DNA of 64,000 nt. Origin: an uncultured Mycoplasmatota bacterium (GTDB lineage Bacteria; Bacillota_I; Bacilli_A; RF39; UBA660). The notes below the pieces were generated by a model. The model ran no database searches. It had not been told where the DNA came from and saw nothing but the letters and a program-made list of their open reading frames with translations. A program made the position numbers and the translations under genes. Positions 1 through 64,000 of this stretch are shown here, in pieces (positions within the stretch are counted from its first letter, which is position 1; the number at the start of each line of letters is the position of its first letter). The DNA is taken from assembly GCA_948434005.1 (NCBI GenBank), contig CAOJEH010000001.1, positions 219,880 through 283,879 of the forward strand, written 5' to 3'.

Positions 1-938
1 GGTGCAGTTAAGTTAATAGTAACTATACCAGTTGATGGATCAACATCAGATAAATAACTCTTCTCAATCATTGGATTATCTAAGAAATGACTCGTAATAG
101 AATCAATATCTCTTAATTTATCAACCTCAACAACACTTTCTTTTATACATTTTATATATTCTTTTTTGATTTTATGCTCATGATTTAATATAGCAATCCA
201 TTCCGGCATGTTAACTTTAACCTCAAGTACTGGAAATTCATATAAAGCTTCTTTTAAAATATCATACATATCTTTTTCAGTCATAGCTTCAACACTTATA
301 GGCATAACAGGAACATTATACTCTTCTTTTAGGGAATCAGCTAGTCTTTCAGTCTCAGGTAACGTAGGATGTGAGGAGTTTAATATTACAATAAATGGTT
401 TGCCAATACTTTTTAACTCACTTATGACTCTATTTTCAGCTTCCAAATAGTCACTTCTATCAAATTCTCCAATTGATCCATCAGTTGTTACAACTATACC
501 AATAGTTGAATGTTCTTTAATTACTTTTTCAGTTCCTACTTCTGCAGCTTCAACAAATGGTATTTCTTCATTATACCAAGGTGTTTTTACCATACGGGGT
601 CCATTATCATCCTCTGCGCCTACTGCTTTATCTATAACATAGCCAACACAATCGATTAATCTTATATTACAACTAAAATCATCAATTCCTATTTTAGCAG
701 CATTATTAGGTACAAACTTTGGTTCTGTTGTCATAATAGTTTTACCTGCAGCACTTTGTGGAATTTCATCAAGTGCTCTTTTTCTTTCATATTCATCTTC
801 AATATTTGGTACAACTAGTGTTTCAACCATACGTTTAATAAAAGTAGATTTACCAGTCCTAACAGCACCAACAACACCTAAATATATATCACCACCACTA
901 CGGGCAGCAATATTTTTAATAATTTCAGACTTTTCCAT
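1..938 (-). CDS. spoIVA: Stage IV sporulation protein A, N-terminal ~312 codons; the C-terminus lies beyond the window start
   Basis: Minus-strand translation from the ATG at 936-938 gives MEKSEIIKNIAARSGGDIYLGVVGAVRTGKSTFIKR...TIMTTEPKFVPN...IRLIDCVGY...GPRMV. This is a near-collinear match to B. subtilis SpoIVA and includes the Walker A motif GAVRTGKST. An AGGAGA RBS lies 7 nt upstream. The ORF track missed it because it runs off the window edge. Confidence 0.85.
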   Translation of the reverse strand, partial: MEKSEIIKNIAARSGGDIYLGVVGAVRTGKSTFIKRMVETLVVPNIEDEYERKRALDEIPQSAAGKTIMTTEPKFVPNNAAKIGIDDFSCNIRLIDCVGYVIDKAVGAEDDNGPRMVKTPWYNEEIPFVEAAEVGTEKVIKEHSTIGIVVTTDGSIGEFDRSDYLEAENRVISELKSIGKPFIVILNSSHPTLPETERLADSLKEEYNVPVMPISVEAMTEKDMYDILKEALYEFPVLEVKVNMPEWIAILNHEHKIKKEYIKCIKESVVEVDKLRDIDSITSHFLDNPMIEKSYLSDVDPSTGIVTINLTA

Positions 939-1013
939 ATACATTCTCCTTTATTCATTTAAACTTATGACTAAAATAAAGGATATATGCAAGAAAAAAG
1001 AACTATTTAGTCC

Positions 1014-1256
1014 TTAAAACATTTTATCTATATCTTTAGGAACATTATCCTTGATAATAGCATTTACAATTTTATCTTCTCTTTCTTTGCTAACTTCTTT
1101 TCCTGTAATTGAAGATATTTCCTGTACCATATCTCTAAGTACAGCCTCATCCTTCATATTATTAGAATTTTGTAACTTTTTAGCAAGCGACATAATAGTA
1201 TTTTTATCTACATTAGTTTTCTTTTCCACCCTTTTAAAAAAACTATCTCCAAACAT
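1014..1256 (-). CDS. Small sporulation-associated protein, SpoVIF (YjcC)-like, 80 aa
   Basis: 80-aa ORF MFGDSFFKRVEKKTNVDKNTIMSLAKKLQNSNNMKDEAVLRDMV...EREDKIVNAI. Its size, charge pattern and the FFK..EKKT...NLA..LQN...DE motif recall the SpoVIF family. It sits next to spoIVA. Confidence 0.4.
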   Translation of the reverse strand: MFGDSFFKRVEKKTNVDKNTIMSLAKKLQNSNNMKDEAVLRDMVQEISSITGKEVSKEREDKIVNAIIKDNVPKDIDKMF

Positions 1257-1343
1257 AAATTTCCTCCTACATAATTATATGTATAAAATTAAAAAGTGTT
1301 ATTAAAATAAGGTATATAAAAAAAAGGAGATTTTCTCCTTAAA

Positions 1344-2717
1344 TTATTTTTTCTTTGACTGTAGAGGTGTTTCGCTGTTTTCTTTAAACATATCATTAAG
1401 TTCAGTATTATAACAAATATTGCCCTTTACATAATTTCTTAGTAAAGAGGAATATATTCCTGATTCCTTAGGTAAACTATGCTCTTTCATATAATTTAAT
1501 GTATCTAATTTTTGTTGCCTAGTAACTTCAACTTCTACACCATTAACAATATAAATAACTTTATTATTTAATGCTTGTGTATCATTAACAGGTATTTTAT
1601 TACGGTTCACACATTTATTAATGAATTTATAGACATATCTAGATACAACAATTCCATAGTTTTTAGCTTTTTTAATATTTTCCTCAAAACTAGAAATATC
1701 AGAATTAGTTTCTAGCAATAAATCAAAATATTCATAATTTCTTATATCACCATTAGGAGTTTCAATACCGTTTTCAATATGTTTAATTGTCTTTTTTAGA
1801 CCATTTATATATTTAGCGAATCTAGCACTTCGTTTTTTGTCTAGTCCTTCTTCAATTTCTTTATATTTCTCAGGATTTTCTTCTTTTATTATATATAATA
1901 AAAATTTAAATCTATCTTCTGTAATGCTTTCTTCATATTTATACATTTCTTTATAAGACAAGTAACTACTATCTAAATAGTAATTAACTAATTGAATTGC
2001 ATAGGGATAAAGCGTTTTATTATCAACTTTTCTAATATTTCCTTGTGCATCTTCACCTTGATTATTATATCCATCAACATCTAAACCAGTTGGACTATAA
2101 AATGTTCCAGTTTCTCTGTGAATTCCCTCTCTAGAGAAATTAGTATCTTTATGATAACCTTCTTCATCATAAAAATCAATGTCATAACCATCCGTATCAA
2201 ATTTAGTTTTTGTAATTAAATTTATTCCTTCTTCATTAAAGTTTCTTCTATTAATACCATCTGCATTAAAACCTTTTTCATTATAACCTTCAGCGTCGTA
2301 TCCTTCTTTATTAAAAAGAGTTCCAGTTTCTTTATGGATTCTCTTGCCTCTTACCCTAAAGCCTCTTTCATCATATCCCTCACAATCAACACCCTTTTCA
2401 TTATATTTTGTTTTGGTATACTTATGAATACCATTTCTATCAAATTTATGTATATTATAACCCTCAGCATCGAATCTATCCTGATCGTAACCACGTTCAT
2501 CAAATTTTGTTTTAGTTATTTTATGGATTCCTGCTATATTAAAGCCGTTAACATCATTACCATCTTTATCTAGTCCGTTTCTATCAAATCCAGCTAAGTT
2601 ACGTCCTTCTCTATTACGATTATATATATCATATCCATATTCATCATATCCCTCTTTATCGTGCTTTTTTCCTGTTTCTATGGAAAAACCTCTTGAATCA
2701 AAACCCTCTCTGATCAT
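1344..2717 (-). CDS. Hypothetical cytoplasmic repeat protein (457 aa). The N-terminal half is built from degenerate short (E/D)GYD / GFN / GIH-x-xT-KT-K-F/Y repeats.
   Basis: Long ORF with no signal peptide. Residues ~10-250 contain about 5 copies of a higher-order ~45-aa unit (GIHKITKTKFDERGYD, GIHKYTKTKYNEKGVD, RIHKETGTLFNKEGYD, GINLITKTKFDTDGYD, GIHRETGTFYSPTGLD). The C-terminal half is not repetitive. Confidence 0.5.
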   Translation of the reverse strand: MIREGFDSRGFSIETGKKHDKEGYDEYGYDIYNRNREGRNLAGFDRNGLDKDGNDVNGFNIAGIHKITKTKFDERGYDQDRFDAEGYNIHKFDRNGIHKYTKTKYNEKGVDCEGYDERGFRVRGKRIHKETGTLFNKEGYDAEGYNEKGFNADGINRRNFNEEGINLITKTKFDTDGYDIDFYDEEGYHKDTNFSREGIHRETGTFYSPTGLDVDGYNNQGEDAQGNIRKVDNKTLYPYAIQLVNYYLDSSYLSYKEMYKYEESITEDRFKFLLYIIKEENPEKYKEIEEGLDKKRSARFAKYINGLKKTIKHIENGIETPNGDIRNYEYFDLLLETNSDISSFEENIKKAKNYGIVVSRYVYKFINKCVNRNKIPVNDTQALNNKVIYIVNGVEVEVTRQQKLDTLNYMKEHSLPKESGIYSSLLRNYVKGNICYNTELNDMFKENSETPLQSKKK

Positions 2718-2823
2718 AATTTCCTCCTTTAATTTAAGTATAAACTATAAAATAAAAAATGTAAAAATTATATTATAACAGTTATATATATTTACTTAAA
2801 TTTACATAAATAAAAAAATAACT

Positions 2824-3012
2824 TTAATATTCTTTTCTTTCCATTTTCTCTAATTTTTTTTGATACTTTTCACGTTTTTTTGCAATCTCTTGGCATTGTT
2901 TAGAAAATGTTTCTAATGAGATAACTTTTTTATCATAACGATCTTGTAATATTTCTAAAGCTTTATCCAAACTATCTAATTCAGTCTTTGGGTCTATTGG
3001 TTTAAAAAACAT
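2824..3012 (-). CDS. Small SHOCT-like protein (~62 aa from MFFKPIDP...)
   Basis: The ORF track gives 84 aa, but the likely start is the internal Met (MFFKPIDPKTELDSLDKALEILQDRYDKKVISLETFSKQCQEIAKK...). The charged helical pattern resembles the short C-terminal oligomerisation (SHOCT) domain. It abuts the stop of der. Confidence 0.3.
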   Translation of the reverse strand: MFFKPIDPKTELDSLDKALEILQDRYDKKVISLETFSKQCQEIAKKREKYQKKLEKMERKEY

Positions 3013-3013
3013 A

Positions 3014-4321
3014 TTAATCACCACTCCTGTTCTTAAATTGTAACACAATAGGAGTTCCCTGTAAATCAAAGTTCTCACGTAGTTTGTTTTCTAAATATCT
3101 TTCGTATGAGAAATGAATTAGTCCCTTACTATTAACTCTTAATGTAAATTTAGGAGGTTTTATTCCAGTTTGACTAGAAAAGTATATTTTTAGACGTTTA
3201 CCTTTATATGAAGGAGGTTTATTAAGACTATATGCATCTAATATAACATCATTTAAAATACTAGTTTTAATCTCTCTTTTAATATTTTCTGCTACCTTAA
3301 TAACTTCTGGCATTAAAGTATGAATTCTTTTTTTAGTAAGAGCAGATAAGAACACAATAGGAGCGTATGTAGCAAATTGGAACTCTGCTTTCATAAGTTT
3401 AGTAAATTCCGCTATAGAAGTATCACTTATCATATCCCATTTATTAACTACAAATATTAATCCTTTACCACGCTCAATTGCATATCCAGCAATATGTTTA
3501 TCATGTTCAGTAATACCCTCTTCTGCATTTATAACAACTAGGCATATGTCACTCGTATCAATTGATCTCATAGAACGAAGTAGGCTATATTTTTCTATTG
3601 TTTCAAATACACGACCCTTTTTTCTCATGCCAGCAGTATCTATTAATATATATTCTTCTCCGTGATATTTAAATACAGAGTTTATTGAATCTCTTGTAGT
3701 CCCTGCAATATCTGAAACAACAGAACGTTCTTCATTAAGTAAGGCATTAGTTAGAGAACTTTTTCCTACATTAGGTCTACCAATAATAGAGAATTTTAAT
3801 CTTTCATCAGATTGTTCTTCTTCATTATCTTTAAAATCCATTATAATTGTATCCATAAGTTCACTATATCCAGTATTATGAATACTACTAATAGGAATAT
3901 ATGTATCAAAACCAAGTTCATAAAAGTCATACATATTATCTTTTGCAGACTTAACATCTATTTTATTAATTGCAACAATTACACGTTTTTTACTTTTTCT
4001 TAATATATCTCTTACAACTAAATCATTATGGGTAATCCCTTCTTTGCCATCTACCATAAATAATACAACATCTGCTTCTTCTATTGCAATTTCTGCTTGT
4101 ATTTTTATTTCTTCATTAAAGGTTTCTTTTTCTACATCAATACCACCTGTATCAATTAGAAAAAACTTTTTATTATTATAAGTTACTTCTTCATATAATC
4201 TATCTCTAGTAACACCAGGTGTATCTTCGACAATAGCTAGCTTTTTACCTACAACTTTATTAAAAAAAGTACTTTTACCAACATTGGGTCTACCTACTAT
4301 TGCAACAACTTCTGTAGCCAT
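3014..4321 (-). CDS. der: Ribosome-associated GTPase Der/EngA (tandem GTPase domains + KH-like C-terminus)
   Basis: Two G-domains: GRPNVGKST...DTGG and GRPNVGKSS...DTAG with NKxD motifs (NKID, NKWD). Length is 435 aa. Confidence 0.9.
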   Translation of the reverse strand: MATEVVAIVGRPNVGKSTFFNKVVGKKLAIVEDTPGVTRDRLYEEVTYNNKKFFLIDTGGIDVEKETFNEEIKIQAEIAIEEADVVLFMVDGKEGITHNDLVVRDILRKSKKRVIVAINKIDVKSAKDNMYDFYELGFDTYIPISSIHNTGYSELMDTIIMDFKDNEEEQSDERLKFSIIGRPNVGKSSLTNALLNEERSVVSDIAGTTRDSINSVFKYHGEEYILIDTAGMRKKGRVFETIEKYSLLRSMRSIDTSDICLVVINAEEGITEHDKHIAGYAIERGKGLIFVVNKWDMISDTSIAEFTKLMKAEFQFATYAPIVFLSALTKKRIHTLMPEVIKVAENIKREIKTSILNDVILDAYSLNKPPSYKGKRLKIYFSSQTGIKPPKFTLRVNSKGLIHFSYERYLENKLRENFDLQGTPIVLQFKNRSGD

Positions 4322-4446
4322 AATATCCCCTCCAAACTAGGCCTATTATAGCATATTGCCTAGTTTTTGTAAACGATAACTAAATAATTAAAAATTAATA
4401 TAATTTACATATTAGATATGTTATAATATATAATAGGAGTGATAAT

Positions 4447-5112
4447 ATGGAAGATAAGAAAAAAGAGATATATTGGTATAATAATCCTAACTTTATTACA
4501 ACTCTAGCAATTTCAACTATAGTATTGATTATAGTTTTATCTCAATCATATGCAGTAAAAAATAATATAGGAACAAATGGAATTTTAAGAAGTTTATTAA
4601 ATCATAATAGTATATATTTGTTAGGATTGATATATTTCATACCATTAAAGACATTATCAGGAAAAAAATATTTTAATCATTTAAATATATTTCTAATTGT
4701 AATATATGGAATCTTTTCGGTAACAGGTGTACTTACAATAATTCAATCATTTGGTATAACTTCATTAGTAGGTTTATCTATAAATCTAATATTACTTATA
4801 TATATGATACATACGTTATTAATAGATACTAAAGTATGGAAAGATTTCAAGCTAGAAAAATCACCACTAAATGAAATAAAAAATGATAATTATTACTATA
4901 CAATAATCATATTATCTATAATTTTATTAACAGTTAACTTAATTCAAACTACAAGTGTTGCTGGAGCTGTTGTATCATCATTAGGTTGTGTTTATACATG
5001 TATTTTAAGTAGATATATTTATTTATATAGAGTTCATATAAATAATAAGTCTATAAAAAAAGAATCTAATAGTAAAAAAAATAAAGCTAATAAAAAGCAG
5101 GAGGAAAAATAG
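4447..5112 (+). CDS. Hypothetical polytopic membrane protein (221 aa)
   Basis: Multiple hydrophobic segments and a K/E-rich C-terminal tail. Confidence 0.45.
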   Translation: MEDKKKEIYWYNNPNFITTLAISTIVLIIVLSQSYAVKNNIGTNGILRSLLNHNSIYLLGLIYFIPLKTLSGKKYFNHLNIFLIVIYGIFSVTGVLTIIQSFGITSLVGLSINLILLIYMIHTLLIDTKVWKDFKLEKSPLNEIKNDNYYYTIIILSIILLTVNLIQTTSVAGAVVSSLGCVYTCILSRYIYLYRVHINNKSIKKESNSKKNKANKKQEEK

Positions 5113-5113
5113 T

Positions 5114-5455
5114 ATGAATATGTTTGATGAAATTGATAAAGTAAAGAAAAAACTTCCTACTTTAAAGACAGTTACTAATGAGATGACATCACATAGTTTA
5201 AACAATTACCAGATGATTGCAGTCGTAACATTTGGTATAGCTTTTTGTGTAGGGATAATATTTGGTAATCTGTTTCCATCATGTGGTACTACTTCCAGTA
5301 TTTATTCTTCAGGATGTGATACTACTGAATTTAACTTCTCGTTAACTTTATCTATTTGGTTTATATCATTTTTAGTTTGTGTTTTATTCTATGGGTTAGG
5401 CCACATTATTGCGCTTTTAGAATCAATTAATAAGAATCTTACTAAAAATAAGTAA
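5114..5455 (+). CDS. Hypothetical membrane protein (113 aa)
   Basis: Two hydrophobic segments. It starts 2 nt after the previous stop, which suggests translational coupling. Confidence 0.4.
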   Translation: MNMFDEIDKVKKKLPTLKTVTNEMTSHSLNNYQMIAVVTFGIAFCVGIIFGNLFPSCGTTSSIYSSGCDTTEFNFSLTLSIWFISFLVCVLFYGLGHIIALLESINKNLTKNK

Positions 5456-5565
5456 AAAATGGGTGTTTTTACATATTTTTTGAGTATTTTTATTGCACTT
5501 TAAATCAATTTATGTTAAATTACAATATGTAAGCATACAATGCTTAAATACAAGGGAGGTATATT

Positions 5566-5838
5566 ATGAAAAAAGTAGAATTAGTAGAAGCAATTGCTGA
5601 AAAAGCTGGATTAACTAAATCTGACGCTACTAAAGCACTTGATGCTACATTAGCTACAATTACAGAAACTTTAGCAAAGGGAGATAAGATTCCTCTAGTT
5701 GGATTCGGAACATTTGCTGTTTCAAAAAGATCTGCACGTGAAGGACGTAACCCTAGAACAGGAGCTACAGTAACTATTCCTGCTAGAAATGCTGTTACAT
5801 TCAAGGCTGGATCTGCATTAAAAGATGCTGTAAACTAG
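5566..5838 (+). CDS. hup: DNA-binding protein HU
   Basis: 90 aa: MKKVELVEAIAEKAGLTKSDATKALDA...GFGTFAVSKRSAREGRNPRTG...F.AG. This is the classic HU/IHF fold signature. The hbs-spoIVA neighbourhood matches B. subtilis. Confidence 0.9.
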   Translation: MKKVELVEAIAEKAGLTKSDATKALDATLATITETLAKGDKIPLVGFGTFAVSKRSAREGRNPRTGATVTIPARNAVTFKAGSALKDAVN

Positions 5839-5846
5839 TATAATAT

Positions 5847-5869
5847 AAAAACACCTTTTGGTGTTTTTT
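5847..5869 (+). terminator. Rho-independent terminator after hup
   Basis: aaaacacc-tttt-ggtgtttttt: an 8-bp perfect stem followed by a T-run. Confidence 0.55.
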
Positions 5870-5886
5870 AATTGGAGGGGACTAAT

Positions 5887-6609
5887 ATGAAACTTACTAT
5901 CGCAACCTTTAATATTCAAAATAAATATAAAGTAAAAAGATATTCCGGAGTAGATTCATATGGTGATCATACAAAAGAACTAGTTGATTTTATAAGTAGT
6001 AATAATATAGATATAATAGGCCTTCAAGAATTAACTAGTAACTATAAACAAAGGTTATTAAAAAAGATATGTAATAAATATAAAGTAGTTGGAAAATATA
6101 GATTTACAAGAATTGGTAATATAATACCTTATATAAAAAAATATAATGAATCTAATAGTATTATTACAAATAAGAAAATTATTAAGAGTAAAACAATTCA
6201 TATACCATTTTTTGGAGGAATACCACGAATACTAACCATTGCGTACATATTAGTAGACAATTATAAAGTAAGAGTAATTAATACTCATCTAGAAAATAGA
6301 TCACAAAAATCTAGAGATAGACAACTAAAATATATAGAAAAGATTATTAAAAAAGAAGATATCTATACTATCTTAATGGGAGACTTTAATACTATAACTA
6401 ATAATAATAGTTTTGATATGTTTATAACTAAATTAAATGATTTAGGATATAAAAGAGTAGAGATGAATAAACCTACTCACAGAATAAAGCACCTTCCAAT
6501 AGATCACATTTTTATTCCTAATGGTTGGGAGGTAGTAAATATTAAAAATCCTAATATAAATAGTAAAATGAGTGACCATAAACCAATTATAGTAGAGGTT
6601 ATTATATAA
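5887..6609 (+). CDS. Endonuclease/exonuclease/phosphatase (EEP) family protein
   Basis: Has LTIATFNIQ at the N-terminus and SDHKPIIVEVI at the C-terminus, the EEP catalytic His/Asp signature. The start was chosen at MKLTIATF, which has a GGAGGGG RBS. Confidence 0.65.
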   Translation: MKLTIATFNIQNKYKVKRYSGVDSYGDHTKELVDFISSNNIDIIGLQELTSNYKQRLLKKICNKYKVVGKYRFTRIGNIIPYIKKYNESNSIITNKKIIKSKTIHIPFFGGIPRILTIAYILVDNYKVRVINTHLENRSQKSRDRQLKYIEKIIKKEDIYTILMGDFNTITNNNSFDMFITKLNDLGYKRVEMNKPTHRIKHLPIDHIFIPNGWEVVNIKNPNINSKMSDHKPIIVEVII

Positions 6610-6649
6610 AAATAACATAATTAGTGATATAATATATATGGGTGGTATA

Positions 6650-7747
6650 ATGTTAGAAAATGCCAAAAAAGTATTAGAAATGATTACTGAAAAAGGCTAT
6701 AAAGCTTATATAGTAGGGGGCTTTGTAAGAGATTATTTATTAGGTATTAAGACTAATGATATAGATATTACAACTAATGCAACACCTAAAGAACTACAAG
6801 AAATATTTGATGATGCTTGTATGCCTTCAACAGATTATGGAGCAGTCATTATTAATAATTATGGGACCAGATATGAAATAACTACATTTAGAAAAGAAAT
6901 AAATTATATAAATAATAGAAAACCAGAAAAGATAGAATATATAGATGATTTATATAAAGATTTAACTAGAAGAGATTTTACTATAAATACAATATGTATG
7001 GATAAAAATTTAGAGGTATTAGATTTTTTAAAGGGAAAAGATGATCTTAAACATAGGATCATCAAAACAGTAGGTAGTGCTAAAGAAAGATTTGAAGAAG
7101 ATAGTTTACGAATACTTAGAGCTATACGTTTTGCAAGTATACTTAATTTTAATTTAGATAAAGAAGTAGAAGATGCTATTATAGAAAAAAAACATTTGCT
7201 AAAGTCTATATCTTATAATAGAAAAAAAGAAGAATTAGATAAAATGTTTTCTAATATTAATGCCAAAAAGTCAGTAGAATTACTATTAAAATTTGGTTTA
7301 GATAAAGAGTTAGAATTGGAAAGACTAAAAGATATAAATAACACTGAATCATTAATATGTGTATGGAGTGTACTTAATGTTACAGATATTTATCCATTTA
7401 CCAATACTGAAAAAGAAATGATTTCCGATATAAATAAAGCTTTACAAATAGATAATTATGATGCTATATCATTATACAAATATGGATTATATGTAAATCA
7501 ACAAGCAGGAGCTATAAAAGGCCTAGATAAAAAGAAAATAACTAAACTTTATAACAAATTAAAGATTCATTCAAAGAAAGATTTAAAAATAACGAGTGAT
7601 GAAATTATTAAATTAATTAATAAAACGCCAGGTGAATATATAAAAGAAGTGTATAAAGATTTAGAAAAGGAAGTTTTATATAATAGACTAAGAAATACTA
7701 CTAAGTATTTAAGACGTTATATATTAAAAAATATCGATAAGTATTAG
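6650..7747 (+). CDS. cca: CCA-adding tRNA nucleotidyltransferase
   Basis: GGFVRDYLLGIKTNDIDITT (the polymerase-beta-type motif GGxVRD...DxD) and RDFTINT. The start was moved to MLENAKK (GGGTGG RBS). Confidence 0.8.
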   Translation: MLENAKKVLEMITEKGYKAYIVGGFVRDYLLGIKTNDIDITTNATPKELQEIFDDACMPSTDYGAVIINNYGTRYEITTFRKEINYINNRKPEKIEYIDDLYKDLTRRDFTINTICMDKNLEVLDFLKGKDDLKHRIIKTVGSAKERFEEDSLRILRAIRFASILNFNLDKEVEDAIIEKKHLLKSISYNRKKEELDKMFSNINAKKSVELLLKFGLDKELELERLKDINNTESLICVWSVLNVTDIYPFTNTEKEMISDINKALQIDNYDAISLYKYGLYVNQQAGAIKGLDKKKITKLYNKLKIHSKKDLKITSDEIIKLINKTPGEYIKEVYKDLEKEVLYNRLRNTTKYLRRYILKNIDKY

Positions 7748-7806
7748 ATTCCTAATACTTTTAATTTATTACAATATGTGATAATATACAAACGAAGGGT
7801 GATAGT

Positions 7807-8475
7807 ATGAAAAGTTCTAAAGTAATAGATATTTTAAAAGATGGAAATGTTGTAGTACCCATATATCTTTTAAAAAATTATAAGAAGTTAAAAATAGAAT
7901 TAAATGAATTTATATTCCTTATGTATTTATATAATAATGATAATAATATGATATTTGATCCCTCTAAATTTTCTAATGATTTAGGTATAACTTTAGAAGA
8001 AGCTATGAAAACTGTTTCTAACTTGAGTGATAAAAACTATTTAAAAGTTGAAGTAGTAAAAAATGATAAAGGTATAATGGAAGAAATAATTAATTTAGAA
8101 GATTTTTATAGTAAATTATCATTACTTTTAGTAGAAGATATTAATACAAGTGATAGTAGTAAATCTAATATATTTGAGACAATAGAAAAGGAATTTGGAA
8201 GAACATTAAGCCCTATAGAATATGAAATTATAAAGGCGTGGTTAGATAGTAATATAAGTGAAGAGTTAATAAATGAGGCATTAAAAGAAGCTACATTTAA
8301 TGGGGTATCTAACTTAAGATATATAGATAAAATATTATATGAATGGGGTAAAAAGGGTATAAATACAAAAGAAGATGTAGAAAAGAATAAGCAAAAAAGA
8401 AATAGTAGTAGAGAAAAGAAAGAAGAAGTTGATTTAGAGATAATGGATTGGAATTGGTTTGAAGATGAAGATTGA
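7807..8475 (+). CDS. dnaD: Replication initiation/membrane attachment protein DnaD
   Basis: DnaD/DnaB C-terminal domain pattern (LSPIEYEIIKAWLDS...SEELINEALKEA). Lies immediately upstream of nth, as in B. subtilis. Confidence 0.65.
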   Translation: MKSSKVIDILKDGNVVVPIYLLKNYKKLKIELNEFIFLMYLYNNDNNMIFDPSKFSNDLGITLEEAMKTVSNLSDKNYLKVEVVKNDKGIMEEIINLEDFYSKLSLLLVEDINTSDSSKSNIFETIEKEFGRTLSPIEYEIIKAWLDSNISEELINEALKEATFNGVSNLRYIDKILYEWGKKGINTKEDVEKNKQKRNSSREKKEEVDLEIMDWNWFEDED

Positions 8476-9088
8476 TTTAATTTGTAATTATTTAGATGAA
8501 TTATTTCCAAATCCTAAATGCGAATTGAACTTCTCTACTGATTATGAATTATTAATTGCAGTTGTATTAAGTGCGCAATCAACAGATAAAAGAGTAAATG
8601 AATGTACTAAAACATTGTATAAGATTTATAATACCATAGATAAGTTAAAAGATGCAGATATAAAAGATTTAGAAACTATTATAAGACCTGTTGGCTCTTT
8701 TCGTAAAAAGAGCGAATATATTAAAAAAATTGCCACTATTATAGTTGATGAATATAATGGAGTTGTTCCAACAGATAGAGAAATATTGGAGTCATTCCCT
8801 GGTGTTGGAAGAAAAACTACTAATGTATTTTTAAGTGAATACTATAATATTCCAGCTATCGCAGTAGATACTCATGTAGAAAGAATTAGTAAAAGGTTGA
8901 AATTATCTAAAAAAAGTGATAATGTAGTAGCAATCGAAAAAAAACTTATGAAATTATACAAGAAGGAAGAGTGGGCAAGAAGACACCTCCAAATGGTTTT
9001 ATTTGGAAGATATAAATGTAAAGCTATAAAACCCGATTGTATAGATTGTAAGTTGAAAGATATTTGCATAGAAAGGAAAAATAAGTAA
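8459..9088 (+). CDS. nth: Endonuclease III
   Basis: Has the HhH-GPD signature (LPGVGRKTTNV...D.H) and a C-terminal 4Fe-4S cluster loop C-x6-C-x2-C-x5-C (CKAIKPDCIDCKLKDIC). Confidence 0.85.
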   Translation: MKMKIDLICNYLDELFPNPKCELNFSTDYELLIAVVLSAQSTDKRVNECTKTLYKIYNTIDKLKDADIKDLETIIRPVGSFRKKSEYIKKIATIIVDEYNGVVPTDREILESFPGVGRKTTNVFLSEYYNIPAIAVDTHVERISKRLKLSKKSDNVVAIEKKLMKLYKKEEWARRHLQMVLFGRYKCKAIKPDCIDCKLKDICIERKNK

Positions 9089-9098
9089 GGGTTTTAAT

Positions 9099-9320
9099 AT
9101 GATAAATAATAAGAGTGTTTATAATTTAAATACAAGAGTGCATAGACCTAATATAATAAATGGTGGTAATAGCACAGGAAATCCAAAAGTAGTAAAGGAT
9201 ACTAAACATATTGAACAAAGAGTTTCTAAGTATAATATACCAGAGATCCCATATTGTGGCCAGGGAGTAGATTATACTGTTTCAAAAACAAATCAAGTAA
9301 AAAGAATGATTAAAAAGTAA
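9099..9320 (+). CDS. Hypothetical small protein (73 aa)
   Basis: ORF with a plausible RBS occupying the position of ypoC between nth and ponA. No recognisable motif. Confidence 0.3.
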   Translation: MINNKSVYNLNTRVHRPNIINGGNSTGNPKVVKDTKHIEQRVSKYNIPEIPYCGQGVDYTVSKTNQVKRMIKK

Positions 9321-9458
9321 GATGAATTTTATGAACCTTATATAGAAGATATTATTCTTCTATTTTTTTGTCTAATTTTATATTCACTATCCTATAATAA
9401 ATTGTAGCTTGCTAGATAATTGTATTAAAAATAGATTTTTATATAAAGGAGGTATTAT

Positions 9459-10301
9459 ATGAATCAAGACAAAATGCATTTAGTAAATAAAATATTTAAT
9501 AATGAAACAATTAGAACAGTATGGGATAAGGATGAAGAAAAATACTTTATAAGTGTTGTAGATATAGTAGGAGTTATCTCTGAAAGTAAAGATAAACAAA
9601 CCTATTGGAGAAAGCTGAAGCAAAGATTAAAAGCAGAGGGAAATGAAACCGTGACAAATTGTCACACCTTGAAATTGAAAGCATCAGATGGTAAATATCG
9701 TGTGACTGATGTTGTTGATACCAAAGGAATGTTTAGAATTATTGAATCAATTCCTAGTAAGAATGCAGAGCCTATTAAATTATGGCTAGCAAAACTAGGT
9801 AGTGAAAGAGTTGCTGAGACATTTAATCCTTCAATAACTGCACAAAGAGCTATAGATTTATATAGAGCTAAAGGTTATGATGAAAAATGGATTTCTAAGC
9901 GTATAAAAGGTATTCAAGACAGAAAAGGATTAACTGATATTTGGAAAGAAGGCGGAATTGTTGAAGACAAAGAATATGCTATTCTTACCAACGAGATTTA
10001 TAAAGAATGGTCTGGTATGAATGCAAAAGAATATAAAAAGCATAAAGGATTAAGAAAAGAATCATTAAGAGATAATATGGATAGTATTGAATTGATTTTA
10101 ACAGATCTTTCTGAAGAAGCAACAAAACAAATTGCAACAAGAAAAAGACCACAAGGTTTAAAAGAGAATGTTAAGGTTGCCCATAAGGGTGGGAGTGTTG
10201 CAAAAGTAGCAAGAAATGAACTTGAAAAAGAAATAGGAGAATCAATTGTTACTAAAAGTAATAAATTAAATTACGAATATAATAAAGAAATTGAAATATA
10301 A
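9459..10301 (+). CDS. Bro-N domain protein (DinD / phage anti-repressor-like)
   Basis: The N-terminus (FNNETIRTVWDKDEEKYFISVVDIVGVISES) matches the Bro-N fold consensus (..IR....dge.wF...Dva..lg). There is a strong AAAGGAGG RBS. The gene sits between nth and ponA, which are normally adjacent or nearly so. Confidence 0.5.
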   Translation: MNQDKMHLVNKIFNNETIRTVWDKDEEKYFISVVDIVGVISESKDKQTYWRKLKQRLKAEGNETVTNCHTLKLKASDGKYRVTDVVDTKGMFRIIESIPSKNAEPIKLWLAKLGSERVAETFNPSITAQRAIDLYRAKGYDEKWISKRIKGIQDRKGLTDIWKEGGIVEDKEYAILTNEIYKEWSGMNAKEYKKHKGLRKESLRDNMDSIELILTDLSEEATKQIATRKRPQGLKENVKVAHKGGSVAKVARNELEKEIGESIVTKSNKLNYEYNKEIEI

Positions 10302-10312
10302 TAGATACCAAA

Positions 10313-10350
10313 AAAGACTACTGCTATAATTTGCAATAGTCTTGTATTTT
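10313..10350. terminator. Bidirectional terminator between the Bro-N gene and ponA
   Basis: aagactactgc...gcaatagtctt: an ~11-bp stem with one mismatch, flanked by A-runs and T-runs on both sides. Confidence 0.4.
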
Positions 10351-10364
10351 ATTATTAGTAGTAT

Positions 10365-13127
10365 TTACTGAACAGTATAATTATGGGTTTTAGAACCACT
10401 TTTTCCATTATATAAATATTGATATGTAACACTACATCCAGATGCTTTTGTAGTTGTAAATACGTTTCCATCATGACAGTCACTTCCTGAATGAACAGGA
10501 GTTGCTGTTGAATTTGTTAAAGTACCATTAACTATAAGATTACAACTTGGAATAGGCGAATTAACACTTTGAACTCCTTCAGGACATGATAATTCAATTT
10601 CATCCACTTTAGCTGGTTCCTTTGGTGTATATGTTGCAGGATCACTTTGTGCACCACTATAGCTTTTATATGTTGCAACTACTTTATATGTGGTGTATGG
10701 GTTACTAGTTTCAAATGAGTATGATGTAGATTCAGTAAAGTCTATTAATGTACTTCCTTGATATATATTATAAATAAGTTTACCATATTGCTCATCATCT
10801 GGAAGCCTTTTTACTGCATTCCAAGATAGAGAAACTTTATTGCCATTTACAGTAGCTTTAAATCCACTAGGGGTGCTTAGTTTATTTGATTCTTCTTGAC
10901 CTCCATTTTTAGGTTCGTGTCCTTTTCTAAATAATTCGTAACTTCCACCAATGGAAGCCTTAACTACACTATCAGGCATTTTAAAGTCACTTATATTCTT
11001 TTCAAAAACTCCATTAGCTATAGCTAGGAATAATTTATCTTTTTGAATAGTCGCAGGTGTTTGTCTTAAACAATATGTACTATTTATGAAGTCATAGCCA
11101 TACCACATACCGATAACAGTTTTATTAGAAAATCCTACTACCCATGAATCTCTAATAGCATCTCCAGGCAAGTTATATCTACTCATAGTAGCATCATCGT
11201 AGTTTGTAGTACCAGTTTTTGCTGCTACATTGGAATGTTTCCCACCTGTTATAACAACATCTTTTAGCATGCTTGCAATCATATATGCAGTAGCATCACT
11301 CATAACCTGCTTAGGATTAGATTTATGTTCTTCAGTTTTTCCTGTATCTCTAAATACTATTTTACTAACTGAATATGGCTCGTTATAATAACCACCATTT
11401 GAGAATGCGGCATAAGCAGCACTCATTTTTAATGGTGATACTCCTGTAAAGGCTCCAATTGAGTGGGCTTCATGTATCTTACCGTTAGAAACTTCAGGTT
11501 CAATACCAAGAGAAGTAACAAAATCTTGGATTTTAGAATTATCAACCATTTGGAATGCTTTCAAAGCAGGAATATTACGTGATGCGGATAATGCTCTTCT
11601 AGTAGTTATAGAACCATAGTATCCACCATCCCAGTTTTTAATAGAACGACCATTTGAATAAGAATAAGGACTATCTTCAAATAATTTATAATTATCATCA
11701 CCATTTTGATATCCATAAGTAGACCAGTTATTATATTCTATACCAGGACCATAATCAAATAGCGGTTTTGCTGTAGATCCAGGTTGACGATTAAGTTGAG
11801 TAGCATAGTTATAAGTATTAGCACCATTCTTATTACGCCCACCACCAATTGCTAAGATTTTACCTGTTCCAGAATCTAGTACTGATACACCAGTTTGAAC
11901 TTTATCATTTATAAAGTTATATGATTTACCATTCATTACATCATTAACTGCATTTTGTTTTGATTTATCCATATTAGTATAGATAAGAAGCGGAGCCATA
12001 TAAGCATTAACACCATATTTATCTTGAACCTCTTCAACTACAGTATCAATATAAGCTTGATATTCAGATGTAGTAGCAACTGAATGTTCAGTAGTTAATG
12101 AATCTACTGGGATATTTTTTGCCATCTCTTCTTGCTCTTTTGTGATATATCCATGTTTTCTCATTAAATATAATACAGTTCCACGTCTTGCAGTAGCATT
12201 TTTTGGATTAGCTGTAGGCCTATAATAGTTAGGGGATTTAAACATTCCAGCTAATATGGAAGCTTCACTCAAGTTTAAATCGTTAACATCTTTACCAAAA
12301 TATTCTCTTGCAGCTTCTTGTACCCCATATATATTACCACCTAAGAAATGATTGTTAACATAAAATTCAATAATCTCTTTCTTAGAATAATTCTTCTCTA
12401 ATTTAAATATAGCTAAATATATATCTGTAAATTTACGAACAATACCTTTAACACCAGAAGCTTCAGTTGAAGTGAAACTATTTTTAATAACTTGCATTGA
12501 TAAGGTAGATGCTCCACCAGCATCGGAATGCCCAGTTAATTGACCAAGCGATGCCTTAAGAAATCTTGGAGCATCAAAACCATTATGTTGGAAAAATCTA
12601 GAATCCTCTGTTGCAATAATTGCATCAACAAGTACTTGAGGAAGTTCTTTATATTCAACTTTTTCTCTCATCTCACTACCAAGTTTAGCAATTTGATTAC
12701 CATCTTTATCATATATTAAAGTTACCTCATTTTTATATAGTTTACTAGTATCAAATTTAGGAGCATTTATAGTTATATATACCATAAATAATCCAAATAA
12801 AACAAGTCCAATAATACCAAGAATCAATATAATTATTAATATAGCATTAACAATTTTCCTTTTCCTTTTATTGTGATTTACTTTATCAAGTAATTTAGCA
12901 ATTCCATAAATTATAGCACAACACAGTGCTGTAAATATTGTAAATATTAATCCCATATTAATAAAACATAAGACTAATAATATTATAACTGCTATTGATA
13001 CTCCTATTTTAGCTCCTGTAGGCATTTTTGAAGGGATAGGAATTCTCCCTTTTATTTTTTTAGATGAACGTCTTCTTACACTACCTGTATTATTTGTATT
13101 AGTTCTTCTTTTCTTAACATTTTTCAT
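10365..13127 (-). CDS. ponA: Bifunctional class A penicillin-binding protein PBP1A (glycosyltransferase + transpeptidase) with a long Cys-rich C-terminal extension
   Basis: GT51 motifs EDSRFFQHNGFD and RKFTDIYLAIFKLEK. Transpeptidase motifs STAKP (SxxK) and KTGT. One N-terminal TM segment. Overlaps the recU stop/start, the conserved recU-ponA pair. Confidence 0.85.
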   Translation of the reverse strand: MKNVKKRRTNTNNTGSVRRRSSKKIKGRIPIPSKMPTGAKIGVSIAVIILLVLCFINMGLIFTIFTALCCAIIYGIAKLLDKVNHNKRKRKIVNAILIIILILGIIGLVLFGLFMVYITINAPKFDTSKLYKNEVTLIYDKDGNQIAKLGSEMREKVEYKELPQVLVDAIIATEDSRFFQHNGFDAPRFLKASLGQLTGHSDAGGASTLSMQVIKNSFTSTEASGVKGIVRKFTDIYLAIFKLEKNYSKKEIIEFYVNNHFLGGNIYGVQEAAREYFGKDVNDLNLSEASILAGMFKSPNYYRPTANPKNATARRGTVLYLMRKHGYITKEQEEMAKNIPVDSLTTEHSVATTSEYQAYIDTVVEEVQDKYGVNAYMAPLLIYTNMDKSKQNAVNDVMNGKSYNFINDKVQTGVSVLDSGTGKILAIGGGRNKNGANTYNYATQLNRQPGSTAKPLFDYGPGIEYNNWSTYGYQNGDDNYKLFEDSPYSYSNGRSIKNWDGGYYGSITTRRALSASRNIPALKAFQMVDNSKIQDFVTSLGIEPEVSNGKIHEAHSIGAFTGVSPLKMSAAYAAFSNGGYYNEPYSVSKIVFRDTGKTEEHKSNPKQVMSDATAYMIASMLKDVVITGGKHSNVAAKTGTTNYDDATMSRYNLPGDAIRDSWVVGFSNKTVIGMWYGYDFINSTYCLRQTPATIQKDKLFLAIANGVFEKNISDFKMPDSVVKASIGGSYELFRKGHEPKNGGQEESNKLSTPSGFKATVNGNKVSLSWNAVKRLPDDEQYGKLIYNIYQGSTLIDFTESTSYSFETSNPYTTYKVVATYKSYSGAQSDPATYTPKEPAKVDEIELSCPEGVQSVNSPIPSCNLIVNGTLTNSTATPVHSGSDCHDGNVFTTTKASGCSVTYQYLYNGKSGSKTHNYTVQ

Positions 13128-13696
13128 TATATACCTCCATACATTTCATCAATTATTTTTAAATAATCAACTCTAGGTCTTAATTTATATTCTATTTTAT
13201 ACCCAACTTCTTCAAAATAACTTATAGGAATAGATTTTTTATCACAACTATCAATATAATATAAAAAATCTTTTCCAAATAATAAATATGTAATATCTAG
13301 AGTAGTAAATCTAACTATTAAAAATACTATTCCATTATGATTATAAATATTTCTTATATGTTTAATTTGATGGGGATGAATATTATTTAAAGGAAAAGAG
13401 GTTTTACTTTTAGTTTCTTTAGCCTCAAAATCTATATATTTTCCCTTATATATCCCATTATAATCAGTAGTAGATGGCTCCATAAAATATGCTTCTTTTA
13501 TAGTTGCAGCTTTTCTTGAAATATAATCTACATTAACTATCTTTATAGGAGTGGGCTTTTTATAGATATATGCTTTATCTTCTTCTCTATAATATTGATT
13601 AGTCACATTTAAATCATCTTCTAGATCCATACCCCTATTTTTATAATTAATATTATGAAATATGGTATCTTTTTTTATACCATTTGGATATTTCAT
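13127..13696 (-). CDS. recU: Holliday-junction resolvase RecU
   Basis: Near-collinear with B. subtilis RecU: YPNG...NRGM.LEDDLN.TN.YY...KKPTP..IVNV...EAYF...STTDYNGIYKG.YIDFEAKETK.KTSFPL.N.H.HQI.H. Confidence 0.9.
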   Translation of the reverse strand: MKYPNGIKKDTIFHNINYKNRGMDLEDDLNVTNQYYREEDKAYIYKKPTPIKIVNVDYISRKAATIKEAYFMEPSTTDYNGIYKGKYIDFEAKETKSKTSFPLNNIHPHQIKHIRNIYNHNGIVFLIVRFTTLDITYLLFGKDFLYYIDSCDKKSIPISYFEEVGYKIEYKLRPRVDYLKIIDEMYGGI

Positions 13697-14002
13697 ATAA
13701 CCACCTATCTTACATTATACTATATAATAGTAAAATTTGCTATAGAAATAGGTAAGTATTTTATAAAAAAAATGATATGTTTTGTCGAATAAAAAGACAA
13801 GTAAAAAAATATATAATAAAATCTAGAAAAGGAGGTTAATATGAATAGTTTAGAGGTAATTAAAATTATAAATAGAATGATTGATGATACTAGGTATATT
13901 AAAAGAAAGAAGGAAAACTTATTAATTAAAACTAAATAAAATAAGTTGAAAAATATTATTTCTATGTTATACTAATAACCAATTATTTTATAGGGAGTTT
14001 TT

Positions 14003-14815
14003 ATGAGAAGTTTGGATGATGATATTAAATATTTATATACTATTTTGAATGGGAAAAATGAAGATCAATTTGGTTTTTTATATACAAGATCTAATGAAAA
14101 TTTAATTAAGCTTTTTGATGAATTAGATGTAAAAGACCAAGATGTTTATGTAGTCTTATCTTCTTCAGATTTATTATTCTCTCTTATAGCAAATAAAGCT
14201 AATCATGTTGATACTTTTGATATAAATCCAATTAGTTATAGATATTATTATTTACGTAAGTGGTTATTACAATATAAATTACTAAATGCAGATAGTATTT
14301 CTATTAAAGGTTTATCTAATATAGTAAATATAAATAAAAAGTCTAATATTAAAGGTGAAGTAGAAAGTGCAATTTTTTGGCAGTATTATTTAGGGTATAT
14401 TAACAGTATTAATTTTTATGATAGTCTTTTGTTTGAACATGCTGATAATTCGATAGTTTCTTACCAAGATAAAGCAGAAATAATTTTAGAGAAATTAAAT
14501 CAAACAGATCTAAAATTTGATTGTATTGATATATGTTCTAAATTAGATAATAAAAAAGATAGAAAATATGACAAAGTATTCCTTTCTAATATTTTAGATT
14601 ATAATAGAAAAAGAGAAAAGCTAGAGATTGTATACAATAATATGTTACAATTATTAAAAGATGGAGGTTCAATTATTTGTTCTAATATAGAAAATTATAG
14701 AACTATAGATATAGAAAGAGAGATTTTTTCAAAAGGATTTAGCTATAACGAAATCTTTACTGATGACTATCGTCGTAATAGAGATGTTACCTATTATCAA
14801 TATAGAAAAAAGTGA
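14003..14815 (+). CDS. Hypothetical protein (270 aa)
   Basis: ORF with an RBS and no confidently recognisable domain. Occupies the ypsA position upstream of gpsB. Confidence 0.4.
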   Translation: MRSLDDDIKYLYTILNGKNEDQFGFLYTRSNENLIKLFDELDVKDQDVYVVLSSSDLLFSLIANKANHVDTFDINPISYRYYYLRKWLLQYKLLNADSISIKGLSNIVNINKKSNIKGEVESAIFWQYYLGYINSINFYDSLLFEHADNSIVSYQDKAEIILEKLNQTDLKFDCIDICSKLDNKKDRKYDKVFLSNILDYNRKREKLEIVYNNMLQLLKDGGSIICSNIENYRTIDIEREIFSKGFSYNEIFTDDYRRNRDVTYYQYRKK

Positions 14816-14885
14816 TTATCAAAAGTGTAATTGACAAAAATAATCATTAATGCCATAATATAATTGTAAGAGGTTGGTGATTAAC

Positions 14886-15212
14886 ATGTATCAAAATAAG
14901 ATAGAGCTTTCTCCACAAGATATTTTAGAAAAAGAATTCAAAATAGATACACGTGGATATCGCTTAAAAGAAGTAGATCAGTTTTTAGATATTATAATTA
15001 ATGACTATGAGCAATTCTATACAATGATAAACGATTTAGAGAAAGAAAAAGCAGATTTATTGGGAGAGATGATGAAGTTAAAACAGGAACTTCGTAAAGT
15101 AAAAACTAGTGCAGAGATTGCAAAAAATAATGATACTCCTGAAATTACAAATGTAGATTTATTACGTAGACTTTCAAATCTTGAAAAAATGGTATATGGA
15201 AAAGAAGATTAA
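14886..15212 (+). CDS. gpsB: Cell-cycle protein GpsB (DivIVA-domain)
   Basis: IELSPQDILEKEFKIDTRGYRLKEVDQFLDIIINDYEQ is the DivIVA N-terminal domain, with a C-terminal coiled-coil. The start was set to the ATG at 14886 (GAGGTTGGTGA RBS). Confidence 0.8.
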   Translation: MYQNKIELSPQDILEKEFKIDTRGYRLKEVDQFLDIIINDYEQFYTMINDLEKEKADLLGEMMKLKQELRKVKTSAEIAKNNDTPEITNVDLLRRLSNLEKMVYGKED

Positions 15213-15213
15213 T

Positions 15214-15560
15214 ACTTAAGACAAACGCTGTATTCTAATAGAATATTGAGGAAAGTCCATGCTCACACGTACCTGTGATGGTCGTAGTGTTCGTGCTTAG
15301 GGAAAAAATAACCTAAGGTAGAGAAATCTAACGGCAGAGCAAAGACCTAAGTCGATTGATATGGTCTTCTCTTGAAAAGTGCCGCAGTGACGATTTTTTA
15401 GGAAACTAAAAGGTGAAACGTGGTAAACCCCGCGAGTGAGAAACCCAAATTATGGTAGGGGAGCTTTGATTAGGGAATAAGAACCGAGTCAGGGACCGAG
15501 TAGTCGGTAGATAAATGTTTGTCACCTCGTTGTGAGGTACAGAACATGGCTTATTAAGTA
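15214..15560 (+). ncRNA. rnpB: RNase P RNA (bacterial type B, Firmicutes)
   Basis: Contains the universally conserved GAGGAAAGTCCATGCTC (P4 5' strand) and ACAGAACATGGCTTA (P4 3' strand) elements, plus AGGGAAA...GGTGAAACGTGGTAAACCCC motifs. The 5' and 3' ends can pair (ACTTAAG / CTTATTAAGT). It lies directly downstream of gpsB, exactly as in B. subtilis. Confidence 0.85.
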
Positions 15561-15600
15561 TTAATTATTTTATTATGTAAAAAAAGAGGTGATGTAAGTA

Positions 15601-16092
15601 GTGAAAGAACTAGGTGAATACTTAAAAGAAACCAGAATAAATAATGGTGTAAGTATAGAAGAAGCAGCTGAAGATAATAACCTTTCAACATCACAATTAG
15701 AAAATATAGAAAGTGGAAATGTACGAGCTTTTAAAGATGTTTATAAATTAAAAGAATATATTAAAGGATATTCAAAATATTTAGGGTTAAATCCAGCAGA
15801 AGTATCAGATGAATTTAATGATTTTTTATTTGAGCATACATCAAAAATCTCATTAGATGATATATTAGAAGCGAAAAAGAAAATAGAAGAAAAAGAAGAT
15901 AAAAAAGTAAAATCACCTTATACTAAAGAGTATAAGCTAAAAAAAGATTATACTCCTGTTTTATATATAATAATAGGAGTTATATTATTAGCACTAATTG
16001 TGTATATTTTTTTCCAAATGGTTGAGAAAGAACCAGAACATAGTGAAGTATTATTAGGAAATAAGGAGGCAATATATGAATTTACCTACTAA
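15601..16092 (+). CDS. RodZ-like (YmfM-like) HTH membrane protein
   Basis: GTG start with an AGAGGTGA RBS. Has an N-terminal XRE-type HTH (LGEYLKETRINNGVSIEEAAEDNNLS), then a charged linker and a single TM (VLYIIIGVILLALIVYIFF). Sits upstream of pgsA, as ymfM does. Confidence 0.55.
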   Translation: MKELGEYLKETRINNGVSIEEAAEDNNLSTSQLENIESGNVRAFKDVYKLKEYIKGYSKYLGLNPAEVSDEFNDFLFEHTSKISLDDILEAKKKIEEKEDKKVKSPYTKEYKLKKDYTPVLYIIIGVILLALIVYIFFQMVEKEPEHSEVLLGNKEAIYEFTY

Positions 16093-16681
16093 ATTAACAG
16101 TAGCTAGAATATTTTTATGTTTAATAGTTATAATTATTATGATATTTCCATTTTATACAGTAGGAATAGAATGGCCAAAATTTCAGATTATGAATATAGG
16201 AGTTAAATGTGAATATCTAGTCGCAGGAGTTATATTTGTTATTGCAAGTTTTACAGACTTTTTAGATGGATATCTAGCAAGAAAAAATAATCAAGTAACA
16301 GATACTGGAAAAATGCTTGATGCTATAGCAGATAAAATACTAGTGAATTCAGTATTGATAATTTTTGCAGCACAAGGATTTATCAATGTAATAATTCCAG
16401 TAATTATTGTTCTTAGAGATATAGTTGTAGATGCTATTAAGATGGAAGCAGCAGGAAAAGGAAAAGTAGTAGCGGCAATTAAAAGTGGAAAAATAAAAAC
16501 AGCTACATTAATGATTGGTATAGTGCTTACATTTGTTTATAATCTTCCTTTCGAAGCATGGAATATAAGAGTATCAGATTTTATGCTATATTTTGCATCA
16601 ATTATGTCTATTCTATCTGCAATTGAATATTATAAATTAAATAAAAATATAATTTTTCCTAAGGAAGAAATTATAGAATAG
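16076..16681 (+). CDS. pgsA: CDP-diacylglycerol--glycerol-3-phosphate 3-phosphatidyltransferase
   Basis: CDP-alcohol phosphatidyltransferase motif DFLDGYLARKNNQVTDTGKMLDAIADKI (D-G-x2-A-R...G-x3-D-x3-D). Polytopic membrane protein. Confidence 0.8.
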   Translation: MNLPTKLTVARIFLCLIVIIIMIFPFYTVGIEWPKFQIMNIGVKCEYLVAGVIFVIASFTDFLDGYLARKNNQVTDTGKMLDAIADKILVNSVLIIFAAQGFINVIIPVIIVLRDIVVDAIKMEAAGKGKVVAAIKSGKIKTATLMIGIVLTFVYNLPFEAWNIRVSDFMLYFASIMSILSAIEYYKLNKNIIFPKEEIIE

Positions 16682-16742
16682 TGTCAAAAAATGCTTGAAA
16701 AATCCTTTTTCTATAAGGGATTTTTATTTTTGAATGTCAAAT

Positions 16743-16756
16743 AAAACAATTGTTCG
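16743..16756. promoter_or_regulatory. Candidate LexA (Cheo/SOS) box upstream of recA
   Basis: aaAACAATTGTTCG versus the Firmicutes consensus CGAAC-N4-GTTCG. The right half-site is perfect and the left half-site has 2 mismatches. It lies ~70 nt upstream of the recA ATG, near a TATACAAT -10-like element. Confidence 0.3.
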
Positions 16757-16826
16757 AAAAATATCTTGCTTTTTTAAAAATAATAGTATACAATAATATT
16801 ATAAGTTATTTGCAAGGAGGATATAA

Positions 16827-17852
16827 ATGAGCAAAGCAGTTAATAAAAATGTAGATAAGGATAAAGCCTTAGAACAAGTATTAAATGATATAGAAAAACA
16901 ATTTGGAAAAGGTGCAATAATGAAACTTGGTGAAAATACACATACAAAAGTAGATGTTTGTTCAAGTGGATGTTTATCATTAGATGTAGCATTAGGTATA
17001 GGAGGATATCCTAGAGGAAGAATAATAGAGATATATGGTCCAGAATCAAGTGGTAAAACGACTTTTGCATTACAAGCTATAGCAGAACATCAAAAGGCAG
17101 GCGGAAGAGCAGCGTTTATAGATGCAGAACATGCCCTAGATCCTGTTTATGCTGAAAGACTTGGTGTTAATATTAAAGAATTATTATTATCTCAACCAGA
17201 TACAGGAGAGCAAGCTTTAGAAATATGTGAGGCTTTAGTTAGAAGTGAAGCAGTTAGTATTATTGTTATTGATTCAGTAGCAGCTTTAGTGCCACAAGCA
17301 GAAATAGATGGTGAGATGGGAGATTCACACGTTGGCTTGCAAGCAAGACTTATGTCACAAGCTTTAAGAAAATTATCTGGAACAATCAATAAAACTAAAA
17401 CAACAGCTATCTTTATAAATCAATTAAGAGAAAAAGTAGGGGTAATGTTTGGTAATCCTGAAACAACACCAGGTGGTAGAGCCCTAAAATTCTATTCTAC
17501 AATCAGATTAGATATAAGACGTAATGAACAATTAAAAATGGGTGATGGGGTAGTTGGTAACAAAACTACTGTAAAAGTAGTTAAAAATAAAGTAGCACCA
17601 CCATTTAAAACTGCAACAGTTGATATTATGTATGGAGAAGGTATTTCAAAAGAGGGAGAACTTATAGATTTAGGTGTTGAAGCAGGAATAGTAGAAAAAA
17701 CTGGAGCCTGGTTCTCATATAATGGAGAAAAGCTTGGACAAGGTAAAGAAAATGTTAAACTTTTATTAAAAGATACTCCTGAATTAAAAGATGAAATAGA
17801 GAAAAAAGTTAGAGAATACTATGAAATTTCTATAGACGAAAAAAAGGATTAA
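16827..17852 (+). CDS. recA: Recombinase RecA
   Basis: GPESSGKTT Walker A, and the L1/L2 loops ([29 protein letters not shown]) are canonical RecA. Confidence 0.95.
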
Positions 17853-17872
17853 TTAAACTTGATCCTTTTTTA
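17840..17872. terminator. Bidirectional terminator between recA and the convergent gene
   Basis: aaaaaggat-(13 nt)-atccttttt: a 9-bp perfect stem spanning the recA stop, with an A-run on one side and a T-run on the other. Confidence 0.5.
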
Positions 17873-18748
17873 TTACTTCTTTATATATTCTTTATTAGCT
17901 TCCATCGTGATATCAGGAAAAAATAAATGACTGCCTGCCCTTTCTAAATATTGACATCCCTTAAATATAGTCTCAAATACTTCCTTTTTAAATGGAAGTA
18001 TTTCATTAAATCTATATCTTAAATGACTGATGGCTTCAATTCCCATCTCATTTTTTATGGCAACTTCTTCTATTGTGCCAGGTATATCTTTTTCATTACT
18101 ATAGGACATTTCATATACCCTGTGATTACAATAAGTGCTTTGCTCTAATGTAATACGTTCAGAAAGTCTTTGCGTGAAGTTTGCTGTTGCAGAAAGTATT
18201 CGTGTAGTTATCCCCTTTTTATCAGGATTATTTAAATCTTTATTCTTTTTACAGTAATTCATTTGATATGTATATTCTGATTTAGATATATCATCTGGTG
18301 CAACTCTATAAATAATGGTTTCTTCTATTAAATGTTTTTTAGTCTTACTTCTAAAATTACAAAGTAGCCCTTTATAATCTATTCTTATATGATCATTATA
18401 GTCATCATTATTTATTGAAATACTGGGGTAATCACTATCACAACTAATATCTACATAGTGTAAACTACCATTCTTATCTTTAACATAAAATTCATATTGA
18501 TATAATTCACCATGATTTTCTATTCGTGTATCGTTATAAGAAATAGTATCACTTTCAATTTTCATTGTATATTGATAAGTTGTAGGTAATCCATTTTTCT
18601 TATTCTTTCTATATCTTCTTTTTCTCTCTATAAATCCTACAGAAAGCCCTTTATAGTCAAAAATTGTCCAATAGTTTGATGAGTGAGATGCTAATTTATA
18701 GCCCAACATATCTAATAGTTTTTGTTCGTGTTTGATATCGATTTCCAT
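17873..18748 (-). CDS. Hypothetical protein (291 aa)
   Basis: ORF convergent on recA. No signal peptide and no recognisable motif. Confidence 0.4.
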   Translation of the reverse strand: MEIDIKHEQKLLDMLGYKLASHSSNYWTIFDYKGLSVGFIERKRRYRKNKKNGLPTTYQYTMKIESDTISYNDTRIENHGELYQYEFYVKDKNGSLHYVDISCDSDYPSISINNDDYNDHIRIDYKGLLCNFRSKTKKHLIEETIIYRVAPDDISKSEYTYQMNYCKKNKDLNNPDKKGITTRILSATANFTQRLSERITLEQSTYCNHRVYEMSYSNEKDIPGTIEEVAIKNEMGIEAISHLRYRFNEILPFKKEVFETIFKGCQYLERAGSHLFFPDITMEANKEYIKK

Positions 18749-18855
18749 AATTATTTCCTTTCAATAAAATGTTTGTATTATAGTATAACATATATTAAAA
18801 ATTAAACAATAGGCACACATAATTATAGTCTCATATATTACTATAGGAGGTTACT

Positions 18856-20268
18856 ATGAAAAGATTAAAAGATATCATAGAGTGTGATTATAATTTAGAA
18901 ATAAATGGTATAAAAACAGATTCAAGAGAGGTTAAAGACAAAGACTTGTTTGTAGCAATTAAAGGATTTAATATAGATCACAGTCTTTATATAGATGATG
19001 CGATTGAAAATGGAGCTGCTGCTATAATTACAGATAAAGATTATGAAGCAGATATACCTATTATAAAGGTAGATGATATAGATAAAACATTGGTAGAAAT
19101 ATGTAAAAAATTCTATGATTTTGATAGTAATATGAATTTAATTGGTGTTACAGGTACTGATGGGAAAACCACTACAGCGACTATTATTAAAAGAATTTTA
19201 AATAATAAACAAGAAACTGCTTATATGGGAACTAATGGAATAGAGTGTGGAAATACTAAGGAGTCAATTTCTAATACAACACCTACAATAGAAAATTTAT
19301 ATAAATACTTTTCATCAATTAAGAATAAGGGAATAAATACAATCTCTATGGAAGTATCTAGTGAAGCATTGCTTCATAAAAGAGTAGATGATTTAAAGTT
19401 TAAGTATGCAGTCTACACTAATATAACGGAAGACCATTTAAATATACATAAAACAATTGATAATTATATTAAATCAAAATTAAAACTTGGTACCTTATTA
19501 TCCGATAACGGTACAATTATTATAAATAATGATGATAAAAATCAAGAAAGTCTAAAAGAGGTAAATAAAAGAATCTATACCTATGGAAAAAATATAAATA
19601 GTGATTTTATTATTAAAGATATTGAATATTTAGATAATATAACTAAATTTACAATAAATTATAACGAAAAAAATTATAAAATAAAAAGTTGTTTATTAGG
19701 TGAATATAATATCTATAATTTAACCGCATCTTTTATAGTGTGTTATTTAGAAGGAATGAAACCTAGAAATATTATAAGAGAAATTAAGAAACTTAAAATT
19801 ATAGAAGGAAGAGGTGAAGTATTATCATTTGGTCAAAATTATACAATAATTCTTGATTATGCTCATACAGAAAATAGTATTGAAAATATAGTCTCTTCAG
19901 TGAAAGATAAACATAAAAGAGTGATTGTAGTTACAGGTGCAGCAGGAGGAAGAGAAAAGGAAAAAAGAAAATATATTGGTAAATACTTATTAGATAATAC
20001 AGATATGGTTATATTTACTATGGATGATCCAAGGTATGAGAATGTTGATTATATTATAGATGATATGATTTCGATATCTAAAAAAACTAACTATAAAAGA
20101 ATTATATCTAGATCTAATGCGATTAAGTATGCGCTAGATATAGCTCAAGAAGATGATGTAGTATTAATTCTTGGTAAAGGAAGAGATAATTATATGGCTA
20201 TAGAAGATGAGAAAATACCTTATAATGACTATGATGAAATAAAAGAGTGCTTTACAAATAGATATTAA
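18856..20268 (+). CDS. murE: UDP-N-acetylmuramoyl-L-alanyl-D-glutamate--diamino-acid ligase (Mur ligase family, MurE-like)
   Basis: MurE-specific TDSREV motif and the ATP-binding P-loop GVTGTDGKTTT. Also has DYAHTE and a DDPR motif (DNPR/DDPN position). Stand-alone rather than in a dcw cluster. Confidence 0.7.
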   Translation: MKRLKDIIECDYNLEINGIKTDSREVKDKDLFVAIKGFNIDHSLYIDDAIENGAAAIITDKDYEADIPIIKVDDIDKTLVEICKKFYDFDSNMNLIGVTGTDGKTTTATIIKRILNNKQETAYMGTNGIECGNTKESISNTTPTIENLYKYFSSIKNKGINTISMEVSSEALLHKRVDDLKFKYAVYTNITEDHLNIHKTIDNYIKSKLKLGTLLSDNGTIIINNDDKNQESLKEVNKRIYTYGKNINSDFIIKDIEYLDNITKFTINYNEKNYKIKSCLLGEYNIYNLTASFIVCYLEGMKPRNIIREIKKLKIIEGRGEVLSFGQNYTIILDYAHTENSIENIVSSVKDKHKRVIVVTGAAGGREKEKRKYIGKYLLDNTDMVIFTMDDPRYENVDYIIDDMISISKKTNYKRIISRSNAIKYALDIAQEDDVVLILGKGRDNYMAIEDEKIPYNDYDEIKECFTNRY

Positions 20269-20310
20269 AATGTTATAATATGAGCCACTAATTCATAAGT
20301 CGGTGATAAT

Positions 20311-21105
20311 ATGAGTAATTTAAATATAATTTATGGTGCTGGGGAACAAACAAAAAGAAAGCTGGATGTTTTATTAGAACCTGCTGTAGAGTATTATGGA
20401 AGTGAATATGAATCGTTAATTCTAGATTTAGTTAGTAATACATATTTTTATGAAGCAGATGGTAAATATAATGAACAAGATATTATTAATTATTTATGTG
20501 GAACTAAAAAAATAAGAACTTCAAATTTTAATACTCCAAATCAAAGACCAGCTTTTTATTTAAGACAATCTAGTGGTAAGGGTTACAACAATATAGTTGT
20601 TACTCCAAATATTGAAACTGACTATGATTATCATATATTTGCTCACGAATTATTTGGTCATACGATGTTTGAAATATATGATGCAGTTATAGAAAAAGGA
20701 AAACAAATATATGGAAGAAATGGAATATCTCTAGCAGGAAGAAAAAGAGATTATTATGATATTTTAAATGAAGGCTGTGTCGAGTCAGTAGCAAGTTCTA
20801 TAGTAAAATTAAATAAACATAACATTAAAGATATAAGCTCACAAAAATATATGACTGCTAAATACTGTGGGGATAAAATGTTTGATGTTATTGGACGAGA
20901 AATGATGTTAGAAATATTAGTTTATAATAGACATAATATTGAAAAAGAATACAATCAAGATAGTAAAATAAATCATTTAAAAAGACTAAATAGCCTATTA
21001 GAGTTAGAATTAAAAACTAGACCTAATCCATATATAAATAAAACTATTAATCAAAGTATAGAGAAAAACTTAATTGGATTTCAAAAAAGGAAAATTAGAA
21101 ATTAA
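20311..21105 (+). CDS. Hypothetical protein with an HExxH motif (possible small zinc metallopeptidase)
   Basis: Contains FAHELFGHTMFE (HELFGH = HExxH). No signal peptide. Otherwise unrecognised. Confidence 0.35.
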   Translation: MSNLNIIYGAGEQTKRKLDVLLEPAVEYYGSEYESLILDLVSNTYFYEADGKYNEQDIINYLCGTKKIRTSNFNTPNQRPAFYLRQSSGKGYNNIVVTPNIETDYDYHIFAHELFGHTMFEIYDAVIEKGKQIYGRNGISLAGRKRDYYDILNEGCVESVASSIVKLNKHNIKDISSQKYMTAKYCGDKMFDVIGREMMLEILVYNRHNIEKEYNQDSKINHLKRLNSLLELELKTRPNPYINKTINQSIEKNLIGFQKRKIRN

Positions 21106-21213
21106 TCTGATTTTCTTTTGTTATGAACTTGACACAATAAAAAAAGCAACTTAAAATAGAATTATAGATTATAATTTAATTAGGTTTAAATGTATTCTAA
21201 ATGGAGGTAAAAT

Positions 21214-22767
21214 ATGAATAGTATATTAATCTCCGTTTTACTTATAGTAATTGGATTATCAGTGGGGATAGGTATTTCATTTATAATTAATTTATTAAGA
21301 GGAAATATGGCATCAAAAAAGGTAGATGGTATTATTAATCAAGCTAGAAAAGATGCTGATAAGTTAAAAAGAGACTCTATTTTAGAACAAAAAGAAGAAG
21401 CACATAGATTAAAGATGGATTTAGATAAGGAAATCAAAGAGAAAAAGGCAGAAATAAAAGAACAAGAAGCAAGACTTTTACAACGTGAGAACAGTATGGA
21501 TAAGCGTGATGAATTATATCAAAAACGTGAACAAACTTTAGATCAAAGAGAAGAAAATCTTAATGAAAAATTAAATGATATCCAAAATGAAAAAAGTAAA
21601 GTGGAGGAAATAAAAAAAGAACAACTAGATTTACTAGAAAAAATATCAGGATTTAGTAAGGAAAAAGCTAAAGACTTAGTAATGAAACAAGTTAAAGAAA
21701 ACATGACAAAAGAAATCTCTGAATATATAAGAGAACAAGAGAATGAAGCAAAATTAGTAGCAGATAAAACAGCTCGCGAAATGATAGTTACATCAATGCA
21801 AAAATATGCAGCTGATATTGCAAGCGATCAAACAGTAACTGTAGTGGAACTTCCAAATGAAGAGATGAAAGGTAGAATTATCGGTAGAGAGGGACGTAAT
21901 ATTCGTACAATTGAAGCAATAACAGGAGTTGATTTAATTATTGATGATACACCTGAAGCTGTAGTTCTATCAAGCTTTGATCCATTACGTAGAGAAATTG
22001 CTTATGTAACTTTGCAAACATTAATAAAAGATGGAAGAATTCATCCAACTAGAATTGAAGAGTTATATGATAAAGTATGCAAAGATATGAAACAAAAGAT
22101 TATTGAATATGGAAACGATGCTACATTTGAATTAGGCTTAACTAAGTTTGATCCAGAATTAATAGAGATAATTGGTAAATTACATTTTAGAACAAGCTAT
22201 GGACAAAATGCTTTACAACATTCTATAGAAGTTGCTCATTTATCAGGACTAATTGCTGGAGAACTTGGAGAAAATGTAATGCTTGCTAAAAGAGCAGGAC
22301 TTCTACATGACATTGGTAAAGCAATTGATCATGAGATAGAAGGAAGCCATGTTGATATTGGCGTAGATATAGCTAAAAAATATAAAGAAGATAAAATAGT
22401 TATTAATTCTATTGCTTCTCATCATGGAGATACTAAAGCAGATAGTGTTATATCTGTAATAGTAGCAATAGCAGATGCTCTATCAGCATCACGACCAGGT
22501 GCCAGAAATGACTCTTTAGAAAATTATATAAAAAGACTTACTCAACTTGAAGAAGTAGGTAATCAAATAGATGGTGTAGATAAAGCATTTGCTCTTCAAG
22601 CAGGAAGAGAACTAAGAGTAGTTGTAAAACCTGAAGAAGTAGATGACGTTAAAGCACATAAAATTGCACGAGATGTTAAAGAACAAATTGAGTCAACTAT
22701 GAAATATCCAGGAACTATTAAAATAACAGTTGTTAGAGAAACACGTGCACAAGAAGAAGCAAAATAA
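21214..22767 (+). CDS. rny: Ribonuclease Y
   Basis: N-terminal TM, then a long coiled-coil, a KH domain ([26 protein letters not shown]) and an HD domain (LLHDIGKA...SHH). Confidence 0.9.
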
Positions 22768-22776
22768 AAAGAGAAG

Positions 22777-24471
22777 CTAAACTTCAGTTTTAACTTCTTT
22801 TTTGATGTCTATAATTATTGGTAAAACTATAGGATTTCTTCCTGTTAAGTTTCCAATATATGAATAAAGCTCACTAGTTAGATTAGATTTTATAGTAGCA
22901 AAAGTTGATCTGTTATCTGATAGTTCTTTATGTAATATTTCAGTAGCTTTATCTTCAATCTTTCTAAGTAAATCTTCATTTTCATTTATTAAGATAAATC
23001 CTCGTGTAGTAATATTTGGTTTTATTAATAATTCATGCTTTTTCATATCAACATTTATAATAACAACTAAAATTCCATCACGCGACATCATTTGTCTATC
23101 TTTTAAAACAGCCCCACCAATTTCACCAATACGGTTGCCATCAACATAAACGTCTTCACCGGGCATAGATTCGCCTTTTGTTATTTGATGATTGGATAAG
23201 TTTAGAGTATCACCATTTTTTATAACAAATGTATTTTCTTTGGCAATTCCACATTCAATACCAATATTAGCATGTTTCTTTAACATTCTATAATCACCAT
23301 GAAATGGCATTAAATATTTGGGATTTAAAAGTCTAATCATAAGTTTTAATTCATCTTCATTAGCATGCCCAGATGTATGTAGGTCTGCTAATGCGGTATT
23401 AGTATATACTTGAACTCCTTTTAAACATAATTTATTTATAGTTTTTGAAATACTTAGAGCATTTCCTGGTATAGCACTTGATGAAAATATTACCACATCA
23501 TCAGGTCTTAATTTAATTTGACGATGAGTTCCATCTGATATTCTAGAAAGTGCTGCTAGGGGTTCTCCTTGAGAACCAGTACATAGAATAGTAACCTCAT
23601 TTGGTTTTAAGTTGTTAGCTTCCTCTGCAGATACTAATAACTCTTTATGATTTATATATCCTCCTTTAATAGAAATATTGATATTATTTTCCATACTTCT
23701 ACCAAATATACATATTTTTCTATTATGTTTGTAGCAACTTTCAAAAATATGTTTTAAACGATAAATATTAGAAGCAAATGTTGCTATAATGATACGATTA
23801 GATTTAAATCTATCAAACATTTCACCTATAGCGCCATCTACTTTTGATTCTGATGCAGAGTATCCTTCATTTAATGCATTAGTTGAATCACTTATAAGTA
23901 AATCTACTCCATCATGACCAAGGGTAACCATTTTATATAAGTCTGCCATTGGACCAATAGGAGTTAAATCTAGTTTAAAATCACCTGTAGTTACAATTCT
24001 ACCATCTGGTGTTTTTATACTAATACCATGTGAATCTGGTATAGAATGAGTTGTTCGGAAAAATTCTATATCTATTTCTCCAAAGTTTAGTTTAGTATCT
24101 TCGGTATAAACGAATAAATTATCATATCTAATATTTCTATCTTCTAATTTTACTGCAATTAATTCTTTAGCTTGATTAGGTGCATATATCGCAGGAATAT
24201 TAACCTGACTAAGCAAAAAAGGTATCGCGCCAATATGATCTTCATGACCATGAGTTATAAGTAAAGCTTTAATTTTATTTTCGTTTTCCTTTAAAAAAGT
24301 AAAATCAGGTAAAACATAGTCAACACCAAGTAGATAATTTTCTGGAAAACTAATCCCCGCATCAATAATAATAATTTCGTCTTTATGCATTACACAATAC
24401 ATATTTTTACCGACTTCTCCTAAACCTCCCAAAACAACTATTTTTGTTTCATTAGGTTTATTTTCTTTCAT
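22777..24471 (-). CDS. rnj: Ribonuclease J (metallo-beta-lactamase / beta-CASP RNase)
   Basis: Has LITHGHEDHIGA (HxHxDH), beta-CASP motifs and the C-terminal domain. Length is 564 aa. Confidence 0.9.
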   Translation of the reverse strand: MKENKPNETKIVVLGGLGEVGKNMYCVMHKDEIIIIDAGISFPENYLLGVDYVLPDFTFLKENENKIKALLITHGHEDHIGAIPFLLSQVNIPAIYAPNQAKELIAVKLEDRNIRYDNLFVYTEDTKLNFGEIDIEFFRTTHSIPDSHGISIKTPDGRIVTTGDFKLDLTPIGPMADLYKMVTLGHDGVDLLISDSTNALNEGYSASESKVDGAIGEMFDRFKSNRIIIATFASNIYRLKHIFESCYKHNRKICIFGRSMENNINISIKGGYINHKELLVSAEEANNLKPNEVTILCTGSQGEPLAALSRISDGTHRQIKLRPDDVVIFSSSAIPGNALSISKTINKLCLKGVQVYTNTALADLHTSGHANEDELKLMIRLLNPKYLMPFHGDYRMLKKHANIGIECGIAKENTFVIKNGDTLNLSNHQITKGESMPGEDVYVDGNRIGEIGGAVLKDRQMMSRDGILVVIINVDMKKHELLIKPNITTRGFILINENEDLLRKIEDKATEILHKELSDNRSTFATIKSNLTSELYSYIGNLTGRNPIVLPIIIDIKKEVKTEV

Positions 24472-24624
24472 AATTTCTCCTTTCTTTAAGTTAATTTATA
24501 CATAAAAGAACTAACCATGTAGATTATACTATATATTTAATAATTTGTAAATGTTACTCTTGTTTATTTTTAATAAATATGTTATAATTTACCCATATTT
24601 ATTCATACAGAGGGGGAAAAGAAA

Positions 24625-24744
24625 ATGATTGAATTTATCTTGATATCAGGGTGTGCAACAACTATAGCAAATAGTGTCTTAAATAATGCTATGCTAAAAA
24701 TGCTCGAAAAAAAGAGGTTACGTATATTTAGAAGAAAAAAATAA
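24625..24744 (+). CDS. Possible small hydrophobic peptide (39 aa), not in the ORF track
   Basis: Very strong GAGGGGGAAAAG RBS 6 nt upstream of the ATG. Encodes MIEFILISGCATTIANSVLNNAMLKMLEKKRLRIFRRKK, a hydrophobic N-terminus followed by a basic tail. Confidence 0.3.
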   Translation: MIEFILISGCATTIANSVLNNAMLKMLEKKRLRIFRRKK

Positions 24745-24757
24745 GCGAAAAGAGATT

Positions 24758-25069
24758 ATGGGTGTTTGCACTAATTTTATACCATATTACAATATTGTTA
24801 AGACAGTGATATATACAATGATTACAGGAACTTTTGCTTTAGTTAATGAAGGAATAAAACAAAAAATGCTTTCTAAATTTATTTCAGTATATAAAGCGAG
24901 TGAAGCTAAAGAAAAAATTGACAATTATGAAAAGAACTATCCAGAAAAGGAGATAGTTGACGCTATGAAATTAGAGGGAGCAACAGATAATCAAATAGAA
25001 GAAGAGCTTGAAAAAAATGAGGAAGAAAAGGGAGCAATCTCAGTTAGCGAAAACGATATAAGAAAATAG
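24758..25069 (+). CDS. Hypothetical protein (103 aa)
   Basis: ORF only. It has an acidic C-terminus. Confidence 0.3.
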   Translation: MGVCTNFIPYYNIVKTVIYTMITGTFALVNEGIKQKMLSKFISVYKASEAKEKIDNYEKNYPEKEIVDAMKLEGATDNQIEEELEKNEEEKGAISVSENDIRK

Positions 25070-25340
25070 AAGCTATGTCTAATGCTGAACTTTGGCTACA
25101 AAGTATTTATATGGATGTTGGACTTTCTAATGATGAAAAATTATGCTTGTTTTCTGAATATGCAAAACAATTTAAAAAAGATAAAAGTCCAGAAAAAGAT
25201 AAAGCAATACAAAAAACAATGAAAATGATAGATAATAGGAATAATTAAAAATAAATGTATTATAAATAAGTAAGCAAATCTATAATAGATTTGTTTATTT
25301 ATTGATTAAATTTACATACTAAACTGTACGTGATATAATT

Positions 25341-26462
25341 TTGTTGGGTGATATTATGGGACTATTTAATAAAATAAAAAATATGTTTAAAAAAGAAGAA
25401 GTAGAAGAAGATATAAATTTATCAACAAAAGCTGTGGAAGAAATTATAAATGACGAAGAAATATCCACAAAAGTTGTTGAAAAAGATAAAGTAGAAGTAA
25501 AAGGAAAAAAAGTTAAGAAAGAAAATAAAGTAAAAAATGATGTTAAAATATATGAAAAAGGTTTAACTAAATCAAGAGAAGGCTTTGTATCAAAACTTGC
25601 TAATCTTACTAATAAATATACCAAAGTTAATGAAGAATATTTTGAGGAATTAGAGGAAATCTTAATCATGGCTGATATTGGTGTTAATACGGTTATGGAA
25701 TTTATGGATAGATTAAGAGAAAGAGTAAAACAAGAAAAAATAGAAGATCCAGAACTTTTAAAAGAGTTAATTGTAGATGAGTTATTTATTATTTATGTAA
25801 ATGATGAGGTATTAGTAAATAAAATCAATTATAGAGAAAATGGTCCGACAATTATTTTATTTGTAGGGGTAAATGGAGTAGGTAAAACTACTACTATTGG
25901 TAAACTTGCATATAACTTAAAAAATGAAGGTAAAAAGGTTTTACTTGTAGGAGCCGATACCTTTAGAGCAGGAGCTATAGAACAACTTCACGAATGGGGA
26001 GAAAAAATAGATGTAGATTTTTTTTCAAAAGAAGAAGGAAGTGATCCGTCAAGTGTAGTATATGATGGTGTAGAAAAAGCTAAAAGGGATAATTATGACG
26101 TAGTTTTAATTGATACAGCTGGTCGTCTTCAAAATAAGGTAAATCTTATGAAAGAATTAGAAAAGATGAACAAAGTTATTTCTTCTTTAGTAGAAGGCGG
26201 AGCAGATGAGACTCTTTTAGTAATAGATGCTACTACAGGACAAAATGGTATTTCTCAAGCGAAAAGTTTTAAAGAGATAACTAATATAACTGGTATAGTA
26301 CTTACTAAATTAGATGGAACTGCTAAAGGTGGTATAGTCTTAGCTATAAAAGAAGAAGTTAACTTACCTGTAAAATATATGGGTTTAGGTGAGGCAAAAG
26401 AAGATTTAAAAGTATTTGATATTGAAAAATATATATATGGGTTATTTAAAGATTTTATGTAG
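25341..26462 (+). CDS. ftsY: Signal recognition particle receptor FtsY
   Basis: NG domain with GVNGVGKTTTIGKLA, DTAGR and TKLDGTAKGG. The true start may be the internal MGLFNK. Confidence 0.9.
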   Translation: MLGDIMGLFNKIKNMFKKEEVEEDINLSTKAVEEIINDEEISTKVVEKDKVEVKGKKVKKENKVKNDVKIYEKGLTKSREGFVSKLANLTNKYTKVNEEYFEELEEILIMADIGVNTVMEFMDRLRERVKQEKIEDPELLKELIVDELFIIYVNDEVLVNKINYRENGPTIILFVGVNGVGKTTTIGKLAYNLKNEGKKVLLVGADTFRAGAIEQLHEWGEKIDVDFFSKEEGSDPSSVVYDGVEKAKRDNYDVVLIDTAGRLQNKVNLMKELEKMNKVISSLVEGGADETLLVIDATTGQNGISQAKSFKEITNITGIVLTKLDGTAKGGIVLAIKEEVNLPVKYMGLGEAKEDLKVFDIEKYIYGLFKDFM

Positions 26463-26470
26463 GTGATAAT

Positions 26471-26764
26471 ATGAAAGATTTTATCTATTACAATGATTTA
26501 TATGATTGCTATAAAGAATTACTAACCAAAAAGCAAAAGGAATACTTTGAAGATTACTATTTTTCTAACTTATCTTTAGGAGAAATAGCAGATAATTATA
26601 ATGTTAGTAGAAATGCAGTTCATAAACAATTACAAATAACTATTAATAAATTAAAAGAATATGAGGGTAAACTAAATATATATAAGAACAAGAAAGAAAT
26701 AGAATCTATTTTAGAAGAGACTGATATAAATAAAATTAAAAATAGATTAGAAAAGTTAATATAA
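26471..26764 (+). CDS. ylxM: YlxM/UPF0122 putative HTH protein of the SRP operon
   Basis: LLT.KQ..Y...Y..DLSLGEIA..Y.VSR.AV...L.....L..YE.KL matches B. subtilis YlxM. Canonical position after ftsY. Confidence 0.7.
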   Translation: MKDFIYYNDLYDCYKELLTKKQKEYFEDYYFSNLSLGEIADNYNVSRNAVHKQLQITINKLKEYEGKLNIYKNKKEIESILEETDINKIKNRLEKLI

Positions 26765-26790
26765 AAAATAGTGTTTAAACACTATTTTTT
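26764..26790. terminator. Bidirectional terminator between ylxM and the convergent inserted gene
   Basis: aaaaaatagtgtttaaacactattttttt: a perfect 10-bp stem (atagtgttta/aaacactatt) with an A-run on one side and a T-run on the other. Overlaps the stop of the minus-strand gene. Confidence 0.6.
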
Positions 26791-27645
26791 TGTAAATATT
26801 AATCTTTTAGAATCACTATAATCTTGATTTTCTAATTTTTCTAATGAGGTACCAAAAGCAATTGCATTTATCAATAATTGTTTTTGTTTTGAAATTGTTT
26901 GATCTTGATTTCTTACTAATTTTTTAAGCATATGATTTGAAACAGATAGTCTAGGTGCTTTTTCCCTAGGAATACTTTCCCTTACAAATAATAATTCACT
27001 TGCTATAGTTTGAAGATTTTCTGTAACAATTTTCACTTTACTATCTTGCTCTTCAAATAAACTATCACGTATTTCCATAGGTTTAGAATTATTTCCATCA
27101 ACTACTTCATATAGATATGCCTTTATATAATTGTAAGTATTAAGAACACCAGGTAATAGATTTATTGCATCTGGATCTTTAAAAAATTGTTCTAAATATG
27201 ATACATAAGTAACTTTTTCTAAAATATCGTTTACCTGTTTATGAAAAAGGCTTTTATTTTTTTCTGAAAACTTATTATAACTAATCCAATCATAAATACC
27301 ATATTTTTTAGCAGTTTTGCAACCTTTATCATCATATAATACAAACTCAATAGGAATAATGAATTTCCTTTTATTATTTCCAGCTTCAACAAAGCTAGAC
27401 GATAAAAAGTCTAGTTCAGATATCTTAATACAACTTAAAACCTCTAAAGTTTTATTTTCGACTTCATCCATTGATCTTATAACACCTTTAATTGTATAAT
27501 CTTTAGTACTATTGTATAGATTATCTTCCCTTTTATGAACTTGTTCATTTATAAGATTAGGATTTAATATAAGAGTTTGTTGTAGATTCATCAATTCTTC
27601 TGTAGTTAGTTTATCAAGAAATGGATAATTTGACATAATAATCAC
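26782..27645 (-). CDS. Hypothetical protein (287 aa), divergent partner of the HerA-like ATPase
   Basis: Strong AAAGGAGTGA RBS. No TM or signal peptide. No recognisable motif. Confidence 0.5.
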   Translation of the reverse strand: MIIMSNYPFLDKLTTEELMNLQQTLILNPNLINEQVHKREDNLYNSTKDYTIKGVIRSMDEVENKTLEVLSCIKISELDFLSSSFVEAGNNKRKFIIPIEFVLYDDKGCKTAKKYGIYDWISYNKFSEKNKSLFHKQVNDILEKVTYVSYLEQFFKDPDAINLLPGVLNTYNYIKAYLYEVVDGNNSKPMEIRDSLFEEQDSKVKIVTENLQTIASELLFVRESIPREKAPRLSVSNHMLKKLVRNQDQTISKQKQLLINAIAFGTSLEKLENQDYSDSKRLIFTKK

Positions 27646-27781
27646 TCCTTTTTAAAATTTAGCCAGTATTATATCATAAATTATTGTTATTGTAAATAAT
27701 TACTCTTTATCTTGTAAAAGTGCTAAACTTTTAGTATAATTTTAGATATAAGAATATACTTAGAAGAATAAGAGGGATAAT

Positions 27782-29902
27782 ATGTTTGATAGAATTACTT
27801 ATATTAGTGATAAAGGCGCAGATGTTAAATTAAAAGATGGTGAAGAAGTTGCTATAAACTTGATGAACTTACACTTAATATTTGAAGATAAAGATAAAAA
27901 AGTATTAGGTGAAGTTGATGATATGGACGGGAATATTGTAAAAGCAAGATTTTTAGGTGAAATTTCAAATGGAAGACTTATTGGTGGTGTAATTAGGAAA
28001 CCATCTCTTGATGCATCAATTAGAGTTATAGAACAAAGTGAAGTCCCTATGATTGTAGGTGAAGCAAAGGAAGGATATATGCCATTAGGAGTAAGCCCTT
28101 TTTATAATGATTATCCAGTATATTTAAATGTTAACAACTTCTTCAGTAATCACTTCGCTATATTAGGAAACAGTGGAGCCGGTAAGAGTTGTGGTGTATC
28201 AAGATTAATTCAAAATATGTTCCAAGATAAGGGGCTTTATCCATATAAATCAAATATGTTTTTCTTTGATTCTTCTGCAGAATACTATAATGCCTTTAAA
28301 GATTTAAGTTCTATTGATCCAAATTTTAATTATAAATTTATTACAACAAATGAAACTGATGGCATTGGGGAAAAATTAAGACTTCCAATTTGGTTATTAA
28401 GTGTTGATGATTTATGTCTACTTTTACAAATAACTAATCATTCCCAAATACCAATAATAGAAAGAATGTTAAAACTAGCCCTTATCTTTGCTGAAAAAGG
28501 AGAACAAGCTAATGCCTTTAAAAATCATTTGATTGCTAAAGCAGTAATGGCTATATTATATACGAATGAGACAAGTCCAAATAAAAGAAATGAAATATTT
28601 TCAATTCTAGATAGTTGTTCAACTCCTGAGTTTAATTTAGAAGCCCCTGTTCAAGGTATTGGTTATACTAGAAAATTCAGAGAATGCTTTATTATAGATT
28701 CTCAAGGACAATTTTCAGAAAGTGTTTTATTAACAGAATATGTATCGAGTTTCATAAATGAAGAATTTGATAATTACGAACCAAAAGGTGGAGTTTTCTA
28801 TACTTTAGAAGATTTAGAAAAAGCTCTTAACTTCACGCTTATTAGTGAAGGGTGGTTAAGAAACGAAAATACATATGGAGATGCTGTTACAATAAGAGTT
28901 AGATTACACTCATTAATAGTGGGTGATAATGCTAAATACTTTGATGTAAAAGACTATGTTACTGTAGAACAACATTTATCATCATTACTAATTTCAAATG
29001 GTAAAAAGTATCAAATTGTTAATATGAACTTTGATGATGTAGATGATTCGTTTGCTAAGGTAATAGTAAAAATATATTCAAGATTAATATTTGAATTTTC
29101 TAAATCACTAAAAGATAGAGCGTCTATTCCTTTTCATGTAATTGTTGAAGAGGCTCATAGGTATATTCAAAATGATACAGATAGATTTTTAATTGGATAT
29201 AATATATTTGAACGTATTGCTAAAGAAGGTCGTAAATATGGTGTTTTGTTAGGTATTATTACACAAAGACCAGTAGAACTTTCAGATACAGTTATTTCCC
29301 AATGTTCAAGTTTCTTAATATTTAAAATAAACCACCCTACTGATGTTGAATATATTAGAAAAATGGTACCAAATATTAGTGATGAGATTATTGAAAAACA
29401 AAAAACATTACAACCTGGTACATGTTTAGGATTCGGTATGGCCTTTACTATTCCTTTAATAGTAAAACTAAAAATGCCAAATCCTGCACCTTTAAGTGGA
29501 AACTGTGATGTTGTAACTATATGGTCAGGAAGACAGAGTAATTCATCAAATATAGAACAGAAAGCAACTAATAATACATCTATACCCGAGGCTAATATGA
29601 CTGAAAACTCTATGCCTATTAGTTTTGATAATCAACAAAATAATAATAATGAAATGATTATAAATACTAATAATGAAGTAAAAGAAGTACCAAATGCTAA
29701 TGATAATTTAATGAATAATAATATAGTATTAAATGATCAAACTGCAGCCTTAGCAAATAGTATCCCAGAACAAATTATGAATACTAACCCAAAAATAGAA
29801 GAACCACTAATAACAACAGAATCTAATGGCCCAAATATTGATTCTTTAAATATAGACGATATTATAAGTGCTCCAGATATAGAGGATATGGATGATGAAT
29901 AA
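27782..29902 (+). CDS. HerA/FtsK-superfamily (DUF87-type) P-loop ATPase with a low-complexity N/Q/acidic C-terminal tail
   Basis: After a ~130-aa N-terminal barrel-like region comes PVYLNVNNFFSNHFAILGNSGAGKSCGVSRL, the DUF87 signature hhh.G.TGSGKS. The Walker B / helicase-like segment is FHVIVEEAHRY. The C-terminal ~190 aa are N-, Q-, D- and E-rich. Confidence 0.65.
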   Translation: MFDRITYISDKGADVKLKDGEEVAINLMNLHLIFEDKDKKVLGEVDDMDGNIVKARFLGEISNGRLIGGVIRKPSLDASIRVIEQSEVPMIVGEAKEGYMPLGVSPFYNDYPVYLNVNNFFSNHFAILGNSGAGKSCGVSRLIQNMFQDKGLYPYKSNMFFFDSSAEYYNAFKDLSSIDPNFNYKFITTNETDGIGEKLRLPIWLLSVDDLCLLLQITNHSQIPIIERMLKLALIFAEKGEQANAFKNHLIAKAVMAILYTNETSPNKRNEIFSILDSCSTPEFNLEAPVQGIGYTRKFRECFIIDSQGQFSESVLLTEYVSSFINEEFDNYEPKGGVFYTLEDLEKALNFTLISEGWLRNENTYGDAVTIRVRLHSLIVGDNAKYFDVKDYVTVEQHLSSLLISNGKKYQIVNMNFDDVDDSFAKVIVKIYSRLIFEFSKSLKDRASIPFHVIVEEAHRYIQNDTDRFLIGYNIFERIAKEGRKYGVLLGIITQRPVELSDTVISQCSSFLIFKINHPTDVEYIRKMVPNISDEIIEKQKTLQPGTCLGFGMAFTIPLIVKLKMPNPAPLSGNCDVVTIWSGRQSNSSNIEQKATNNTSIPEANMTENSMPISFDNQQNNNNEMIINTNNEVKEVPNANDNLMNNNIVLNDQTAALANSIPEQIMNTNPKIEEPLITTESNGPNIDSLNIDDIISAPDIEDMDDE

Positions 29903-29926
29903 AAACTAGTATATCTAGTTTTTTTA
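29902..29926 (+). terminator. Terminator after the HerA-like gene
   Basis: aaaactag-tatat-ctagttttttt. Confidence 0.5.
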
Positions 29927-29953
29927 GTGTATAATTATTATTAGGTGATAAAA

Positions 29954-31261
29954 ATGTTTGAAAGCTTAGGTGACAGATTACAAAATGTAATACATAAGGT
30001 TAAAGGTTATGGAACAATAACAGAAGATAATATATCAGAAATGATGAGAGAAATTAGATTAGCCTTATTAGAAGCAGATGTTAATTATAAAGTAGTAAAA
30101 GAATTTACAAAAGAAGTAAAAGAAAAAGCTTTAGGAGAAGAAGTAAGAAAAAGTATAAAGCCAGGTGATTTATTTGTAAAGATAGTTCATGATGAGCTAA
30201 CAGAATTATTAGGTGGAGAGAGTACCCCTCTAAATTTAAAGGGTAATCCCGCAACATTAATGTTAGTAGGTCTACAAGGTAGTGGTAAAACTACGACTAT
30301 TGGTAAACTATCTAATTTAATTAGAAAAAAGCATGCAAAAAAGCCTCTCTTAGTAGCGTGTGATGTATATAGGCCAGCAGCAATAGATCAATTAAAACAA
30401 ATAGGTAAACAACTAAATATAGAAGTATATGAAGAAGGAAAGAAAAATCCTGTAGAAATATCTAAAAACGCTATTATTTATGCTAAAGAAAATGGATATG
30501 ACTATGTATTAATAGATACTGCAGGTCGTCTTCATATAGATGAAGAGTTAATGGTTGAATTAGAAAATATTAGAACTGAAATAACTCCAGACGAAATACT
30601 ATTAGTAATAGATTCTATGATGGGACAAGATGCAATTAATGTTATAAATGGTTTTAATGATAAACTACCACTAACAGGTGTCATTTTAACTAAACTTGAT
30701 GGTGATACTAGAGGTGGAGTAGCTCTATCAGTTAGACATATTACTAATGTACCTATAAAGTTTATAGGTGTTAGTGAAAAAATGGATGGAATTGATTATT
30801 TTGATCCTGAAAGAATGGCCGGAAGAATTTTAGGAATGGGTGATGTTGTATCTTTAGTTGAAAAAGCAACAGAAGCTATAGATGAAAAAGAAGCAGAAAA
30901 AACAGCTAAAAGAATGCAATCAGGTAAATTTGATCTAGAAGATTTCTTATCAACAATGAAGCAAATGAAAAAGCTAGGACCTCTAGAAAATTTATTAAAA
31001 TTAATACCAGGTGCTAAAAAAATGGGACTTAATAACATTAAAGTAGATCCCAAAGATATGGCTCACATAGAAGCAATTGTATTATCAATGACTCCTAAAG
31101 AAAGAAGAAATCCAGATATTATAAAAGCTAGTAGAAAAACAAGAATCGCTAAAGGCAGTGGTAGATCAGTACAAGAAGTGAACAAACTATTACAACAATT
31201 CGATCAAATGAAAAAAATGATGAAACAAATGACTAATGGCAACTTTAAGTTACCGTTCTAG
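29954..31261 (+). CDS. ffh: Signal recognition particle protein Ffh
   Basis: N domain, G domain (GLQGSGKTTTIGKL, DTAGR, TKLDGDTRGG) and a Met-rich M domain. Has its own TTAGTG-N-TATAAT-like promoter after the insertion. Confidence 0.9.
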   Translation: MFESLGDRLQNVIHKVKGYGTITEDNISEMMREIRLALLEADVNYKVVKEFTKEVKEKALGEEVRKSIKPGDLFVKIVHDELTELLGGESTPLNLKGNPATLMLVGLQGSGKTTTIGKLSNLIRKKHAKKPLLVACDVYRPAAIDQLKQIGKQLNIEVYEEGKKNPVEISKNAIIYAKENGYDYVLIDTAGRLHIDEELMVELENIRTEITPDEILLVIDSMMGQDAINVINGFNDKLPLTGVILTKLDGDTRGGVALSVRHITNVPIKFIGVSEKMDGIDYFDPERMAGRILGMGDVVSLVEKATEAIDEKEAEKTAKRMQSGKFDLEDFLSTMKQMKKLGPLENLLKLIPGAKKMGLNNIKVDPKDMAHIEAIVLSMTPKERRNPDIIKASRKTRIAKGSGRSVQEVNKLLQQFDQMKKMMKQMTNGNFKLPF

Positions 31262-31271
31262 GAGGAATATT

Positions 31272-31817
31272 ATGAGTCAAAAAGATATAAGAAAGTCAGC
31301 AGATATTATATATAGTATTTGTAATAAAAATGGAAGTAATAAGCTTACAGGATATTTTACTACAAGCCCTTCTAATACATGGATAAATAATGATGGCTAT
31401 CTTGAAATTAGAAGTGTTACTAGAAATAATAATTCTATATTTGATACTATTGGTACGATATTTGATGACAATGTTATAATGAAACAGATTGAAACAAAAG
31501 AGGATAATGTATTTTATGATTTAATATCATGGACTTCGGATGGAAAAGAATGTACAATAGTAAATTTTGAAACAAAAGAAGATTTAGAAAAAGTATATGA
31601 AAATGTATCTAGAAAACATAGAGAACATATAAATATTAGTAATATAGAACAAATATGTAATGAAACAGGAGCTATCTATTCTAATATTGATTATAAAAGA
31701 TTTGATAGTCATAAGAAAAAGGAAGCAAAAATTACTGCTCAATCATTAGTAGATGAATTAGAAACAAGAAACTATGAATCTGATGTAAAAGAATCTCGTA
31801 ATATGAAAGTAAGTTAA
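31272..31817 (+). CDS. Hypothetical protein (~181 aa from MSQKDIRK)
   Basis: AGGAGG RBS. Occupies the position where rpsP normally follows ffh. Confidence 0.4.
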   Translation: MSQKDIRKSADIIYSICNKNGSNKLTGYFTTSPSNTWINNDGYLEIRSVTRNNNSIFDTIGTIFDDNVIMKQIETKEDNVFYDLISWTSDGKECTIVNFETKEDLEKVYENVSRKHREHINISNIEQICNETGAIYSNIDYKRFDSHKKKEAKITAQSLVDELETRNYESDVKESRNMKVS

Positions 31818-31899
31818 TAACATTTAAAAAAGATGGGCATAATATATATGCAACATACCTGTCAGTGAATAAAATAGACTAGATAGGAGGAAAGCATAT

Positions 31900-32232
31900 A
31901 TGTTTGGAAACACAAATGAATTTGAAATGAATTCAAATATTGCCGGTAATAATAATGTTATCGAAAATGAAATGAATGTTGATATCGATATGGTATCAAA
32001 TAATGGTCCACAAAATGAAATAAATGGTGGTATGTCAAGCCCAATAACTGAAGCAGTTCAAGAAAGATGTGTTCATAGAACTATCGTTCATGAAGTTCCA
32101 CATGTTTGTCCAATTAGAACTAGAGTAATTAATCACCATGTATATAAACATACATATAGACCATCATACTCTTGCTGTGAAGAAAACACAGTAACTAATG
32201 TTCAATGTGGATCTTGCTGTCAATTTAGATAA
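31900..32232 (+). CDS. CotD-family spore coat protein-like (His/Cys-rich)
   Basis: C-terminal region CVHRTIVHEVPHVCPIRTRVINHHVYKHTYRPSYSCCEENTVTNVQCGSCCQF. It has spaced V-H-x-T/V-H and P-H repeats with paired Cys, as in B. subtilis CotD. The N-terminal half is N-rich and low-complexity. Confidence 0.5.
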   Translation: MFGNTNEFEMNSNIAGNNNVIENEMNVDIDMVSNNGPQNEINGGMSSPITEAVQERCVHRTIVHEVPHVCPIRTRVINHHVYKHTYRPSYSCCEENTVTNVQCGSCCQFR

Positions 32233-32249
32233 TAGATTTATTTACAAAG

Positions 32250-32276
32250 AGAAAAGTTAATAGCTTTTCTTTTTTT
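32250..32276 (+). terminator. Terminator after the cotD-like gene
   Basis: agaaaag-ttaatag-cttttct followed by tttttt. Confidence 0.45.
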
Positions 32277-32370
32277 GTAAAAAATCAGAATTTTGTAAAT
32301 AATAATAGTAAAATATAGTTGACATATGTATATACTTTGTATATACTAAAAACAAATGGAGATGATGTTG

Positions 32371-32613
32371 ATGGAAGCAAGAATTCAAAAGTGGGGAAAT
32401 TCATCTGGAATTAGAATACCAAGTAGTATCTTAAAATCTTTAAATATTAAAACTAATGATATATTAAATATTGAACAACAAGAGGATAAAATAATTATTA
32501 CTATACCAAAGAAAAAAAAGATATCACTAGAAAGTAGATTTAAAGAATATCATGGAAAAAATCTAGCTAAGGAATTTTCTTGGGATAAAGATATGGGGAA
32601 AGAAATATGGTAA
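32371..32613 (+). CDS. mazE: MazE/PemI-family antitoxin (SpoVT/AbrB fold)
   Basis: MEARIQKWGNSSGIRIPSSILKSLNIKTNDILNIEQQEDKIIIT is the swapped-hairpin AbrB-type motif. Its stop overlaps the start of the toxin gene. Confidence 0.7.
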   Translation: MEARIQKWGNSSGIRIPSSILKSLNIKTNDILNIEQQEDKIIITIPKKKKISLESRFKEYHGKNLAKEFSWDKDMGKEIW

Positions 32614-32948
32614 AAAAATATATACCAAAGCAAGGTGATGTTGTTTTTTTTGATTTTAATCCTACAAAAGGACATGAACAAGCAGGAGCTAGACCAGCTG
32701 TTGTTATAAGTAATAATATTTTTAATCAAAATACTAAAATGGTTATTGTATGTCCTATTACATCTAATAATAAGGAGTTTCCAACACACCATGAGTTAGA
32801 GGATACTAAGAATGTATATGGATCAGTTTTATGTGAACATATAAGAAGCATAGATTATGAAATTAGAAATTTAAGGTTTGTCGAAAAGCTAAGTAACAAT
32901 GACTTTATAAGTATAATTACATTATTAAATGCATGTATTGAGGAATAA
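32607..32948 (+). CDS. mazF: MazF/PemK-family endoribonuclease toxin
   Basis: YIPKQGDVVFFDFNPTKGHEQAGARPAVVISNNIFNQNTKMVIVCPITS is the canonical PemK/MazF N-terminus. Confidence 0.8.
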   Translation: MVKKYIPKQGDVVFFDFNPTKGHEQAGARPAVVISNNIFNQNTKMVIVCPITSNNKEFPTHHELEDTKNVYGSVLCEHIRSIDYEIRNLRFVEKLSNNDFISIITLLNACIEE

Positions 32949-33158
32949 AGTATAAAAATAGATTTATTTAGAAAGGGGAAAGCTGATAGGCTTTTCTTTT
33001 TATATATTTATAATAAACAGTAAAATAGAAAGTACAGCATATGTAAATAGAATGTAATTGGCATGTATTTATAATGTAAAAAAATAATGTCTAATTTTGT
33101 CATATAACTTGATTTATTTACACTGCTCGTTTATGCTTATAATAGGGAGTGTGATACG

Positions 33159-33359
33159 ATGATATACCCATCAATTGACAAACTATTAAATATAGTTGAC
33201 TCAAAATATGAGTTAGTTCATATAGCGGCTAGACGTAGTAAAGAAATATCAGAAACAAATTATTTGCAAATGCCGAAGAATGAGTACAATTGTAAAAAGA
33301 ATATTGGTAGGGCGTTAGAAGAAATTGTAGAGGGACTTCTAACGGTAAGAAAAAGTTAA
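33159..33359 (+). CDS. rpoZ: DNA-directed RNA polymerase subunit omega
   Basis: MIYPSIDKLLNIVDSKYELVHIAARRSKEI versus B. subtilis RpoZ [30 protein letters not shown]. Confidence 0.7.
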   Translation: MIYPSIDKLLNIVDSKYELVHIAARRSKEISETNYLQMPKNEYNCKKNIGRALEEIVEGLLTVRKS

Positions 33360-33404
33360 AAAAGCTTTTTCTTTTTATGTGGTATAATATTTATAGGTGA
33401 GGAT

Positions 33405-34148
33405 ATGAAAATAAATAAATATAAAAAATTAAGAAACGGTAAATACGAACTTACATTAGAAAACTTAGAAATTATAACATTATATGAAGATACAATCTTA
33501 AAATATAATTTATTACTTACAAAAGATATATCTTCAAATAAAAGCGAAATATTAGAATTTGATAAAAAGTGTGATGTTTACTATATAGGTTTAAAATATA
33601 TTAAAAGTAGGGCTAGAAGTATAAAGGAAGTACGAGATAAACTAAGTAGGGAGGAATATCCTATAGATTATATAGACTTAGCTATAGATAAGTTAAAAGA
33701 ACAAGGATATTTAAATGATAGTATTTATGCAAAAAGCTTTTTAAATAATAAATTAATAACAACATCACATGGGCCTTATAAAATAAAGCAAGAAATGCTT
33801 AAAAAAGGTATTAAGGAATCTATAATAAGTGAAGTTTTAAATGATTACACAGAAGATATTCAAGAAGAAAAAATAAAAAAGATAATAACCAGAATGATTA
33901 AATCTAATAGAAATAAAGGAAATAATTTGTTAAAAAGAAAGATGAATATAGAATTAATAAATGAGGGTTTTTCAAAGGAATTAATAAATAATGCTATTAA
34001 TAATTGTGAATTTAATGATGATAAAGATATAGCTAAAAAAGAGTATGAAAAATTATATAAAAAGTTAAGTATAAAATATAGTGGAAAAGAATTAGAATAT
34101 AAAATAAAACAAAAGCTGTATCAAAAAGGATTAGTATATGAAGAATAG
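33405..34148 (+). CDS. recX: Recombination regulator RecX
   Basis: Has RYELTLENLEIITLYEDTILKYNL...SRARSIKEVRDKL...YLNDSIYAKSFLNNKLITTSHGPYKIKQEMLKKGI, the three-helix-repeat RecX pattern collinear with B. subtilis RecX (YfhG). Confidence 0.7.
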   Translation: MKINKYKKLRNGKYELTLENLEIITLYEDTILKYNLLLTKDISSNKSEILEFDKKCDVYYIGLKYIKSRARSIKEVRDKLSREEYPIDYIDLAIDKLKEQGYLNDSIYAKSFLNNKLITTSHGPYKIKQEMLKKGIKESIISEVLNDYTEDIQEEKIKKIITRMIKSNRNKGNNLLKRKMNIELINEGFSKELINNAINNCEFNDDKDIAKKEYEKLYKKLSIKYSGKELEYKIKQKLYQKGLVYEE

Positions 34149-35544
34149 AAAAATAATAATCATAACTTTGTTAGTAGTAGTATCACTTATATCTAGTCTA
34201 TTTATAACTATAGGTCTAGATTATTACTGGCATATTACTGCGGGAAAATATATGTTTAATAATCATACTATATTAACACATGATATATTTTCTTGGTTCT
34301 TATATAATAAAAGTTGGATATCCCATGAATGGTTATTTGAAAATATTATTTATGTCTTAAAAATCATATTTGGTGATTATAATGTCTTAGTATATTGTAT
34401 TATTTGTATATCTAGCCTATTATTAATAATATTTTTAAATAATAAAAATTATAGTAAAAATACATTGTTTACAATGATTTGGTTAATGCTATTTATTATA
34501 ATGAATTCATACTGTATAATACCTAGACCTCATATGTTAAGTAATATCTTATTTGCAGTAACTATATATCTACTATATGATTTAAAAGAAAATGAACATT
34601 CAAATAAAATATACATACTACCAGTAATTTCAGTATTATGGTCTAATATACATGGAGGTTCATCTAATTTATCTTATATTTTAATAATTTTATTTATAGT
34701 TACAGGTTTAATATCATTTGATAATAAATATATCCAGTCAAATAAATTATCTAAAAAGCAATTAAAAAAATATATAATAACCCTAATAATTTGTATTCTT
34801 TCAATATGTATAAATCCACATGGTATAAAAATGCTTATATATCCATATACAAATATTTTAGATATAACAATGCAACAAAATATTACAGAGTGGCAATCTA
34901 TTTTAAAAATAACACCAAATAATTATATTTATTTTAGTTTTATTATATTTTTACTAATAGTACTTATAAAGAGTAAAGAAAAATTAAAACTTACAGATTT
35001 ATTATTATTGATATTATTTATAATATTAGGAATAAAGAGTTTTAGATTTTCAAATTATATTTATATAGTATCATCATTCTTTATATTTAATTATATAGAA
35101 AAAAGAGAAAATGATAAAAATACAAATATAATATTAATAAATATTAGTATAATTTTATTAGTATTATTTATATTAAATATATCAACAATCAAAATGATAA
35201 TATCTCTAAAGCCAATATCTAATAAAATGATAACTACAATTAAAAAAGAAAACCCTAAGAGATTGTTTAATTTATATGATGATGGAGGATATTTAATTAG
35301 TAATGAAATCAAAGTGTTTATAGATGGTAGAGCAGATTTATATTCAAAGTATAACTATAAAGATTATATAAACATTTCTAATAACATTAATACAAAAGAA
35401 CTTATAAATAAATATAGTTTCGATTATTTTTTAGTTAATAATAAATATAAAATAAATGACTATTTAAAAAATAATGCTGATTATATTATAGTTTTAAAAG
35501 ATAATAATAACATTTTATATAAAAAAATAGTATCAACTACTTAA
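34138..35544 (+). CDS. Hypothetical large polytopic membrane protein (468 aa)
   Basis: At least 10 predicted TM segments. Overlaps the recX stop. A possible glycosyltransferase or ligase-type integral membrane enzyme, but no motif could be assigned. Confidence 0.45.
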   Translation: MKNRKIIIITLLVVVSLISSLFITIGLDYYWHITAGKYMFNNHTILTHDIFSWFLYNKSWISHEWLFENIIYVLKIIFGDYNVLVYCIICISSLLLIIFLNNKNYSKNTLFTMIWLMLFIIMNSYCIIPRPHMLSNILFAVTIYLLYDLKENEHSNKIYILPVISVLWSNIHGGSSNLSYILIILFIVTGLISFDNKYIQSNKLSKKQLKKYIITLIICILSICINPHGIKMLIYPYTNILDITMQQNITEWQSILKITPNNYIYFSFIIFLLIVLIKSKEKLKLTDLLLLILFIILGIKSFRFSNYIYIVSSFFIFNYIEKRENDKNTNIILINISIILLVLFILNISTIKMIISLKPISNKMITTIKKENPKRLFNLYDDGGYLISNEIKVFIDGRADLYSKYNYKDYINISNNINTKELINKYSFDYFLVNNKYKINDYLKNNADYIIVLKDNNNILYKKIVSTT

Positions 35545-35583
35545 AGCAGAAAAGCTGATACTATTTTTAATAGTTAATAAGTT

Positions 35584-36594
35584 TTATTTAGATGTATCAG
35601 AACTACCTGCATTTTTAATTAAATCATCCATATAGTTCTTATATCTTTTTTCTAAGTCACTATCTCCAAAAGTGATCTTATTATCTTCTCTAATAGTCAT
35701 TAGAGTCTTATAATATATAGTTTTATCATTATTTAGTTTATTACTAGTTAGAGTTTCTTTAATACTAGATTTAACTCCTTTTAGAGTCTTCTTTTCTTTT
35801 TCCCCAGTTTTTAATATTATATGATAACCATAAGAAGATTCAACAGGTTCTTTTGTGTATTCATTCTTTTTTAATTTTAATGAGGCATTCCAAAAGCTTC
35901 CATCCATATCATCTTTATTAAAGTAACCTAAATCTCCGCCTTTAGATTTAGTAGCATCATCATCAGAGTATTTCTTAGCAAGATCACTAAACTTTTTACC
36001 ATTATTAAGTTCTTTTATAACTTTTTTAGCTTTCTTTAAAGCCTTCTCTTTAGCTTTATCTTTTTCTTCATCTGACATATCATCTTTAGTTTTAACAGAT
36101 ATTAAGATATGACTAGCTTTTATATCTCCATAGATATTTTCTTCATAGTATTTTTTTATTTCAGCATCAGTAATATTGTCAGAAATATAATCATTAACAG
36201 CTTTATTTCTCTTATATTCAAGTGATAGAGTCTCTCTAAGCTCATCTTCACTATCGACACCAAAATATGACTTAATTGTTGCTAGGTAAGTAGCTTCGTT
36301 ATCCTTATAATATGATTTTATATTTTCAATTTGACTATTAATAGAACTTTCTTCCTCACTATCACTAGGATACTTCTTATCAAATAGTTTATGATCTATC
36401 ATGTTAACTAACTTTTGGATAGAGTCTGAATCTTTTTTTAACTCATCATAATAATTATTAGCAGTTATTTTACCTTTTTTAATAGAAACTGCTGTATTAT
36501 TATCCTTTAATTTGGAACTTTTTCCACATCCTGTAATCATTAAAGATAATACTAGTATTAAACCTAAATATATAACTTTCTTATTCTTTTTCAT
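35584..36594 (-). CDS. prsA: Foldase lipoprotein PrsA (parvulin-type PPIase)
   Basis: Lipobox LMITGCG. Parvulin domain SHILISVKT...GGDLGYF...GYHIILKTGEKE. Confidence 0.8.
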   Translation of the reverse strand: MKKNKKVIYLGLILVLSLMITGCGKSSKLKDNNTAVSIKKGKITANNYYDELKKDSDSIQKLVNMIDHKLFDKKYPSDSEEESSINSQIENIKSYYKDNEATYLATIKSYFGVDSEDELRETLSLEYKRNKAVNDYISDNITDAEIKKYYEENIYGDIKASHILISVKTKDDMSDEEKDKAKEKALKKAKKVIKELNNGKKFSDLAKKYSDDDATKSKGGDLGYFNKDDMDGSFWNASLKLKKNEYTKEPVESSYGYHIILKTGEKEKKTLKGVKSSIKETLTSNKLNNDKTIYYKTLMTIREDNKITFGDSDLEKRYKNYMDDLIKNAGSSDTSK

Positions 36595-36670
36595 AAAATC
36601 CTCCTAACAATTAATTATAATAACAAAAAAAGCACTAATGTGCAATTAAATATATAATAATTTTAAAAAT

Positions 36671-37510
36671 TTATTCGACTTTTTTTCCACAAATACTGCA
36701 GAAGTTAGAATTTACCATAGAGCCACAATTAGAACAATATCTAGGTTTAGAAGTATTATTATTTTGATTTATATCTAATACTTCTATATTATTAGTACCC
36801 TCTAAACTATCAGTAATTTTTGAAAATTGATTTATTCTTTTAAATGCATTTATATATAATAGAATTACAAATACTAAGTAAATAACTAGTAATATAAGAT
36901 TTGATACAAGTAATAAATAATCAAAAATAAAATGTGATACTATAGGAATTAGTAAACTTAATAATAAATTTTTTTTCGTTAATTTAAAATTATTATTTAT
37001 TTGTGCTTGTTTAGCCATACCATAGTAATATCCCATAAATACACCATTAAATGCATGCGCTGGTACAGATAAAACTGCTCTTAATATTGCAACACTAATT
37101 CCGCCATCTTTGCTAAAGACATATAATACATTTTCTATAGTTGCAAATCCTAATGATACAAAAACAGCATAAACTATCGCATCATATATATAATTAAAAT
37201 TTTTATTTGTCCAAGTTATTTTCTTTAAGAAAAACCATTTACAATATTCTTCAACTAATGCTACTTTAAAAAAGGTATTAACTGCAATATATAAATATTT
37301 TGTAGATATACCTTCATTTACCTCAGGTAATATAGGATTTAGAAAAGAGGATATAAGTATAGTTAAAATAACTGCACCAATGCCACCCATAAATAATTTA
37401 AGTAATAAACTCTTAGGTTCTTTCTCAACAGTATCTTTTTTATAAACCATAATACCAAGTGCTATTGAAGGTAGTAGAGAAAGTAACAATAGTATTTCTA
37501 TATGATTCAT
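36671..37510 (-). CDS. prsW: PrsW-family intramembrane protease with a C-terminal zinc-ribbon
   Basis: Polytopic protein with the EEYCKWFFL (EExxK) and FNG..MGYYYG motifs typical of PrsW/CPBP-like proteases. C-terminus is CSNCGSMVNSNFCSICG. Confidence 0.55.
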   Translation of the reverse strand: MNHIEILLLLSLLPSIALGIMVYKKDTVEKEPKSLLLKLFMGGIGAVILTILISSFLNPILPEVNEGISTKYLYIAVNTFFKVALVEEYCKWFFLKKITWTNKNFNYIYDAIVYAVFVSLGFATIENVLYVFSKDGGISVAILRAVLSVPAHAFNGVFMGYYYGMAKQAQINNNFKLTKKNLLLSLLIPIVSHFIFDYLLLVSNLILLVIYLVFVILLYINAFKRINQFSKITDSLEGTNNIEVLDINQNNNTSKPRYCSNCGSMVNSNFCSICGKKVE

Positions 37511-37675
37511 ATAACCACCACCTTAATGATAGAGTAAATAAGCTTATAAGTAAATAATAATTAAGAATAATAATGTAAATTAACAAAAAAATAAATAAAA
37601 TAGATATATATAATCACACAAATTACATATTTGCCATAAAATAATGTGAATACCATAAAAAAGGAGGAAATTTCT

Positions 37676-37756
37676 ATGGGTAATTATGTTTCATCAACTG
37701 CAATTATATTAGTATTATTCATTCTTTTAATTATTATTCTAGGTGCTTATATTTAA
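37676..37756 (+). CDS. YjcZ-family small sporulation peptide (26 aa), not in the ORF track
   Basis: AAGGAGG RBS. Encodes MGNYVSSTAIILVLFILLIIILGAYI. The hydrophobic core ALIVVLFILLIIVG is the hallmark of the YjcZ family. Confidence 0.45.
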   Translation: MGNYVSSTAIILVLFILLIIILGAYI

Positions 37757-37769
37757 GGAGGTGTAAATA

Positions 37770-37880
37770 ATGGCTTGCCAAGAAAATACATGCTGCCATG
37801 GTGGCAGAAGTAATTACTTAATTATATTAGTATTATATATATTACTTGCAATTATCTTAGGAAGTAGTATAGCTTGCTAA
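37770..37880 (+). CDS. YjcZ-family small sporulation peptide (36 aa), not in the ORF track
   Basis: AGGAGG RBS. Encodes MACQENTCCHGGRSNYLIILVLYILLAIILGSSIAC, a Cys/Gly-rich head followed by the same LIILVLYILLAIILG core. Confidence 0.4.
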   Translation: MACQENTCCHGGRSNYLIILVLYILLAIILGSSIAC

Positions 37881-37976
37881 TAAAATTCAACTTATGTTTT
37901 TAGTATTAAAAATATGTGATAATTAGTTACTAAAGTAATTGGTTATTGCATTTTTTTTGGTCCATACTAATAATAG

Positions 37977-38495
37977 GTGATGATAATGAGAAAGCTAACT
38001 TATTATATAAATATATTTTTAGTATATTCAATAATTGGTTTTATAATAGAAACCACTTTAAAAACTTTTTTCTTTAAACATATGAATAATGGAATTATGT
38101 ATGGCCCTTGGATTCCTGTATATGGATTAGGTTCAGTTTTAATTATTATAATTATGAGATTAGTATTTAATAGATTTAAAGTTCCAAGGTGGTTAAAAAT
38201 AGTATTAGTTTTTATAATATCAATGATAGTACTTTCTTTAATAGAATTATTAGGTGGTATTTTAATAGAAAAAATATTTAATAAAGTCTTTTGGGATTAT
38301 AGTGATTTAAAATTTAATATAGGACATTATATTGCTTTAGAAATAAGTTTAATTTGGGGTGTTATGTCATTAGTAGTTGTTTATATTATAAAGCCATTAC
38401 TAGATAAGATAATAAAAAAAATACCAAGCATAATAACCTACTTAGTATTATTTATATTTTTAATTGATGCAGTAATCACTTTTTTGAAAACTTAG
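37977..38495 (+). CDS. Hypothetical membrane protein (172 aa)
   Basis: Four predicted TM segments. Confidence 0.4.
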   Translation: MMIMRKLTYYINIFLVYSIIGFIIETTLKTFFFKHMNNGIMYGPWIPVYGLGSVLIIIIMRLVFNRFKVPRWLKIVLVFIISMIVLSLIELLGGILIEKIFNKVFWDYSDLKFNIGHYIALEISLIWGVMSLVVVYIIKPLLDKIIKKIPSIITYLVLFIFLIDAVITFLKT

Positions 38496-38874
38496 AATAA
38501 ACTTCATCAATGGGAATTAATATATCTTCATTAAAACTCATTTTACCATTATCATCTTCAAATCTTGGTATAAGATGAATATGATAATGTTTAACTTCTT
38601 GCCCGAAACCATTATTCTGGGCAATAGTTAAACCATCACAATTAAGACTCTCTTTTACCATTGGATATAATTTTTCCCTAATTAAGTTAACTGAATGAGA
38701 AACAACATTAGTATCAATATCAAATAAGTTTTCATAATGCTTTTTAGGTATAATAAGCATATGACCATTAGCAACAGGATTAACATCTAAAAATACTTTT
38801 ACTATATCGTCTTCATATATAGTATATGAAGGAATTTCCCCTTTTATAATTTTACAAAATATACAATCACTCAT
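38476..38874 (-). CDS. hit: HIT-family (histidine triad) protein
   Basis: CIFCKII..E.P at the N-terminus and HYHIHLIP (the HxHxHxx motif). Confidence 0.85.
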   Translation of the reverse strand: MSDCIFCKIIKGEIPSYTIYEDDIVKVFLDVNPVANGHMLIIPKKHYENLFDIDTNVVSHSVNLIREKLYPMVKESLNCDGLTIAQNNGFGQEVKHYHIHLIPRFEDDNGKMSFNEDILIPIDEVYSKFSKK

Positions 38875-38883
38875 AAAATCCTC

Positions 38884-39723
38884 CTAATCAATATATTTAT
38901 AATTGATATTATATTTATCTATTACTTTTTTATCTTTATTAATAATAGAATCTACAATTTCTTCTATATTATTTATAATTAATTCACTAGTTAAATTTTC
39001 TATTTCTAATGACTTAGTAATATCTTCTTTATTTATTAATACTATAGAGTAATATTTAGGTCTTAGGTTATTTGATTCTATAAACTTATAGTATTTATTA
39101 ACTTCATTTATAATAACATCCCTACTAAATTTATTAACTACTATATTAGATTTAGATGTATATATGGATAACAAATTAACATTATCATCTTTTATAATCG
39201 CATCTTTAATAACACTACTATATTTATCTAAATCTTTTGTAAAAGAGATATTAGTATCAGTATATTTTTTAGAATTAGATAACTTCTTTAAAAACTTATT
39301 TTTATAAAAACTTAGTATACTATTACCTTTAATATAGTCATTTTTATAAGTACTTTCAAAATTTTTATTTTTATAATAAATCATAAAATATAAGTTTTTA
39401 TTATCTTTAGATATAACTTTAGTTTCATATCTTTTTTTTATATTATTATATTTAGTTTTACCTATTTTTATATCGTTAGATATATCACTATAAGTATCTT
39501 TAATATGCTCATTTATTTTTTTCTCTGCTTTTGGAAGCAAGAATTCCTTACTTTTTACATTAACTATAATTATTCCATAAAATGAAATTACAAATATAAA
39601 TAGCAGTGCCATACCTATAGTTAGTTGTTTTTTTGTATCCATAAAACCACCTATTTTCATTTTAGCAGATATAAAAATAAAAGCAACCCTATGGTTGCGT
39701 ATATGAACACAGCAAGTATTCAT
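38884..39723 (-). CDS. Hypothetical N-terminally membrane-anchored protein (279 aa)
   Basis: Single N-terminal TM followed by a K/N/Y-rich extracytoplasmic domain. Confidence 0.4.
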   Translation of the reverse strand: MNTCCVHIRNHRVAFIFISAKMKIGGFMDTKKQLTIGMALLFIFVISFYGIIIVNVKSKEFLLPKAEKKINEHIKDTYSDISNDIKIGKTKYNNIKKRYETKVISKDNKNLYFMIYYKNKNFESTYKNDYIKGNSILSFYKNKFLKKLSNSKKYTDTNISFTKDLDKYSSVIKDAIIKDDNVNLLSIYTSKSNIVVNKFSRDVIINEVNKYYKFIESNNLRPKYYSIVLINKEDITKSLEIENLTSELIINNIEEIVDSIINKDKKVIDKYNINYKYID

Positions 39724-39824
39724 ATATATTATGATTATTAATAAATATTTTTATACAATTTATTGTTAATTTAAAAAATATATGGTATTATGTTGTATAT
39801 AGTATGAAAATAGGTGGTGTAGCT

Positions 39825-41561
39825 ATGGAAATATTAAAAGGTACAGTACAGGAACAAGGTTATCCTCCAGTTCCAGATGTTTATTATGGAAAAGTAGATG
39901 AAAAAACTATATATTATTTCATACCTGATGGGAAGATGGCAAATGGTAATATTATTGTTAGTACTAATTTAAAAGAAGCTGTAGGTCATGCACCACATAC
40001 ATCACTAGGCTACATAGATCCAAATGGTAATGTATTAATTCCTTGCGAACATAAAACTATTAAACAAGTAGGAAATAAAGAGGATAACATATTATTAGCA
40101 GAGAAAAATATTCCAACAAGTGAATCAGTAACTGCAATTATTAAAAGTATGAGTAATCCCGCTAATCAACAAGCAATAGAAGAAAATGGCAAGAAAATAA
40201 AAGACCAAATGATTCAAGCAATGGGAATGAGTGGAGATTTTATTTTTGACAATCAATGTTCTGAAGCTGCTCTTTATACAATGGGCGGTATAAATGTTTC
40301 AAATGGATATTATAGTTTTATATCAGAGTTAAACAGTAATTATTATTTTGCAACAAATGTGCCCGGACAACAAATATTAACCTTTAACCCATCTATGATA
40401 GCACAACAAGAACAACAACAGCCAGAACAAGAAGCTATGCCTAATATAGATATCCCAATTCAACAACAAGTAGAAAATGAGGGAGTGCTAAATCAACAAG
40501 GTATAGATATGCCACCTCAAGTAGAACCAGAAGCAAAAGAACAAGAACCTCAAACTACTGCTATTGAGACACTTGAACAAACAAATACACCAATTGTTAG
40601 TAATTCAGAAGCAGAGGAAAGATTGGACCAAATAATGGGATTTGCAAATACAGGGCTTAATGATAGTAGCCAAGAATCAGCTGAAACAAATAGAGAAATT
40701 GAAGATCAAAGTCAAGAACCAGGGAAAAAGGAAGCTGAAGCAGGTGAAGATGAAATGACTGCCGAAGGTGAAGATAAAGAAGAGATGGAAGCTGAAGCAG
40801 GTGAAGATGAAATGACTGCCGAAGGCGAAGATAAAGAAGAGATGGAAGCTGAAGCAGGTGAAGATGAAATGACTGCCGAAGGCGAAGATAAAGAAGAGAT
40901 GGAAGCTGAAGCAGGTGAAGATGAAATGACTGCCGAAGGTGAAGATAAAGAAGAGATGGAAGCTGAAGCAGATGAAGATGAAATCACTGCCGAAAGTAAA
41001 GAACCAGGAGAAATTAAAACTAAGGAAGATGAAGAACAATCAAAAGTAATAGATTTTCCAAATATATATAAATTAAACGACGAAGATATTTCAACTCCAG
41101 TAATTAGAGATGCAACTCAAACAATTATAAATATAGTAGGGGAAAATAGAAAATTAAGGCAAGAATTAGATAAACGTGATGGGAAAATAAGTATTTTAGA
41201 ATCCAATTTAGAAATTCTTAATGAAGATTCTAGAGCAAAAGATGAAGAAAATAAATCATTAAGACAAGAACTTGCTAAAGAAAGAGAAGAAAAAGCTTTA
41301 TATAAAAATCAAGCTGCCGAAAGTAATAGAGAATCTATTAAATTAAGAGGGGCTTTAGAAAGACAAGTTGATATAAGTAAAGAAAAAGATAGACAAGTTA
41401 AAGAGTTACTTGGACAAGTAGCAGGACTATCTAACTTAAATAACGCTGTTATGGAAGCTAATGCTTTAGTACAACCTGCAGAAAATAATAGTGGAGATAA
41501 TTTAATATATGGTGACTTTACTTACTTGGGTAATGCCAAATCAAAAAGTAAAGTTGCTTAA
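39825..41561 (+). CDS. Hypothetical acidic protein with an internal 19-aa tandem-repeat array and a C-terminal coiled-coil
   Basis: Start set at MEILKG (AGGTGGTG RBS). N-terminal globular region, then an E/D-rich linker with (EAEAGEDEMTAEGEDKEEM)x4, then a heptad-like region (RKLRQELDKRDGKISILESNLEILNEDSRAKDEENKSLRQELAKEREE). Confidence 0.5.
   Translation: MEILKGTVQEQGYPPVPDVYYGKVDEKTIYYFIPDGKMANGNIIVSTNLKEAVGHAPHTSLGYIDPNGNVLIPCEHKTIKQVGNKEDNILLAEKNIPTSESVTAIIKSMSNPANQQAIEENGKKIKDQMIQAMGMSGDFIFDNQCSEAALYTMGGINVSNGYYSFISELNSNYYFATNVPGQQILTFNPSMIAQQEQQQPEQEAMPNIDIPIQQQVENEGVLNQQGIDMPPQVEPEAKEQEPQTTAIETLEQTNTPIVSNSEAEERLDQIMGFANTGLNDSSQESAETNREIEDQSQEPGKKEAEAGEDEMTAEGEDKEEMEAEAGEDEMTAEGEDKEEMEAEAGEDEMTAEGEDKEEMEAEAGEDEMTAEGEDKEEMEAEADEDEITAESKEPGEIKTKEDEEQSKVIDFPNIYKLNDEDISTPVIRDATQTIINIVGENRKLRQELDKRDGKISILESNLEILNEDSRAKDEENKSLRQELAKEREEKALYKNQAAESNRESIKLRGALERQVDISKEKDRQVKELLGQVAGLSNLNNAVMEANALVQPAENNSGDNLIYGDFTYLGNAKSKSKVA
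40731..41015 (+). repeat. 57-bp in-frame tandem repeat: 4 near-perfect copies plus 1 degenerate copy
   Basis: The unit gaagctgaagcaggtgaagatgaaatgactgccgaagg(t/c)gaagataaagaagagatg repeats head-to-tail at 40731, 40788, 40845 and 40902, with a single T/C difference. A degenerate fifth unit starts at 40959. Confidence 0.9.
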
Positions 41562-41563
41562 TG

Positions 41564-41586
41564 GAACACAAAGGTGTTCTTTTTCT
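41564..41586 (+). terminator. Terminator after the repeat protein gene
   Basis: gaacac-aaag-gtgttc followed by tttttc. Confidence 0.55.
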
Positions 41587-41682
41587 TTAAAAAAAGCTAA
41601 AACTGTGATAGAATATAACTGTTTCAAAAACTAACAATTTTTTTAATAATAGTCATATAAAATATAAATGGAGATGATTTAT

Positions 41683-42447
41683 ATGTTAGATATAAATAAA
41701 ATAACTGTCATAACTAAAGATAGTAAAAAAGAAATTATAAAAGATTTATCATTAAAAATAAATGATGGAGAAGTACATGCTATTATGGGTCCAAATGGTA
41801 CTGGTAAATCTACACTATCAAAAGTAATAATGGGTAATTATAAATATGAATTAACTAAAGGCGATATACTATTTAATAATAAATCTATAATTGATTTAGA
41901 AGTAGATGAGCGAGCAAAGTTAGGTATATTTTTAGCAATGCAAGATCCTACAGTAGTAGATGGTGTAACTAATAGTGAATTTTTAAAAACTGCAACGACA
42001 GAGATAACTAAAGAACGTATAAACTATTTTGACTTTATAAAAGGTATAGATAAATGTCTTAATGATTTAGAGTTAAGTGAAGATATGATACATCGTTCTC
42101 TAAATAAAGGTTTTTCAGGAGGAGAGAAGAAGAAAAATGAAATCCTCCAATTAAAAATGTTAAAACCTAAGTTTATTATTCTAGACGAAATAGATTCTGG
42201 TCTAGATGTAGATAGTTTAAAGATAGTATGCAGTAATATAAACGATTATTTAAAAGATAATAAAGATACATCTCTTCTTATAATTACGCACTATCCAAGA
42301 ATATTAGAATATATAAAACCAGACTATGTACATATAATGACAGATGGTAAAATTAAAAAAACAGGTGATATAGATTTAGCATTCACAACAGAAAAAGAAG
42401 GATATAATAGTATAAATGAAGTAAGAGGAAAGAGTTCTAATGAATAA
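41683..42447 (+). CDS. sufC: Fe-S cluster assembly ATPase SufC
   Basis: ABC ATPase with GPNGTGKSTL Walker A, LSGGEKKK signature and ILDEIDSGLD Walker B. First gene of the suf cluster. Confidence 0.85.
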   Translation: MLDINKITVITKDSKKEIIKDLSLKINDGEVHAIMGPNGTGKSTLSKVIMGNYKYELTKGDILFNNKSIIDLEVDERAKLGIFLAMQDPTVVDGVTNSEFLKTATTEITKERINYFDFIKGIDKCLNDLELSEDMIHRSLNKGFSGGEKKKNEILQLKMLKPKFIILDEIDSGLDVDSLKIVCSNINDYLKDNKDTSLLIITHYPRILEYIKPDYVHIMTDGKIKKTGDIDLAFTTEKEGYNSINEVRGKSSNE

Positions 42448-43060
42448 AATAGATATAGATAGTAAAAAAATAACTATTACCTCTTCAAAAGAAATATATA
42501 TATATGATGAAGATGATACAGAAAGAATCTATAATATAGAAGAAAAAGTATTATTAAAAATATATCATTATAATGTAGATAGTAATGCTAAAGTAATTAT
42601 TAATATAAATACCGAAGGTGCAGAAGTAGAATATCATTATAGTACTATTAGTTATAAAGATAATTCATTTAAAATAGAAGTCAATCATAATAGAAAAAAT
42701 ACTATTAGTAATATTTATAATCATGGAGTAAATATTTTAAATAATAAACTACATTTTGATATATCTGGTATAGTAAAAAAGAATATAAAAAATTGTACTT
42801 GTAATCAAGAAAATCAAATAATTAACATATCTGATGGAGATAGTACAATATTACCTATACTTTTAATAGATAACTATGATGTATCATCATCTCACTCTGC
42901 ATATATTGGTAAATTTAGAGAAGATATATTATTTTATCTTATGAGTAGAGGAATAAGTAGGGATATTTCTACTAAGTTATTAATATATTCATTATTAGTA
43001 AATGATAGTGAGGATAGTGAAGAGTTAATTAAGTTTAAAAATAAAATAGAAAATATATAG
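42440..43060 (+). CDS. sufD: Minimal SufD-like protein (206 aa, about half the usual length)
   Basis: C-terminal FYLMSRGISRDISTKLLIYSLLV matches the SufB/SufD C-terminal helix (compare SufB here, FYLMSRGISKERATELIVLGFL). Only the beta-helix/C-terminal part appears to be present. Confidence 0.5.
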   Translation: MNKIDIDSKKITITSSKEIYIYDEDDTERIYNIEEKVLLKIYHYNVDSNAKVIININTEGAEVEYHYSTISYKDNSFKIEVNHNRKNTISNIYNHGVNILNNKLHFDISGIVKKNIKNCTCNQENQIINISDGDSTILPILLIDNYDVSSSHSAYIGKFREDILFYLMSRGISRDISTKLLIYSLLVNDSEDSEELIKFKNKIENI

Positions 43061-43071
43061 AAGGTGATAAT

Positions 43072-44268
43072 ATGAATAGAGATGATTTCCCAATTTTAAA
43101 AGATGGGGTAATTTATTTCGATAATGGTGCGACAACACTTAAACCAAACTGTGTTGTTAATGAAATGGTAAATTATTACACTAAATATACTTCTAATATA
43201 CATAGAGGCGATTATGATAACGCAATGAAAACAAATGAAGTCTATGATAAAGTAAGAGAAATTGTAAAAGATTTCATTAATGCAAAAGATATAAGAGAAA
43301 TAGTTTATACAAGTGGTGCAACAGAATCAATCAATTTAGTAGCGTTTGGGTTCTTTAAAAAATACTTAAAAAAAGATGATGAAGTTTTAATTAATAAAGC
43401 AGAACATGCATCTAATGTACTCCCTTGGTTAGTGTTAGAAAAAGAAATAGGAATTAAGGTTAAATATATTCCTCTAGATGAAAATCATGAATTAACTATA
43501 GATAATATAGAAAAAACTATTACAGATAAAACCAAAGTAATATCAGTCGCACATATTTCTAATGTTATAGGAGATGTTAGAAATATAGATGAAATAGGAA
43601 AAATCTGTAAGAGTAAAAACATTTATTTTGTAGTTGATGCTGCCCAAAGTATATCTCATTATAAAATAGATGTAGAAAAATCTAATATTTCATTTTTAGC
43701 TTTTTCTGGGCATAAGATGATGGGACCTACTGGAGTAGGAATATTATATGGAAAAAAAGACTTATTAGAAAAAACTGATCCTCTTAAGTATGGAGGCGGA
43801 ATGAATCAAAGCTTTGAATCAAATGGTGATTATATATTAAAAACAACACCTATTAAATTTGAAGCAGGAACTCCACCAATCGCAGAGGTTATAGGTTTAG
43901 GAGAAGCTATAAAGTTTATTAAAAGTATTGGTATTGAAAAAATACATGACTATGAGTTAAAATTAAAAGAGTATATGGTAGAAGAGTTATCTAAAATACC
44001 AAATATAATTTTATACAATAAAAATAGTAAAAGTGGTATTTTAGCTTTCAATGTAGAAGGCGTATTTAGTCAAGATACTTCTGTATATTTAAATCATTAT
44101 AATATTGCAATACGAGCAGGAAATCATTGTGCTAAGATATTAAAAGATGATTTAGAAATAAAGAATACATGTAGAGTTAGCTTATGTTTATATAATACTA
44201 AAGAAGAAATTGATGTATTAGTTAAAGCCTTAAAAAATAGTAAAGATATATTTAAAGTGGTGATATAG
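43072..44268 (+). CDS. sufS: Cysteine desulfurase SufS
   Basis: Class V aminotransferase fold with the PLP Lys in SGHKMMGPTGVGILYG and the catalytic Cys loop RAGNHCA. Confidence 0.85.
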   Translation: MNRDDFPILKDGVIYFDNGATTLKPNCVVNEMVNYYTKYTSNIHRGDYDNAMKTNEVYDKVREIVKDFINAKDIREIVYTSGATESINLVAFGFFKKYLKKDDEVLINKAEHASNVLPWLVLEKEIGIKVKYIPLDENHELTIDNIEKTITDKTKVISVAHISNVIGDVRNIDEIGKICKSKNIYFVVDAAQSISHYKIDVEKSNISFLAFSGHKMMGPTGVGILYGKKDLLEKTDPLKYGGGMNQSFESNGDYILKTTPIKFEAGTPPIAEVIGLGEAIKFIKSIGIEKIHDYELKLKEYMVEELSKIPNIILYNKNSKSGILAFNVEGVFSQDTSVYLNHYNIAIRAGNHCAKILKDDLEIKNTCRVSLCLYNTKEEIDVLVKALKNSKDIFKVVI

Positions 44269-44702
44269 TGGATAAAGAAATAAAAAGAGCAATAATTCTA
44301 GATAATTATCAAAATCCTATAAATAAAGGATTAAAAAAAGATGATTCATATATATTAAAAAATACTAATAATGAATCATGTATAGATAATATAGATATGA
44401 TGATGAAAGCAGAAAATGGAGTAATTAAAGATATTTTATTTGATGGAGAAGCATGTGCTATATGTACATCAGCAACTAGTATAATTATAAAAAGTCTTAT
44501 AGGCAAAACTTTAGATGAAGCAGAAAAAATTATTACAAATTATCAGGATATGATAAATGAAAAAGATTATGATAAGGACCTATTAGGGGAACTTATAGTG
44601 TATGAAGATATATGTATGCAACCAAATAGAAAGAAATGTGCCCTACTTCCTAGCAATGCAGTAGAAAAGATTTTAGAGGTGATTAGAAATGAAAAAAAGT
44701 GA
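44268..44702 (+). CDS. sufU: Zinc-dependent sulfurtransferase SufU
   Basis: IscU-like fold with three Cys ligands (NESCID, GEACAICT, DICMQP). GTG start overlapping the sufS stop. Confidence 0.75.
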   Translation: MDKEIKRAIILDNYQNPINKGLKKDDSYILKNTNNESCIDNIDMMMKAENGVIKDILFDGEACAICTSATSIIIKSLIGKTLDEAEKIITNYQDMINEKDYDKDLLGELIVYEDICMQPNRKKCALLPSNAVEKILEVIRNEKK

Positions 44703-45237
44703 ATTAGAAGATATTATGCTGGATACTAAAAACTTATTTATGGCAGAAATTAGATTTTATGATGCAGAAAAGGGACTAGAAAAAGAAGATGAAAGATTAG
44801 TGCCAAAGACTATAGTGTATAAAAGAAATAATGAATGCTATGGTGTAGTTATTAATGAGCGCCTTCCTCTAGTTAAGTCTAGTACCATCACTTTAGGTGA
44901 TTATATTCCTTTTAGTGAAATAAAAAATCCTGAATTAATGGATGAAAAAGGAATATGTTATGTAGAAGTGGAATCTAGCTTTATAGAAGAAATTAAAAAA
45001 CAGGACAAAATATCTATTAGAGAACTAGAAAATAGGATATTAAATTCAGATATTTATTTTAAAGAAAGAATTCATATTATAGAAAGCAGAGTAAATTTAA
45101 GTAATAAAGGAATTAACGGAATTAAGGGGCTAAAATTGAGAAGAATGGCACATAGAGATTGGGATAAAAATTGCCATTTTAAACAAAAATTAGAACAGCT
45201 TAACAAACACAAAAAGTTAGCAAAAGGCACTATTTAG
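44689..45237 (+). CDS. Hypothetical protein (182 aa) inserted between sufU and sufB
   Basis: In-operon ORF overlapping the sufU end by 14 nt. No Fe-S or other recognisable motif. Confidence 0.35.
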   Translation: MKKSELEDIMLDTKNLFMAEIRFYDAEKGLEKEDERLVPKTIVYKRNNECYGVVINERLPLVKSSTITLGDYIPFSEIKNPELMDEKGICYVEVESSFIEEIKKQDKISIRELENRILNSDIYFKERIHIIESRVNLSNKGINGIKGLKLRRMAHRDWDKNCHFKQKLEQLNKHKKLAKGTI

Positions 45238-45243
45238 AAATCG

Positions 45244-46566
45244 GTGATAAAAGTGGAGATAATAGGATTAAGCAAGGAAAATATAGAAAAAATATCTAAA
45301 ATTAAAAATGAAGATGAATGGATTAAAGACTTTAGAATAAGGGGTTATAATTCATTTGTTAATCAAAGTATGCCTTCATTTGGTCCAAAAATAGCGATAG
45401 ATTTTAATAAAATAATATATTATAAATCAAACGAAATAGATAAGAAAATCGAAAATGATTGGAATAACGTTTTAAAGCCAGTAAAAGATGAATTAGAGGA
45501 TTTAGGAGTATTAGAAAGTGAACAACATCTTGGTGGGATGGGTGTTCAATATGAAAGCGAAGTAATATACCATAGTATGCTAGAAGAACTAGAGAAGAAA
45601 AAAGTTATTTTTACATCAATAGAAGTTGCTATGAAAAAATATCCTGAGTTAGTTAAAAAATATTTTGGTAAAATAGTTAATTCTAATGAGAATAAGTTTT
45701 CGGCACTTAATTCAGCTGTTTTTAGTGGTGGAAGTTTTATTTACGTTCCTAAGAATACAACACTAGATAGACCACTTCAAAGTTATTTTAGAATAAATAG
45801 TAAAAATATGGGTCAATTTGAAAGAACTTTAATAATTGTAGATGATAATTCTGATCTTCATTATGTAGAAGGCTGTACCGCACCTACTTATAGTGAATCA
45901 TCACTTCATGCCGCTGTAGTTGAAATCTATGTTGGAAAAAATAGTAAATGTAGATATTCAACTATTCAAAATTGGGCAACTAATGTATATAATTTAGTTA
46001 CTAAAAGGGCTTTAGTTGATGAAGGTGGTACTATGGAGTGGATTGATGGAAATATTGGTTCTAAAGTAACTATGAAGTATCCTTGTTGTATACTAAAGGG
46101 GGACAATTCAAATGGTACATGTGTTACTATAAGTGTCGCATCATCTAATCAAAATCAAGATAGTGGTGCTAGAATGATTCATTTAGGTAAAAATACTAGA
46201 AGTAACATTATTTCAAAAAGCATTTCTCAAAATGGTGGTAATGCAACATATAGAGGTAAGATTGATATTAAAAAAACTGCAATTAATAGTGAAGCTTTTG
46301 TAAAATGTGATACATTGTTACTTGATGATAAATCAAAAACTGATACAATTCCAGTAAATATATGTAGTAATAAAGAGAGTAATATTGAACATGAAGCTAC
46401 AGTATCAAAAATAAATGATGATACACTTTTCTATTTAATGAGTAGAGGTATTTCTAAAGAAAGAGCAACAGAATTAATAGTATTAGGTTTCTTAGATAAG
46501 TTTAGAGAAGAACTACCTATGGAATATGCAGTTGAATTAAATGGATTAATCAAAAGAAACTTATAA
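45244..46566 (+). CDS. sufB: Fe-S cluster assembly scaffold SufB
   Basis: Beta-helix repeats and the C-terminal FYLMSRGISKERATELIVLGFL motif. Length is 440 aa. Confidence 0.8.
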   Translation: MIKVEIIGLSKENIEKISKIKNEDEWIKDFRIRGYNSFVNQSMPSFGPKIAIDFNKIIYYKSNEIDKKIENDWNNVLKPVKDELEDLGVLESEQHLGGMGVQYESEVIYHSMLEELEKKKVIFTSIEVAMKKYPELVKKYFGKIVNSNENKFSALNSAVFSGGSFIYVPKNTTLDRPLQSYFRINSKNMGQFERTLIIVDDNSDLHYVEGCTAPTYSESSLHAAVVEIYVGKNSKCRYSTIQNWATNVYNLVTKRALVDEGGTMEWIDGNIGSKVTMKYPCCILKGDNSNGTCVTISVASSNQNQDSGARMIHLGKNTRSNIISKSISQNGGNATYRGKIDIKKTAINSEAFVKCDTLLLDDKSKTDTIPVNICSNKESNIEHEATVSKINDDTLFYLMSRGISKERATELIVLGFLDKFREELPMEYAVELNGLIKRNL

Positions 46567-46602
46567 ATTTAATTTTTATAAATAATTAATAAATCAGAAT
46601 AG

Positions 46603-46630
46603 GAAAATTCAGTAATTGAATTTCTTTTTT
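46603..46630 (+). terminator. Terminator after sufB
   Basis: gaaaattca-gtaat-tgaatttc (one bulge) followed by tttttttt. Confidence 0.45.
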
Positions 46631-46720
46631 TTCGTTAAAAATACTAAGTAATATATAAAAATAGTGATTTGAATAATAAAAAAATATAAGTTAGTATTAT
46701 CGAAAGAAAGGAGAGATAAT

Positions 46721-47065
46721 ATGCTGAATCAGATAGTCCTAGTAGGTAGACTTACTAAGGACGTACAAGTAAATAAATCTGAAAAGGGAAAACAAGTAGC
46801 TAGTTTGGTTCTTGCAATACCAAGAAGTTTCAAGAATATGAATGGCACCTATGATACAGATTTTATAGAATGTACTCTATTTGATAATATAGCGCAAAAT
46901 ACTTCAGAGTATTGTCATAAAGGCGATATATTAGGAGTTAAAGGAAGAGTACAATCTAGATTAGTAGAAAATAATGGCGATAAAAGAACTATAATAGAAG
47001 TTATCGCTGAAAAAGTAACCTTTTTAACCTCAAAAAAAGAAGAAGCAAATTCTGAAGAAGAATAA
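46721..47065 (+). CDS. ssb: Single-stranded DNA-binding protein (short, SsbB-like)
   Basis: OB-fold start MLNQIVLVGRLTKDVQV...GKQVASLVLA. It is 114 aa with an acidic end EEANSEEE but no canonical D-I/D-P-F tip. Confidence 0.7.
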   Translation: MLNQIVLVGRLTKDVQVNKSEKGKQVASLVLAIPRSFKNMNGTYDTDFIECTLFDNIAQNTSEYCHKGDILGVKGRVQSRLVENNGDKRTIIEVIAEKVTFLTSKKEEANSEEE

Positions 47066-47158
47066 TTAAAAGTTTATTATTAATTAACTTTAACCAAAAT
47101 ACCTTTTTGAATAATTATAATGTTTTTAAGAAAAACTATTATATAAAGAGGTGATGGT

Positions 47159-47512
47159 ATGCTTTTAGGTCAAAGGATAAAATCCTTACGAAAAGAAAAT
47201 AACCTCACACAAGAAGAATTAGGCAAGTTGATAAATGTAACAAAAGTAAGTATTTGCTGCTATGAAAAAGAAACAAGAATCCCAACCCTTGAGACTTTAG
47301 CAGCACTTGCAAATGTTTTTAAAGTAGATATAAATTACTTTATAGGTAATGATGAATATGTAGTGGCCGATAATGATAAAAACTATGGAATGTATGTAGC
47401 TAAGGAAGAATTAGAATTTATAAACGAAATTAGAAAATACAGAAATTTGCATAAAAAAGTAATTGAAGAACCTAAAAGAACAGTAGAGTTAATTGATTTA
47501 AAAATGAGATAG
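47159..47512 (+). CDS. XRE-family helix-turn-helix transcriptional regulator
   Basis: LGQRIKSLRKENNLTQEELGKLINVTKVSICCYEKETRIPTLETLAALANVFKVD is a Cro/C1-type HTH. Confidence 0.7.
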   Translation: MLLGQRIKSLRKENNLTQEELGKLINVTKVSICCYEKETRIPTLETLAALANVFKVDINYFIGNDEYVVADNDKNYGMYVAKEELEFINEIRKYRNLHKKVIEEPKRTVELIDLKMR

Positions 47513-47592
47513 AATAAAATCTTTCTCATTTTTTATTTACTATATAGTAAATATATCTTATAATATAAATGTAAAATAGAAGAGGTATAGTT

Positions 47593-48648
47593 ATGAAAAG
47601 AAGTTTAAAAATAATAATAATGATAGGAGGCTTATTTTTATTAACAGGATGTGTTAAATATAATGCCGTAATGGATATTAAAAAAGATAAATCAATGGAT
47701 TTTTCTATAATATATGCAGTAGATACTAGTGTATTTGGTGACCAAGAAATATATAAGGAATCAGATAAAAAAGAGTTAGAAAAACAGGGATTTACTATTG
47801 AAAATTATAGTAAAGATAATATGAAAGGTTATACTATTAGAATTAATGTTTCAAATATTGATGAAGTAAGTTCCAATGAAGATACTATTTATAATTTAAC
47901 TAATGCAACTAAAAATAGTAAAAAAGAAAATAAAATATTTACATTAAAAAAAGGTATTTTTAAAAATACATATAAAGCTAATTTAAAATTTGATTCAGCT
48001 GATAGTGATTTAAATAGTACTACTACAACAGAAGATAATACAACTGATTATAGTACAGATAGTAGTGAAAATACAGGTGATTGGGATGAACTTACTAACT
48101 CACTTACAAATAGTGCAAGTAACTTAGATTTAAGTTTTAAAGTGAATCTACCATATTCAGCTATAAGTAATAATGCTACTCAAATAAGCAATGATAATAA
48201 AGAGTTGGTTTGGTCTTTAACAAGTAATGAAGCATCTAATATAGAATTTGAGTTTAGTTTGTATAATAGAAATAATATAATCATTGTATCAGTAGCACTT
48301 ATATTAATAATTATAATAGTTGTTATAGCTATTATAAATAGTAGAAAGAAGAAAAATACTGGGACTTCATCTGATACTACTAATAGTAATATAGAAAAAT
48401 TGAATATGAATACTATAAATGAAAATAATAATGATATAAATAATGTACAAACTATTAATAGTAATTTAGAACAGTCTCCTAATATCGAAAAAAATAATGT
48501 TATAAATAACTTACCACAAGAACAAAGTGGACCATCACTAACAAATATGTATAGTAGACAAGACAGCATGAATAATACCCAAAATATTACTAAAGAGGAA
48601 ACTAATCAAATAAATACCACTAATAATCAAAATAATATAAATCAGTAA
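47593..48648 (+). CDS. Lipoprotein with an additional C-proximal TM segment and an N/Q-rich tail
   Basis: Lipobox LLTGC, then an extracytoplasmic domain, a TM segment (IIIVSVALILIIIIVVIAII) and a polar N/T/Q-rich C-terminal region. Confidence 0.5.
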   Translation: MKRSLKIIIMIGGLFLLTGCVKYNAVMDIKKDKSMDFSIIYAVDTSVFGDQEIYKESDKKELEKQGFTIENYSKDNMKGYTIRINVSNIDEVSSNEDTIYNLTNATKNSKKENKIFTLKKGIFKNTYKANLKFDSADSDLNSTTTTEDNTTDYSTDSSENTGDWDELTNSLTNSASNLDLSFKVNLPYSAISNNATQISNDNKELVWSLTSNEASNIEFEFSLYNRNNIIIVSVALILIIIIVVIAIINSRKKKNTGTSSDTTNSNIEKLNMNTINENNNDINNVQTINSNLEQSPNIEKNNVINNLPQEQSGPSLTNMYSRQDSMNNTQNITKEETNQINTTNNQNNINQ

Positions 48649-48666
48649 AGTAAGACAGGTGATAGT

Positions 48667-49074
48667 GTGGAAGTTATTATAAGAGAATTTAAAAATGATG
48701 ATTTAGAATCACTGAATAATTTATTAAACGAAGTCTACGAAGTTAAAAGATGTGGATTAACTACTAATGGTAATATAGAATTAGTAGCGGTATTTAATAA
48801 TGAAATAGTAGGATATACTATTATAAATAAGTTATATAACGTTATAGAAAATTGTTATTATGCACATATAAATTATGTATGTGTATTAAAAGAATATAGA
48901 AATAAAGGTATTGCCTCTAAAATATTTAACGAAGTATTTAATATATGCAAAGAAGAGAGTATAAAATATCTCGAATTAACTTCTAATAGTTCTAGAGTAG
49001 AAGCACATAAATTATATAAAAACCTTGGATTTAGTATTAGAGAAACAGATGTATTTAGAAAGGAACTTATATGA
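48667..49074 (+). CDS. GNAT-family N-acetyltransferase
   Basis: Acetyl-CoA binding motif YRNKGIASKIFNEV (R/Q-x-x-G-x-G/A). GTG start with an ACAGGTGA RBS. Confidence 0.7.
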   Translation: MEVIIREFKNDDLESLNNLLNEVYEVKRCGLTTNGNIELVAVFNNEIVGYTIINKLYNVIENCYYAHINYVCVLKEYRNKGIASKIFNEVFNICKEESIKYLELTSNSSRVEAHKLYKNLGFSIRETDVFRKELI

Positions 49075-50291
49075 TAGTAGATATTATAAATAAAAAAAGA
49101 TTAGGTAAACATTTAACAAAAGAAGAATTAGAATTTGCATTTAATAGTTATTTAAAGAAAAAAGTAAAAGATTATCAAATGTCTGCTCTTTTAATGGCAA
49201 TATGTTTAAATGGAATGTCAGATAGAGAAATATTTGATTTAACTGAGATATTTATAAAAAGTGGTGATGTATTAGATTTTTCTGATATTCCGGGTATTAA
49301 AGTTGATAAACATTCTACTGGTGGTGTTGGAGATAAAACTACTATAGTAATCGCACCTATAGTTGCAAGTTTAGGTGTCCCTGTTGTTAAGATGAGTGGT
49401 AGAGGATTAGGACATACAGGGGGAACTATTGATAAACTTGAATCAATCCCTGGATTTAGAACTAATCTAACAGATGAACAAGTAAAAGAAGAGGTAGAAA
49501 AAATAGGAATGGTTGTCACTGGTCAGACTGCAAACCTAACACCTCTAGATAAACTAATATATGCACTTAGAGATGTTACGGGTACTGTAGAATCAGTTCC
49601 TCTAGTTGCGACTAGTATTATGAGTAAAAAGATAGCAAGTGGTGCGGATAAAATACTAATAGATATAAAACTTGGAAAAGGGGCTTTAATAAAAACAAAA
49701 ACATGGGCAAAGAAACTATCAAAGTTAATGATTAAAATAGGAAAATTTCATAATAAAGAAGTAAGAACTTTAATAACTAATATGGATAATCCATTAGGAG
49801 ATTCTATTGGTAACAGTATTGAAATAGAAGAAGCAATGGACATTTTAAATGGTAAAAAAGGTGCTCTAACAGATTTATGTATAGAATTAGCATCCGAAAT
49901 GGTAAGTATGGGTAAAGAAATATCTTATGAAGAAGCAGAAAAACAAGTCATAGAAACAATAAAAAATAAAAATGCTTACAATAAGTTTTTAGAATTTGTC
50001 GCATATCAAAAAGGAGACATAAAAGGTTTAAAGAAAAGTAATAAAACTATTGAAATAAAATCACAAAAATCTGGAATAATAGAAAAGATAGACGCCTTGG
50101 AAATTGGAAAGCTATCAGTAAAATTAGGTGCAGGTAGAGAAAATAAAGAAGATGAGATTAATCCAACGGTAGGAATAAAACTAAATAAACTAGTTGGCGA
50201 TAAAGTAAAAGAAAATGAGGTCTTATGTACATTATATGTCGAAAAGAGCGAAAACTATGACTATATATGTAAATATTTTGAAATAAATTAA
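49071..50291 (+). CDS. pdp: Pyrimidine-nucleoside (thymidine) phosphorylase
   Basis: Has VDKHSTGGVGDKTT and SGRGLGHTGGTIDKLESIPG, diagnostic of the thymidine/pyrimidine-nucleoside phosphorylase family. Confidence 0.85.
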   Translation: MIVDIINKKRLGKHLTKEELEFAFNSYLKKKVKDYQMSALLMAICLNGMSDREIFDLTEIFIKSGDVLDFSDIPGIKVDKHSTGGVGDKTTIVIAPIVASLGVPVVKMSGRGLGHTGGTIDKLESIPGFRTNLTDEQVKEEVEKIGMVVTGQTANLTPLDKLIYALRDVTGTVESVPLVATSIMSKKIASGADKILIDIKLGKGALIKTKTWAKKLSKLMIKIGKFHNKEVRTLITNMDNPLGDSIGNSIEIEEAMDILNGKKGALTDLCIELASEMVSMGKEISYEEAEKQVIETIKNKNAYNKFLEFVAYQKGDIKGLKKSNKTIEIKSQKSGIIEKIDALEIGKLSVKLGAGRENKEDEINPTVGIKLNKLVGDKVKENEVLCTLYVEKSENYDYICKYFEIN

Positions 50292-50354
50292 AAAAATATT
50301 GGAAAATATAAAAACCATGTTATAATTGTTATATAAAGGTAAGGTGAATATAAT

Positions 50355-51512
50355 ATGAAGAAAAACAAAATTTTAACAATCGCAATTTTATTAGTTACAA
50401 TACTATTTGGAACTTTAGATGTAAATGCTGCTACTACTTATGCAGAAAAGTTACCTGATACTGTAACAAGAGGAGCGATTACATATAGTTATACAACAGG
50501 AACAAATGCTACAGACGGTAAATCTAATTATCCATTTTATAATGAAGATACAACAGGAACTTATTTATTATATTGTTCTGATAGAAATATTCCAAATTAT
50601 GAACATAATGATGTATTAAAGAAAAGTTCAGAAAGATTACCATATGGATATGTTACGATTTTAAAAGGGACATATGAAATTGATTCTATATATGGTTATA
50701 TACTTGATGGTTCAATGAAGGAATATACAGATAAGGAACAAATGAAGAAAATGACAAATACATGGATAACACAAATGGCTCTATGGGGATATCAAGGAAC
50801 AATAACTGATGCAGAAATTAATCAAGATTCATTAAGATATAAAGTTAATGAATCCGCTGGTAATATAAATCTTGCTAATAAAGAGGTTCGTTTATACGGA
50901 ACTCCAGATGCTGAATTAGGAGCTAAAGATACATGGAATAAATATGTAGCTTCGGTTATCCAAAAAGCCAAATCAGCAAAAGATCCAGCCGATGCAAAAC
51001 TAAATGTAACTGCAGATAAAGAAGTTACTTGGACAGAGTCTGATAATATAGCAAAAAGTAACTTAATAAAAGTTGAATCAGAATATGGAGTTGATGCAAC
51101 ATTATCTAAGTTCTCTATATCTTTGGAAAATGCTCCAGAAGGAACAAAAGTTTATACAGAAAATGGAAAAGAAGTTACAAATACTACTAGTATAACAGGT
51201 GGTACAAAATTATATGTAACTATAGATAAAAATAAATTAGATAAAAGCAAGGAATATAATTTTAAATTGAATGCTACAGGAACTATAACTTATGATGCAG
51301 CTTATAAGTATACTAATGATAGCGGTAAACAACCATCAGTTTTAATAGGACCAGAAACAAAAGAAATACAAGGAGTATTGGATTTTAAATTAGTTCCAGA
51401 TACTGCAAGTTCTCTTTCTAAGTCTGTCTACTATATAGGATTTATAATTCTACTATGTGGAGTAGGAATGATATATGCAAATGTTAGACCAAAAAGACAA
51501 GAAGAAGAGTAA
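50355..51512 (+). CDS. Sortase-anchored surface protein with a putative thioester (TQxA) adhesin domain
   Basis: Signal peptide (MKKNKILTIAILLVTILFGTLDVNA). The TQMALW motif matches the TQxA(I/V/L)W thioester-domain signature, with a candidate partner Cys in LLYCSD. The C-terminal sorting signal is VPDTAS, then a hydrophobic stretch and KRQEEE (LPDTA-like). Confidence 0.55.
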   Translation: MKKNKILTIAILLVTILFGTLDVNAATTYAEKLPDTVTRGAITYSYTTGTNATDGKSNYPFYNEDTTGTYLLYCSDRNIPNYEHNDVLKKSSERLPYGYVTILKGTYEIDSIYGYILDGSMKEYTDKEQMKKMTNTWITQMALWGYQGTITDAEINQDSLRYKVNESAGNINLANKEVRLYGTPDAELGAKDTWNKYVASVIQKAKSAKDPADAKLNVTADKEVTWTESDNIAKSNLIKVESEYGVDATLSKFSISLENAPEGTKVYTENGKEVTNTTSITGGTKLYVTIDKNKLDKSKEYNFKLNATGTITYDAAYKYTNDSGKQPSVLIGPETKEIQGVLDFKLVPDTASSLSKSVYYIGFIILLCGVGMIYANVRPKRQEEE

Positions 51513-52152
51513 AAACAATAAAAAAATAACAAAGAGTCAATTATGTTTATTTGGCTCTTTGCTTGTAATTATAGGAATATCACTATTATCAATGGATCAT
51601 ATAAAAGAACTAAAAAAACAGGTTTTTTCAGATATGCAACTATCTTTTATGAATGAAGATAATGTTAATGATATAGTACAAGATGTTCCTAAAGTAGAAG
51701 AAGTAGATAAAAAGACAGAAGAAAAAAAAGAAGAACCTAAAAAGCAGATAGATTTTAGTAAGTATAATGGAATAATAGAAATACCTAAGATAGGTTTAAA
51801 AAGAGGCTTCTATAATTTTGGACATAAATACAACAACATAAAGTATAATGTTACTGTTATTGGTGGATCAACAATGCCTGATGTAGTAAATGGCAACCTA
51901 ATTTTAGCAGCACATTCAGGAGATGCCTATGTTTCCTATTTTGCTTATTTATATAAATTAGGTATAGGTGACTATGTATATATTACTTATAACGGGATTA
52001 TATACAAATATCAAATAGTTAATATTTATAATGTAGCTAAAACAGGTTCAGTAACAATCAATAGAAATGAAGCCAAAACTACATTAACTATGATAACATG
52101 CACTAAGAATAGCGATACTGAACAAACAGTATATATTTCAGAATTAGTATAA
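51475..52152 (+). CDS. Sortase (transpeptidase), likely a class D/YhcS-like housekeeping-type enzyme for the adjacent substrate
   Basis: N-terminal TM anchor, catalytic His in LILAAHSG, the TLxTC motif TLTMITCT and a conserved Arg downstream. Overlaps the end of the substrate gene. Confidence 0.75.
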   Translation: MQMLDQKDKKKSKNNKKITKSQLCLFGSLLVIIGISLLSMDHIKELKKQVFSDMQLSFMNEDNVNDIVQDVPKVEEVDKKTEEKKEEPKKQIDFSKYNGIIEIPKIGLKRGFYNFGHKYNNIKYNVTVIGGSTMPDVVNGNLILAAHSGDAYVSYFAYLYKLGIGDYVYITYNGIIYKYQIVNIYNVAKTGSVTINRNEAKTTLTMITCTKNSDTEQTVYISELV

Positions 52153-52174
52153 GAGTAAATAGGAGGTAAAGACA

Positions 52175-52747
52175 ATGGAAATGACCATAATAGATAAAGT
52201 TGCTTTAATATTTAAATACATATTCTCATCTTTTATGGGGATAGAACTATTTCTACTAAGCTTAATTTTATTCTTATTCACATTTTTAAATATTAAAAAG
52301 AATAATAAAAAAGTTAAAATAGTATCTGCTATACTATGTATAGGCTTTTTAATAGGAATTATTTTGACATATAGATCATATGCAGTAGAAAGTATAGATT
52401 CGTTTATAAAAGCTGTACTAAGTTATCTATATTTCCCATCTATGGTAGTATACTTCTTTATAATTTTATTTGTAACAATAGATATAATAATAACTATATT
52501 TTCTAATAAAATGCCAAGAACTAAGAAGATAGTAAACTCTAGTGTATTAAGCATCTTATATTTTTGTTTTATGGCCGTAATATCTATCGCCCTAACAAAT
52601 GATATAAACTTATCATCAACAGTAAGCTTATATACAAATGATACATTACTTTCATTTATACAAATGAGTAATTTACTATTTGCATTTTGGATTGAATTTA
52701 CAATCCTATATTACTTTTATAAATTTTTACAAAAGAAGTTTGACTAA
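52175..52747 (+). CDS. Hypothetical membrane protein (190 aa)
   Basis: Five hydrophobic segments. Confidence 0.4.
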   Translation: MEMTIIDKVALIFKYIFSSFMGIELFLLSLILFLFTFLNIKKNNKKVKIVSAILCIGFLIGIILTYRSYAVESIDSFIKAVLSYLYFPSMVVYFFIILFVTIDIIITIFSNKMPRTKKIVNSSVLSILYFCFMAVISIALTNDINLSSTVSLYTNDTLLSFIQMSNLLFAFWIEFTILYYFYKFLQKKFD

Positions 52748-52787
52748 TTTAATAAATAAAACTCATCCTAATAAGGGTGATTTTTTT

Positions 52788-53726
52788 ATGAAGATAAGAC
52801 TAGGTTATGCATGTGTTACAGAAACATTAAATATAACAACATCAACAAACTATACATATACAAACTATATAAAAGAAAAAGATTTAGATAAATTAAATAA
52901 TATAATAAAATCAAACTTAGAAGGACTAAAAGAAATACTTAACTATAATCTAAAAAATAATATCCATTTTTATAGATTATCATCAAAACTTATACCACTT
53001 GCTACAAAAGAAGATGTTAAGTTTAATTACATTGATAAATATAAAAATGAATATAAAAAAATATCTGATATTATAAATAAAAATAAAATGAGAGTAGATT
53101 TTCATCCTGATCAATTTTGTGTTTTAAATAGTATAAAAAAAGAAGTAGTTAGTAACTCTATAGAAATATTAAAATATCATTATGATATTTTAGATAGTTT
53201 AAAAATAAAAGATAAAGTATTAATACTTCATATAGGTAGTAATGTATTTGGCAAAGAAAAATCTTTAAGTAGATTTATAAAAAATTATAGTTTACTTCCC
53301 AAAAATATTAAAGATTCCATCGTTATAGAAAATGATGATAAAGTATTTAATATAAAAGATTGCTTATATCTTAATAATAAATTAGATATTCCTATAGTCT
53401 TAGATTATCATCATTATATTTGTAATAATAATAAAGAAGACTTATATAAAAATATTGATAAAATATTTTCAACATGGAAAACTATTAATCCTAAGATACA
53501 CTTTTCTTCACCTAAAAGTAAACTAAAAAAAGAGATGAGAAGTCATAATGATTATATAGATAGTGAAATATTTATAGATTTTATAGAGAGAATAAAACAT
53601 CTTAATTACGATATTGATATTATGATAGAAGCTAAGAAAAAAGATGAGGCTATGTTTAGACTCATCAGAGAAATAAAGTATAAAACCAATTACAAATTTA
53701 TAGATGATACCACTTTTATTGTCTAA
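52788..53726 (+). CDS. uvdE: UV-damage endonuclease
   Basis: Start set at MKIRLGYA (AAGGGTGA RBS). Collinear with B. subtilis UvsE: FYR.SS...PLAT, FHPDQF..L.S, HIGS/G, ENDDK, DYHH, HFSSPKS, SHNDYID, IMIEAK.KD.A..RL. Confidence 0.85.
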   Translation: MKIRLGYACVTETLNITTSTNYTYTNYIKEKDLDKLNNIIKSNLEGLKEILNYNLKNNIHFYRLSSKLIPLATKEDVKFNYIDKYKNEYKKISDIINKNKMRVDFHPDQFCVLNSIKKEVVSNSIEILKYHYDILDSLKIKDKVLILHIGSNVFGKEKSLSRFIKNYSLLPKNIKDSIVIENDDKVFNIKDCLYLNNKLDIPIVLDYHHYICNNNKEDLYKNIDKIFSTWKTINPKIHFSSPKSKLKKEMRSHNDYIDSEIFIDFIERIKHLNYDIDIMIEAKKKDEAMFRLIREIKYKTNYKFIDDTTFIV

Positions 53727-54694
53727 TTATTTTTATCTATTTTTTGGATATAGTATTCTTCAAATGTAATATCGTTATTATGAATATATTTGGCTATATC
53801 TTTACCAACATATCTATAATGCCACGATTCATATTGATAACCAGTGATATTTTCTTTTCCTTCAGGAAATCTCAATATAAAACCATATTTATAAGCATTT
53901 TTTTGCATCCAATCAAAAGAATCACTTTGCTCAAAATTAGTGTAATCTAAAACTCCATCATAAATATCTACACATAAACCAGTTTGATGCTCAGAAAAAC
54001 CTGCTCTAGCAGAATATGTATCAGCATCTTTTATCCCATCTGCTTCTTTATATTTTTCAAATAAATTAACTTGATACTTATAACTTCTATAACTAGACAT
54101 AGCAATTATTGGTCTTTTATCTTTCCTAGCTTCTCTTGCCATAGCTACAAAAGCATCCTTAGCATTCTTAACTAACCTCATTCCACTTCTAGCATATTCT
54201 TCTGGAATAATCTCCAAATTATTTGGTATATAATCCTCTTCTAAATACGAATATTTATTAACAAGTATATAGTCTTTATTTAAATCTTTAGCTTTTCTAG
54301 TATGTGTATAAAAATCATAATCTAGGCCTAAATTAACTCTAGTTATAATATCATTAATACTTAACTTTTTATTATTTTTATAGTATTTATAATACCTATC
54401 AATATATTTATTATTACAATAACTTATTTTTTTACATTCTTTTTTTATTTTATCTTTGAAAGAAGTATTTTTCTTAATAACAATAGTCTTTTCTTTACTA
54501 GGACTCTTTTTACTTATATTTTTATATGTAGCAGTAGAAATTATAATAATAATAGTAGTAATTAAAAACATTATAAGAAACTTTTTAACCTTTTTCTTTA
54601 ATTTTCTTTTCCTTCTTCTACCCATAGAACCACATCCTAATACTATAATAGCATTAAAATGTCTATTTATGTATATTTTTTTTGCTATAGACAT
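53723..54694 (-). CDS. VanY/M15B-family D-alanyl-D-alanine carboxypeptidase, membrane-anchored
   Basis: Has SEHQTGLCVDI (SxHxxGxAxD zinc site) and ESWHYRYVG (ExxH). N-terminal basic region plus a TM. The true start may be an internal Met. Confidence 0.7.
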   Translation of the reverse strand: MSIAKKIYINRHFNAIIVLGCGSMGRRRKRKLKKKVKKFLIMFLITTIIIIISTATYKNISKKSPSKEKTIVIKKNTSFKDKIKKECKKISYCNNKYIDRYYKYYKNNKKLSINDIITRVNLGLDYDFYTHTRKAKDLNKDYILVNKYSYLEEDYIPNNLEIIPEEYARSGMRLVKNAKDAFVAMAREARKDKRPIIAMSSYRSYKYQVNLFEKYKEADGIKDADTYSARAGFSEHQTGLCVDIYDGVLDYTNFEQSDSFDWMQKNAYKYGFILRFPEGKENITGYQYESWHYRYVGKDIAKYIHNNDITFEEYYIQKIDKNN

Positions 54695-54715
54695 AAAAAA
54701 TTATAGGAGGAGTTT

Positions 54716-55873
54716 ATGAAAAGAATTATTAAACTATTTATAATAGGACTATTTATTATACCTATATCTGTATTTGCAAAGGAAGAAAGTAAGGAATTAA
54801 TTCCTAATGCTACATCTGGATTGCTTATGGAACAAACAACAGGGGAAATAATATTTGAAAAAGATAAAGATAAGAAAGTCGCGATAGCATCTATGACTAA
54901 GATGGTAGCGCAAACTATAATATTAGAAAATATAGAGAACGGTAAAATAAAATGGACTGATATAGTTACAGTTAGTAAAAATGCAGCTGATATGGGAGGA
55001 TCTCAGATTTACTTAACAGCTAATGAGAAAATGAGTGTAAAGGACTTATTTAAAGGTATTTCTATGGCAAGTGCAAATGATGCTACAGTTGCAATGGCTG
55101 AATATATCGCAGGTACTGAAGAAAAATTTGTAGAACAAATGAATAAAAAAGTAAATGAATTAGGTCTTAAAAATACAAAATTTAAAAACGCAACAGGACT
55201 TGATGAAGAGGGTCATTATTCATCTGCTTATGATATGGCAATAATTGCAAAAAACTTATTAAATCATGAAAAAATATTAGATTTTTCCTCAGTATATGAA
55301 GACTATTTAAGAGAAAATACTGAAAATAAATTTTGGCTTGTAAATACCAATAAATTAGTTAGATACTATAAAGGCGCAGATGGATTAAAAACAGGTCATA
55401 CTGATGCCGCTAAATATTGTCTTGCTGCAACAGCTAAGAAAGATGGTATGAGACTAATTGCAATAGTTTTAGGTGAAGAAGTAAGTAAGGTAAGAAATAG
55501 TGAAGCAATGGCACTTCTTGATTATGGTTTCAATAATAAAAAAATGACTACTATAAAATCTAAAGGCGAAGTAGTAAGAGAAATATCTTTTGATAAAGGA
55601 AATAAAGATAAAATATCAGTAATTCCTAAAAATGATATAGGTGTATTACAAGATAAAAATACAAATAAACATGAATATTCATATAAAGTGAAAATAAATG
55701 ATACCAAACTACCTTTAAAAAAAGGAGATAAAGTAGGTACTATAAATGTATATGAAAAAAATAAACTTGTAACTACAGGTGAATTAATATCAAATACAAA
55801 TGTAGATAAACTAAGTTATCTAGAATTATGTAAGGAAATGTTAAAAAATTCAATATTAGGAATTATTAAGTAA
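54716..55873 (+). CDS. dacA: Serine-type D-alanyl-D-alanine carboxypeptidase (PBP5-like)
   Basis: Signal peptide, then SxxK active site ASMTKM, SAN motif (SANDA) and KTG (KTGHT). Confidence 0.85.
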   Translation: MKRIIKLFIIGLFIIPISVFAKEESKELIPNATSGLLMEQTTGEIIFEKDKDKKVAIASMTKMVAQTIILENIENGKIKWTDIVTVSKNAADMGGSQIYLTANEKMSVKDLFKGISMASANDATVAMAEYIAGTEEKFVEQMNKKVNELGLKNTKFKNATGLDEEGHYSSAYDMAIIAKNLLNHEKILDFSSVYEDYLRENTENKFWLVNTNKLVRYYKGADGLKTGHTDAAKYCLAATAKKDGMRLIAIVLGEEVSKVRNSEAMALLDYGFNNKKMTTIKSKGEVVREISFDKGNKDKISVIPKNDIGVLQDKNTNKHEYSYKVKINDTKLPLKKGDKVGTINVYEKNKLVTTGELISNTNVDKLSYLELCKEMLKNSILGIIK

Positions 55874-56044
55874 AATAATACAAAATATAGTTTATAATCT
55901 TATGATATTATTTCGAAATGAAGTAATATCATTTTAAATGTCAAATTGTTTTTCTAAAATTAGTAAAATATAATAAAAGAGTTGTAAAAATAATTAATAG
56001 GCTTTATTATATTACTATAAGATATTGTAAATAAGGAGGAAAGT

Positions 56045-56635
56045 ATGAAAGAAAAAAGAAATATTATAGTATTTACTATAGCCATTGCAATTATTGCATC
56101 AATAACAGCAGTAGGAATTGCCTATGCTTCATTTTCACAAACATTAAAAATTAATGGTAATGCTACAGTAAGGACAGCAACATGGAAAGTAAAATTTTCA
56201 AATTTAACTAATGCTACATTAACAGGAACAGCACAAGAAATTACAGCACCAACAATTACTACAAATGATACTAAAATAGGGGATTATTCAGTATCTCTAA
56301 CTAAGCCTGGAGATTCTGTTAGCTATACCTTTGATGTTGTTAATGAGGGAACATTTGATGCAAAAGTTTCTAGTGTCACAATTCCTACACCAACATGCAC
56401 AGGAACAGGAGATAATGCAACAGTTGATGGTAATAATGTTTGTAATAATATTAGTTATACACTAACTTATTCAGATGGAACTAGTGTACAAGAATCAGAT
56501 ACTTTAAATAGTAATGAAACTAAAACAATGAAATTAACATTAAAATACGCTGATGGAATTACATCTGAACAACTACCAAAAAATGATGTAGCTATTAGTG
56601 GCTTAGAAACTACAATTATATATGGTCAATCATAG
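56045..56635 (+). CDS. Secreted protein with a SipW-cognate-like signal peptide (TasA/CalY-class leader), 196 aa, Thr-rich
   Basis: Leader MKEKRNIIVFTIAIAIIASITAVGIAYASFSQTLK: a basic stretch, a long hydrophobic stretch, then G-x-A-Y-A-S-F-S. Compare the TasA ...GGGTWAAFND and CalY ...GGGTFAFFSD cleavage regions. Lies immediately upstream of sipW. Confidence 0.5.
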   Translation: MKEKRNIIVFTIAIAIIASITAVGIAYASFSQTLKINGNATVRTATWKVKFSNLTNATLTGTAQEITAPTITTNDTKIGDYSVSLTKPGDSVSYTFDVVNEGTFDAKVSSVTIPTPTCTGTGDNATVDGNNVCNNISYTLTYSDGTSVQESDTLNSNETKTMKLTLKYADGITSEQLPKNDVAISGLETTIIYGQS

Positions 56636-56766
56636 TATCTAAAATATCGGATACTTATGAAAATAAAAGTGTAATGATTCTGATAACATAATAATTTGTA
56701 TGTATTAATATATGAATAGTTGCACTTTTATTTTATTTTTTAGAAAGATAAAAAGTGGGTGAATAG

Positions 56767-57906
56767 ATGAAAAAAAGTGAAATTAAATTGATATCATTAG
56801 AGATAATATCTATTTTCCTATTAATTATGAATATTTTTACAAAATACTTTATCAATCAGTATATAATAATTATTATACTTTTACTAATGTTTACTATTTC
56901 TTTATTTATTTCTAGCTTCGAAAAAGAAAAAATTTTAGATAAAAAAAGTATAATAAAAAATACGCTTATTTATACTATATCATATTTGATTTTAATATAT
57001 GGAATGGGTATATTTACAGGATATATTAAAACTTCCTATAGTTTAACCTTAGTTGGTATAATAAAGAATATTTTTCCAGTAATTATTTTAATATTAATAG
57101 AGGAATTACTTAGATATCATATTTGTAAAAAAGCAGAAAATAAAAAAATAATAATTATATTATCTATTTTATCGTTTGTACTAATTGATATATCACTTTC
57201 TATTGATTTATACAATTTTAATGATAAATCTAAAATTATAGAATTAATTACAATTACTATATTACCTAGTATATTTAAAAATATTATGTTATCATTTTTT
57301 TCCTATAAATATGGATATAAGGTATGTATAGTTTACCAGTTGATAACAAATATATATTTATATATTATGCCAATATTTCCTAATTTATCTATATATTTAG
57401 AATCTATATTAAAAATATTATTACCTATATTTGTTGGTACACTTATTTATCTTAGATTCAAGAAAATAACTATAAAAAGTTTTAGAAATAACTCTAGACT
57501 CTTAAAGATAATAACAGGTATAATTATAGTAATGACTATAATTACTATAGTTTTATATAGTAATCTATTTCCCTATACAATAGCGGTTATAGGAAGTGGT
57601 TCAATGAATCCTAATTTAAAAAGAGGAGATATGATTTTAATAGATAAAACATATCATGAAAAAACAAATAAGTTGAAAGTTGGTCAAGTATTAGTCTTTA
57701 AAATAAAAGATACTATATATACACATAGAATTGTAAAAATAGATAAAATAAATGGAAAATATTCTATTTTAACAAAAGGAGATAGAAAAGGACAAGCTAT
57801 AGATACTTGGACAGTTACAGAAGATGATATTATAGGAATAACAAAACTAAAAATTCCTATGATAGGATATCCAAGCGTTTGGTTAAAAGATATATTGGAG
57901 GGATAA
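56767..57906 (+). CDS. sipW: Archaeal/ER-type signal peptidase I (SipW family) fused to an N-terminal ~190-aa polytopic membrane domain
   Basis: The C-terminal 180 aa carry the SipW core GSGSMNPNLKRGDMILIDK...HRIV...KGD, with Ser/His catalytic residues of SPase I, S26B type. The N-terminal half has about 6 TM segments that ordinary SipW (~190 aa) does not have. Confidence 0.7.
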   Translation: MKKSEIKLISLEIISIFLLIMNIFTKYFINQYIIIIILLLMFTISLFISSFEKEKILDKKSIIKNTLIYTISYLILIYGMGIFTGYIKTSYSLTLVGIIKNIFPVIILILIEELLRYHICKKAENKKIIIILSILSFVLIDISLSIDLYNFNDKSKIIELITITILPSIFKNIMLSFFSYKYGYKVCIVYQLITNIYLYIMPIFPNLSIYLESILKILLPIFVGTLIYLRFKKITIKSFRNNSRLLKIITGIIIVMTIITIVLYSNLFPYTIAVIGSGSMNPNLKRGDMILIDKTYHEKTNKLKVGQVLVFKIKDTIYTHRIVKIDKINGKYSILTKGDRKGQAIDTWTVTEDDIIGITKLKIPMIGYPSVWLKDILEG

Positions 57907-57908
57907 AA

Positions 57909-59063
57909 ATGAGTAAAGGGAAAATACAATATCAAAGTAAAGATAAATCATATAAAGTAAAAACAGTAAATAAAAAGAAAATATTAAGAAAAGGAACAGT
58001 ATTAAAATTATTGATTATACCTTGTTTGCTAATTCTACTGTTATCATTATTACTACTTAATAGTTCTATCGAAATTAAGGGTAAATCAGCAAATGTTGGT
58101 TATAATGAAATAGGAGATGTTGATTACAAAGTATATCTAAAGGATAATAATTATTATGATTCTAAATATTTAGATAGCGGTATGCAGTATGTAGCAAGTC
58201 TAATTAGTAGTGTTAATACAAAATTTAATTATGAAGTACATTCTGAAAAAAATCTGGATTATAAATATACATATAACATTGTAGGTGATTTAGTTATATA
58301 TGATATTAATGATTCATCTAAAATATTATATACTAAACAGTATAATTTACTAGATTCTAAAACAGAAAATTTAAGTTCAAATAATATTGTTATAAATGAA
58401 GATCTAGATATTGATTATGATGAGTATAATAATTATGTTAACTCTTATAAAAGAGATTATGGTATTAGTGCTGGTAGTAAATTAATTGTAACTATGAATA
58501 TCAATGTAAACGGAAGTAATAATAAAATACAAAAAAAATTAAATCATAAGAATAAATTACAAATTGAAATACCATTATCAGAACAAACACTTAATATTAA
58601 TATTGCATCAGATAAGATAAATAATAAAGAAAGATTATTTACTTTAACTGGTCCAGTAATAACAAATAAATTCATTTTTGTTATAGGATTACTTTTACTA
58701 ATAATATCACTTATCAGTTTAATTATTTCTATATGGAAATTTACTGCTTATAAAAAGGAAAATATATATATTATAACATTAAATAAATTTTTAAGAGATT
58801 ATGATCGTTTGATAGTAAATGCAACAGATAGTATTAGTGAGAAAAAATTTGAAAGAGTAATACCGGTAAGTAGTTTTACAGAATTAGTTGATGCAGCTGA
58901 AAATAATAGAACATCCATAATATTCTTTGAAGCAATAGCAGGTGAAAAGAGTTTCTTTTTAGTAATTAATGATAAAACATTATATAAGTATAGATTAACT
59001 AAAGCTTATCTAGAAGGAAATCCTGATGCAGAAGAATTAAAAGATACAAAAGGAAAAAAATAA
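57909..59063 (+). CDS. Hypothetical bitopic membrane protein of the SipW locus (385 aa)
   Basis: Start set at MSKGKIQ (GGAGGG RBS). TM1 at ~aa 30-50, a large N/D/Y-rich extracytoplasmic domain, TM2 (FIFVIGLLLLIISLISLIISIW), then a ~120-aa cytoplasmic C-domain. Confidence 0.45.
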   Translation: MSKGKIQYQSKDKSYKVKTVNKKKILRKGTVLKLLIIPCLLILLLSLLLLNSSIEIKGKSANVGYNEIGDVDYKVYLKDNNYYDSKYLDSGMQYVASLISSVNTKFNYEVHSEKNLDYKYTYNIVGDLVIYDINDSSKILYTKQYNLLDSKTENLSSNNIVINEDLDIDYDEYNNYVNSYKRDYGISAGSKLIVTMNINVNGSNNKIQKKLNHKNKLQIEIPLSEQTLNINIASDKINNKERLFTLTGPVITNKFIFVIGLLLLIISLISLIISIWKFTAYKKENIYIITLNKFLRDYDRLIVNATDSISEKKFERVIPVSSFTELVDAAENNRTSIIFFEAIAGEKSFFLVINDKTLYKYRLTKAYLEGNPDAEELKDTKGKK

Positions 59064-59656
59064 TGAAAGTAATTGATTATATTAAAAATAGGAAATTATT
59101 ATTTTCAATACTTGGATTATTTCTTGTTATATCCTTTGTATCTATTTCCTATGCATCTATGAATACATCTATGATGATAACAGGTGATGCATATGTTAGA
59201 GTGGATGAAGAAATAAGGGTAGTTGGAATTAAATTTTTAAATGTAGAAAATGATGCTTATGAGACATATAATGCTAAGTATTCAAAGAATTCTACTAATA
59301 TGTATATAACACTGCCCAATATAAATTCTAAAATTACTTATCAAGTAGAAATAGAGAATAAATCAGATCATGTATATTTAGTTAGTGATATTATAGGAGA
59401 ACTAATTAATCCCAATATTACATATACAGTAGAAAATGGTATAGTAAAGGTAGTACCAAAGAAATCCAAGATAACATTAAATATTACTTTTCATTATAAG
59501 GATGATAATTTACCGGCTGATATTACACAAATTTCTACAATAAATTATAAATTTGAAAGGCCTACTGCATCTCATTTAGAATTTGATAATTCTAATGTAA
59601 ATACAAACTGTATAGATGTTCAATGTGCACTAGATGAATTATATGAAATATTTTAG
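59063..59656 (+). CDS. Secreted protein with a SipW-cognate-like signal peptide, 197 aa
   Basis: Leader MKVIDYIKNRKLLFSILGLFLVISFVSISYASMNTSM, hydrophobic then S-Y-A-S-M. Similar in size to the 56045 protein. Start overlaps the previous stop (TAATG). Confidence 0.45.
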   Translation: MKVIDYIKNRKLLFSILGLFLVISFVSISYASMNTSMMITGDAYVRVDEEIRVVGIKFLNVENDAYETYNAKYSKNSTNMYITLPNINSKITYQVEIENKSDHVYLVSDIIGELINPNITYTVENGIVKVVPKKSKITLNITFHYKDDNLPADITQISTINYKFERPTASHLEFDNSNVNTNCIDVQCALDELYEIF

Positions 59657-59670
59657 AAAGAGTGATAACT

Positions 59671-60627
59671 ATGCATAGAAAAAATTTTTCCTTTTTAATT
59701 ATAGGATTGACAATAGGAATGTTAATATCAGGTATAGGAGTATATGCAACAACTATTCTTTCTAGTAGTGAAGTATCCTATGATAACAGTAAATCAAATT
59801 CGTTATCTAATAATGTTCAAGGTTCAATAGAAGAATTATATAAAAAGTCAAGTAATTGTACAACAGGATCTTGTTCGCTAACACAGTCAAACTTTTATGT
59901 AGAATATACATATAATCAAACAAGTGGGGCAAGTAACTATTGTGTAACCGGAGATGAAGCAACTTGTACTAGAACAGACTGTTATACTTCATCAGCAAAA
60001 ACTTGTCCTCCAGGAACTATTATTGATTATATTGTAAGTGGAACAAATACTAGAGTAAGATTTCATGTTATAAAAGATAAAGGAAAAACTATGACAATGC
60101 AATCACAAAAAAATACAATTTATAATTTGGCATGGGATTCATCAGGCGTCAATACAAAAGGACCAACAACAATATTACCACAATTAGAAAAAGCAACTAG
60201 TAGTTGGACTAATGTAGAAGACCAAACTTATACAATGGGGGAAACAGTATTTAAAGATAATGCTTTTACGGGATGTAGTAGTTATAATTCATGTACAGAA
60301 AATAAATATACATTAGGTAGTAAAACAGTAAAAGCAAGAATGATAACAGTGCAAGAAGCAAACACTTTTGGGTGTACCACTTCTAATAGCTCTTGCCCTA
60401 TATGGATGTATAATTATACATATGGTGCTATGAGCTATGGTGGGACAGTAGATGATAATATAGAAAGAACTATGCATAATTATGGTTATTGGACAATGTC
60501 CTCATATCAATTAGATACTATACATGCATGGTATATTGCCAAAAATGGACATATATATGCTAATTATAGTACAGGAACCAATCTTCTTTTATATGGTGCA
60601 AGAGCAGTAATAGAGGTGTCTAAATAA
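59671..60627 (+). CDS. Cys-rich secreted protein, tandem paralog A (constant N-domain + variable C-domain)
   Basis: Start at MHRKNF (AGAGTGA RBS). Leader ...GIGVYATTILSSSEV. Mature region is rich in Cys, Thr, Ser and Tyr (CTTGSC, CVTGDEATCTRTDC, CPPGT...). C-terminus is GARAVIEVSK. Confidence 0.5.
   Translation: MHRKNFSFLIIGLTIGMLISGIGVYATTILSSSEVSYDNSKSNSLSNNVQGSIEELYKKSSNCTTGSCSLTQSNFYVEYTYNQTSGASNYCVTGDEATCTRTDCYTSSAKTCPPGTIIDYIVSGTNTRVRFHVIKDKGKTMTMQSQKNTIYNLAWDSSGVNTKGPTTILPQLEKATSSWTNVEDQTYTMGETVFKDNAFTGCSSYNSCTENKYTLGSKTVKARMITVQEANTFGCTTSNSSCPIWMYNYTYGAMSYGGTVDDNIERTMHNYGYWTMSSYQLDTIHAWYIAKNGHIYANYSTGTNLLLYGARAVIEVSK
59757..60072 (+). repeat. 316-bp segment 100% identical to 60822..61137 (copy 1)
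   Basis: Checked base-by-base: identical from tctttctagtagtgaag... to ...agatttcatgttata. Identity falls to ~75-80% immediately on both sides. Confidence 0.95.
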
Positions 60628-60664
60628 TTGCTAGAGTACAATGGACCTCGATCCTTTTTTTGAA

Positions 60665-60694
60665 TTGACAAAAGCCTCTGGGGGGGGGTATGAT
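60665..60694 (+). promoter_or_regulatory. Sigma-A-type promoter TTGACA-N18-TATGAT with a G9 homopolymer in the spacer (candidate phase-variation switch)
   Basis: TTGACA sits at 60665-60670 and TATGAT at 60689-60694. The spacer aaagcctctgggggggggg holds 9 consecutive G at 60680-60688. The ATG of paralog B is 33 nt downstream, after a GGAGTGG RBS. Confidence 0.5.
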
Positions 60695-60726
60695 AAAAGT
60701 ATAAAATAAAAGTGCGGAGTGGTATA

Positions 60727-61674
60727 ATGAAGAAATTTATAAAGAAAAACTACAAAATAGTAATAGCATTTATATTAGGAGGAATAGTATTTGGAGGTAT
60801 AGGAGTATATGCATCAACTAATCTTTCTAGTAGTGAAGTATCCTATGATAACAGTAAATCAAATTCGTTATCTAATAATGTTCAAGGTTCAATAGAAGAA
60901 TTATATAAAAAGTCAAGTAATTGTACAACAGGATCTTGTTCGCTAACACAGTCAAACTTTTATGTAGAATATACATATAATCAAACAAGTGGGGCAAGTA
61001 ACTATTGTGTAACCGGAGATGAAGCAACTTGTACTAGAACAGACTGTTATACTTCATCAGCAAAAACTTGTCCTCCAGGAACTATTATTGATTATATTGT
61101 AAGTGGAACAAATACTAGAGTAAGATTTCATGTTATACAGGATAAGGGAAAGACTATTACAATGCAGACACAAAAAAATATAATCAATAATATAGCTTGG
61201 TATGCGGGAGATATTAATAGTTATGGCCCTACCAAGGTACTACCAATGTTAGAAAATGCAACATCAAGTTGGAGTAATGTAAATACTCAAACCTATACTA
61301 TAGGAAATAGTTTTTTGTCAGGATGTAGTGAATATAATTCATGTACTACTAATAAATATACATTAGCCCAAAGAACAGCAAAGGCTAGACTGGCTACAGT
61401 GCAAGAATTAGCTAACGTGGGGTGTACTAGGGCTACTGGTTCTTGTCCTAAATGGGTTTACAATTATTTATATAGCTCTACCGATTTTGGAGGTTCAGTT
61501 TCTGATACTACCACAGATGGAGGAGACGGAAGATATGGTTATTGGACAATGAATGCTTATACTGGTAGTTCTGATTTTGTTTGGCATATTGGTCGGCAAG
61601 GGCGTCTTTGGTATACAATTTCTCCTACATATCCCGGTATTGGTGCTAGAGCAGTAGTAGAGGTTTCTAAATAA
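60727..61674 (+). CDS. Cys-rich secreted protein, tandem paralog B
   Basis: Start at MKKFIKK (GGAGTGG RBS). Leader ...GGIGVYASTNLSSSEV. Residues 33-137 are identical to paralog A (encoded by the identical 316 bp). The C-domain is ~55% identical and ends GARAVVEVSK. Confidence 0.5.
   Translation: MKKFIKKNYKIVIAFILGGIVFGGIGVYASTNLSSSEVSYDNSKSNSLSNNVQGSIEELYKKSSNCTTGSCSLTQSNFYVEYTYNQTSGASNYCVTGDEATCTRTDCYTSSAKTCPPGTIIDYIVSGTNTRVRFHVIQDKGKTITMQTQKNIINNIAWYAGDINSYGPTKVLPMLENATSSWSNVNTQTYTIGNSFLSGCSEYNSCTTNKYTLAQRTAKARLATVQELANVGCTRATGSCPKWVYNYLYSSTDFGGSVSDTTTDGGDGRYGYWTMNAYTGSSDFVWHIGRQGRLWYTISPTYPGIGARAVVEVSK
60822..61137 (+). repeat. 316-bp segment 100% identical to 59757..60072 (copy 2)
   Basis: Same as copy 1, at an offset of 1065 bp. 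Confidence 0.95.
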
Positions 61675-61682
61675 ATAAGAAA

Positions 61683-61710
61683 ATAGAATGATTGCAATTC
61701 TATTTTTTTT
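61683..61710 (+). terminator. Terminator after paralog B
   Basis: atagaat-gattgca-attctat followed by ttttttt. Confidence 0.6.
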
Positions 61711-61832
61711 AATTTATAATAAAATTAGTGATTAAAAAGATGATAAAAGTGAAAATGATGAATAAAATATAGAAGAATATGATATAGAGCTAAATATGAT
61801 ATGATAAAAAGTAAAAGGTAGAGGTGGTAATC

Positions 61833-63218
61833 ATGTATGATGTTGCAATAATAGGCGCAGGACCCGCAGGACTTTTTTCTGCATATGAGTTAATTACTAA
61901 AAACAAAGATTTAAAGATAGTATTATTAGATAGAGGACACTTTGCAGAAAATAGAGTATGTCCAATGAATATAGGTAAAGAAAAATGCCTAAATTGTAAT
62001 CCTTGTTCTATATTATCTGGATATGGAGGAGCAGGAACATTTTCTGATGGAAAATTAAATTTTATACCAAAACTAGGTAAAAGTGATTTATTTAAATATA
62101 TGAGTATAAGTGAAGCGAATAAATTAATAGATGATACAGAAGCTATATTTAATAAGTTTAATATGGATGCTAAAGTGTATCCTACTAATATGGATGAAGC
62201 AAGAAAAATAGGCGAAGAAATTACAAAAACAGGCGCAAATCTTTTATTAATAAAACAAAAACATTTAGGCAGTGATATGCTTCCAAAATATATTGAAGAT
62301 TTTTCTAATTATTTAAAATCAAATGGGATAGATATGAAGGAAAAAACTGATGTTTCTGATATTTCGGAAAATAAAGATAAAACTTACGATATAATATATA
62401 ATAAAAGCAAAAAAGTTACTGCAAAGAAAGTTATAGTCGCACCAGGAAGAACAGGTGCCAAATGGGTACAAGAACTTGCTGATAAATATAATATCCCATA
62501 TACATCACAAAGTATAGAAATAGGTGTAAGAGTAGAAGTAAGAAAAGAAATATTAAAATCAATAACTAGTGTTATATATGATCCAACTATTTTTATTAAA
62601 ACAAAAACATATAATGATGAGATAAGAACATTTTGTACTAATCCAGGAGGCTTTGTGGCAAAAGAAAATTACTATGGATATATTTGTGTAAATGGTCATT
62701 CTTTAAAAAATATTAAATCTGATAATTCAAACTTTGCATTTATTTCTAAAGTAAGATTAACAGAACCTGTAACTAATACTCGTGAATATGGTGAGTCAAT
62801 TGCTAAAATTGCAAATACTCTAGGTGATGGGAAACCAATAATACAAACTTTAAGAGACTTAAGGATGGGAAGAAGATCAACATGGAAAAGTATAGATAAA
62901 GGGTTTATAGAACCAACTTTAAAAGATTGTGTTGCTGGAGATTTAGCACTAGTTATGCCACATAGAATTATTAAAAATATTTTAGAAGGTTTAGAAACAC
63001 TAGATAAAATAATTCCAGGAGTTAATAATGGAGAAACTTTATTATATGGACCAGAGATAAAGTTCTTTAGTAATGAAATAGATACAGATAATAATATGAA
63101 ATTAAAAAATCATAATATTTATTTTATAGGTGATGGTGCTGGTAAAGCAGGTAATATTGTAGTAGCAGCTGCAACAGGATTAATCGCAGCAAGAGATATT
63201 TTAAAAAATAATAAATAA
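61833..63218 (+). CDS. FAD-dependent oxidoreductase (COG2509-like uncharacterised FAD-dependent dehydrogenase)
   Basis: N-terminal Rossmann dinucleotide motif VAIIGAGPAGLFSA...LLDRG. Length ~460 aa. Start chosen at MYDVAIIG (AGAGGTGG RBS) rather than the upstream GTG. Confidence 0.65.
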   Translation: MYDVAIIGAGPAGLFSAYELITKNKDLKIVLLDRGHFAENRVCPMNIGKEKCLNCNPCSILSGYGGAGTFSDGKLNFIPKLGKSDLFKYMSISEANKLIDDTEAIFNKFNMDAKVYPTNMDEARKIGEEITKTGANLLLIKQKHLGSDMLPKYIEDFSNYLKSNGIDMKEKTDVSDISENKDKTYDIIYNKSKKVTAKKVIVAPGRTGAKWVQELADKYNIPYTSQSIEIGVRVEVRKEILKSITSVIYDPTIFIKTKTYNDEIRTFCTNPGGFVAKENYYGYICVNGHSLKNIKSDNSNFAFISKVRLTEPVTNTREYGESIAKIANTLGDGKPIIQTLRDLRMGRRSTWKSIDKGFIEPTLKDCVAGDLALVMPHRIIKNILEGLETLDKIIPGVNNGETLLYGPEIKFFSNEIDTDNNMKLKNHNIYFIGDGAGKAGNIVVAAATGLIAARDILKNNK

Positions 63219-63291
63219 GATGATATAAATAATACTGTGGTTATAATAAATGATATGTTATAATTATAATGTAGTTATTTCGAGGTGAAAT

Positions 63292-64000
63292 ATGAAAAAG
63301 TGTGTAATAATCTATAATCCTGCTAGTGGAAAAAAAAATAAACAAAAAGAGAATCTGCAAGTATTTTATGATGTTTTAAGAAAACATGGATATGAAGCAG
63401 AAATAAAATTTACTAGTAAACAAAAAGGTGCGACTAAAATTATTAAGGAATTGGAACCTGTTGATTTGGTAATAAGTGCTGGTGGAGATGGAACTTTAAA
63501 TGAAGTGGTTACAGGAAATTTACAAAGAAAAGAAAGATTAACTTTAGCAAACTTACCAATGGGAACAACCAATGATGTCGCAAATATGTATGGTTATACC
63601 AAGAATAATTATATTAAAAATTTAGAATTGTTATTAGAAGGTGTTAAAAAAAATATAGATGTTTGTTTTATTGATATGACACCATTTGTATATGTAGCTT
63701 GTTTGGGAGATTATATTGATATGGCTTATAATACACCTAGAAAATTAAAAAAGAAATATGGAAAAATAGGATATGTAATGTATGGATTAAAACAACTAAG
63801 AAATAAAATAAATTCATACCGTATAAGATATAAGATAGATGGGAAAACTTATGAAGGAGAATACTCATTTTTCTTTATAACTAATGCTTCTAGAGTCGCT
63901 GGCTTTGATGATGTATATTATGATGTTAAATTAGATGATAATAAGTTTGAAGTAGCATTTTGTCATGTTAAAAATAAAGTTGAGTTAATGAAATATTTTA
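63292..64000 (+). CDS. Diacylglycerol/lipid kinase catalytic-domain protein (DagK/YegS family), 5' part; continues past the window end
   Basis: MKKCVIIYNPASGKK...DLVISAGGDGTLNEVVTG...LANLPMGTTNDVA is the DAGK_cat signature (GGDGT). AGGTGA RBS. The ORF track missed it because it runs off the window end. Confidence 0.65.
   Translation, partial: MKKCVIIYNPASGKKNKQKENLQVFYDVLRKHGYEAEIKFTSKQKGATKIIKELEPVDLVISAGGDGTLNEVVTGNLQRKERLTLANLPMGTTNDVANMYGYTKNNYIKNLELLLEGVKKNIDVCFIDMTPFVYVACLGDYIDMAYNTPRKLKKKYGKIGYVMYGLKQLRNKINSYRIRYKIDGKTYEGEYSFFFITNASRVAGFDDVYYDVKLDDNKFEVAFCHVKNKVELMKYF

Follow-up and report, generated by a model that had tools for sequence, protein, structure and literature searches.

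The herA gene lying between ylxM and ffh in the DNA of an uncultured Mycoplasmatota bacterium is probably (about 0.6) a vertically inherited core gene found throughout a lineage of uncultured gut Bacilli and encoding a SIR2-less motor, and the minus-strand gene orf287 beside it is probably an unrelated accessory gene. The original prediction, made on the window, that is, the whole stretch of 64,000 nucleotides analysed here, had described these two genes as a 3.1-kb inserted defence unit; they are instead two unrelated genes, and herA is fixed at its place and is as slowly evolving as FtsY.

The open reading frames and coordinates of the ylxM-ffh interval were re-derived from the window, and all agree with the earlier description (Table 1). 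The G + C fraction is 0.22-0.31 across the whole region without a compositional break, and an Rfam search found no RNA elements in the region. At the end of ylxM, where a bidirectional terminator had been described, lies a perfect palindrome carrying A and T runs, which would work as such an intrinsic terminator, common to ylxM and the minus-strand orf287; being AT-rich in its stem, it escaped the terminator scan. Likewise, the private promoter claimed for ffh was found as an extended -10 box with a ribosome-binding site (RBS), and inspection of repeats and open reading frames revealed neither an integrase nor meaningful flanking direct repeats, just as had been stated. The position of herA between ylxM and ffh relative to the canonical order was also described correctly, since the outgroup loci L173, L179 and L180 keep ylxM-ffh.

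Table 1. Features of the ylxM-ffh interval (window positions)
Feature	Position	Strand	Basis or remark
ylxM (UPF0122 HTH protein)	26471..26764	+	Pfam PF04297, 7e-24; conserved upstream neighbour of herA
Palindrome AAAAAATAGTGTTT/AAACACTATTTTTT, 14+14 nt, A/T runs	26763..26790	.	100% complementary inverted repeat
orf287, orphan all-alpha protein (predicted)	26782..27645	-	probable true start ATG 27636, giving 284 aa
orf287 promoter-like site: TTTACA, 17 nt, TATAAT, TG extension	27668..27696	-	11/12 consensus matches; consensus match only
herA own promoter: cTTGTAAaa, 17 nt, TATAAT	27712..27740	+	about 45 nt 5' of the ATG
herA, 706-aa HerA/FtsK-superfamily ATPase	27782..29902	+	Pfam, PADLOC, NCBIfam and PDB matches
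Lineage-specific disordered C-terminal tail of HerA, N/S/P/T-rich	29537..29899	+	conserved short peptide and sub-clade motif SLNIDDIISAPD
Hairpin and T-run after herA, terminator-like	29903..29925	+	sequence
ffh extended -10 promoter TGTATAAT (29928-35), RBS AGGTGAT, start ATG 29954 downstream of herA	29928..29956	+	sequence

The assignment of the herA product to the HerA family is well founded. It scores 73.9 bits against Pfam DUF87 (PF01935; cut-off 23.2), its best PADLOC model is the HerA model PDLC04102 (4e-105, 350 bits), which is the one for SIR2-HerA pairs, nine PDB HerA chains match it with E values of 1e-41 to 1e-7, and the two motifs quoted earlier, PVYLNVNNFFSNHFAILGNSGAGKSCG and FHVIVEEAHRY, are both present. 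The scores against the NCBIfam HerA equivalogs (102-104 bits) are far under their cut-offs of 800-970, and the match to Pfam FtsK_SpoIIIE (18.3 bits, below the 24-bit cut-off) covers only 38 residues around the P-loop. Walker A (GNSGAGKS, K135) and Walker B (VIVEEAH, E456/E457) are intact, and the catalytic residues are invariant in 10 diverse orthologues; judged by these motifs, the protein would be a catalytically intact ATPase. It consists of an N-terminal region (residues about 1-110), a RecA-like core with a helical insert (about 110-585) and a low-complexity tail (586-706). Homology to one SIR2-linked HerA begins near residue 32, residues 1-75 are not aligned to PDLC04102, and the match begins only at model position 115. 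A putative N-terminal beta-barrel of the HAS type is suggested by homology to the SIR2-type HerA, and the region, which is the SIR2-binding surface in SIR2-HerA systems, would have diverged.

A herA orthologue is encoded by 185 species-level genomes, and copies of the clade number thousands in metagenomes; the lineage's metagenome-assembled genomes are labelled Bacilli bacterium, Tenericutes, Mycoplasma sp. CAG:877, Ca. Faecimonas and Ca. Onthousia, and clustering at 50% identity places the entire clade in 2 clusters. ylxM lies directly 5' of herA in all 74 species-level genome loci having upstream sequence (median gap 103 nt), ffh lies 44-180 nt 3' of it in most loci, and the gene is intact in 80 of 80 genome loci, with no pseudogenes among them. 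In an independent scan anchored on ylxM, herA adjoins ylxM in 64 of the 72 informative loci, neither herA nor ffh is downstream in 4 of the 72, and ylxM is followed directly by ffh only in outgroups, whose Ffh is 51-72% identical. The comparison of this junction in sister genomes, proposed originally as a check of the insertion, thus lends no support to a recent event, herA being fixed there in both surveys. The median identity to the window is 73% for HerA, 71% for FtsY, 54% for YlxM, 87% for Ffh and 26% for orf287. No close copies of herA were found on phages or plasmids (best match, 31% identity), and a literature search on HerA with ylxM, or on solo, orphan or housekeeping HerA, returned nothing relevant. 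It is concluded with high confidence that herA is a core gene rather than a mobile defence insertion.

The solo HerA relatives (31-46% identical) likewise lie among core genes, those at oriC, sepF-divIVA, RmuC and LexA being 40-46% identical. The gene orders are ftsY-x-ylxM-herA-ffh (L096), rpmH/herA/dnaA at oriC (L095) and PP2C-herA-sepF-divIVA-ileS (L091); elsewhere the gene adjoins an LtaS-like sulfatase gene (L093/L094) or LexA (L100, neighbour read by eye), or follows RmuC at a distance of 44 nt (L101/L102). These neighbourhoods vary by lineage, the RmuC pairing alone looks operonic, and RmuC is the sole nuclease beside a solo HerA relative, in one lineage. Of the relatives at 28-35% identity, all four sampled are SIR2-HerA pairs on defence islands or plasmids, and in true pairs the SIR2 and HerA genes overlap co-directionally. 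In a neighbour-joining tree, which carries no support values, the solo HerAs form a monophyletic group that nests next to SIR2-linked HerAs; six gene contexts were sampled on the SIR2 side. The HerA subunits of SIR2-HerA systems would be the closest relatives outside the solo clade. With two SIR2 partners as queries, tblastn detected no SIR2 in the window and none at the solo loci, and Pfam and PADLOC gave no SIR2, DUF4297 or NurA partner among the neighbours ylxM, orf287 and ffh. The profile and PADLOC check for a defence system, suggested with the original prediction, accordingly matched the HerA alone, without any of these partners.

Among the described systems, SIR2-HerA is the most similar. 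The window HerA has the same family membership and domain order, 28-35% identity over residues about 50 to 585, and the Walker A, Walker B and QRP motifs. [quoted passage not shown] In contrast, the window HerA has no adjacent co-directional SIR2 (SIR2_2) gene and leaves the first 115 or so model positions, corresponding to the SIR2-binding barrel, unmatched; HerAs of its clade bear a disordered tail of 58-358 aa with a terminal peptide, and their genes are fixed in the core genome, whereas SIR2-HerA occurs in defence islands or on plasmids. Solved structures of SIR2-HerA include 8wiv, probably that of PMC11472057, and 8su9 and 8j4u. Archaeal and bacterial HerA-NurA, in which a hexameric ATPase has a housekeeping role in end resection, is represented by Sulfolobus HerA (4d2i; match 1.7e-28), and its DNA-repair role is of the kind proposed here; however, no NurA gene adjoins herA, orf287 has no NurA match, and the NCBIfam equivalog cut-offs are far from reached. 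DUF4297-HerA differs in that Pfam and PADLOC found no match to DUF4297, a Cap4-like nuclease, on orf287 or the neighbours. HerA and FtsK are reported to belong to one FtsK-HerA superfamily (Iyer et al. 2004, PMC521647). The positions of one solo relative beside sepF-divIVA and of another at oriC recall FtsK/SpoIIIE, but the window HerA showed neither an N-terminal membrane domain nor a gamma domain. FtsK, too, has a long low-complexity linker, but that of the window HerA is C-terminal.

The tail appears to have been acquired by the clade and would end in a conserved short peptide. The pattern P[LEM][IVF]x[ILV], set post hoc after the data had been inspected, is present in the last 45 residues of 41 of 57 orthologues, where shuffled tails would give 1.0. 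The window HerA itself carries the peptide EPLIT; its PLITT is a relaxed variant that falls outside the strict pattern. The tail peptides EPLITVP, QPMITVP and GVPLINL may bear a loose resemblance to peptides that bind a clamp or a partner protein, e.g., the MutL motif.

The core-gene reading can be extended to a function. The protein would most likely be an NTP-driven ring motor that acts on DNA and serves chromosome maintenance, be it repair, recombination or segregation, and the tail peptide would tether this motor to a partner protein. We put this role on DNA and in housekeeping forward tentatively, at a little under even odds. A more specific version, which we consider rather unlikely, is that of a domesticated SIR2-HerA-type ATPase that lost its NADase partner and became a core motor of chromosome maintenance, possibly essential, throughout a lineage of gut Bacilli with reduced genomes; the new C-terminal short linear motif would anchor it to proteins of replication, repair or division, and orf287 would modulate or antagonise this motor in a way that varies between lineages. 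Evolution may also have run the other way, with the solo clade preserving the housekeeping state and SIR2-HerA immunity recruited from it. The herA clade would be a concrete case for exchange between immunity and the core machinery of the cell, and herA may encode a DNA motor so far unrecognised in these poorly known gut bacteria. Bacterial HerA is now annotated almost reflexively as anti-phage, and PADLOC and NCBIfam models indeed match the window HerA strongly; an ATPase so similar to that of SIR2-HerA appears to behave as a housekeeping gene in a clade of at least 185 genomes, and caution is therefore advisable with defence calls made on a single gene.

An immune function without insertion has also to be considered, in which a solo HerA of the core genome would be sensor and nickase, with an effector that lies elsewhere in the genome or is drawn in by the C-terminal peptide. 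In SIR2-HerA systems, according to PMC13434337, HerA is itself a nickase and is repressed in this activity by Sir2, and the solo HerA descends from, or is sister to, the ATPases of these systems. However, defence genes do not typically occur throughout a lineage at a fixed locus, evolve slowly or lie among core genes in several lineages, as herA does. The SIR2-binding N-terminal region has diverged and no SIR2 lies nearby, so this reading is improbable.

The second gene, orf287, has a history of its own. Its GTG at 27645 falls inside the RBS AAAGGAG, which precedes ATG 27636 with a 7-nt spacer, so that ATG 27636 is most likely the start; the length of 284 aa is shared with the database copy P0001 and with the gene called in L001. 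The minus-strand 287-aa gene described earlier is present and lacks a detectable family or fold, but it is most likely somewhat shorter. It was found in three scattered sub-lineages only, always at the ylxM-herA spot and with 23-34% identity; the carriers are three separate tree tips whose sister tips do not have the gene, and it is missing from most relatives, including the closest sampled (L011, HerA 83% identical). AlphaFold2, with a family of 22 sequences, gave a confident, all-alpha model without a known fold, and profile and fold searches found no match to described families or solved folds. The modelling suggested originally has thus not assigned a defence effector; orf287 would add a small protein family with a confidently predicted structure whose fold is unmatched. 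Identities as SIR2, DUF4297, NurA or another nuclease were rejected, as profile and fold support was lacking, and a single PBECR2 nuclease match (4e-4, in 1 of 10 members) was taken as noise. orf287 is a separate fast-evolving accessory gene filling the ylxM-herA spacer in a few sub-lineages. It was seen only beside herA, and a functional link is conceivable, but we are quite confident that the two do not form an obligate module.

These properties bear on the original reading of herA and the 287-aa gene as a novel HerA-plus-effector anti-phage module inserted in the SRP operon, which we now regard as very unlikely. The nearness of the HerA core to SIR2-HerA defence ATPases would fit such a module, as would a patchy, rapidly changing and fold-less neighbour confined to herA, one of whose relatives weakly resembles PBECR2. 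Against this, most genomes, the closest sampled relative included, carry herA without orf287, herA is syntenic and conserved at the level of FtsY, and the genes diverge from separate promoters, unlike the co-directional, overlapping SIR2-HerA genes; the two-gene unit therefore does not hold. Moreover, orf287 has no PADLOC or PHROG match, and the PBECR2 match concerns one member only. A defence module was rejected as a candidate because of synteny, conservation and partner absence, and a mobile element or prophage remnant because of the lack of an integrase, repeats, a GC shift and phage or plasmid copies.

Transcription of herA would run from its own promoter to its own terminator. The CTTGTAAAA-17-TATAAT element was read by eye 5' of herA in 12 of 12 relatives inspected (L005, L008, L011, L019, L020, L026, L027, L033, L054, L061, L083 and L096), in nine of nine herA is followed by a comparable hairpin and T-run, and a (TG)TATAAT-type -10 box with an AGGTGAT-type RBS precedes ffh in nine of nine. 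The ffh promoter and the terminators are thus present across the sampled relatives and therefore are not traces left by a recent insertion. Least probable is a role with FtsY, YlxM and Ffh as a membrane-protein targeting motor or YlxM-linked regulator, for which the ylxM-herA adjacency across 41% to 85% HerA identity speaks, but in most lineages herA is flanked by a promoter and a terminator of its own, related solo HerAs are placed at oriC, in the division (dcw) cluster or beside RmuC or LexA rather than with SRP genes, and the loci with described activity in the HerA family encode DNA-acting enzymes. Joint transcription of herA and the SRP genes is made less likely by the same conserved private signals; it may nevertheless occur in a deeper subgroup (herA 53-60% identical), in which the ylxM-herA gaps are merely 11-21 nt.

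The herA gene, which codes for a HerA/DUF87 ATPase between ylxM and ffh, is a core, syntenic and slowly evolving gene, and its product belongs to the SIR2-HerA branch of HerA ATPases but has no SIR2 partner; the adjoining minus-strand gene, orf287, is a separate, patchy and fast-evolving orphan. The original prediction had taken the two as a single 3.1-kb insertion splitting the ftsY-ylxM-ffh operon, a candidate module of HerA plus a novel partner like those of anti-phage systems. The order of ORFs it gave (ftsY, ylxM, a minus-strand ORF, the 706-aa ORF and ffh) was found as described, in low-GC chromosomal DNA (about 22-31% GC across the ftsY-ffh stretch), and its assignment of the ATPase was borne out: the protein gave 73.9 bits against Pfam DUF87 (cut-off 23.2) and 4e-105 against the PADLOC HerA model PDLC04102, and it matched nine solved HerA chains (best 9c1m, 1e-41). 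The NCBIfam "anti-phage-associated HerA" models gave 127-154 bits, far under the equivalog cut-offs, which are 800-850. The Walker A (GNSGAGKS) and B (VIVEEAH) motifs do not vary across diverse orthologues, and the window ATPase is a true HerA.

Thousands of proteins were retrieved with the window HerA, the best 120 all at least 71% identical (one labelled "Bacilli bacterium"), and when one genome was scanned for each species, 185 genomes had an orthologue. The 80 loci kept come from MAGs of uncultured gut bacteria labelled Bacilli, Tenericutes, Mycoplasma sp. CAG:877, Ca. Faecimonas and Ca. Onthousia, the last two being Bacilli incertae sedis according to NCBI. In every one of them herA is intact (607-942 aa), ylxM lies directly 5' of it wherever the upstream sequence is present (74 loci; median gap 103 nt, less than 200 nt in 64), and the distance to ffh is 44-180 nt in most; contigs with 74-79% identical herA have ftsY-ylxM-herA-ffh on one strand and no orf287. 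In an independent test anchored on ylxM instead of herA, herA adjoins ylxM in 64 of 72 informative metagenome loci, and this set includes a deeper subgroup with HerA 53-60% identical and ylxM-herA gaps of just 11-21 nt. The four loci in which ffh directly follows ylxM are outgroups, all with much more divergent Ffh (51-72% identical, against 73-89% in the herA-carrying loci). Four more lack both herA and ffh downstream of ylxM (L136, L169, L154 and L177); L136 and L169 are rearranged, and the sequence of L154 stops after an orf287 homologue. The median identity to the window copies is 73% for herA, 71% for FtsY, 80% for RNase J, 87% for Ffh and 54% for YlxM, and the whole herA clade gives two clusters at 50% clustering. 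The rates of change agree with the synteny, and herA is no insertion in any recent sense; a single insertion is contradicted by these sister-genome junctions and by the patchiness of orf287.

As predicted, neither an integrase nor meaningful flanking direct repeats were found around herA and orf287 in the window, and a GC discontinuity was also absent. The perfect palindrome behind ylxM is the bidirectional terminator noted earlier, and ffh does have its own promoter, an extended -10 box TGTATAAT. However, the element CTTGTAAAA-17-TATAAT stands about 45 nt 5' of the herA ATG in 12 of 12 relatives inspected, and all nine relatives inspected downstream have both a hairpin with T-run 3' of herA and a (TG)TATAAT-type -10 box for ffh. 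These signals, which make herA a separate transcription unit, are common to the sampled relatives and therefore are not scars of a recent insertion, contrary to the original prediction.

Table. Coordinates of features in the window and in fetched loci (L-numbers)
Feature	Locus	Coordinates	Remark
ftsY	window	25341-26462	Pfam SRP54
ylxM	window	26471-26764	Pfam UPF0122
Palindrome, 14+14 nt, A and T runs	window	26763-26790	just 3' of ylxM, overlaps orf287 end
orf287 ORF	window	26782-27645	minus strand
CTTGTAAAA-17-TATAAT	window	27712-27740	herA promoter element
herA ORF	window	27782-29902	706 aa
Short hairpin + T-run	window	29903-29925	3' of herA
Extended -10 box TGTATAAT	window	29928-29935	followed by ffh RBS
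ffh	window	ORF opens 29945; real start ATG 29954	RBS AGGTGAT in front
ORF, 193 aa (called 181 aa)	window	31236-31817	immediately 3' of ffh
Cys/His-rich protein, 110 aa	window	31900-32232
MazE-like + PemK/MazF-like pair	window	32356-32948	3' of ffh
ORF, 457 aa	window	1344-2717
ORF, 264 aa	window	20311-21105
ORF, 468 aa	window	34138-35544
ORF, 585 aa	window	39804-41561
Class B bacterial RNase P RNA	window	15212-15558	Rfam RF00011, 279 bits
Small ftsY-ylxM ORF	L005	5276-5605
Small ftsY-ylxM ORF	L096	5170-5517
Small ftsY-ylxM ORF	L136	4217-4501
ylxM-herA spacer cargo	L016	5119-5889
ylxM-herA spacer cargo	L031	5520-5894
ylxM-herA spacer cargo	L086	1351-2463
ylxM-herA spacer cargo	L125, L126, L111, L123
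RmuC-family gene	L101	4331-5398	same strand as herA
RmuC-family gene	L102	1793-2860	same strand as herA

More distant relatives (31-46% identical) are solo genes too, that is, without a SIR2 partner, and every one is in a core neighbourhood: ftsY-x-ylxM-herA-ffh (P0277, L096), rpmH-rnpA-yidC-jag on one side and dnaA-dnaN on the other (P0282, L095), PP2C-herA-sepF-divIVA-ileS (P0280, L091/L092), beside an LtaS-like sulfatase gene (P0135, L093/L094), 44 nt behind RmuC (P0133, L101/L102) and convergent with LexA, a neighbour identified by eye (P0148, L100). RmuC, a recombination nuclease family, here 5' of a HerA 42% identical to the window protein, is the sole candidate operonic nuclease partner seen for any solo HerA; it was looked for and not found in the window. 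Relatives of 28-35% identity are classical SIR2-HerA pairs, in which SIR2 overlaps the start of herA; P0140 (L097) and P0160 (L098/L099) belong to defence islands that also carry a type I restriction enzyme, GmrSD and Mrr, and others are on plasmids (Listeria pPIR00540, Lactobacillus kefiranofaciens pWW2). PDLC04102 is a model of just these SIR2-linked proteins: P0160 matches it end to end (804 bits), whereas the window protein and other solo HerAs begin to align only at model positions of about 85-147 and leave its N-terminal barrel region unmatched. SIR2 docks on this region of HerA (PMC11472057). In a neighbour-joining tree of 74 full-length representatives, which is without support values and samples few SIR2-side contexts, the solo proteins all fall in one clade beside the SIR2-linked branches. 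SIR2 was not detectable in the window or any solo locus, and close copies of herA were not found on phages or plasmids. HerA is unlikely to be an immune sensor of the core genome that works through an effector encoded elsewhere. Defence-finding models match it strongly, yet the gene behaves like a housekeeping gene across the whole lineage. This makes herA a tangible example in which to study how SIR2-HerA immunity and the core functions of the cell may exchange components.

As for orf287, the minus-strand ORF stands but its predicted length of 287 aa probably does not: the real start is most likely ATG 27636, giving 284 aa; AAAGGAG with a 7-nt spacer precedes it, and the database protein P0001 and the L001 gene call agree. 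Only 29 homologues were found among 5.8 billion proteins; in the loci fetched all copies are on the minus strand, and every one with upstream flank lies between ylxM and herA. On the HerA tree they turn up at three separate points, namely in the window species, in L016 and in a group made up of L030, L036, L038 and L040, and sister tips, including L011 with 83% identical HerA, lack the gene. Between groups orf287 is 23-34% identical, against 71-78% for the flanking herA, and its sole well-conserved part is the C-terminal motif AIAFGT(S/T)LEKL..NY.D.K.LI(F/Y). It is uncharacterised, as had been said, since searches of Pfam, NCBIfam, PADLOC, PHROGs and PDB sequences assigned it to no family, bar one weak Pfam match (4e-4) of one of the ten members of alignment A3 to PBECR2, a phage Barnase/EndoU/ColicinE5-D/RelE-like nuclease; this identity was unsupported by the other nine members, a profile search and fold searches. 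The constant position beside herA might suggest that HerA and orf287 are a true module, but this is improbable, and a defence module is not upheld, as SIR2 is missing from the window and solo loci, herA is core-conserved and orf287 is absent from sister tips. Elsewhere the spacer holds unrelated cargo, namely proteins of 256 and 124 aa, an ORF of 370 aa without annotation, and several further fills of 1-2.4 kb, and since the cargo differs across lineages the ylxM-herA spacer acts as a small hotspot where accessory genes sit between core genes.

HerA would be a ring ATPase acting on DNA in chromosome maintenance, a role suggested by the family activity, the DNA-metabolism and cell-cycle neighbours elsewhere (oriC, sepF/divIVA, RmuC, LexA) and the intact catalytic motifs. 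An SRP-linked role, to which the place between ylxM and ffh might point, is very improbable, those neighbours being found with solo relatives away from ffh. The SRP-linked clade has an N/S/P/T-rich tail of 58-358 aa, unlike the solo relatives P0133, P0135, P0148 and P0282 (576-587 aa), which stop at the ATPase core or shortly beyond it; sampled SIR2-linked HerAs are 602-685 aa. At its end the tail has a conserved short peptide, e.g., EPLITVP, GTPLVSITP, GVPLINL or PIPEINL, and P[LEM][IVF]x[ILV], a pattern set post hoc after inspection of the data, occurs within the last 45 residues of 41 of 57 orthologues, where shuffled tails would lead one to expect 1.0. The window tail has a relaxed variant outside the strict pattern, EPLITT, followed by SLNIDDIISAPD. 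This peptide may tether HerA to a partner.

Some other features were observed. One sub-lineage (L052, L064, L067, L077, L078, L080, L083-L085) has three co-directional genes between herA and ffh: an unannotated ORF of about 410 aa (413 aa), fmt (a 312-aa ORF, identity read by eye) and an unannotated 247-aa ORF. Between ftsY and ylxM, several lineages carry a small ORF (94-115 aa) without Pfam match, missing from the window. Apart from RNase P RNA, no Rfam family exceeded the threshold in the window. Four sizeable window ORFs (457, 264, 468 and 585 aa) are without any Pfam match at E <= 1e-5, and in L006/L007 a similarly placed 472-aa ORF 3' of recX has none either. The ORF immediately behind ffh has no family match; its relatives are weak (23-25% identity) and confined to two other loci, L075 and L081, and it is another lineage-specific orphan. 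The Cys/His-rich protein resembles CotD-type spore-coat proteins by eye only, without Pfam match, and 52 of the 80 loci from genomes have a homologue (45-88% identity) 3' of ffh, usually near. Finally, a MazE-like antitoxin (85-aa ORF; called 80 aa) and a PemK/MazF-like toxin (113 aa), overlapping by a few bases, are present in same-species contigs, whereas the gene calls for the relatives L005-L010 do not include them.

Follow-up and report, generated by a model that had tools for sequence, protein, structure and literature searches.

The six genes described here most probably encode a chaperone-free surface fibre of the donor-strand type, belonging to the TasA superfamily and to the locus type known from AbpX and Tafi. 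We put the probability of this reading at about 0.7, within the framework provided by published work on these fibres (PMC11821415, PMC12337348, PMC9674648, bioRxiv 10.64898/2026.01.04.697558). The genes lie in a 64 kb stretch of DNA (the window). An earlier sequence-only reading had proposed six contiguous same-strand genes, and all six open reading frames were confirmed on the forward strand at the positions given in Table 1.

In the mechanism that we propose, P1, P4, P5 and P6 would be Sec substrates that stay anchored in the membrane through their long hydrophobic leaders, until P2, probably with P3, cuts after the Y-A motif. The cut would free the N-terminal strand of P1, SFSQTLKINGNATV, to insert into the β-sandwich of a neighbouring subunit, and P1 would therefore polymerise. 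P4 would be a tip or adaptor subunit, while P5 and P6 would be alternative C-type-lectin-like binding heads belonging with P4. These two exchange sequence through gene conversion, and the poly-G promoter of P6 would probably make its expression switchable.

Table 1. Features of the locus, numbered from the first nucleotide of the window (↓, predicted cut site).
Feature	Position	Strand	Description
Promoter-like site upstream of P1	55982-56010		Weak; 9/12 matches in promoter scan; consensus only
P1 ribosome-binding site	56033..56039	+	AAGGAGG, strong; 5 nt 5' of P1 start; read directly
P1	56045-56635	+	196 aa; mature part 19% Thr; leader aa 1-28; AYA↓SFSQ; putative donor strand aa 29-47; β-sandwich aa 49-195; conserved Cys118/Cys133
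Long hairpin, then U-run	56660..56745	+	Between P1 and P2; inverted repeat I8
P2	56767-57906	+	379 aa; polytopic N-terminal domain aa 1-245 (~8 helices); anchor helix ~245-272; then archaeal/ER-type catalytic domain
P3	57909-59063	+	384 aa counted from ATG; by hydropathy, helix 31-49, outside domain, helix 255-273, cytoplasmic C-terminal domain
P4	59063-59656	+	197 aa; leader; SYA↓SMN; donor-strand-like segment; β-sandwich; C-terminal motif LEFDNSNVNTNCIDVQCALDELYEIF
P5 (head protein 1)	59671-60627	+	318 aa from ATG (GTG at 59662 gives 321 aa); leader; VYA↓TT; motif SSSEVSYDNSKSNSLSNNVQGSIEELYKK; then 10-Cys enlarged C-type-lectin-like head
P5 tract identical to P6	59735-60072	+	100% identical to P6 60800-61137 in two-gene alignment; ~335 bp, then ~60% identity
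P6 promoter-like site	60665..60694	+	TTGACA, 18-nt spacer, TATGAT; 11/12, best + strand match in region
Poly-G tract	60680-60688		G9; within P6 promoter spacer
P6 (head protein 2)	60727-61674	+	315 aa from ATG behind GGAG site (GTG at 60712 gives 320 aa); leader type, motif and first third as in P5; C-terminal two thirds diverged (~60% DNA identity)

An alternative TTG start would lengthen P3 to 394 aa; the gene calls in near-identical contigs give 384 aa, and the TTG is probably not used. The hairpin between P1 and P2 has a predicted RNA fold of -26.5 kcal/mol (z -3.9), and none of 200 shuffled sequences was as stable. Judged from its sequence, it looks like a terminator or attenuator, which would give an excess of P1 over the products of the downstream genes.

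P1 is the probable major fibre subunit, a distant member of the TasA superfamily whose nearest counterpart is archaeal AbpX. Alignment to AbpX by hhalign covers the full length of P1 (89.7%, E 1.9e-6, 160 columns), and hhalign also finds TasA-like N-domains (96.7%, E 4e-10), the hydrophobic leader contributing part of these scores. BLASTP gives 31% identity to AbpX over 105 aa that span the cleavage site and the PG..N.GT strand (E 2e-5). The AlphaFold2 model of P1 is confident (pLDDT 91), and a Foldseek search of the PDB returned the ABP and TasA fibres as best matches; across the structure searches, the ABP pilin, the TasA fibre, the 0406 thread and the Tafi pilin were among the best and longest. 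The P1 family is large (6,959 clusters at 50% identity). P1 had been described as Thr-rich, as its composition confirms.

The segment directly after the P1 cleavage site is strongly conserved and matches the AbpX donor strand, such that the cleavage and strand motifs of the two proteins agree (GIAYA↓SFSQTLKI in P1, GLTYA↓QWSETLSL in AbpX). In the AlphaFold2 models this segment is unstructured, of low confidence and positioned away from the sandwich, which is expected of a strand used in trans.

P2 is a dedicated archaeal/ER-type Ser/His signal peptidase I, which would cleave the secreted proteins of the locus. It passes the thresholds of TIGR02228 (69.4 bits, cutoff 51.85) and PF10502 (27 bits, cutoff 22.9), and its catalytic residues are Ser279, His320 and Asp339/Asp346. 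When P2 was aligned with 36 homologues, the Ser279/His320/Asp set was invariant across the 37 sequences; the N-terminal membrane domain was also kept, with E113, R116 and D141 invariant. P3, which always follows P2 in relatives, is a DUF5305 protein (PF17231, E 2.3e-20, 73.4 bits, cutoff 29). It may be a TafG-like accessory of the peptidase, by analogy with the role proposed for DUF5305 in PMC11821415 and bioRxiv 10.64898/2026.01.04.697558. P3 had been called bitopic; hydropathy predicts two membrane helices and so a two-pass protein.

The sequence-only reading also recognised a special leader common to P1, P4, P5 and P6 beside a dedicated archaeal/ER-type peptidase, and this is upheld. All four leaders close a hydrophobic stretch of 19-23 residues with [GS]-I-x(1,2)-Y-A-[ST], a good -3/-1 site for signal peptidase I. 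The motif is not due to chance, because it is conserved throughout the homologues of each family. The pattern as originally written fits P5 and P6 exactly (GIGVYA[TS]), while P1 (GIAYAS) and P4 (SISYAS) are one residue shorter.

P4 is a pilin-like paralogue of P1: the two families align at 98.5% by hhalign (E 1.7e-15, 159 columns), and the fold of P4 is based on an AlphaFold2 model of a fused homologue (P0026). Elsewhere, P4-like proteins come with Flg_new, InlB B-repeat, DUF6273, ALK/LTK glycine-rich or DUF285/LRR modules, and in these relatives the adhesin modules sit C-terminal of the P4 domain. Because P4 shares leader, strand and fold with P1 and carries adhesin modules at this end in relatives, we infer that it is an adaptor or tip-base subunit. 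Its tie to the heads is new here. The motif YDNS…VQ.A.DELY closes the short form of P4 and opens every head protein, and head genes come after the short P4 in all five loci of this kind (the window, L027, L031, L069 and L071). Also new are fused versions in relatives, in which P4 and head form one polypeptide.

Each of mature P5 and mature P6 contains 10 Cys, and P5 has 227 homologues. The model of a homologous head is very confident (pLDDT 96-98) and has a C-type-lectin-like fold (PMC12237041, PMC11162425). P5 and P6 are therefore described as lectin-like heads, which may bind a ligand and would be attached to the fibre. The earlier suggestion of a fibre or adhesin type of cargo thus holds, P1 and P4 looking like fibre and P5 and P6 like adhesin heads; the four do not form one set, since P1 and P4 are pilin-type paralogues and the heads have a different N-terminal module.

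The alternative that survives best is that P1, together with P4, forms the fibre, while P5 and P6 are independent lectin-like surface or secreted proteins, co-regulated with it and either sharing its peptidase or anchored by an uncleaved leader. We consider this unlikely, given that the same head is covalently fused behind P4-type and TasA/camelysin-type pilin domains in many relatives, that the short P4 shares the junction motif and precedes the head genes, and that only 14 nt separate the P4 stop codon from the P5 ATG. The head N-terminal segment nevertheless has no counterpart of the F/W-S-x-T-L-x-I donor-strand motif seen in P1, P4 and AbpX, and an ordinary Sec signal is present in one head homologue (P0112). 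In other genomes, head genes also stand by themselves between housekeeping genes, so a head need not be part of a fibre.

It is very unlikely that there is no fibre at all, with P1 and P4 being monomeric secreted, cell-wall or spore-associated β-sandwich proteins and P2 and P3 a dedicated processing module. TasA was originally identified in association with spores, and sporulation genes lie directly downstream in a near-identical contig. The conserved, detached segment of P1 argues against this, as does the finding that filaments are made by every characterised locus that combines signal peptidase I, DUF5305 and TasA-like subunits (PMC11821415, PMC12337348, bioRxiv 10.64898/2026.01.04.697558).

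Still less probable, and largely refuted, is an operon of the Bacillus tapA-sipW-tasA type (or of the B. cereus calY or C. perfringens bsaA type), with a true SipW and TasA/camelysin cargo bearing TIGR04088 leaders. The catalytic domain of P2 is indeed the Ser/His archaeal type common to SipW (NF046067, E 2.7e-15), so the sequence-only reading of a SipW-type peptidase was right in this respect; the remainder of P2 departs from SipW, which is small and lacks the polytopic domain of ~245 aa, and P2 scores 56 bits against the SipW equivalog cutoff of 190. The leaders had been placed in the TasA/CalY class. None of them is matched by TIGR04088, TIGR04089 or TIGR04090, with TIGR04088 giving no match at E<=10, whereas B. 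subtilis TasA as a control scores 38 bits (cutoff 19). A search of P1 with PF12389 (camelysin/TasA), also suggested earlier, gave 14.9 bits against a cutoff of 22.5, and P1 reached no family threshold; 44 of 74 P1 homologues likewise have sub-threshold matches, and P1 contains a PGD..F..N.G strand that is also found in TasA. B. subtilis TasA alone aligns with P1 over only 22 columns (hhalign, 9%), in contrast to the full-length alignment with AbpX. It is concluded that the proteins are not TasA/SipW orthologues, because none of TIGR04088, PF12389 and the SipW equivalog reaches its threshold. The operon has no TapA homologue, and DUF5305 is not known from the Bacillus operon.

The sequence features already refute a type IV or sortase-assembled Gram-positive pilus, to which the long hydrophobic leaders and a sortase gene 4 kb upstream (51475-52152) might point. 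The cut falls behind the hydrophobic stretch and not ahead of it, with no G↓F-x-x-x-E prepilin motif; genes for a prepilin peptidase, ATPase or platform are missing from the operon; neither an LPXTG-type sorting signal nor a C-terminal anchor is present in P1 and P4-P6; and the sortase cluster is set apart by uvdE, vanY and dacF-like genes and is absent beside the homologous operon in relatives.

The description of P5 and P6 as Cys-rich tandem paralogues with constant and variable parts, and the suggestion of gene conversion between them, are both supported. Compared with strain contig L001, 11 of the 12 differences fall within 59847-60010, and all 11 are the P6 base; compared with L006 there are only two differences, at the homologous sites 59903 and 60968. 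The identical tract thus includes at least 164 bp that were recently converted from P6 to P5, a change visible between strains.

Apart from the poly-G tract, the 64 kb contain no G/C run of 7 or more. Its length is G9 in the L001/L007 and L006 contigs and G10 in four other near-identical strain contigs; these are metagenome assemblies, and homopolymer error could account for part of the difference. This length polymorphism in the P6 promoter spacer, like the conversion tract, is new here. Since P6 has its own promoter with poly-G in the spacer, its expression is probably switchable; the phase-variable promoter suggested earlier is upheld as a length-variable tract, with the switching itself a prediction. 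Surface adhesin promoters controlled by homopolymers or spacer repeats are known from Haemophilus hif and Neisseria opc, and gene conversion is known for pilins and adhesins. The likeness to hif and opc is a repeat tract between -35 and -10 whose length differs between strains, the locus here being a candidate for switching. As in pilin and adhesin conversion, tandem paralogues exchange sequence; the difference is that conversion here homogenises the constant 5' third and imports no variable cassettes. Antigenic variation at the locus, as proposed earlier, is an inference.

The closest known systems are the AbpX loci of archaea and Bacillota/Chloroflexota, among them that of Pyrodictium abyssi AbpX (PDB 9SJ2, 9RHP; bioRxiv 10.64898/2026.01.04.697558). 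Both have a mature subunit of ~165 aa with two Cys, the PG..N.GT strand, a dedicated polytopic signal peptidase I of TIGR02228 type with a DUF5305 accessory, and, encoded alongside, an AbpX-like minor subunit and tip proteins. The sequence similarity is remote. P1 is less acidic (10% Asp+Glu, pI 4.5) and has Gln at mature position 4, which is variable across the P1 family, whereas an acidic residue there matters for Ca-mediated strand complementation in AbpX; both points count against the proposed reading. Hydropathy gives ~9 helices for P2 against 10 reported. Heads encoded separately, with their own leader and the shared junction motif, the poly-G tract and gene conversion set the window apart, and its operon lacks LPXTG/SLH anchor, kinase and c-di-GMP genes.

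The haloarchaeal Tat-fimbriae, or Tafi, comprise TafA/E pilins, TafC tip, TafD peptidase and TafG DUF5305, and experiments on Tafi have demonstrated both strand donation and dependence on the peptidase (PMC11821415, PMC12337348). The likeness is the pairing of signal peptidase I and DUF5305 beside small TasA-like pilins and a tip/adaptor set. Tafi differs in having Tat (twin-arginine) signals, whereas an RR motif is absent from the leaders here; TafD, a protein of four helices, has another domain order; and the window has no TafB regulator or TafF-type anchor. B. subtilis TasA fibres (PMC9674648, PMC10151520) share a dedicated Ser/His archaeal-type peptidase for the fibre subunits, assembly of a jelly-roll subunit by strand donation (proposed here) and a second protein with which the fibre starts or is capped, and have no lectin-like heads. 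The nearest known counterparts of the heads are the C-terminal domain of Legionella Lcl (DUF1566) and the N-terminal domain of the Thomasclavelia ramosa IgA peptidase, to which they have no sequence-level match. Lcl has no disulfides, compared to the 10 Cys here, and the partner of the head would be a pilin, not a collagen stalk or a protease.

As had been expected of a functional unit, 36 of 51 related species-level loci have P1-P2-P3 as a contiguous series, and 14 have a P4-like gene directly after P3. The system had been called undescribed; signal peptidase I with DUF5305, TasA-like pilins and tip proteins had already been reported for Tafi, and AbpX loci, including the polytopic peptidase, for archaea and Bacillota. 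The locus class was outlined for Tafi in 2023–25, and the AbpX preprint dates from January 2026. The host here is an uncultured gut Bacilli bacterium, outside the thermophiles and Clostridia listed in that preprint. The general type is thus known, and the gut version with separately encoded heads is previously undescribed.

The region 56045-61674 consists of six open reading frames on the + strand, which are separated by short junctions or overlap, such that all six genes (P1 to P6) occupy 5.6 kb in a window of about 25% G+C. The sequence-only reading described these genes as a single system, and its observation of the six genes stands with small corrections.

Positions of the six genes of the operon
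Gene	Position	Strand	Length and remarks
P1	56045-56635	+	196 aa; preceded by AAGGAGG
P2	56767-57906	+	379 aa
P3	57909-59063	+	384 aa from ATG
P4	59063-59656	+	197 aa; start overlaps the P3 stop
P5	59671-60627	+	318 aa
P6	60727-61674	+	315 aa

A long hairpin with a U-run (z -3.9) is found 3′ of P1; a terminator at this position fits excess synthesis of the major subunit. The 318-aa ATG form of P5 differs at 3 residues (99% identity) from P0001, the representative of its cluster, while no match to the 321-aa GTG form was found in an exact-match lookup.

P1, the probable major fibre subunit, matched no family above threshold, and comparison of its family profile with PDB sequences found no solved structure. 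PF12389 (TasA/camelysin), suggested earlier as a check, gave 14.9 bits (E 0.024), which is below the gathering threshold of 22.5. It is the commonest sub-threshold match of P1 homologues, far ahead of any other family, and is matched at E ≤ 0.1 by 44 of 74, all 44 below the Pfam threshold. These scores indicate a remote relationship only. In the AF2 model of P1 (pLDDT 91), a β-sandwich is preceded by a leader helix and by a segment (aa 31-47) that is detached and of low confidence, and a Foldseek search with this model placed the bundling pilin 7ueg and the TasA fibre 8aur on top (E about 1e-2, probabilities 0.98 and 0.92).

The sequence of AbpX, the fibre subunit of Pyrodictium abyssi, was taken from the supplement of a preprint (bioRxiv 10.64898/2026.01.04.697558). 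The P1 profile aligned with it over 160 columns at 89.7% in hhalign (E 1.9e-6), and pairwise BLASTP gave E 2e-5, with 31% identity over 105 aa. The homology to AbpX that is expected of the major subunit in an AbpX locus is thus present; it is remote yet full length. The cleavage junctions are alike, ...TAIGLTYA↓QWSETLSLSATIS in AbpX and ...TAVGIAYA↓SFSQTLKINGNATV in P1. Mature position 2 of P1 is Phe, as expected for an AbpX-type locus, while position 4 is Gln and not the conserved acidic residue of AbpX; this position has no majority residue in the 74-sequence alignment. When B. subtilis TasA was used alone, hhalign aligned only the PGD..F..N.G strand, with 9% probability, and a mixed set of TasA-like N-domains gave 96.7%. 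From these alignments and the model, P1 is probably a remote member of the TasA superfamily, with AbpX as its nearest relative. Its family comprises 6,959 clusters at 50% identity (E ≤ 1e-3), or 456 at E ≤ 1e-30, and is unnamed in Pfam and NCBIfam; many of its members are extended at the C-terminus by long stretches.

P2 is a signal peptidase I, whose C-terminal 130 aa pass the archaeal-type model TIGR02228 with 69.4 bits (cutoff 51.85), whereas the Bacillus SipW equivalog NF046067, which needs at least 190 bits, gave 56.4. The earlier label of SipW-type peptidase therefore holds as regards the archaeal/ER type but not as regards the Bacillus SipW equivalog, and the protein has an extra domain of about 245 aa. 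S279 (in GSGSM), H320-R321 and the D339 and D346 boxes are invariant in 37 aligned sequences (P2 of the window and 36 homologues), and judged by these residues P2 is of the Ser/His type, not Ser/Lys.

The extra domain is N-terminal (56767-57501) and has about eight hydrophobic helices by hydropathy. The whole enzyme has about 8 + 1, an approximate count, to be compared with the 10-helix enzyme reported for AbpX loci. P2 is accordingly a dedicated polytopic signal peptidase I of the kind that marks AbpX loci, and its architecture is kept in the 36 homologues. No Pfam match was obtained for the N-terminal domain, scanned alone or in the whole protein. It is nonetheless kept in every homologue, with N101, E113, R116, Y117, D141 and several Pro, Gly and Tyr residues invariant. 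The invariant polar residues are inside or near helices, which suggests a role beyond anchoring, for example in substrate recognition or assembly. A CPBP/CAAX protease, an idea that came from the sequence EELLRYH, was dropped because only E113, R116 and Y117 are conserved, whereas no His is. Two unusual P2 homologues are assembly artefacts: a 677-aa P2-P3 'fusion' in contig L010 spans a scaffold gap of ten N (11665-11674), and a 472-aa variant in contig L011 (11720-12819) is a chimeric assembly.

P3 is a DUF5305 protein (PF17231, E 2.3e-20, 73.4 bits against a threshold of 29), with an outside domain between two helices and a cytoplasmic C-terminal domain, according to hydropathy. An adjacent DUF5305 gene is a mark of AbpX- and Tafi-type loci, and here it is directly 3′ of P2 in 36 of 51 loci. 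In the haloarchaeal Tat-fimbriae (Tafi), TafG is a DUF5305 protein adjoining the signal peptidase TafD, which is required for processing of the TafA pilin and for fibre formation (PMC11821415, PMC12337348). In abpX loci of archaea and of Bacillota/Chloroflexota, the signal peptidase I is reported to be 'structurally distinct', with ten helices, and to be accompanied by a DUF5305 accessory, by minor subunits resembling AbpX and by tip proteins (January 2026 preprint on Pyrodictium AbpX, bioRxiv 10.64898/2026.01.04.697558). The present operon is like both, in that a signal peptidase I and a DUF5305 protein are encoded beside small pilin-like proteins. The system had been called undescribed, a claim that falls because this architecture matches the Tafi and AbpX descriptions. 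Calcium-dependent donor-strand polymerisation into fibrils is a further mark of AbpX-type loci, and may also apply to this operon.

The leaders of P1, P4, P5 and P6 have a hydrophobic stretch of 19-23 residues, small residues at -3 and -1, and a Y-A-[ST] end, and this pattern is kept within each family. They had been likened to the TasA/CalY leaders processed by SipW. However, none of the four matched TIGR04088, the SipW-cognate leader model (34 positions, 19 bits needed), at E ≤ 10, while B. subtilis TasA, the positive control, scored 38 bits in the same search. The earlier interpretation was right about the kind of system, a peptidase-dependent fibre and adhesin with variable components, and wrong about its family, because the operon is not of the TasA/SipW/TIGR04088 class. 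Unlike Tafi, it has no twin-arginine signals: there is no RR in the N-regions MKEKRN, MKVIDYIKNRK, MHRKN and MKKFIKKNYK. Sortase-assembled pili are ruled out, since there is no LPXTG-type signal (the C-termini are ...IIYGQS, ...DELYEIF and ...EVSK) and the nearest sortase belongs to a separate cluster. Type IV pilins are ruled out because the predicted cut follows the hydrophobic stretch and the class III motif (G↓F/M..E) is absent; the operon contains no prepilin peptidase.

The separate surface-protein cluster (50355-52747) encodes a 385-aa secreted protein, followed by a sortase (PF04203) and a 190-aa polytopic membrane protein. The 385-aa protein, for which no Pfam match was found, starts with a standard Sec signal and ends in a sorting signal made up of …KLVPDTASS, a hydrophobic helix and a basic tail. 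The cluster is kept in near-identical strains, and was rejected as a part of the fibre system because in relatives it is not linked to the operon.

Conservation was assessed in 51 species-level loci found with the P1 profile. P1 (in one to five copies), P2 and P3 are contiguous and co-oriented in 36, and one further locus has frameshifted copies; five of the remainder end within 2 kb. The expectation that the cluster is conserved as a unit is therefore borne out for the core P1-P2-P3. A P4-like gene is directly 3′ of P3 in 14 loci. The heads of the P5/P6 type are the variable part, and are confined to close relatives. The operon is flanked in some relatives by genes for a tyrosine integrase, AAA_14/DUF4143 proteins or a serine recombinase (contigs L069, 1563-3987, and L014/L015, 13279-17549). 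Such neighbours suggest that, in these relatives, it may be part of a mobile island.

At species level, the nearest genomes are MAGs of uncultured 'Bacilli bacterium' from the gut of mouse, human, goat and rabbit, together with Clostridium sp. CAG:594 and CAG:433 and Candidatus Aphodocola. The only Rfam family that reaches its gathering score in the window is a class B RNase P RNA (15212-15558, 279 bits). This class is typical of Bacillota, and its presence is consistent with a Bacillota host. Contigs nearly identical to the window originate from gut-type metagenomes and run on into sporulation genes. In contig L006, which represents the same genome beyond the end of the window, genes for a STAS-domain protein and a sigma-70-family sigma factor, as well as spoVAC and spoVAD, follow in a stretch of less than 5 kb (18316-20591). 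Accordingly, this gut bacterium of low G+C probably forms spores.

P4 is homologous to P1 across the leader, the donor-strand-like segment and the sandwich (hhalign 98.5%, E 1.7e-15). Elsewhere, the gene 3′ of DUF5305 encodes a P4-type N-terminal domain followed by 200 to 2,100 aa of surface-binding modules, including Listeria-Bacteroides repeats, InlB B-repeats, DUF6273, an ALK/LTK glycine-rich domain and DUF285/LRR. This predicted architecture is the pattern expected of a tip subunit.

In both P5 and P6, the leader is followed by a 30-aa motif (V.YDNS.S....NVQG.IEELY) and then by a domain with 10 Cys, here called the head. Neither gave a Pfam match, PF07603 and PF19789 included, and PF19789 was matched only on relatives. 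A sequence-profile search of the head family against the PDB found nothing. In the homologous protein P0026, a natural fusion, the N-terminal half is 83% identical to P4 and the C-terminal half 47-52% identical to P5 and P6 (A2 alignment). Its head is modelled with a pLDDT of 96-98, and from such modelling the heads appear to have a C-type-lectin-like core fold, shared with Legionella Lcl and the T. ramosa IgA peptidase. Judging by what the targets are, we take the two top matches of the P0026 model to concern its head, as opposed to its pilin domain.

The head also follows TasA-like N-domains in fusion proteins, with at least a dozen different N-domains represented; of 16 tested, five reach E ≤ 0.01 against PF12389. 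Other genes of the head family stand alone amid housekeeping genes, such as those between truB and rpsO or 3′ of obg (contigs L005, 10001-10993; L073, 10001-10969; L074, 10001-11650), some with a leader and the motif and others with a camelysin-type N-domain. For three members of the family (P0032, P0064 and P0067) the same longest contig of 386,659 bp is listed, and a single contig may thus carry all three as paralogues. Heads appear to be a dispersed multigene family.

The short P4 proteins (195-203 aa), which are 38-85% identical to the P4-like half of P0026 (A2 alignment), all stop 2-5 residues after ...[FY]DNS.....C..VQCALDELY. In every case examined, they are followed by one or two genes for a head that is preceded by a leader and the same motif. 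The loci concerned are the window, L027 and L031 (both with FGE-sulfatase-like heads), L069 (two tandem heads of 765 and 781 aa) and L071 (a 308-aa Cys-rich head). In L018, P0018 and P0026, a single polypeptide comprises both P4 and the head, with one copy of the motif at the join. We take this adjacency, together with the fusions, as evidence that P4 and the heads work together. They could be joined by docking through the motif, or by strand and helix complementation; both are possibilities. In the P0026 model the motif forms a coil and a helix between the domains (aa 186-202, pLDDT 74-83). We had presumed a resemblance of YDNS…NVQ…DEL to phage tail-fibre N-termini, but PHROGs scans of the heads, P4 and P1 gave no match, and the likeness is therefore unsupported. 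An active cassette switch by recombination at the motif is unlikely, given that the P4 and P5 motif DNA is about 79% identical over 33 nt, with exact runs of at most 10 nt (hand count).

The head genes do show sequence exchange. P5 and P6 are 100% identical in DNA between 59735-60072 and 60800-61137, and about 60% identical beyond. Over 5 kb, the window differs from strain contig L001 (99.8% identical) at 12 sites, of which 11 lie in the interval 59847-60010, and at all 11 P5 of the window carries the base of the window's P6. Read from this comparison, the interval is a conversion tract of at least 164 bp in P5. Over 6 kb, the window and L006 differ only by A/G at 59903 (P5) and 60968 (P6), the same position in both genes (offset 1065); such paired changes are a textbook sign of concerted evolution. 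Near-identical metagenome contigs, with the exception of L006, all break inside the P5/P6 repeat.

The best promoter match of the region is 5′ of P6 (TTGACA-18 nt-TATGAT). Its spacer holds a run of nine G (60680-60688); no other G/C homopolymer of 7 or more occurs in the 64 kb of the window, and near-identical strain assemblies have either G9 or G10, with G10 in four strain contigs. One of these, L002, has a 33-bp deletion just after the tract (about 10995-11045), which brings the G-run beside TATAATG in the P6 start region. The heads are diversified by domain swapping and gene conversion and probably by phase variation.

Overall, this fibre appears to serve as a converted platform for adhesins, with lectin-like heads at its tip; we infer cleavage, polymerisation, tip location, head attachment and switching. 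A more specific proposal is a 'split tip adhesin', which we regard as possible though doubtful, with a probability of roughly 0.3. In this scheme P4, as a short adaptor pilin, would act as a universal socket, and heads exported separately (P5, P6 and the products of orphan head genes located elsewhere) would plug into it, docking via the strand-helix motif YDNS…VQ.A.DELY that the P4 C-terminus shares with the N-termini of all heads. A single fibre could thereby present lectin-like heads that are interchangeable, the choice of head being made by the poly-G promoter switch and the head sequences being reshuffled by gene conversion. The conserved eight-helix peptidase domain, with E113, R116 and D141 invariant, could take part in assembly beyond anchoring. 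We found no literature description of the gut Bacilli clade, of separately exported lectin-like heads with a motif shared with an adaptor pilin, or of a poly-G promoter or inter-head conversion in such loci. If true, the proposal would imply non-covalent adhesin swapping after export, a mode undescribed for pili of the TasA, chaperone-usher or sortase types.

Experimental knowledge of TasA-type fibres comes from Bacillus biofilms and, lately, from extremophilic archaea. Among the uncultured Bacilli with small genomes that live in animal guts, the archaeal-style version, with a polytopic peptidase, DUF5305 and AbpX-like subunits, is common. The operon is tractable for probing the roles of the polytopic peptidase domain and of DUF5305, and it provides concrete candidates for attachment to host glycans or mucus, and for antibody evasion, by poorly known gut bacteria.

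Follow-up and report, generated by a model that had tools for sequence, protein, structure and literature searches.

RecA-dependent gene conversion drives concerted evolution in bacteria, for example of tufA/tufB in Salmonella and E. coli and of the neisserial opa genes, and the pilE/pilS system of Neisseria likewise relies on conversion between related genes for a surface protein. Homopolymers within promoter spacers are known as phase switches: poly-A in vlp of Mycoplasma hyorhinis, and poly-G/C in porA and opc of N. meningitidis. General phase variation by simple sequence repeats is covered in two reports (PMC5084427, PMC6321876). Loci for donor-strand pili of the TasA/Taf type contain a SipW/TafD signal peptidase, small pilins and the DUF5305 protein TafG, for which a role has been proposed (PMC11821415, PMC12337348). 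Two described domains are close in fold to the proteins of this study: the N-terminal domain of the IgA peptidase from Thomasclavelia ramosa (DUF6273; PDB 9qa6), which is dispensable for cleavage (PMC12237041, PMC12402451), and the C-terminal domain of Legionella Lcl (Lcl_C/DUF1566; PDB 8q4e; PMC11162425).

The locus described herein, in a 64-kb stretch of DNA (the window), contains two tandem paralogs, A and B, with an identical segment in their 5' parts. The overall explanation that we favor, with good confidence, is that A and B are old tandem duplicates carrying a 5' conversion tract, the perfect identity of which is probably overstated, and that a poly-G tract probably acts as a switch.

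Organization of the locus

[quoted passage not shown] The gene limits in the original prediction agreed with our re-analysis, and the GARAV(I/V)EVSK ending was common to both proteins. Overall protein identity was 64-65%, with 61.5% in residues 135-230 and 40.7% in residues 231-318 (numbering of A), and the exact B protein was present among public assemblies. Outside the identical segment, dS was ~0.97; since dN/dS in the diverged part was 0.42, there was no evidence of positive selection.

Table 1. Features of the A/B locus (positions in the window).
Feature	Position	Strand	Description
P1	56045..56635	+	196-aa secreted protein; weak, sub-threshold camelysin/TasA-like match (PF12389, E=0.024)
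SipW/archaeal-type signal peptidase I	56767..57906	+	Long N-terminal membrane domain; TIGR02228 (E=3e-19, above cut-off); PF10502
DUF5305 protein (TafG-like)	57879..59063	+	PF17231 (E=2.3e-20)
P4	59063..59656	+	197 aa; leader; Ig-like beta-sandwich; C-terminal motif SHLEFDNSNVNTNCIDVQCALDELY
Paralog A	59671..60627	+	318 aa; ATG; RBS AAAGAGTG upstream
Identity tract, copy in A	59757..60072	+	Codons ~30-134; exact 316-bp match; 0 synonymous differences
11 biallelic sites in three blocks (range 59847..60010)	59847; 59903; 59964/79/94-97/60003/09/10	+	From assembly comparison
Promoter-like site of B	60665..60694	+	TTGACA-18 nt-TATGAT; 11/12 matches; best-scoring + strand site in 55800-62000
Poly-G tract (G9)	60680..60688	+	Inside the promoter spacer of B; putative phase-variation switch
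Paralog B	60727..61674	+	315 aa; ATG; RBS GGAG; architecture as in A; own promoter
Identity tract, copy in B	60822..61137	+	Exact 316-bp match

A and B lie within or beside an operon that codes for small secreted Ig-like proteins, a DUF5305 protein and a signal peptidase of the SipW type; A is its final gene, separated from P4 by 14 nt. As in TasA/Taf loci, an archaeal-type signal peptidase I (SipW/TafD type), DUF5305 (TafG) and small secreted beta-sandwich proteins were found close together, and the CTLD is joined to camelysin/TasA-like domains in other organisms (P0073, E=1.7e-10; P0082, E=7.8e-14); in P0018 it is fused to a P4 homolog. On the other hand, the camelysin match of P1 was sub-threshold, and the structural model of P4 yielded generic Ig-like matches only, so that P4 is not called a pilin herein. 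Many genes of the A/B family in other MAGs are not adjacent to SipW/DUF5305, which also sets the family apart from TasA/Taf loci. At its C-terminus, P4 carries a motif with homology to the N-terminus of the mature A and B proteins (SEVSYDNSKSNSLSNNVQGSIEELY).

Predicted fold and protein family

The predicted fold of A and B contained the CTLD core and resembled adhesin domains, the closest matches being the N-terminal domain of the T. ramosa IgA protease and Legionella Lcl. A and B most likely act at the cell surface, where they would bind ligands or glycans. Their family differed from the DUF6273 domain of the IgA peptidase and from Lcl_C in having no significant sequence match to them; furthermore, the domain in A and B stands alone after the leader and helix motif. 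Searches of Pfam, NCBIfam and PHROG assigned A and B to no known family: neither protein matched PF19789 or PF07603, for which sub-threshold matches were found in 3/82 and 2/82 family members, respectively, and PDB sequence searches with the family profile and with P4 gave nothing significant. The uncultured Bacilli that host this CTLD family are relatives of the Mollicutes.

In the protein, the identical segment covers the end of the leader, the helix and a linker and extends to residue 134, which falls within a strand of one continuous globular domain modeled with high confidence. The "constant N-domain" initially assigned to this segment was therefore not maintained, because the segment stops mid-strand inside a single domain.

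Gene conversion of the 5' part

The perfect identity first noted in the window sequence was reproduced as a maximal exact match of 316 bp at an offset of 1065 (the tract). Its left border showed 2 mismatches in 27 nt, with the leader further upstream being ~45% identical, and its right border showed 10 mismatches in the next 54 nt, followed by identity of 40-75%. The tract contained no synonymous differences in 69.3 sites, against ~38 expected and a pS of 0.544 in codons 135-318; by our own arithmetic, the chance of this is 0.456^69 (~2e-24). Both chance and constraint at the protein level are excluded by this comparison, and the pS of the tract is still ~0.09 if all of the 11 variable sites described below are real A/B differences. 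Low divergence that includes synonymous sites, combined with sharp borders, is the pattern that is used to recognize conversion.

A comparison with the locus L073 of a related species (genes F445, G327 and H323) separated the histories of the two parts. In the C part (residues 231-318 of A), A was nearest to G327 (67.8% nt/65.9% aa) and B to F445 (65.4% nt/57.3% aa), while identity between A and B was lower than that between A and G327 (56.2% nt/40.7% aa). In the N part, the identities were 100% for A-B, 84.3% for G327-H323 and 76.9% for A-G327, and G327 and H323 were closer to one another than to A or B. Thus, the five genes grouped by genome in the N part and by orthology outside the tract. 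From the orthology of the C-terminal parts of A and B to separate genes of the related species, it follows that the paralogs are old tandem duplicates, the duplication being older than the species split, and that their identical 5' third represents a tract of gene conversion. There were no exact runs of more than 21 nt in L073, so that the conversion seen in A and B is lineage-specific.

An origin without recombination, either by extreme purifying selection or by a recent partial duplication of the tract segment alone, agrees with the somewhat better conservation of the N part between species (77% versus 68-69% in the C part). It is highly improbable in view of the synonymous sites, by which purifying selection as the sole cause was ruled out, and of the L073 orthologs, which were just 76-77% identical in the tract segment; moreover, an in-frame swap of a segment inside an older paralog is conversion (or replacement) by definition.

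The same bias was found across the family. Across eight other genomes, paralogs within the same genome were likewise more alike in the N part than in the C part. Family-wide, the N-minus-C identity was +12.4 points in 58 within-genome pairs and +3.1 in 377 between-genome pairs (Mann-Whitney p=7.6e-20; pairs are non-independent). The top within-genome pairs showed N versus C identities of 91.6 versus 61.8, 89.9 versus 61.1, and 93.1 versus 71.0, and partial near-identical tracts were present in other MAGs. This family-wide excess indicated that homogenization is recurrent and, together with the incongruence at L073, bore out the conversion of the 5' part that had originally been proposed.

The recombination mechanism that we infer for the tract would be non-reciprocal homologous recombination, namely, intragenomic gene conversion, by which the 5' third (codons 30-134) would have been recently homogenized while the remainder of A and B retained its old divergence; such conversion appears to have been repeated among family paralogs of other genomes. 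The N part is likely to be homogenized because it is more conserved and, hence, a better substrate for recombination. A likely second cause is that the N part may need to fit a shared partner, although the fold of P4 is generic Ig-like. The helix motif cited for this fit (VQxxhxELY) also forms the C-terminus of P4 and is the fusion joint in P0018. As in tufA/tufB and opa, the exchange between paralogs is non-reciprocal, the tracts have sharp borders and no synonymous divergence, and paralogs within a genome are more alike than orthologs. In contrast to these genes, A and B are homogenized in their 5' third only, the family is uncharacterized and its host uncultured, and assembly may have made their identity look more exact than it is.

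Mirrored variants among assemblies

The window was compared with 14 other assemblies of an otherwise clonal organism (15 in total). The tract contained 11 biallelic sites in three blocks (Table 1), each mirrored at +1065 in B (60912-61075). Apart from the length of the poly-G tract, nothing else distinguished the assemblies from one another. The differences between the window and contigs L061 (9274 bp), L063 (5660 bp) and L062 (6708 bp) consisted of mirrored tract sites and one poly-G indel only. Seven of the eight possible block combinations were seen, and A was equal to B across the tract in 5/5 contigs with both copies, which carried five different haplotypes. The spacings between blocks were 56 and 61 nt, i.e., just over 55 nt, and a collapse by the assembler of two ~96.5%-identical copies would yield mirrored variants in blocks spaced in this manner. 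The flawless identity of 316 bp in the window is probably overstated: the true copies likely differ at up to 11/316 sites (96.5% identity) and would have been merged by a de Bruijn-graph assembler working on short reads. Logan contigs (k=31) L059, L060 and L064 span the repeat and were judged uninformative on linkage.

In an unlikely alternative, the identity is real and dynamic: very frequent conversion keeps the tracts of A and B strictly identical, and the mirrored variants are true, shuffled and re-homogenized. The equality of both copies in the five two-copy contigs is consistent with this, as are the flanks, identical over 5.6-9.3 kb, the A::B hybrids in three samples and B::A in one (see below), and the contingency tracts in the family. 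Furthermore, the block-3 allele correlated with the length of the poly-G tract (C with G10 in 5/6, T with G9 in 4/4; Fisher p ~0.02), a hint that strains truly differ at some sites of the tract and that these polymorphisms were copied into A and B alike, and haplotype AGC, found in 7/15 assemblies, was over-represented relative to a purely random resolution of bubbles. However, frequent conversion of this kind requires four-gamete recombination across the ~60-nt gaps between blocks, as well as full re-homogenization in all genomes sampled, none of which shows a heterogeneous intermediate, whereas merged bubbles in de Bruijn assemblies guarantee A = B by construction and the block boundaries match spacings just above k=55. 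The contigs with the tract of A alone also argue against it: L001-L003 pass through this tract and stop 55 or 77 nt inside that of B, L004 stops just short of the latter, and all four carry the single haplotype AGC. Scans of public metagenome contigs for the tract, seeking alternative haplotypes within a sample, gave 0 matches. If the identity were real and dynamic, a surface lectin would be varied here by recombination at high frequency.

Misassembly may also be considered as the source of the tandem arrangement or of the tract itself, whether by artefactual duplication or by the joining of two loci into a chimera. The tract and the poly-G are indeed points at which several contigs break, and L005 and L057-L060 look chimeric. 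This origin is nevertheless very improbable because A, the intergenic region and B recurred with unique flanks in five independent contigs from different samples, and A and B are strongly diverged outside the tract, each having orthologs in a related species; even with collapse, the copies would be at least 96.5% identical versus ~63% elsewhere. Assembly collapse had been named at the outset as the finding that would overturn gene conversion; it probably accounts for the perfection of the identity, while the duplication itself is real.

Test for cassette variation, and possible hybrid genes

Overstated or not, the tract does not point to a cassette system. Searches of the window with A and B (tblastn and blastn) matched A and B only, with no third copy of the tract and no silent or partial copies. 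Similar to pilE/pilS, conversion in A/B takes place between related copies of a surface-protein gene. Unlike pilE/pilS, the window contained no single expression locus with promoterless silent cassettes as a donor repertoire: both genes are complete, each with a start codon, RBS and leader, and the converted segment is the conserved and not the variable part. Cassette-type antigenic variation, as initially suggested, was thus not borne out. The broader adhesin-like logic of that suggestion held in part: the fold resembles adhesin domains, poly-G contingency tracts occur in the family, and A::B hybrids were found in three assemblies.

A C-type-lectin fold also invites a reading in which a DGR, or cassette variation of the pilE/pilS type, acts on it. 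There is next to no likelihood of this: the allele differences were of all types (including T/C, C/T, T/G and C/G), and a DGR target was rejected because the substitutions were not adenine-specific; in addition, both copies of the repeat belong to coding sequence, in the N part rather than in the C-terminal ligand-binding part, and silent partial copies were absent from the window. A search of seven genes (56045-63218) detected no reverse-transcriptase domain.

The shared tract may permit unequal crossing-over, which would give rise to A::B hybrid genes; we infer from the assemblies (A::B in three, B::A in one) that such hybrids may be real in the genome. In contig L005, A is joined to a gene for a 386-aa protein. 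A second copy of A in the genome was considered as an explanation of L005 and rejected: A is absent where the 386-aa gene occurs in its usual context, and the junction lies exactly at a shared poly-G promoter module, which together indicate that L005 is a chimeric contig or a rare rearrangement.

Poly-G tract in the promoter of B

Apart from the G9 tract, no G/C run in the window reached 6 nt, and 0.003 runs of G9 or longer are expected there. Its length was G9 in the window, L001, L061, L063 and L064 and G10 in L002-L004, L006 and L062, and a second locus showed lengths of G10-G13; homopolymer sequencing errors are possible in both cases. Poly-G tracts were also found ahead of 20/57 family genes, in promoters or 5' ends. 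An improbable homopolymer in a promoter spacer, with a length that varies between near-identical genomes, is characteristic of phase-variable genes. Based on this polymorphism, the G9/G10 tract probably switches B on and off by slipped-strand phase variation, and expression of B would vary through slippage in its promoter spacer and not through cassettes. B resembles vlp and porA/opc in that the tract sits between the -35 and -10 elements (TTGACA and TATGAT), is polymorphic in length across otherwise identical genomes, and has similar counterparts in many paralogs of this surface-protein family, either ahead of the gene or within its 5' coding end. It differs from them in its host, which belongs to uncultured low-GC gut Bacilli, and in that the length variation is possibly in part a sequencing or assembly error.

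Biological significance

Gene conversion between tandem paralogs is ordinary, textbook biology, and the tract alone adds little to it. Mirrored "SNPs" in a repeat of otherwise identical metagenome assemblies provide a worked example of how collapsed paralog variants may be exposed, and caution against taking perfect identity in MAGs at face value. In its most far-reaching form, the locus would be a three-layer variation system of a clonal gut bacterium, in which real mirrored variants (short patches exchanged and re-homogenized at very high frequency), A::B hybrids and a poly-G switch act on the heads of a SipW/DUF5305-dependent surface structure, and would belong to a large, undescribed phase-variable CTLD family of uncultured Bacilli; we regard this as unlikely. 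The proteins analyzed here define an uncharacterized family, present in multiple copies in uncultured gut Bacilli, of secreted proteins with a C-type-lectin-like fold; its nearest structural relative is the N-terminal domain of the IgA protease from T. ramosa. The poly-G tracts in promoters or 5' ends would mark many of its members as candidates for phase-variable factors by which gut commensals bind host or glycan targets.

Sequence identity between genes A and B

[quoted passage not shown] On the left side, two mismatches were present in the adjoining 27 bases, and the leaders further left were ~45% identical; on the right side, identity was ~81% across 54 nt and 40-75% thereafter. The original prediction had described this match, its coordinates, and its borders accurately. 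In a codon alignment, codons 30-134 (the tract) showed no differences at 69.3 synonymous and 245.7 non-synonymous sites, while pS, dS, dN, and dN/dS for codons 135-318 were 0.544, ~0.97, 0.40, and 0.42, respectively. By our own arithmetic, ~38 synonymous differences are expected in the tract, and the probability of zero is ~2e-24. Since synonymous differences were absent, constraint at the protein level does not explain the identity.

Features of the A/B locus and example poly-G sites of family loci
Feature	Position	Strand	Remarks
P1	56045-56635	+	Small secreted protein; sub-threshold camelysin match
Signal peptidase I	56767-57906	+	Archaeal/SipW-type, long membrane domain; TIGR02228, E=3e-19
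DUF5305 protein	57879-59063	+	
P4	59063-59656	+	Small secreted protein; 14 nt before A
Gene A	59671-60627	+	318 aa; tandem with B
Promoter-like site of B	60665-60694	+	TTGACA, 18-nt spacer, TATGAT; best-scoring plus-strand site of the region, A-B intergenic
G9 tract	60680-60688	+	Ends the spacer of the B promoter
Gene B	60727-61674	+	315 aa; tandem with A
Family poly-G (contig L034)	7936, 9022, 10051, 11065		
Family poly-G (L025; L030; L032; L020)	7875; 7889; 7869; 7838		
Poly-G in upstream ORF (L009)	7976-7984		
Poly-G in upstream ORF (L016)	7975-7985		
Poly-G in upstream ORF (L008, L010, L011, L022, L043, L054)			

Comparative evidence for gene conversion

The corresponding locus of a related species (contig L073) contained three genes, F445 (P4::CTLD), G327, and H323, among which no exact runs longer than 21 nt were found. 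Over residues 231-318 of A, nucleotide (amino acid) identities were 67.8% (65.9%) for A-G327 and 65.4% (57.3%) for B-F445, and only 56.2% (40.7%) for A-B. Because of this C-terminal pairing, the A/B duplication is older than the species split, and the N part was therefore homogenised after speciation. In the N part, A and B were 100% identical at both levels, and the values for G327-H323, A-G327, and A-H323 were 84.3% (84.6%), 76.9% (75.0%), and 76.2% (73.3%), respectively. These comparisons, which are independent of the last few percent of identity, indicate that the tract arose by gene conversion, and homogenisation was very recent in the lineage of the window.

Among 30 canonical family genes from 10 genomes, the excess of N-part over C-part nucleotide identity was 12.4 points in within-genome pairs and 3.1 points in between-genome pairs (Mann-Whitney p=7.6e-20, with non-independent pairs); examples of the former were 91.6 vs 61.8, 89.9 vs 61.1, and 93.1 vs 71.0. 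Taken with the near-identical partial tracts also present in other MAGs, this excess makes repeated homogenisation of the 5' part a trait of the family. Although recurrent conversion, as originally predicted, was supported by this excess, the assignment to an antigenic-variation family was not. A search of the window found none of the silent or partial copies of a pilE/pilS-type system, and the locus also lacked defining features of a DGR-type system: substitutions between the alleles were not adenine-specific, and the seven genes searched between 56045 and 63218 contained no reverse-transcriptase domain.

Variation among assemblies

Fourteen other assemblies of the same organism, recovered for comparison, were essentially identical to the window outside the tract. 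Contig L061 (9274 bp) differed solely at 59903 and 60968, L063 (5660 bp) solely at 59847 and 60912, and L062 (6708 bp) solely at ten tract sites per copy and by one G in the poly-G. The 11 variable sites fell into three blocks (59847; 59903; 59964-60010, the last spanning 47 nt and holding 9 changes). Of the eight ways in which the blocks can combine, seven were seen, and A and B shared the combination in all five two-gene contigs. This pattern is probably due to collapse, in which A and B differ at all 11 sites in every genome and the assembler merged the copies; the true identity would then be ~96.5%, and the longest stretch without a mismatch ~90 nt. A de Bruijn assembler would merge each bubble independently and traverse the merged edge twice, making A equal to B by construction. 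The largest default k of metaSPAdes is 55, and at this value separate bubbles arise from blocks spaced by more than 55 nt. In agreement with collapse, L001-L003 read through the tract of A and stopped exactly 77 or 55 nt into that of B, while L004 stopped 89 nt short of it; all four of these A-only contigs carried haplotype AGC (one letter per block), whereas two-copy contigs carried five different haplotypes, and that of the window, GAT, was the exact complement of AGC. On the other hand, collapse alone accounts poorly for the over-representation of AGC (7/15) and for the co-variation of poly-G length with the block-3 allele (Fisher p ~0.02, post hoc). That the identity is genuine and the variation real is less likely: polymorphism would have to be limited to a 164-bp segment while the genome is otherwise clonal, blocks spaced by 56 and 61 nt would have to recombine, and the two copies would need to be fully re-homogenised on each occasion. 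Under collapse or genuine identity, the tract remains a conversion tract because its pS is at most 0.09, compared with 0.54 elsewhere.

Hybrids of A leader, tract, and B body were found in public protein clusters (P0129 and P0130; contigs L057, L058, and L059), and their contigs corresponded to the window minus exactly 1065 bp, flanked by P4 and an FAD-oxidoreductase gene. One hybrid of B leader, tract, and A body (P0125) was found in L060, which is the 1065-bp unit circularly permuted. These hybrids are products either of unequal crossing-over via the tract or of mis-threading of the repeat by the assembler. In L005 (1-4593), gene A, matching window 59248-60688 except at tract sites, was joined to a 386-aa gene, with the junction falling precisely on the poly-G promoter module, and the 5' end of the contig was a diverged P4 N-terminus; this contig was either assembled as a chimera or reflects a rare rearrangement. 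About a quarter of family loci in species-representative MAGs were located within ~200 bp of a contig end (L018, L019, L026, L029, L041, L045, L047, L049, and L052-L056), which suggests that the repeated segments or poly-G tracts of the family routinely break short-read assemblies.

Protein family and gene neighbourhood

A and B matched no family in Pfam, NCBIfam, or PHROG. Their own family comprised more than 220 proteins, all from MAGs of uncultured gut bacteria of low GC content ('Bacilli', 'Clostridia', or 'Tenericutes'); single MAGs held up to 13 or more copies. An AlphaFold model of a family protein, built on 82 homologs (pLDDT 87 overall; >90 for residues ~80 to 318), consisted of a TM/signal helix (6-23), a short helix (49-61; NVQGSIEELYKK), a poorly predicted linker, and one continuous globular domain; structural matches included intimin, invasin, and the DGR variable proteins TvpA, Mtd, and TaqVP. 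The tract (residues ~30-134) ended within strand 127-136 of this globular domain, and hence is not the separate, constant 'N-domain' previously proposed. The N-terminal domain of IgAse, annotated as DUF6273 (PMC12402451), is described as a novel, enlarged CTLD without which IgA cleavage proceeds (PMC12237041), and Lcl is an adhesin binding glycosaminoglycans (PMC11162425). Since DUF6273 and Lcl_C were matched by only 3/82 and 2/82 members, respectively, all sub-threshold, the A/B family is a separate, structurally related CTLD family: a new sequence family within this fold class, with DUF6273 and Lcl_C closest. A role as an adhesin or in ligand binding is plausible.

The signal peptidase and DUF5305 protein upstream correspond to the TafD/TafG pair in archaeal Taf pili, relatives of TasA fibres (PMC11821415, PMC12337348). 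A genuine camelysin/TasA-like domain was fused to an A/B-type CTLD in relatives (P0073, E=1.7e-10; P0082, E=7.8e-14), and in P0018 of the related species (L073 528-1865), a P4 homolog and a CTLD were joined exactly at a shared motif; these fusions solidly link P4-type proteins to CTLD. The motif, nearly invariant across the P4 family, is the C-terminal end of P4 (SHLEFDNSNVNTNCIDVQCALDELY; SHLEFDNS..DVQCALDELY), and is homologous to the N-terminal start of mature A and B (SEVSYDNSKSNSLSNNVQGSIEELY; SEVSYDNS..NVQGSIEELY; window 59564-59647 vs 59767-59850). Given this motif and the joint in P0018, P4 and A resemble P0018 divided into two genes; alternatively, P0018 resembles a fusion. The motif may be a docking or oligomerisation element, and A and B would both have been kept compatible with P4.

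In L058 (1223-2644), an IS110-family transposase ORF was continuous and in frame with the 3' end of the DUF5305 gene, just upstream of P4 and the A::B hybrid, representing either an IS insertion of the strain or a chimeric contig. A sortase gene (51475-52152) was flanked by two unannotated ORFs (385 and 190 aa) within 50355-52747, and the B leader gave a weak tblastn match at 50355-50435; this region may be another surface-protein locus.

Poly-G tracts

The G9 tract in the B promoter was the sole G or C run of at least 6 in the window (26% GC), in which 0.003 runs of G9 or longer are expected. Five assemblies carried G9, and a further five, otherwise identical, carried G10. The tract is a putative phase-variation switch, similar to those known for vlp in Mycoplasma and for porA/opc in Neisseria. 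A further locus of this organism (L065 7938-7986; L066-L072) had the same promoter module, with G10-G13, ahead of the 386-aa gene, whose product was TasA-like at the N-terminus and DUF1566-like at the C-terminus; L069 and L070 began directly after this G tract. L002 carried a 33-bp deletion between GTAT repeats (window 60688-60720), by which the -10 region and RBS of B were lost, leaving G10 directly before TATAATG, with the start codon overlapped by a -10-like hexamer; this may be an error, contig coverage being low (2.4x).

Family loci from other MAGs (L007-L056; 562 kb, 57 family ORFs) held 28 G/C runs of at least 8, of which 20 were located within -400 to +90 of 20 ORFs; such windows cover ~5% of the surveyed sequence (binomial p below 1e-15, own estimate). 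In these 20 genes, poly-G of 8-12 was located 35-180 nt upstream of the ORF or within its first 41 nt. Several were inside the -35/-10 spacer; L034, a tandem array of five genes, had TTGCAA-N10-G9-TATAAT at four. The second setting was the 5' coding end: in MAG CAKPLP01, poly-G was present in a short upstream ORF (AGGAGG..ATG..TGTTCTAGT-Gn-CACTTTACTAGAAC) with an inverted repeat on the flanks. In L009 and L016, a one-G change joins the upstream ATG and the full family ORF in a single reading frame, and would represent translational on/off switching. From its sequence, the family shows the classical contingency-locus pattern, with predicted effects on expression.

The A/B tract, promoter poly-G, and lectin-like fold all fall within known kinds, and the tract, a case of concerted evolution by the already-known process of gene conversion, adds less in itself. 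The main value of the locus lies in the assembly caveat and in an undescribed, putatively phase-variable family of lectin-like proteins.

Follow-up and report, generated by a model that had tools for sequence, protein, structure and literature searches.

A G9 homopolymer as a probable slippage-prone tuning element in the putative promoter of a lectin-fold paralog from uncultured gut Bacilli

Expression switches driven by repeat slippage have been documented mainly in Gram-negative pathogens, spirochaetes and mycoplasmas, and most of the phase variation known in gut commensals involves invertible promoters; to our knowledge, no slippage-driven expression switch has been described in the lineage considered here. 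The closest precedents are porA of Neisseria meningitidis and tp0126 of Treponema pallidum, in both of which a poly-G tract lies between the -35 and -10 elements such that tract length sets the spacing, 17 nt being optimal (PMC7864442). The present locus shares with both a G homopolymer in the sigma-70-type promoter spacer of a gene for a surface or secreted protein, and the tract lengths of porA and tp0126, about 8-11, cover those found here. In contrast to these systems, the tract directly abuts the -10 element, and every spacer observed exceeds the optimum. The hosts differ as well: porA and tp0126 belong to Gram-negative and spirochaete pathogens and come with mapped transcription starts and reporter data, whereas the element described here, predicted from sequence, resides in an uncultured, apparently spore-forming gut bacterium of the Bacilli with 26% G+C, in an operon that provides no terminator upstream of the gene.

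A second group of precedents comprises vlp of Mycoplasma hyorhinis, maa2 of M. arthritidis and vmm of M. mycoides, where insertions and deletions in promoter-spacer repeats turn genes of surface-protein families ON and OFF (PMC2268961). Common to these and to the present locus are a low-G+C, Firmicutes-related host and one promoter design used throughout a gene family. The mycoplasma repeats, on the other hand, are A or TA tracts in front of lipoprotein genes, whereas the present tract is poly-G, the least common type of run in an AT-rich genome, and precedes genes for lectin-fold proteins associated with a SipW operon; the comparison does not place them in one evolutionary family. A homopolymer just before a -10 element need not be a switch, as the T-tract of the vpma promoter of M. 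agalactiae was shown not to generate variation (PMC2268961); the tract reported here, likewise beside the -10, differs in length between near-identical strains, in contrast to the inert vpma tract. In the AT-rich genomes of Campylobacter jejuni and Helicobacter, finally, G/C runs of about 8-12 nt occur almost exclusively in phase-variable genes for surface structures (PMC6321876, PMC2823697). There, as here, the rarity of the tract is itself the signature, but the majority of their tracts lie within genes and work by frameshifting, whereas this one lies in a promoter.

The window, i.e. the complete 64,000-nt stretch of DNA analysed, to whose numbering all coordinates refer unless a retrieved locus (L-number) is named, holds at 56045-61674 a tightly packed cluster of plus-strand genes ending in two Cys-rich paralogs, A and B:

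56767-57906, plus strand: SipW-type signal peptidase of 379 aa that carries a long membrane domain fused at its N-terminal side
59671-60627 (stop codon ends at 60627), plus strand: paralog A, 318 aa, 65% identical to B, last upstream gene of the SipW/DUF5305 operon
60727-61674, plus strand: paralog B, 315 aa, Cys-rich, with an N-terminal signal or anchor sequence and a predicted C-type-lectin-like fold; the gene downstream of the tract

In the operon preceding the paralogs (56045-59656), the signal peptidase is accompanied by a DUF5305 protein and by two small proteins that carry TasA-like signal sequences and lack a family match; the arrangement resembles a cluster dedicated to secretion or fibre assembly. 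Neither paralog gave a significant match in sequence searches against Pfam, NCBIfam and the PDB. The AlphaFold model of B (pLDDT 84) has as its best solved structural neighbour in Foldseek a domain of the IgA peptidase of Thomasclavelia ramosa (E 2.5e-4), followed by phage Mtd, the target protein of a diversity-generating retroelement (DGR), and C-type lectins at non-significant E values of 0.2 to 9. Judged by this model, B is a secreted protein with a lectin-like fold. Its N-terminal signal or anchor sequence (MKKFIKKNYKIVIAFILGGIVFGGIGVYA/ST), the SipW-type signal peptidase and DUF5305 neighbours and the C-type-lectin-like fold all mark it as surface-exposed or secreted, as is expected for the product of a contingency locus.

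The sequence between A and B contains the following elements:

60665-60670, plus strand: -35 hexamer TTGACA, six of six positions matching the sigma-70/sigma-A consensus by direct reading and consensus scan
60671-60688, plus strand: promoter spacer AAAGCCTCTGGGGGGGGG, 18 nt in the G9 allele and 19 nt in the G10 allele
60680-60688, plus strand: G9 homopolymer, putative hypermutable element, unique in the 64 kb; G10 in four other assemblies of the same species
60689-60694, plus strand: -10 hexamer TATGAT, five of six positions, directly abutting the G tract
60701-60703, plus strand: predicted transcription start, 7-9 nt past the -10, from standard sigma-70 promoter geometry
60716-60719, plus strand: ribosome-binding site GGAG, 7 nt before the ATG of paralog B, by direct reading

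Direct reading confirmed every part of the element as given in the initial annotation: TTGACA, an 18-nt spacer ending in G9, and TATGAT. The arithmetic offered there, a 17-nt spacer with G8 and a 19-nt spacer with G10, is likewise correct, and the statement that the 64 kb contain no other G or C run of 7 or more holds even at a threshold of 6. The G9 run, which takes up the 3' half of the spacer next to the -10, is the sole G or C run of at least 6 nt in a window of 26.4% G+C; five G5 runs occur, and C runs of 5 or more are absent. From base composition about 0.002 G runs of at least 9 nt would be expected, so that the over-representation of a slippable G/C run (about 7-8 nt or more), one hallmark of contingency loci, is evident.

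The ATG of paralog B, at 60727, lies 32 nt downstream of TATGAT. In the consensus scan TTGACA-18-TATGAT scores 11 of 12, and the site is intergenic and stands before an ATG preceded by a ribosome-binding site. Matches of at least 11/12 are not rare in AT-rich DNA, 14 being observed in the window vs 10.0 ± 2.8 in Markov shuffles. Of these 14, about 10 are intergenic, correctly oriented and upstream of a gene, which argues that a strong match as well placed as this one is usually a real promoter; nine of these roughly ten strong intergenic promoter-like sites in the window have a 17-nt spacer. We infer that the TTGACA/TATGAT pair is the promoter of paralog B and in use. The chance that the only G9 run would fall wholly inside the spacer of one of the 14 sites is estimated at 14 x 10 / 64000, or about 0.002.

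Transcription of B may not depend on this promoter alone. The only terminator-like feature between A and the promoter is a remnant:

60642-60661, plus strand: vestigial terminator with a 3-bp stem (GGA..TCC) and a T7 run behind it; its fold, at -1.6 kcal/mol, does not surpass shuffles

A terminator scan between A and B found none, and the fold of the A-B intergenic region is no better than that of shuffles (z = 0.64), with no hairpin or attenuator. B is probably also transcribed by read-through from A, to judge from this layout. Switching of B ON and OFF, or tuning of B, independently of A had been proposed. The lack of an effective terminator favours tuning over strict ON/OFF control, and for the same reason the independence from A is doubtful.

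The comparison of strains bears directly on the variability of the tract. Through exact-protein look-ups the tract could be followed in nine further assemblies of the species, whose intergenic sequence is identical to that of the window except at the tract itself. G9 is found in the window, L001, L002, L015 and L025, G10 in L010, L026, L027 and L028; in L024, G10 is followed directly by ATGAT, the first T of the -10 having been lost (replaced by G). SNP haplotypes divide the strains into two groups, one of them all G9 and the other G10 except for L025, and imply at least two tract-length events. Between L025 (G9) and L028 (G10) there are 0 mismatches and 1 gap over 2304 nt. As a control, 11 A/T homopolymers of 7-9 nt located within 57-64 kb showed 0 indels in 84 observations across assemblies, while the G tract had changed in 4 of 9 observations and was the sole indel in those alignments. 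The tract thus varies faster than its surroundings among close strains, a further mark of contingency loci. Invariance of the tract across strains, named at the outset as the outcome that would speak against a switch, is not what was found, since G9 and G10 both occur on identical flanks; and the slippage reading itself gains support from the occurrence of both alleles at 0 mismatches with no other regional homopolymer varying. A G8 allele, with its 17-nt spacer, was seen in no assembly. When metagenome contigs were scanned for the exact pattern of the window's element, with the tract length left variable, there were 0 matches, the collection evidently being without these samples.

Since poly-G is a known problem motif in sequencing, one has to ask whether the tract or its length variation might stem from sequencing or assembly, i.e. 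from two-colour Illumina poly-G errors or from consensus errors at low coverage. Where coverage is recorded, the G10 alleles come from assemblies at 2-4.5x and the G9 alleles from assemblies at 6.5x and 17x, which leaves some room for a poly-G-specific error. All four low-coverage assemblies, however, agree with each other in giving exactly G10 and have one SNP haplotype in common. Moreover, the tract lies in the interior of long contigs, flanked on either side by unique sequence; at least 10 independent assemblies, made by several pipelines (SPAdes, JGI, Logan), contain it; the A9 and A8 runs are constant in length; and homologous G9 tracts occupy the matching promoter position in unrelated metagenomes. 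An artefact is, on balance, very improbable.

These homologous tracts emerged from 24 metagenome loci, 103 kb in total, that were fetched by means of a family alignment. Only four G/C runs of at least 7 nt occur in those 103 kb, all of them G on the sense strand and upstream of a family gene. Three of the four (L033, L037, L038) share the layout of the window, as does L057, which was found separately via another family protein in an NCBI MAG named 'Bacilli bacterium'; together with the window these loci are referred to as class I. The four homologues, from other gut metagenomes, encode proteins with 38-46% identity to B. TTGnnn comes first in the layout, then a pyrimidine-rich stretch, exactly G9, 0-2 nt and a perfect TATAAT; the leader that follows measures about 32-35 nt, contains a Shine-Dalgarno (SD) sequence and ends at the ATG. 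In each of the five class I loci the first G of the run lies 47-52 nt upstream of the start codon. Apart from these elements the surrounding DNA cannot be aligned, which argues that a pure G run beside the -10 is maintained by selection. In L057, L037 and L033 the promoter is preceded by a genuine terminator hairpin (-9 to -13.8 kcal/mol), and the genes there accordingly form independent transcription units. The recurrence of G9 abutting TATAAT at a matching distance from the ATG in four distant homologues supplies independent comparative support for the predicted promoter.

Two other interpretations of the -10 region were considered. A sigma-B-type -10, for which the consensus is GGGTAT, could be formed from the end of the run and the following TAT in the window; L033 (G9-AG-TATAAT) and L038 (G9-T-TATAAT) cannot form it. 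An extended -10 (TGn) is not conserved among class I loci. Against Rfam, neither the tract of L001 nor the G-tract elements of L004-L006 had a match (E up to 1), and scans of the element and related elements returned nothing but unrelated T-box and RNase P hits.

The -35 region is less uniform. The -35-like hexamers of the homologous loci read TTGCAA or TTGATT, and their distance from the -10 at G9, 18 nt in the window, is 19 nt in L037, L038 and L057 and 21 nt in L033. All observed alleles thus have spacers of 18-21 nt, above the 17-nt optimum, and the distance to the -35 is not conserved, which suggests that more than simple -35/-10 spacing may be at work. Three explanations of the supra-optimal spacers are possible: the consensus state in gut samples may be low or OFF, the -35 may not be the partner that counts, or tract length may act otherwise, e.g. 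through the rigidity of the spacer or a regulator.

A competing proposal is that the run is a fixed functional promoter element, a regulator site or a rigid G-rich spacer in which about 9 G are kept by selection, with G9/G10 being a neutral polymorphism among strains. The presence of exactly G9 in five unrelated class I loci fits such an element, and the unconserved distance to the -35-like hexamer (18-21 nt) would be odd if spacing were the controlled variable. It can be added that tracts of this kind can be inert, as the vpma precedent teaches (PMC2268961). The tract is also invariant in L057 (G9 in four assemblies) and in L061 (G12 in three), which is weak evidence because the assemblies compared are 99.98-100% identical to each other. 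A regulator site, however, should tolerate G-to-A interruptions, whereas the class I tracts are all pure. Neutral polymorphism is likewise hard to reconcile with a tract that is the sole indel among near-identical strains while 11 A/T homopolymers remain unchanged, and with G9 and G10 at zero SNP distance, for which at least two events are needed. Conservation of a modal length, for its part, does not discriminate, since accepted contingency loci conserve theirs too; the poly-G tracts of Campylobacter are a case in point. A fixed element is thus considered unlikely, though it is the most serious of the competing explanations.

It can be rationalized, taking these findings together, that G9 is a slippage-driven variable promoter element that tunes the expression of B, and this explanation as a whole is held to be probable, with appreciable room for doubt. 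On this account the core promoter of paralog B would contain a simple-sequence repeat prone to slippage, the G9 run, such that gain or loss of a G during replication would alter both the distance and the rotational phasing between -35 and -10, the spacer measuring 17 nt with G8, 18 nt with G9 and 19 nt with G10. Cells of a single population would then differ, heritably but reversibly, in promoter strength and hence in how much of the secreted C-type-lectin-fold protein B they make, and the tract would add a variable level of B on top of the read-through from the SipW operon. Tract length would alter transcription, and switching would presumably be frequent and reversible. How tract length acts is less certain than the initial annotation implied, because G8 was not seen and the homologues have their -35 at 19-21 nt.

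A different route by which the tract might act is translation. According to this alternative the G run lies within a small upstream ORF (sORF), and its length shifts the frame of a leader peptide, altering translation or attenuation before B. The candidate in the window is:

60641-60709, plus strand: candidate sORF MDLDPFFELTKASGGGYDKSIK with G9, ending ...SGGGV with G10; ATG at 60641, the G run encoding Gly-Gly-Gly

It would parallel a second class of poly-G elements (class II), which precede family genes in other MAGs and have their G run within a small ORF:

L004:3218-3365, other MAG: class II element
L004:8732-8870, other MAG: class II element
L005:3569-3680, other MAG: class II element
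L006:2539-2680, other MAG: class II element
L008:923-1045, other MAG: class II element
L039:2035-2170, other MAG: class II element
L045:1691-1812, other MAG: class II element
L061:2885-2962, other MAG: class II element of a different form

The class II tract is G10-G12, or has decayed to G6 or to GGGGAGGGGG. The sORF has a strong SD (AAGGTAGGTG..ATG) and ends in ..P(R/K)LT(R/K)GGG plus 1-4 residues; it is followed by the conserved TTTAAAGTA, a terminator-like hairpin and the family gene. In every copy the -1 frame is open through hairpin and T-run, and in L004 it ends in an ATGA overlap with the start codon of the family gene. The class II elements may thus represent, as far as their reading frames tell, a phase-variable leader peptide or a frame-dependent attenuator: one tract length would stop the ribosome before the hairpin, and another would keep the frame open through hairpin and T-run. 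In this respect they may stand closer to the intragenic type of Campylobacter and Helicobacter.

For the window, the sORF draws some credit from these elements: strong-SD sORFs of the other MAGs end in ..LT(R/K)GGG.. across the G run, the interruption in L008 (GGGGAGGGGG) is synonymous, L061 has AGGAGG-ATG..SNGGGGY across G12, and the window peptide contains the similar LTKASGGGY. The likeness of 'DPFF' and 'GGGY', however, stems from the T-run of the terminator and from GGG plus the TAT of the -10, and the proposal that the window element is homologous to the class II sORF elements was rejected, since the alignment gives no support and the common 'GGGY' and 'FF' come from promoter and terminator DNA. 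Furthermore, there is no convincing SD before the ATG at 60641 (GCTAGAGTACAATG), no hairpin or terminator follows (z = 0.64), no frame reaches the start codon of B, and the class I loci L037 and L057 are without an ATG-initiated ORF through the tract. The combination of an sORF preceded by a ribosome-binding site with a terminator or antiterminator structure, which identifies a leader-peptide attenuator, was found only in the class II elements of other MAGs, and is absent from the window. The window sORF at 60641-60709 is probably spurious, and action of the tract through it is improbable, to be ranked well below a fixed promoter element.

One may go further and combine both classes into a family-wide poly-G 'phasome' of uncultured gut Bacilli that would control a large family of secreted C-type-lectin-fold proteins, by a promoter G9 in class I and by a phase-variable translational attenuator in class II, the latter design being previously undescribed. 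This broader scheme is speculative and, at present, doubtful. The element is not universal in the family, as the G run is absent in the close relatives L011, L012 and L029-L032. L011 (SRR16913077), an orthologous locus with 87% identity, is without an intact paralog A and without the G-tract element.

As to the slippage-tuned promoter of B itself, the mechanism is well known from porA, tp0126 and vlp, and what is new is probably its occurrence in uncultured gut Bacilli and in a new gene family with a C-type-lectin fold. If correct, it would extend contingency-locus biology to uncultured gut Bacilli and would single out the lectin-fold proteins as probably facing the host, phages or immunity; as a simple marker, G runs, rare as they are in AT-rich MAGs, would furthermore allow such genes to be found directly in metagenomes.

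With regard to the host, the only Rfam match in the window is an RNase P RNA of class B at 15212-15558 (279 bits), which is consistent with a Firmicutes/Bacilli origin; homologues stem from MAGs labelled uncultured Bacilli, and sporulation-type genes just downstream of the window indicate an apparently spore-forming organism.

Several rearrangements were noted around the paralogs. One strain, L024 (JGI 3300006155), has A, the intergenic region and the G tract as in the window, but what comes next (L024:1560-2766, the counterpart of the window from about 60705) is another gene, encoding a family-like protein of 386 aa, and then one for a LysM protein. The breakpoint lies about 10 nt past the -10; either a cassette-like replacement downstream of the promoter or a chimeric contig would account for this arrangement. 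In L011:2428-3000, paralog A has shrunk to an ORF of 130 aa with in-frame stops, the intergenic promoter and the G tract are absent, and B follows directly. Within the window, the 5' parts of A and B (59715-60126 vs 60780-61191; about 300-400 nt) are 97% identical as DNA and the 3' parts have diverged, a pattern which suggests recent gene conversion between the 5' parts. Many public assemblies break inside this A/B repeat, the contigs L016-L022 all ending within B.
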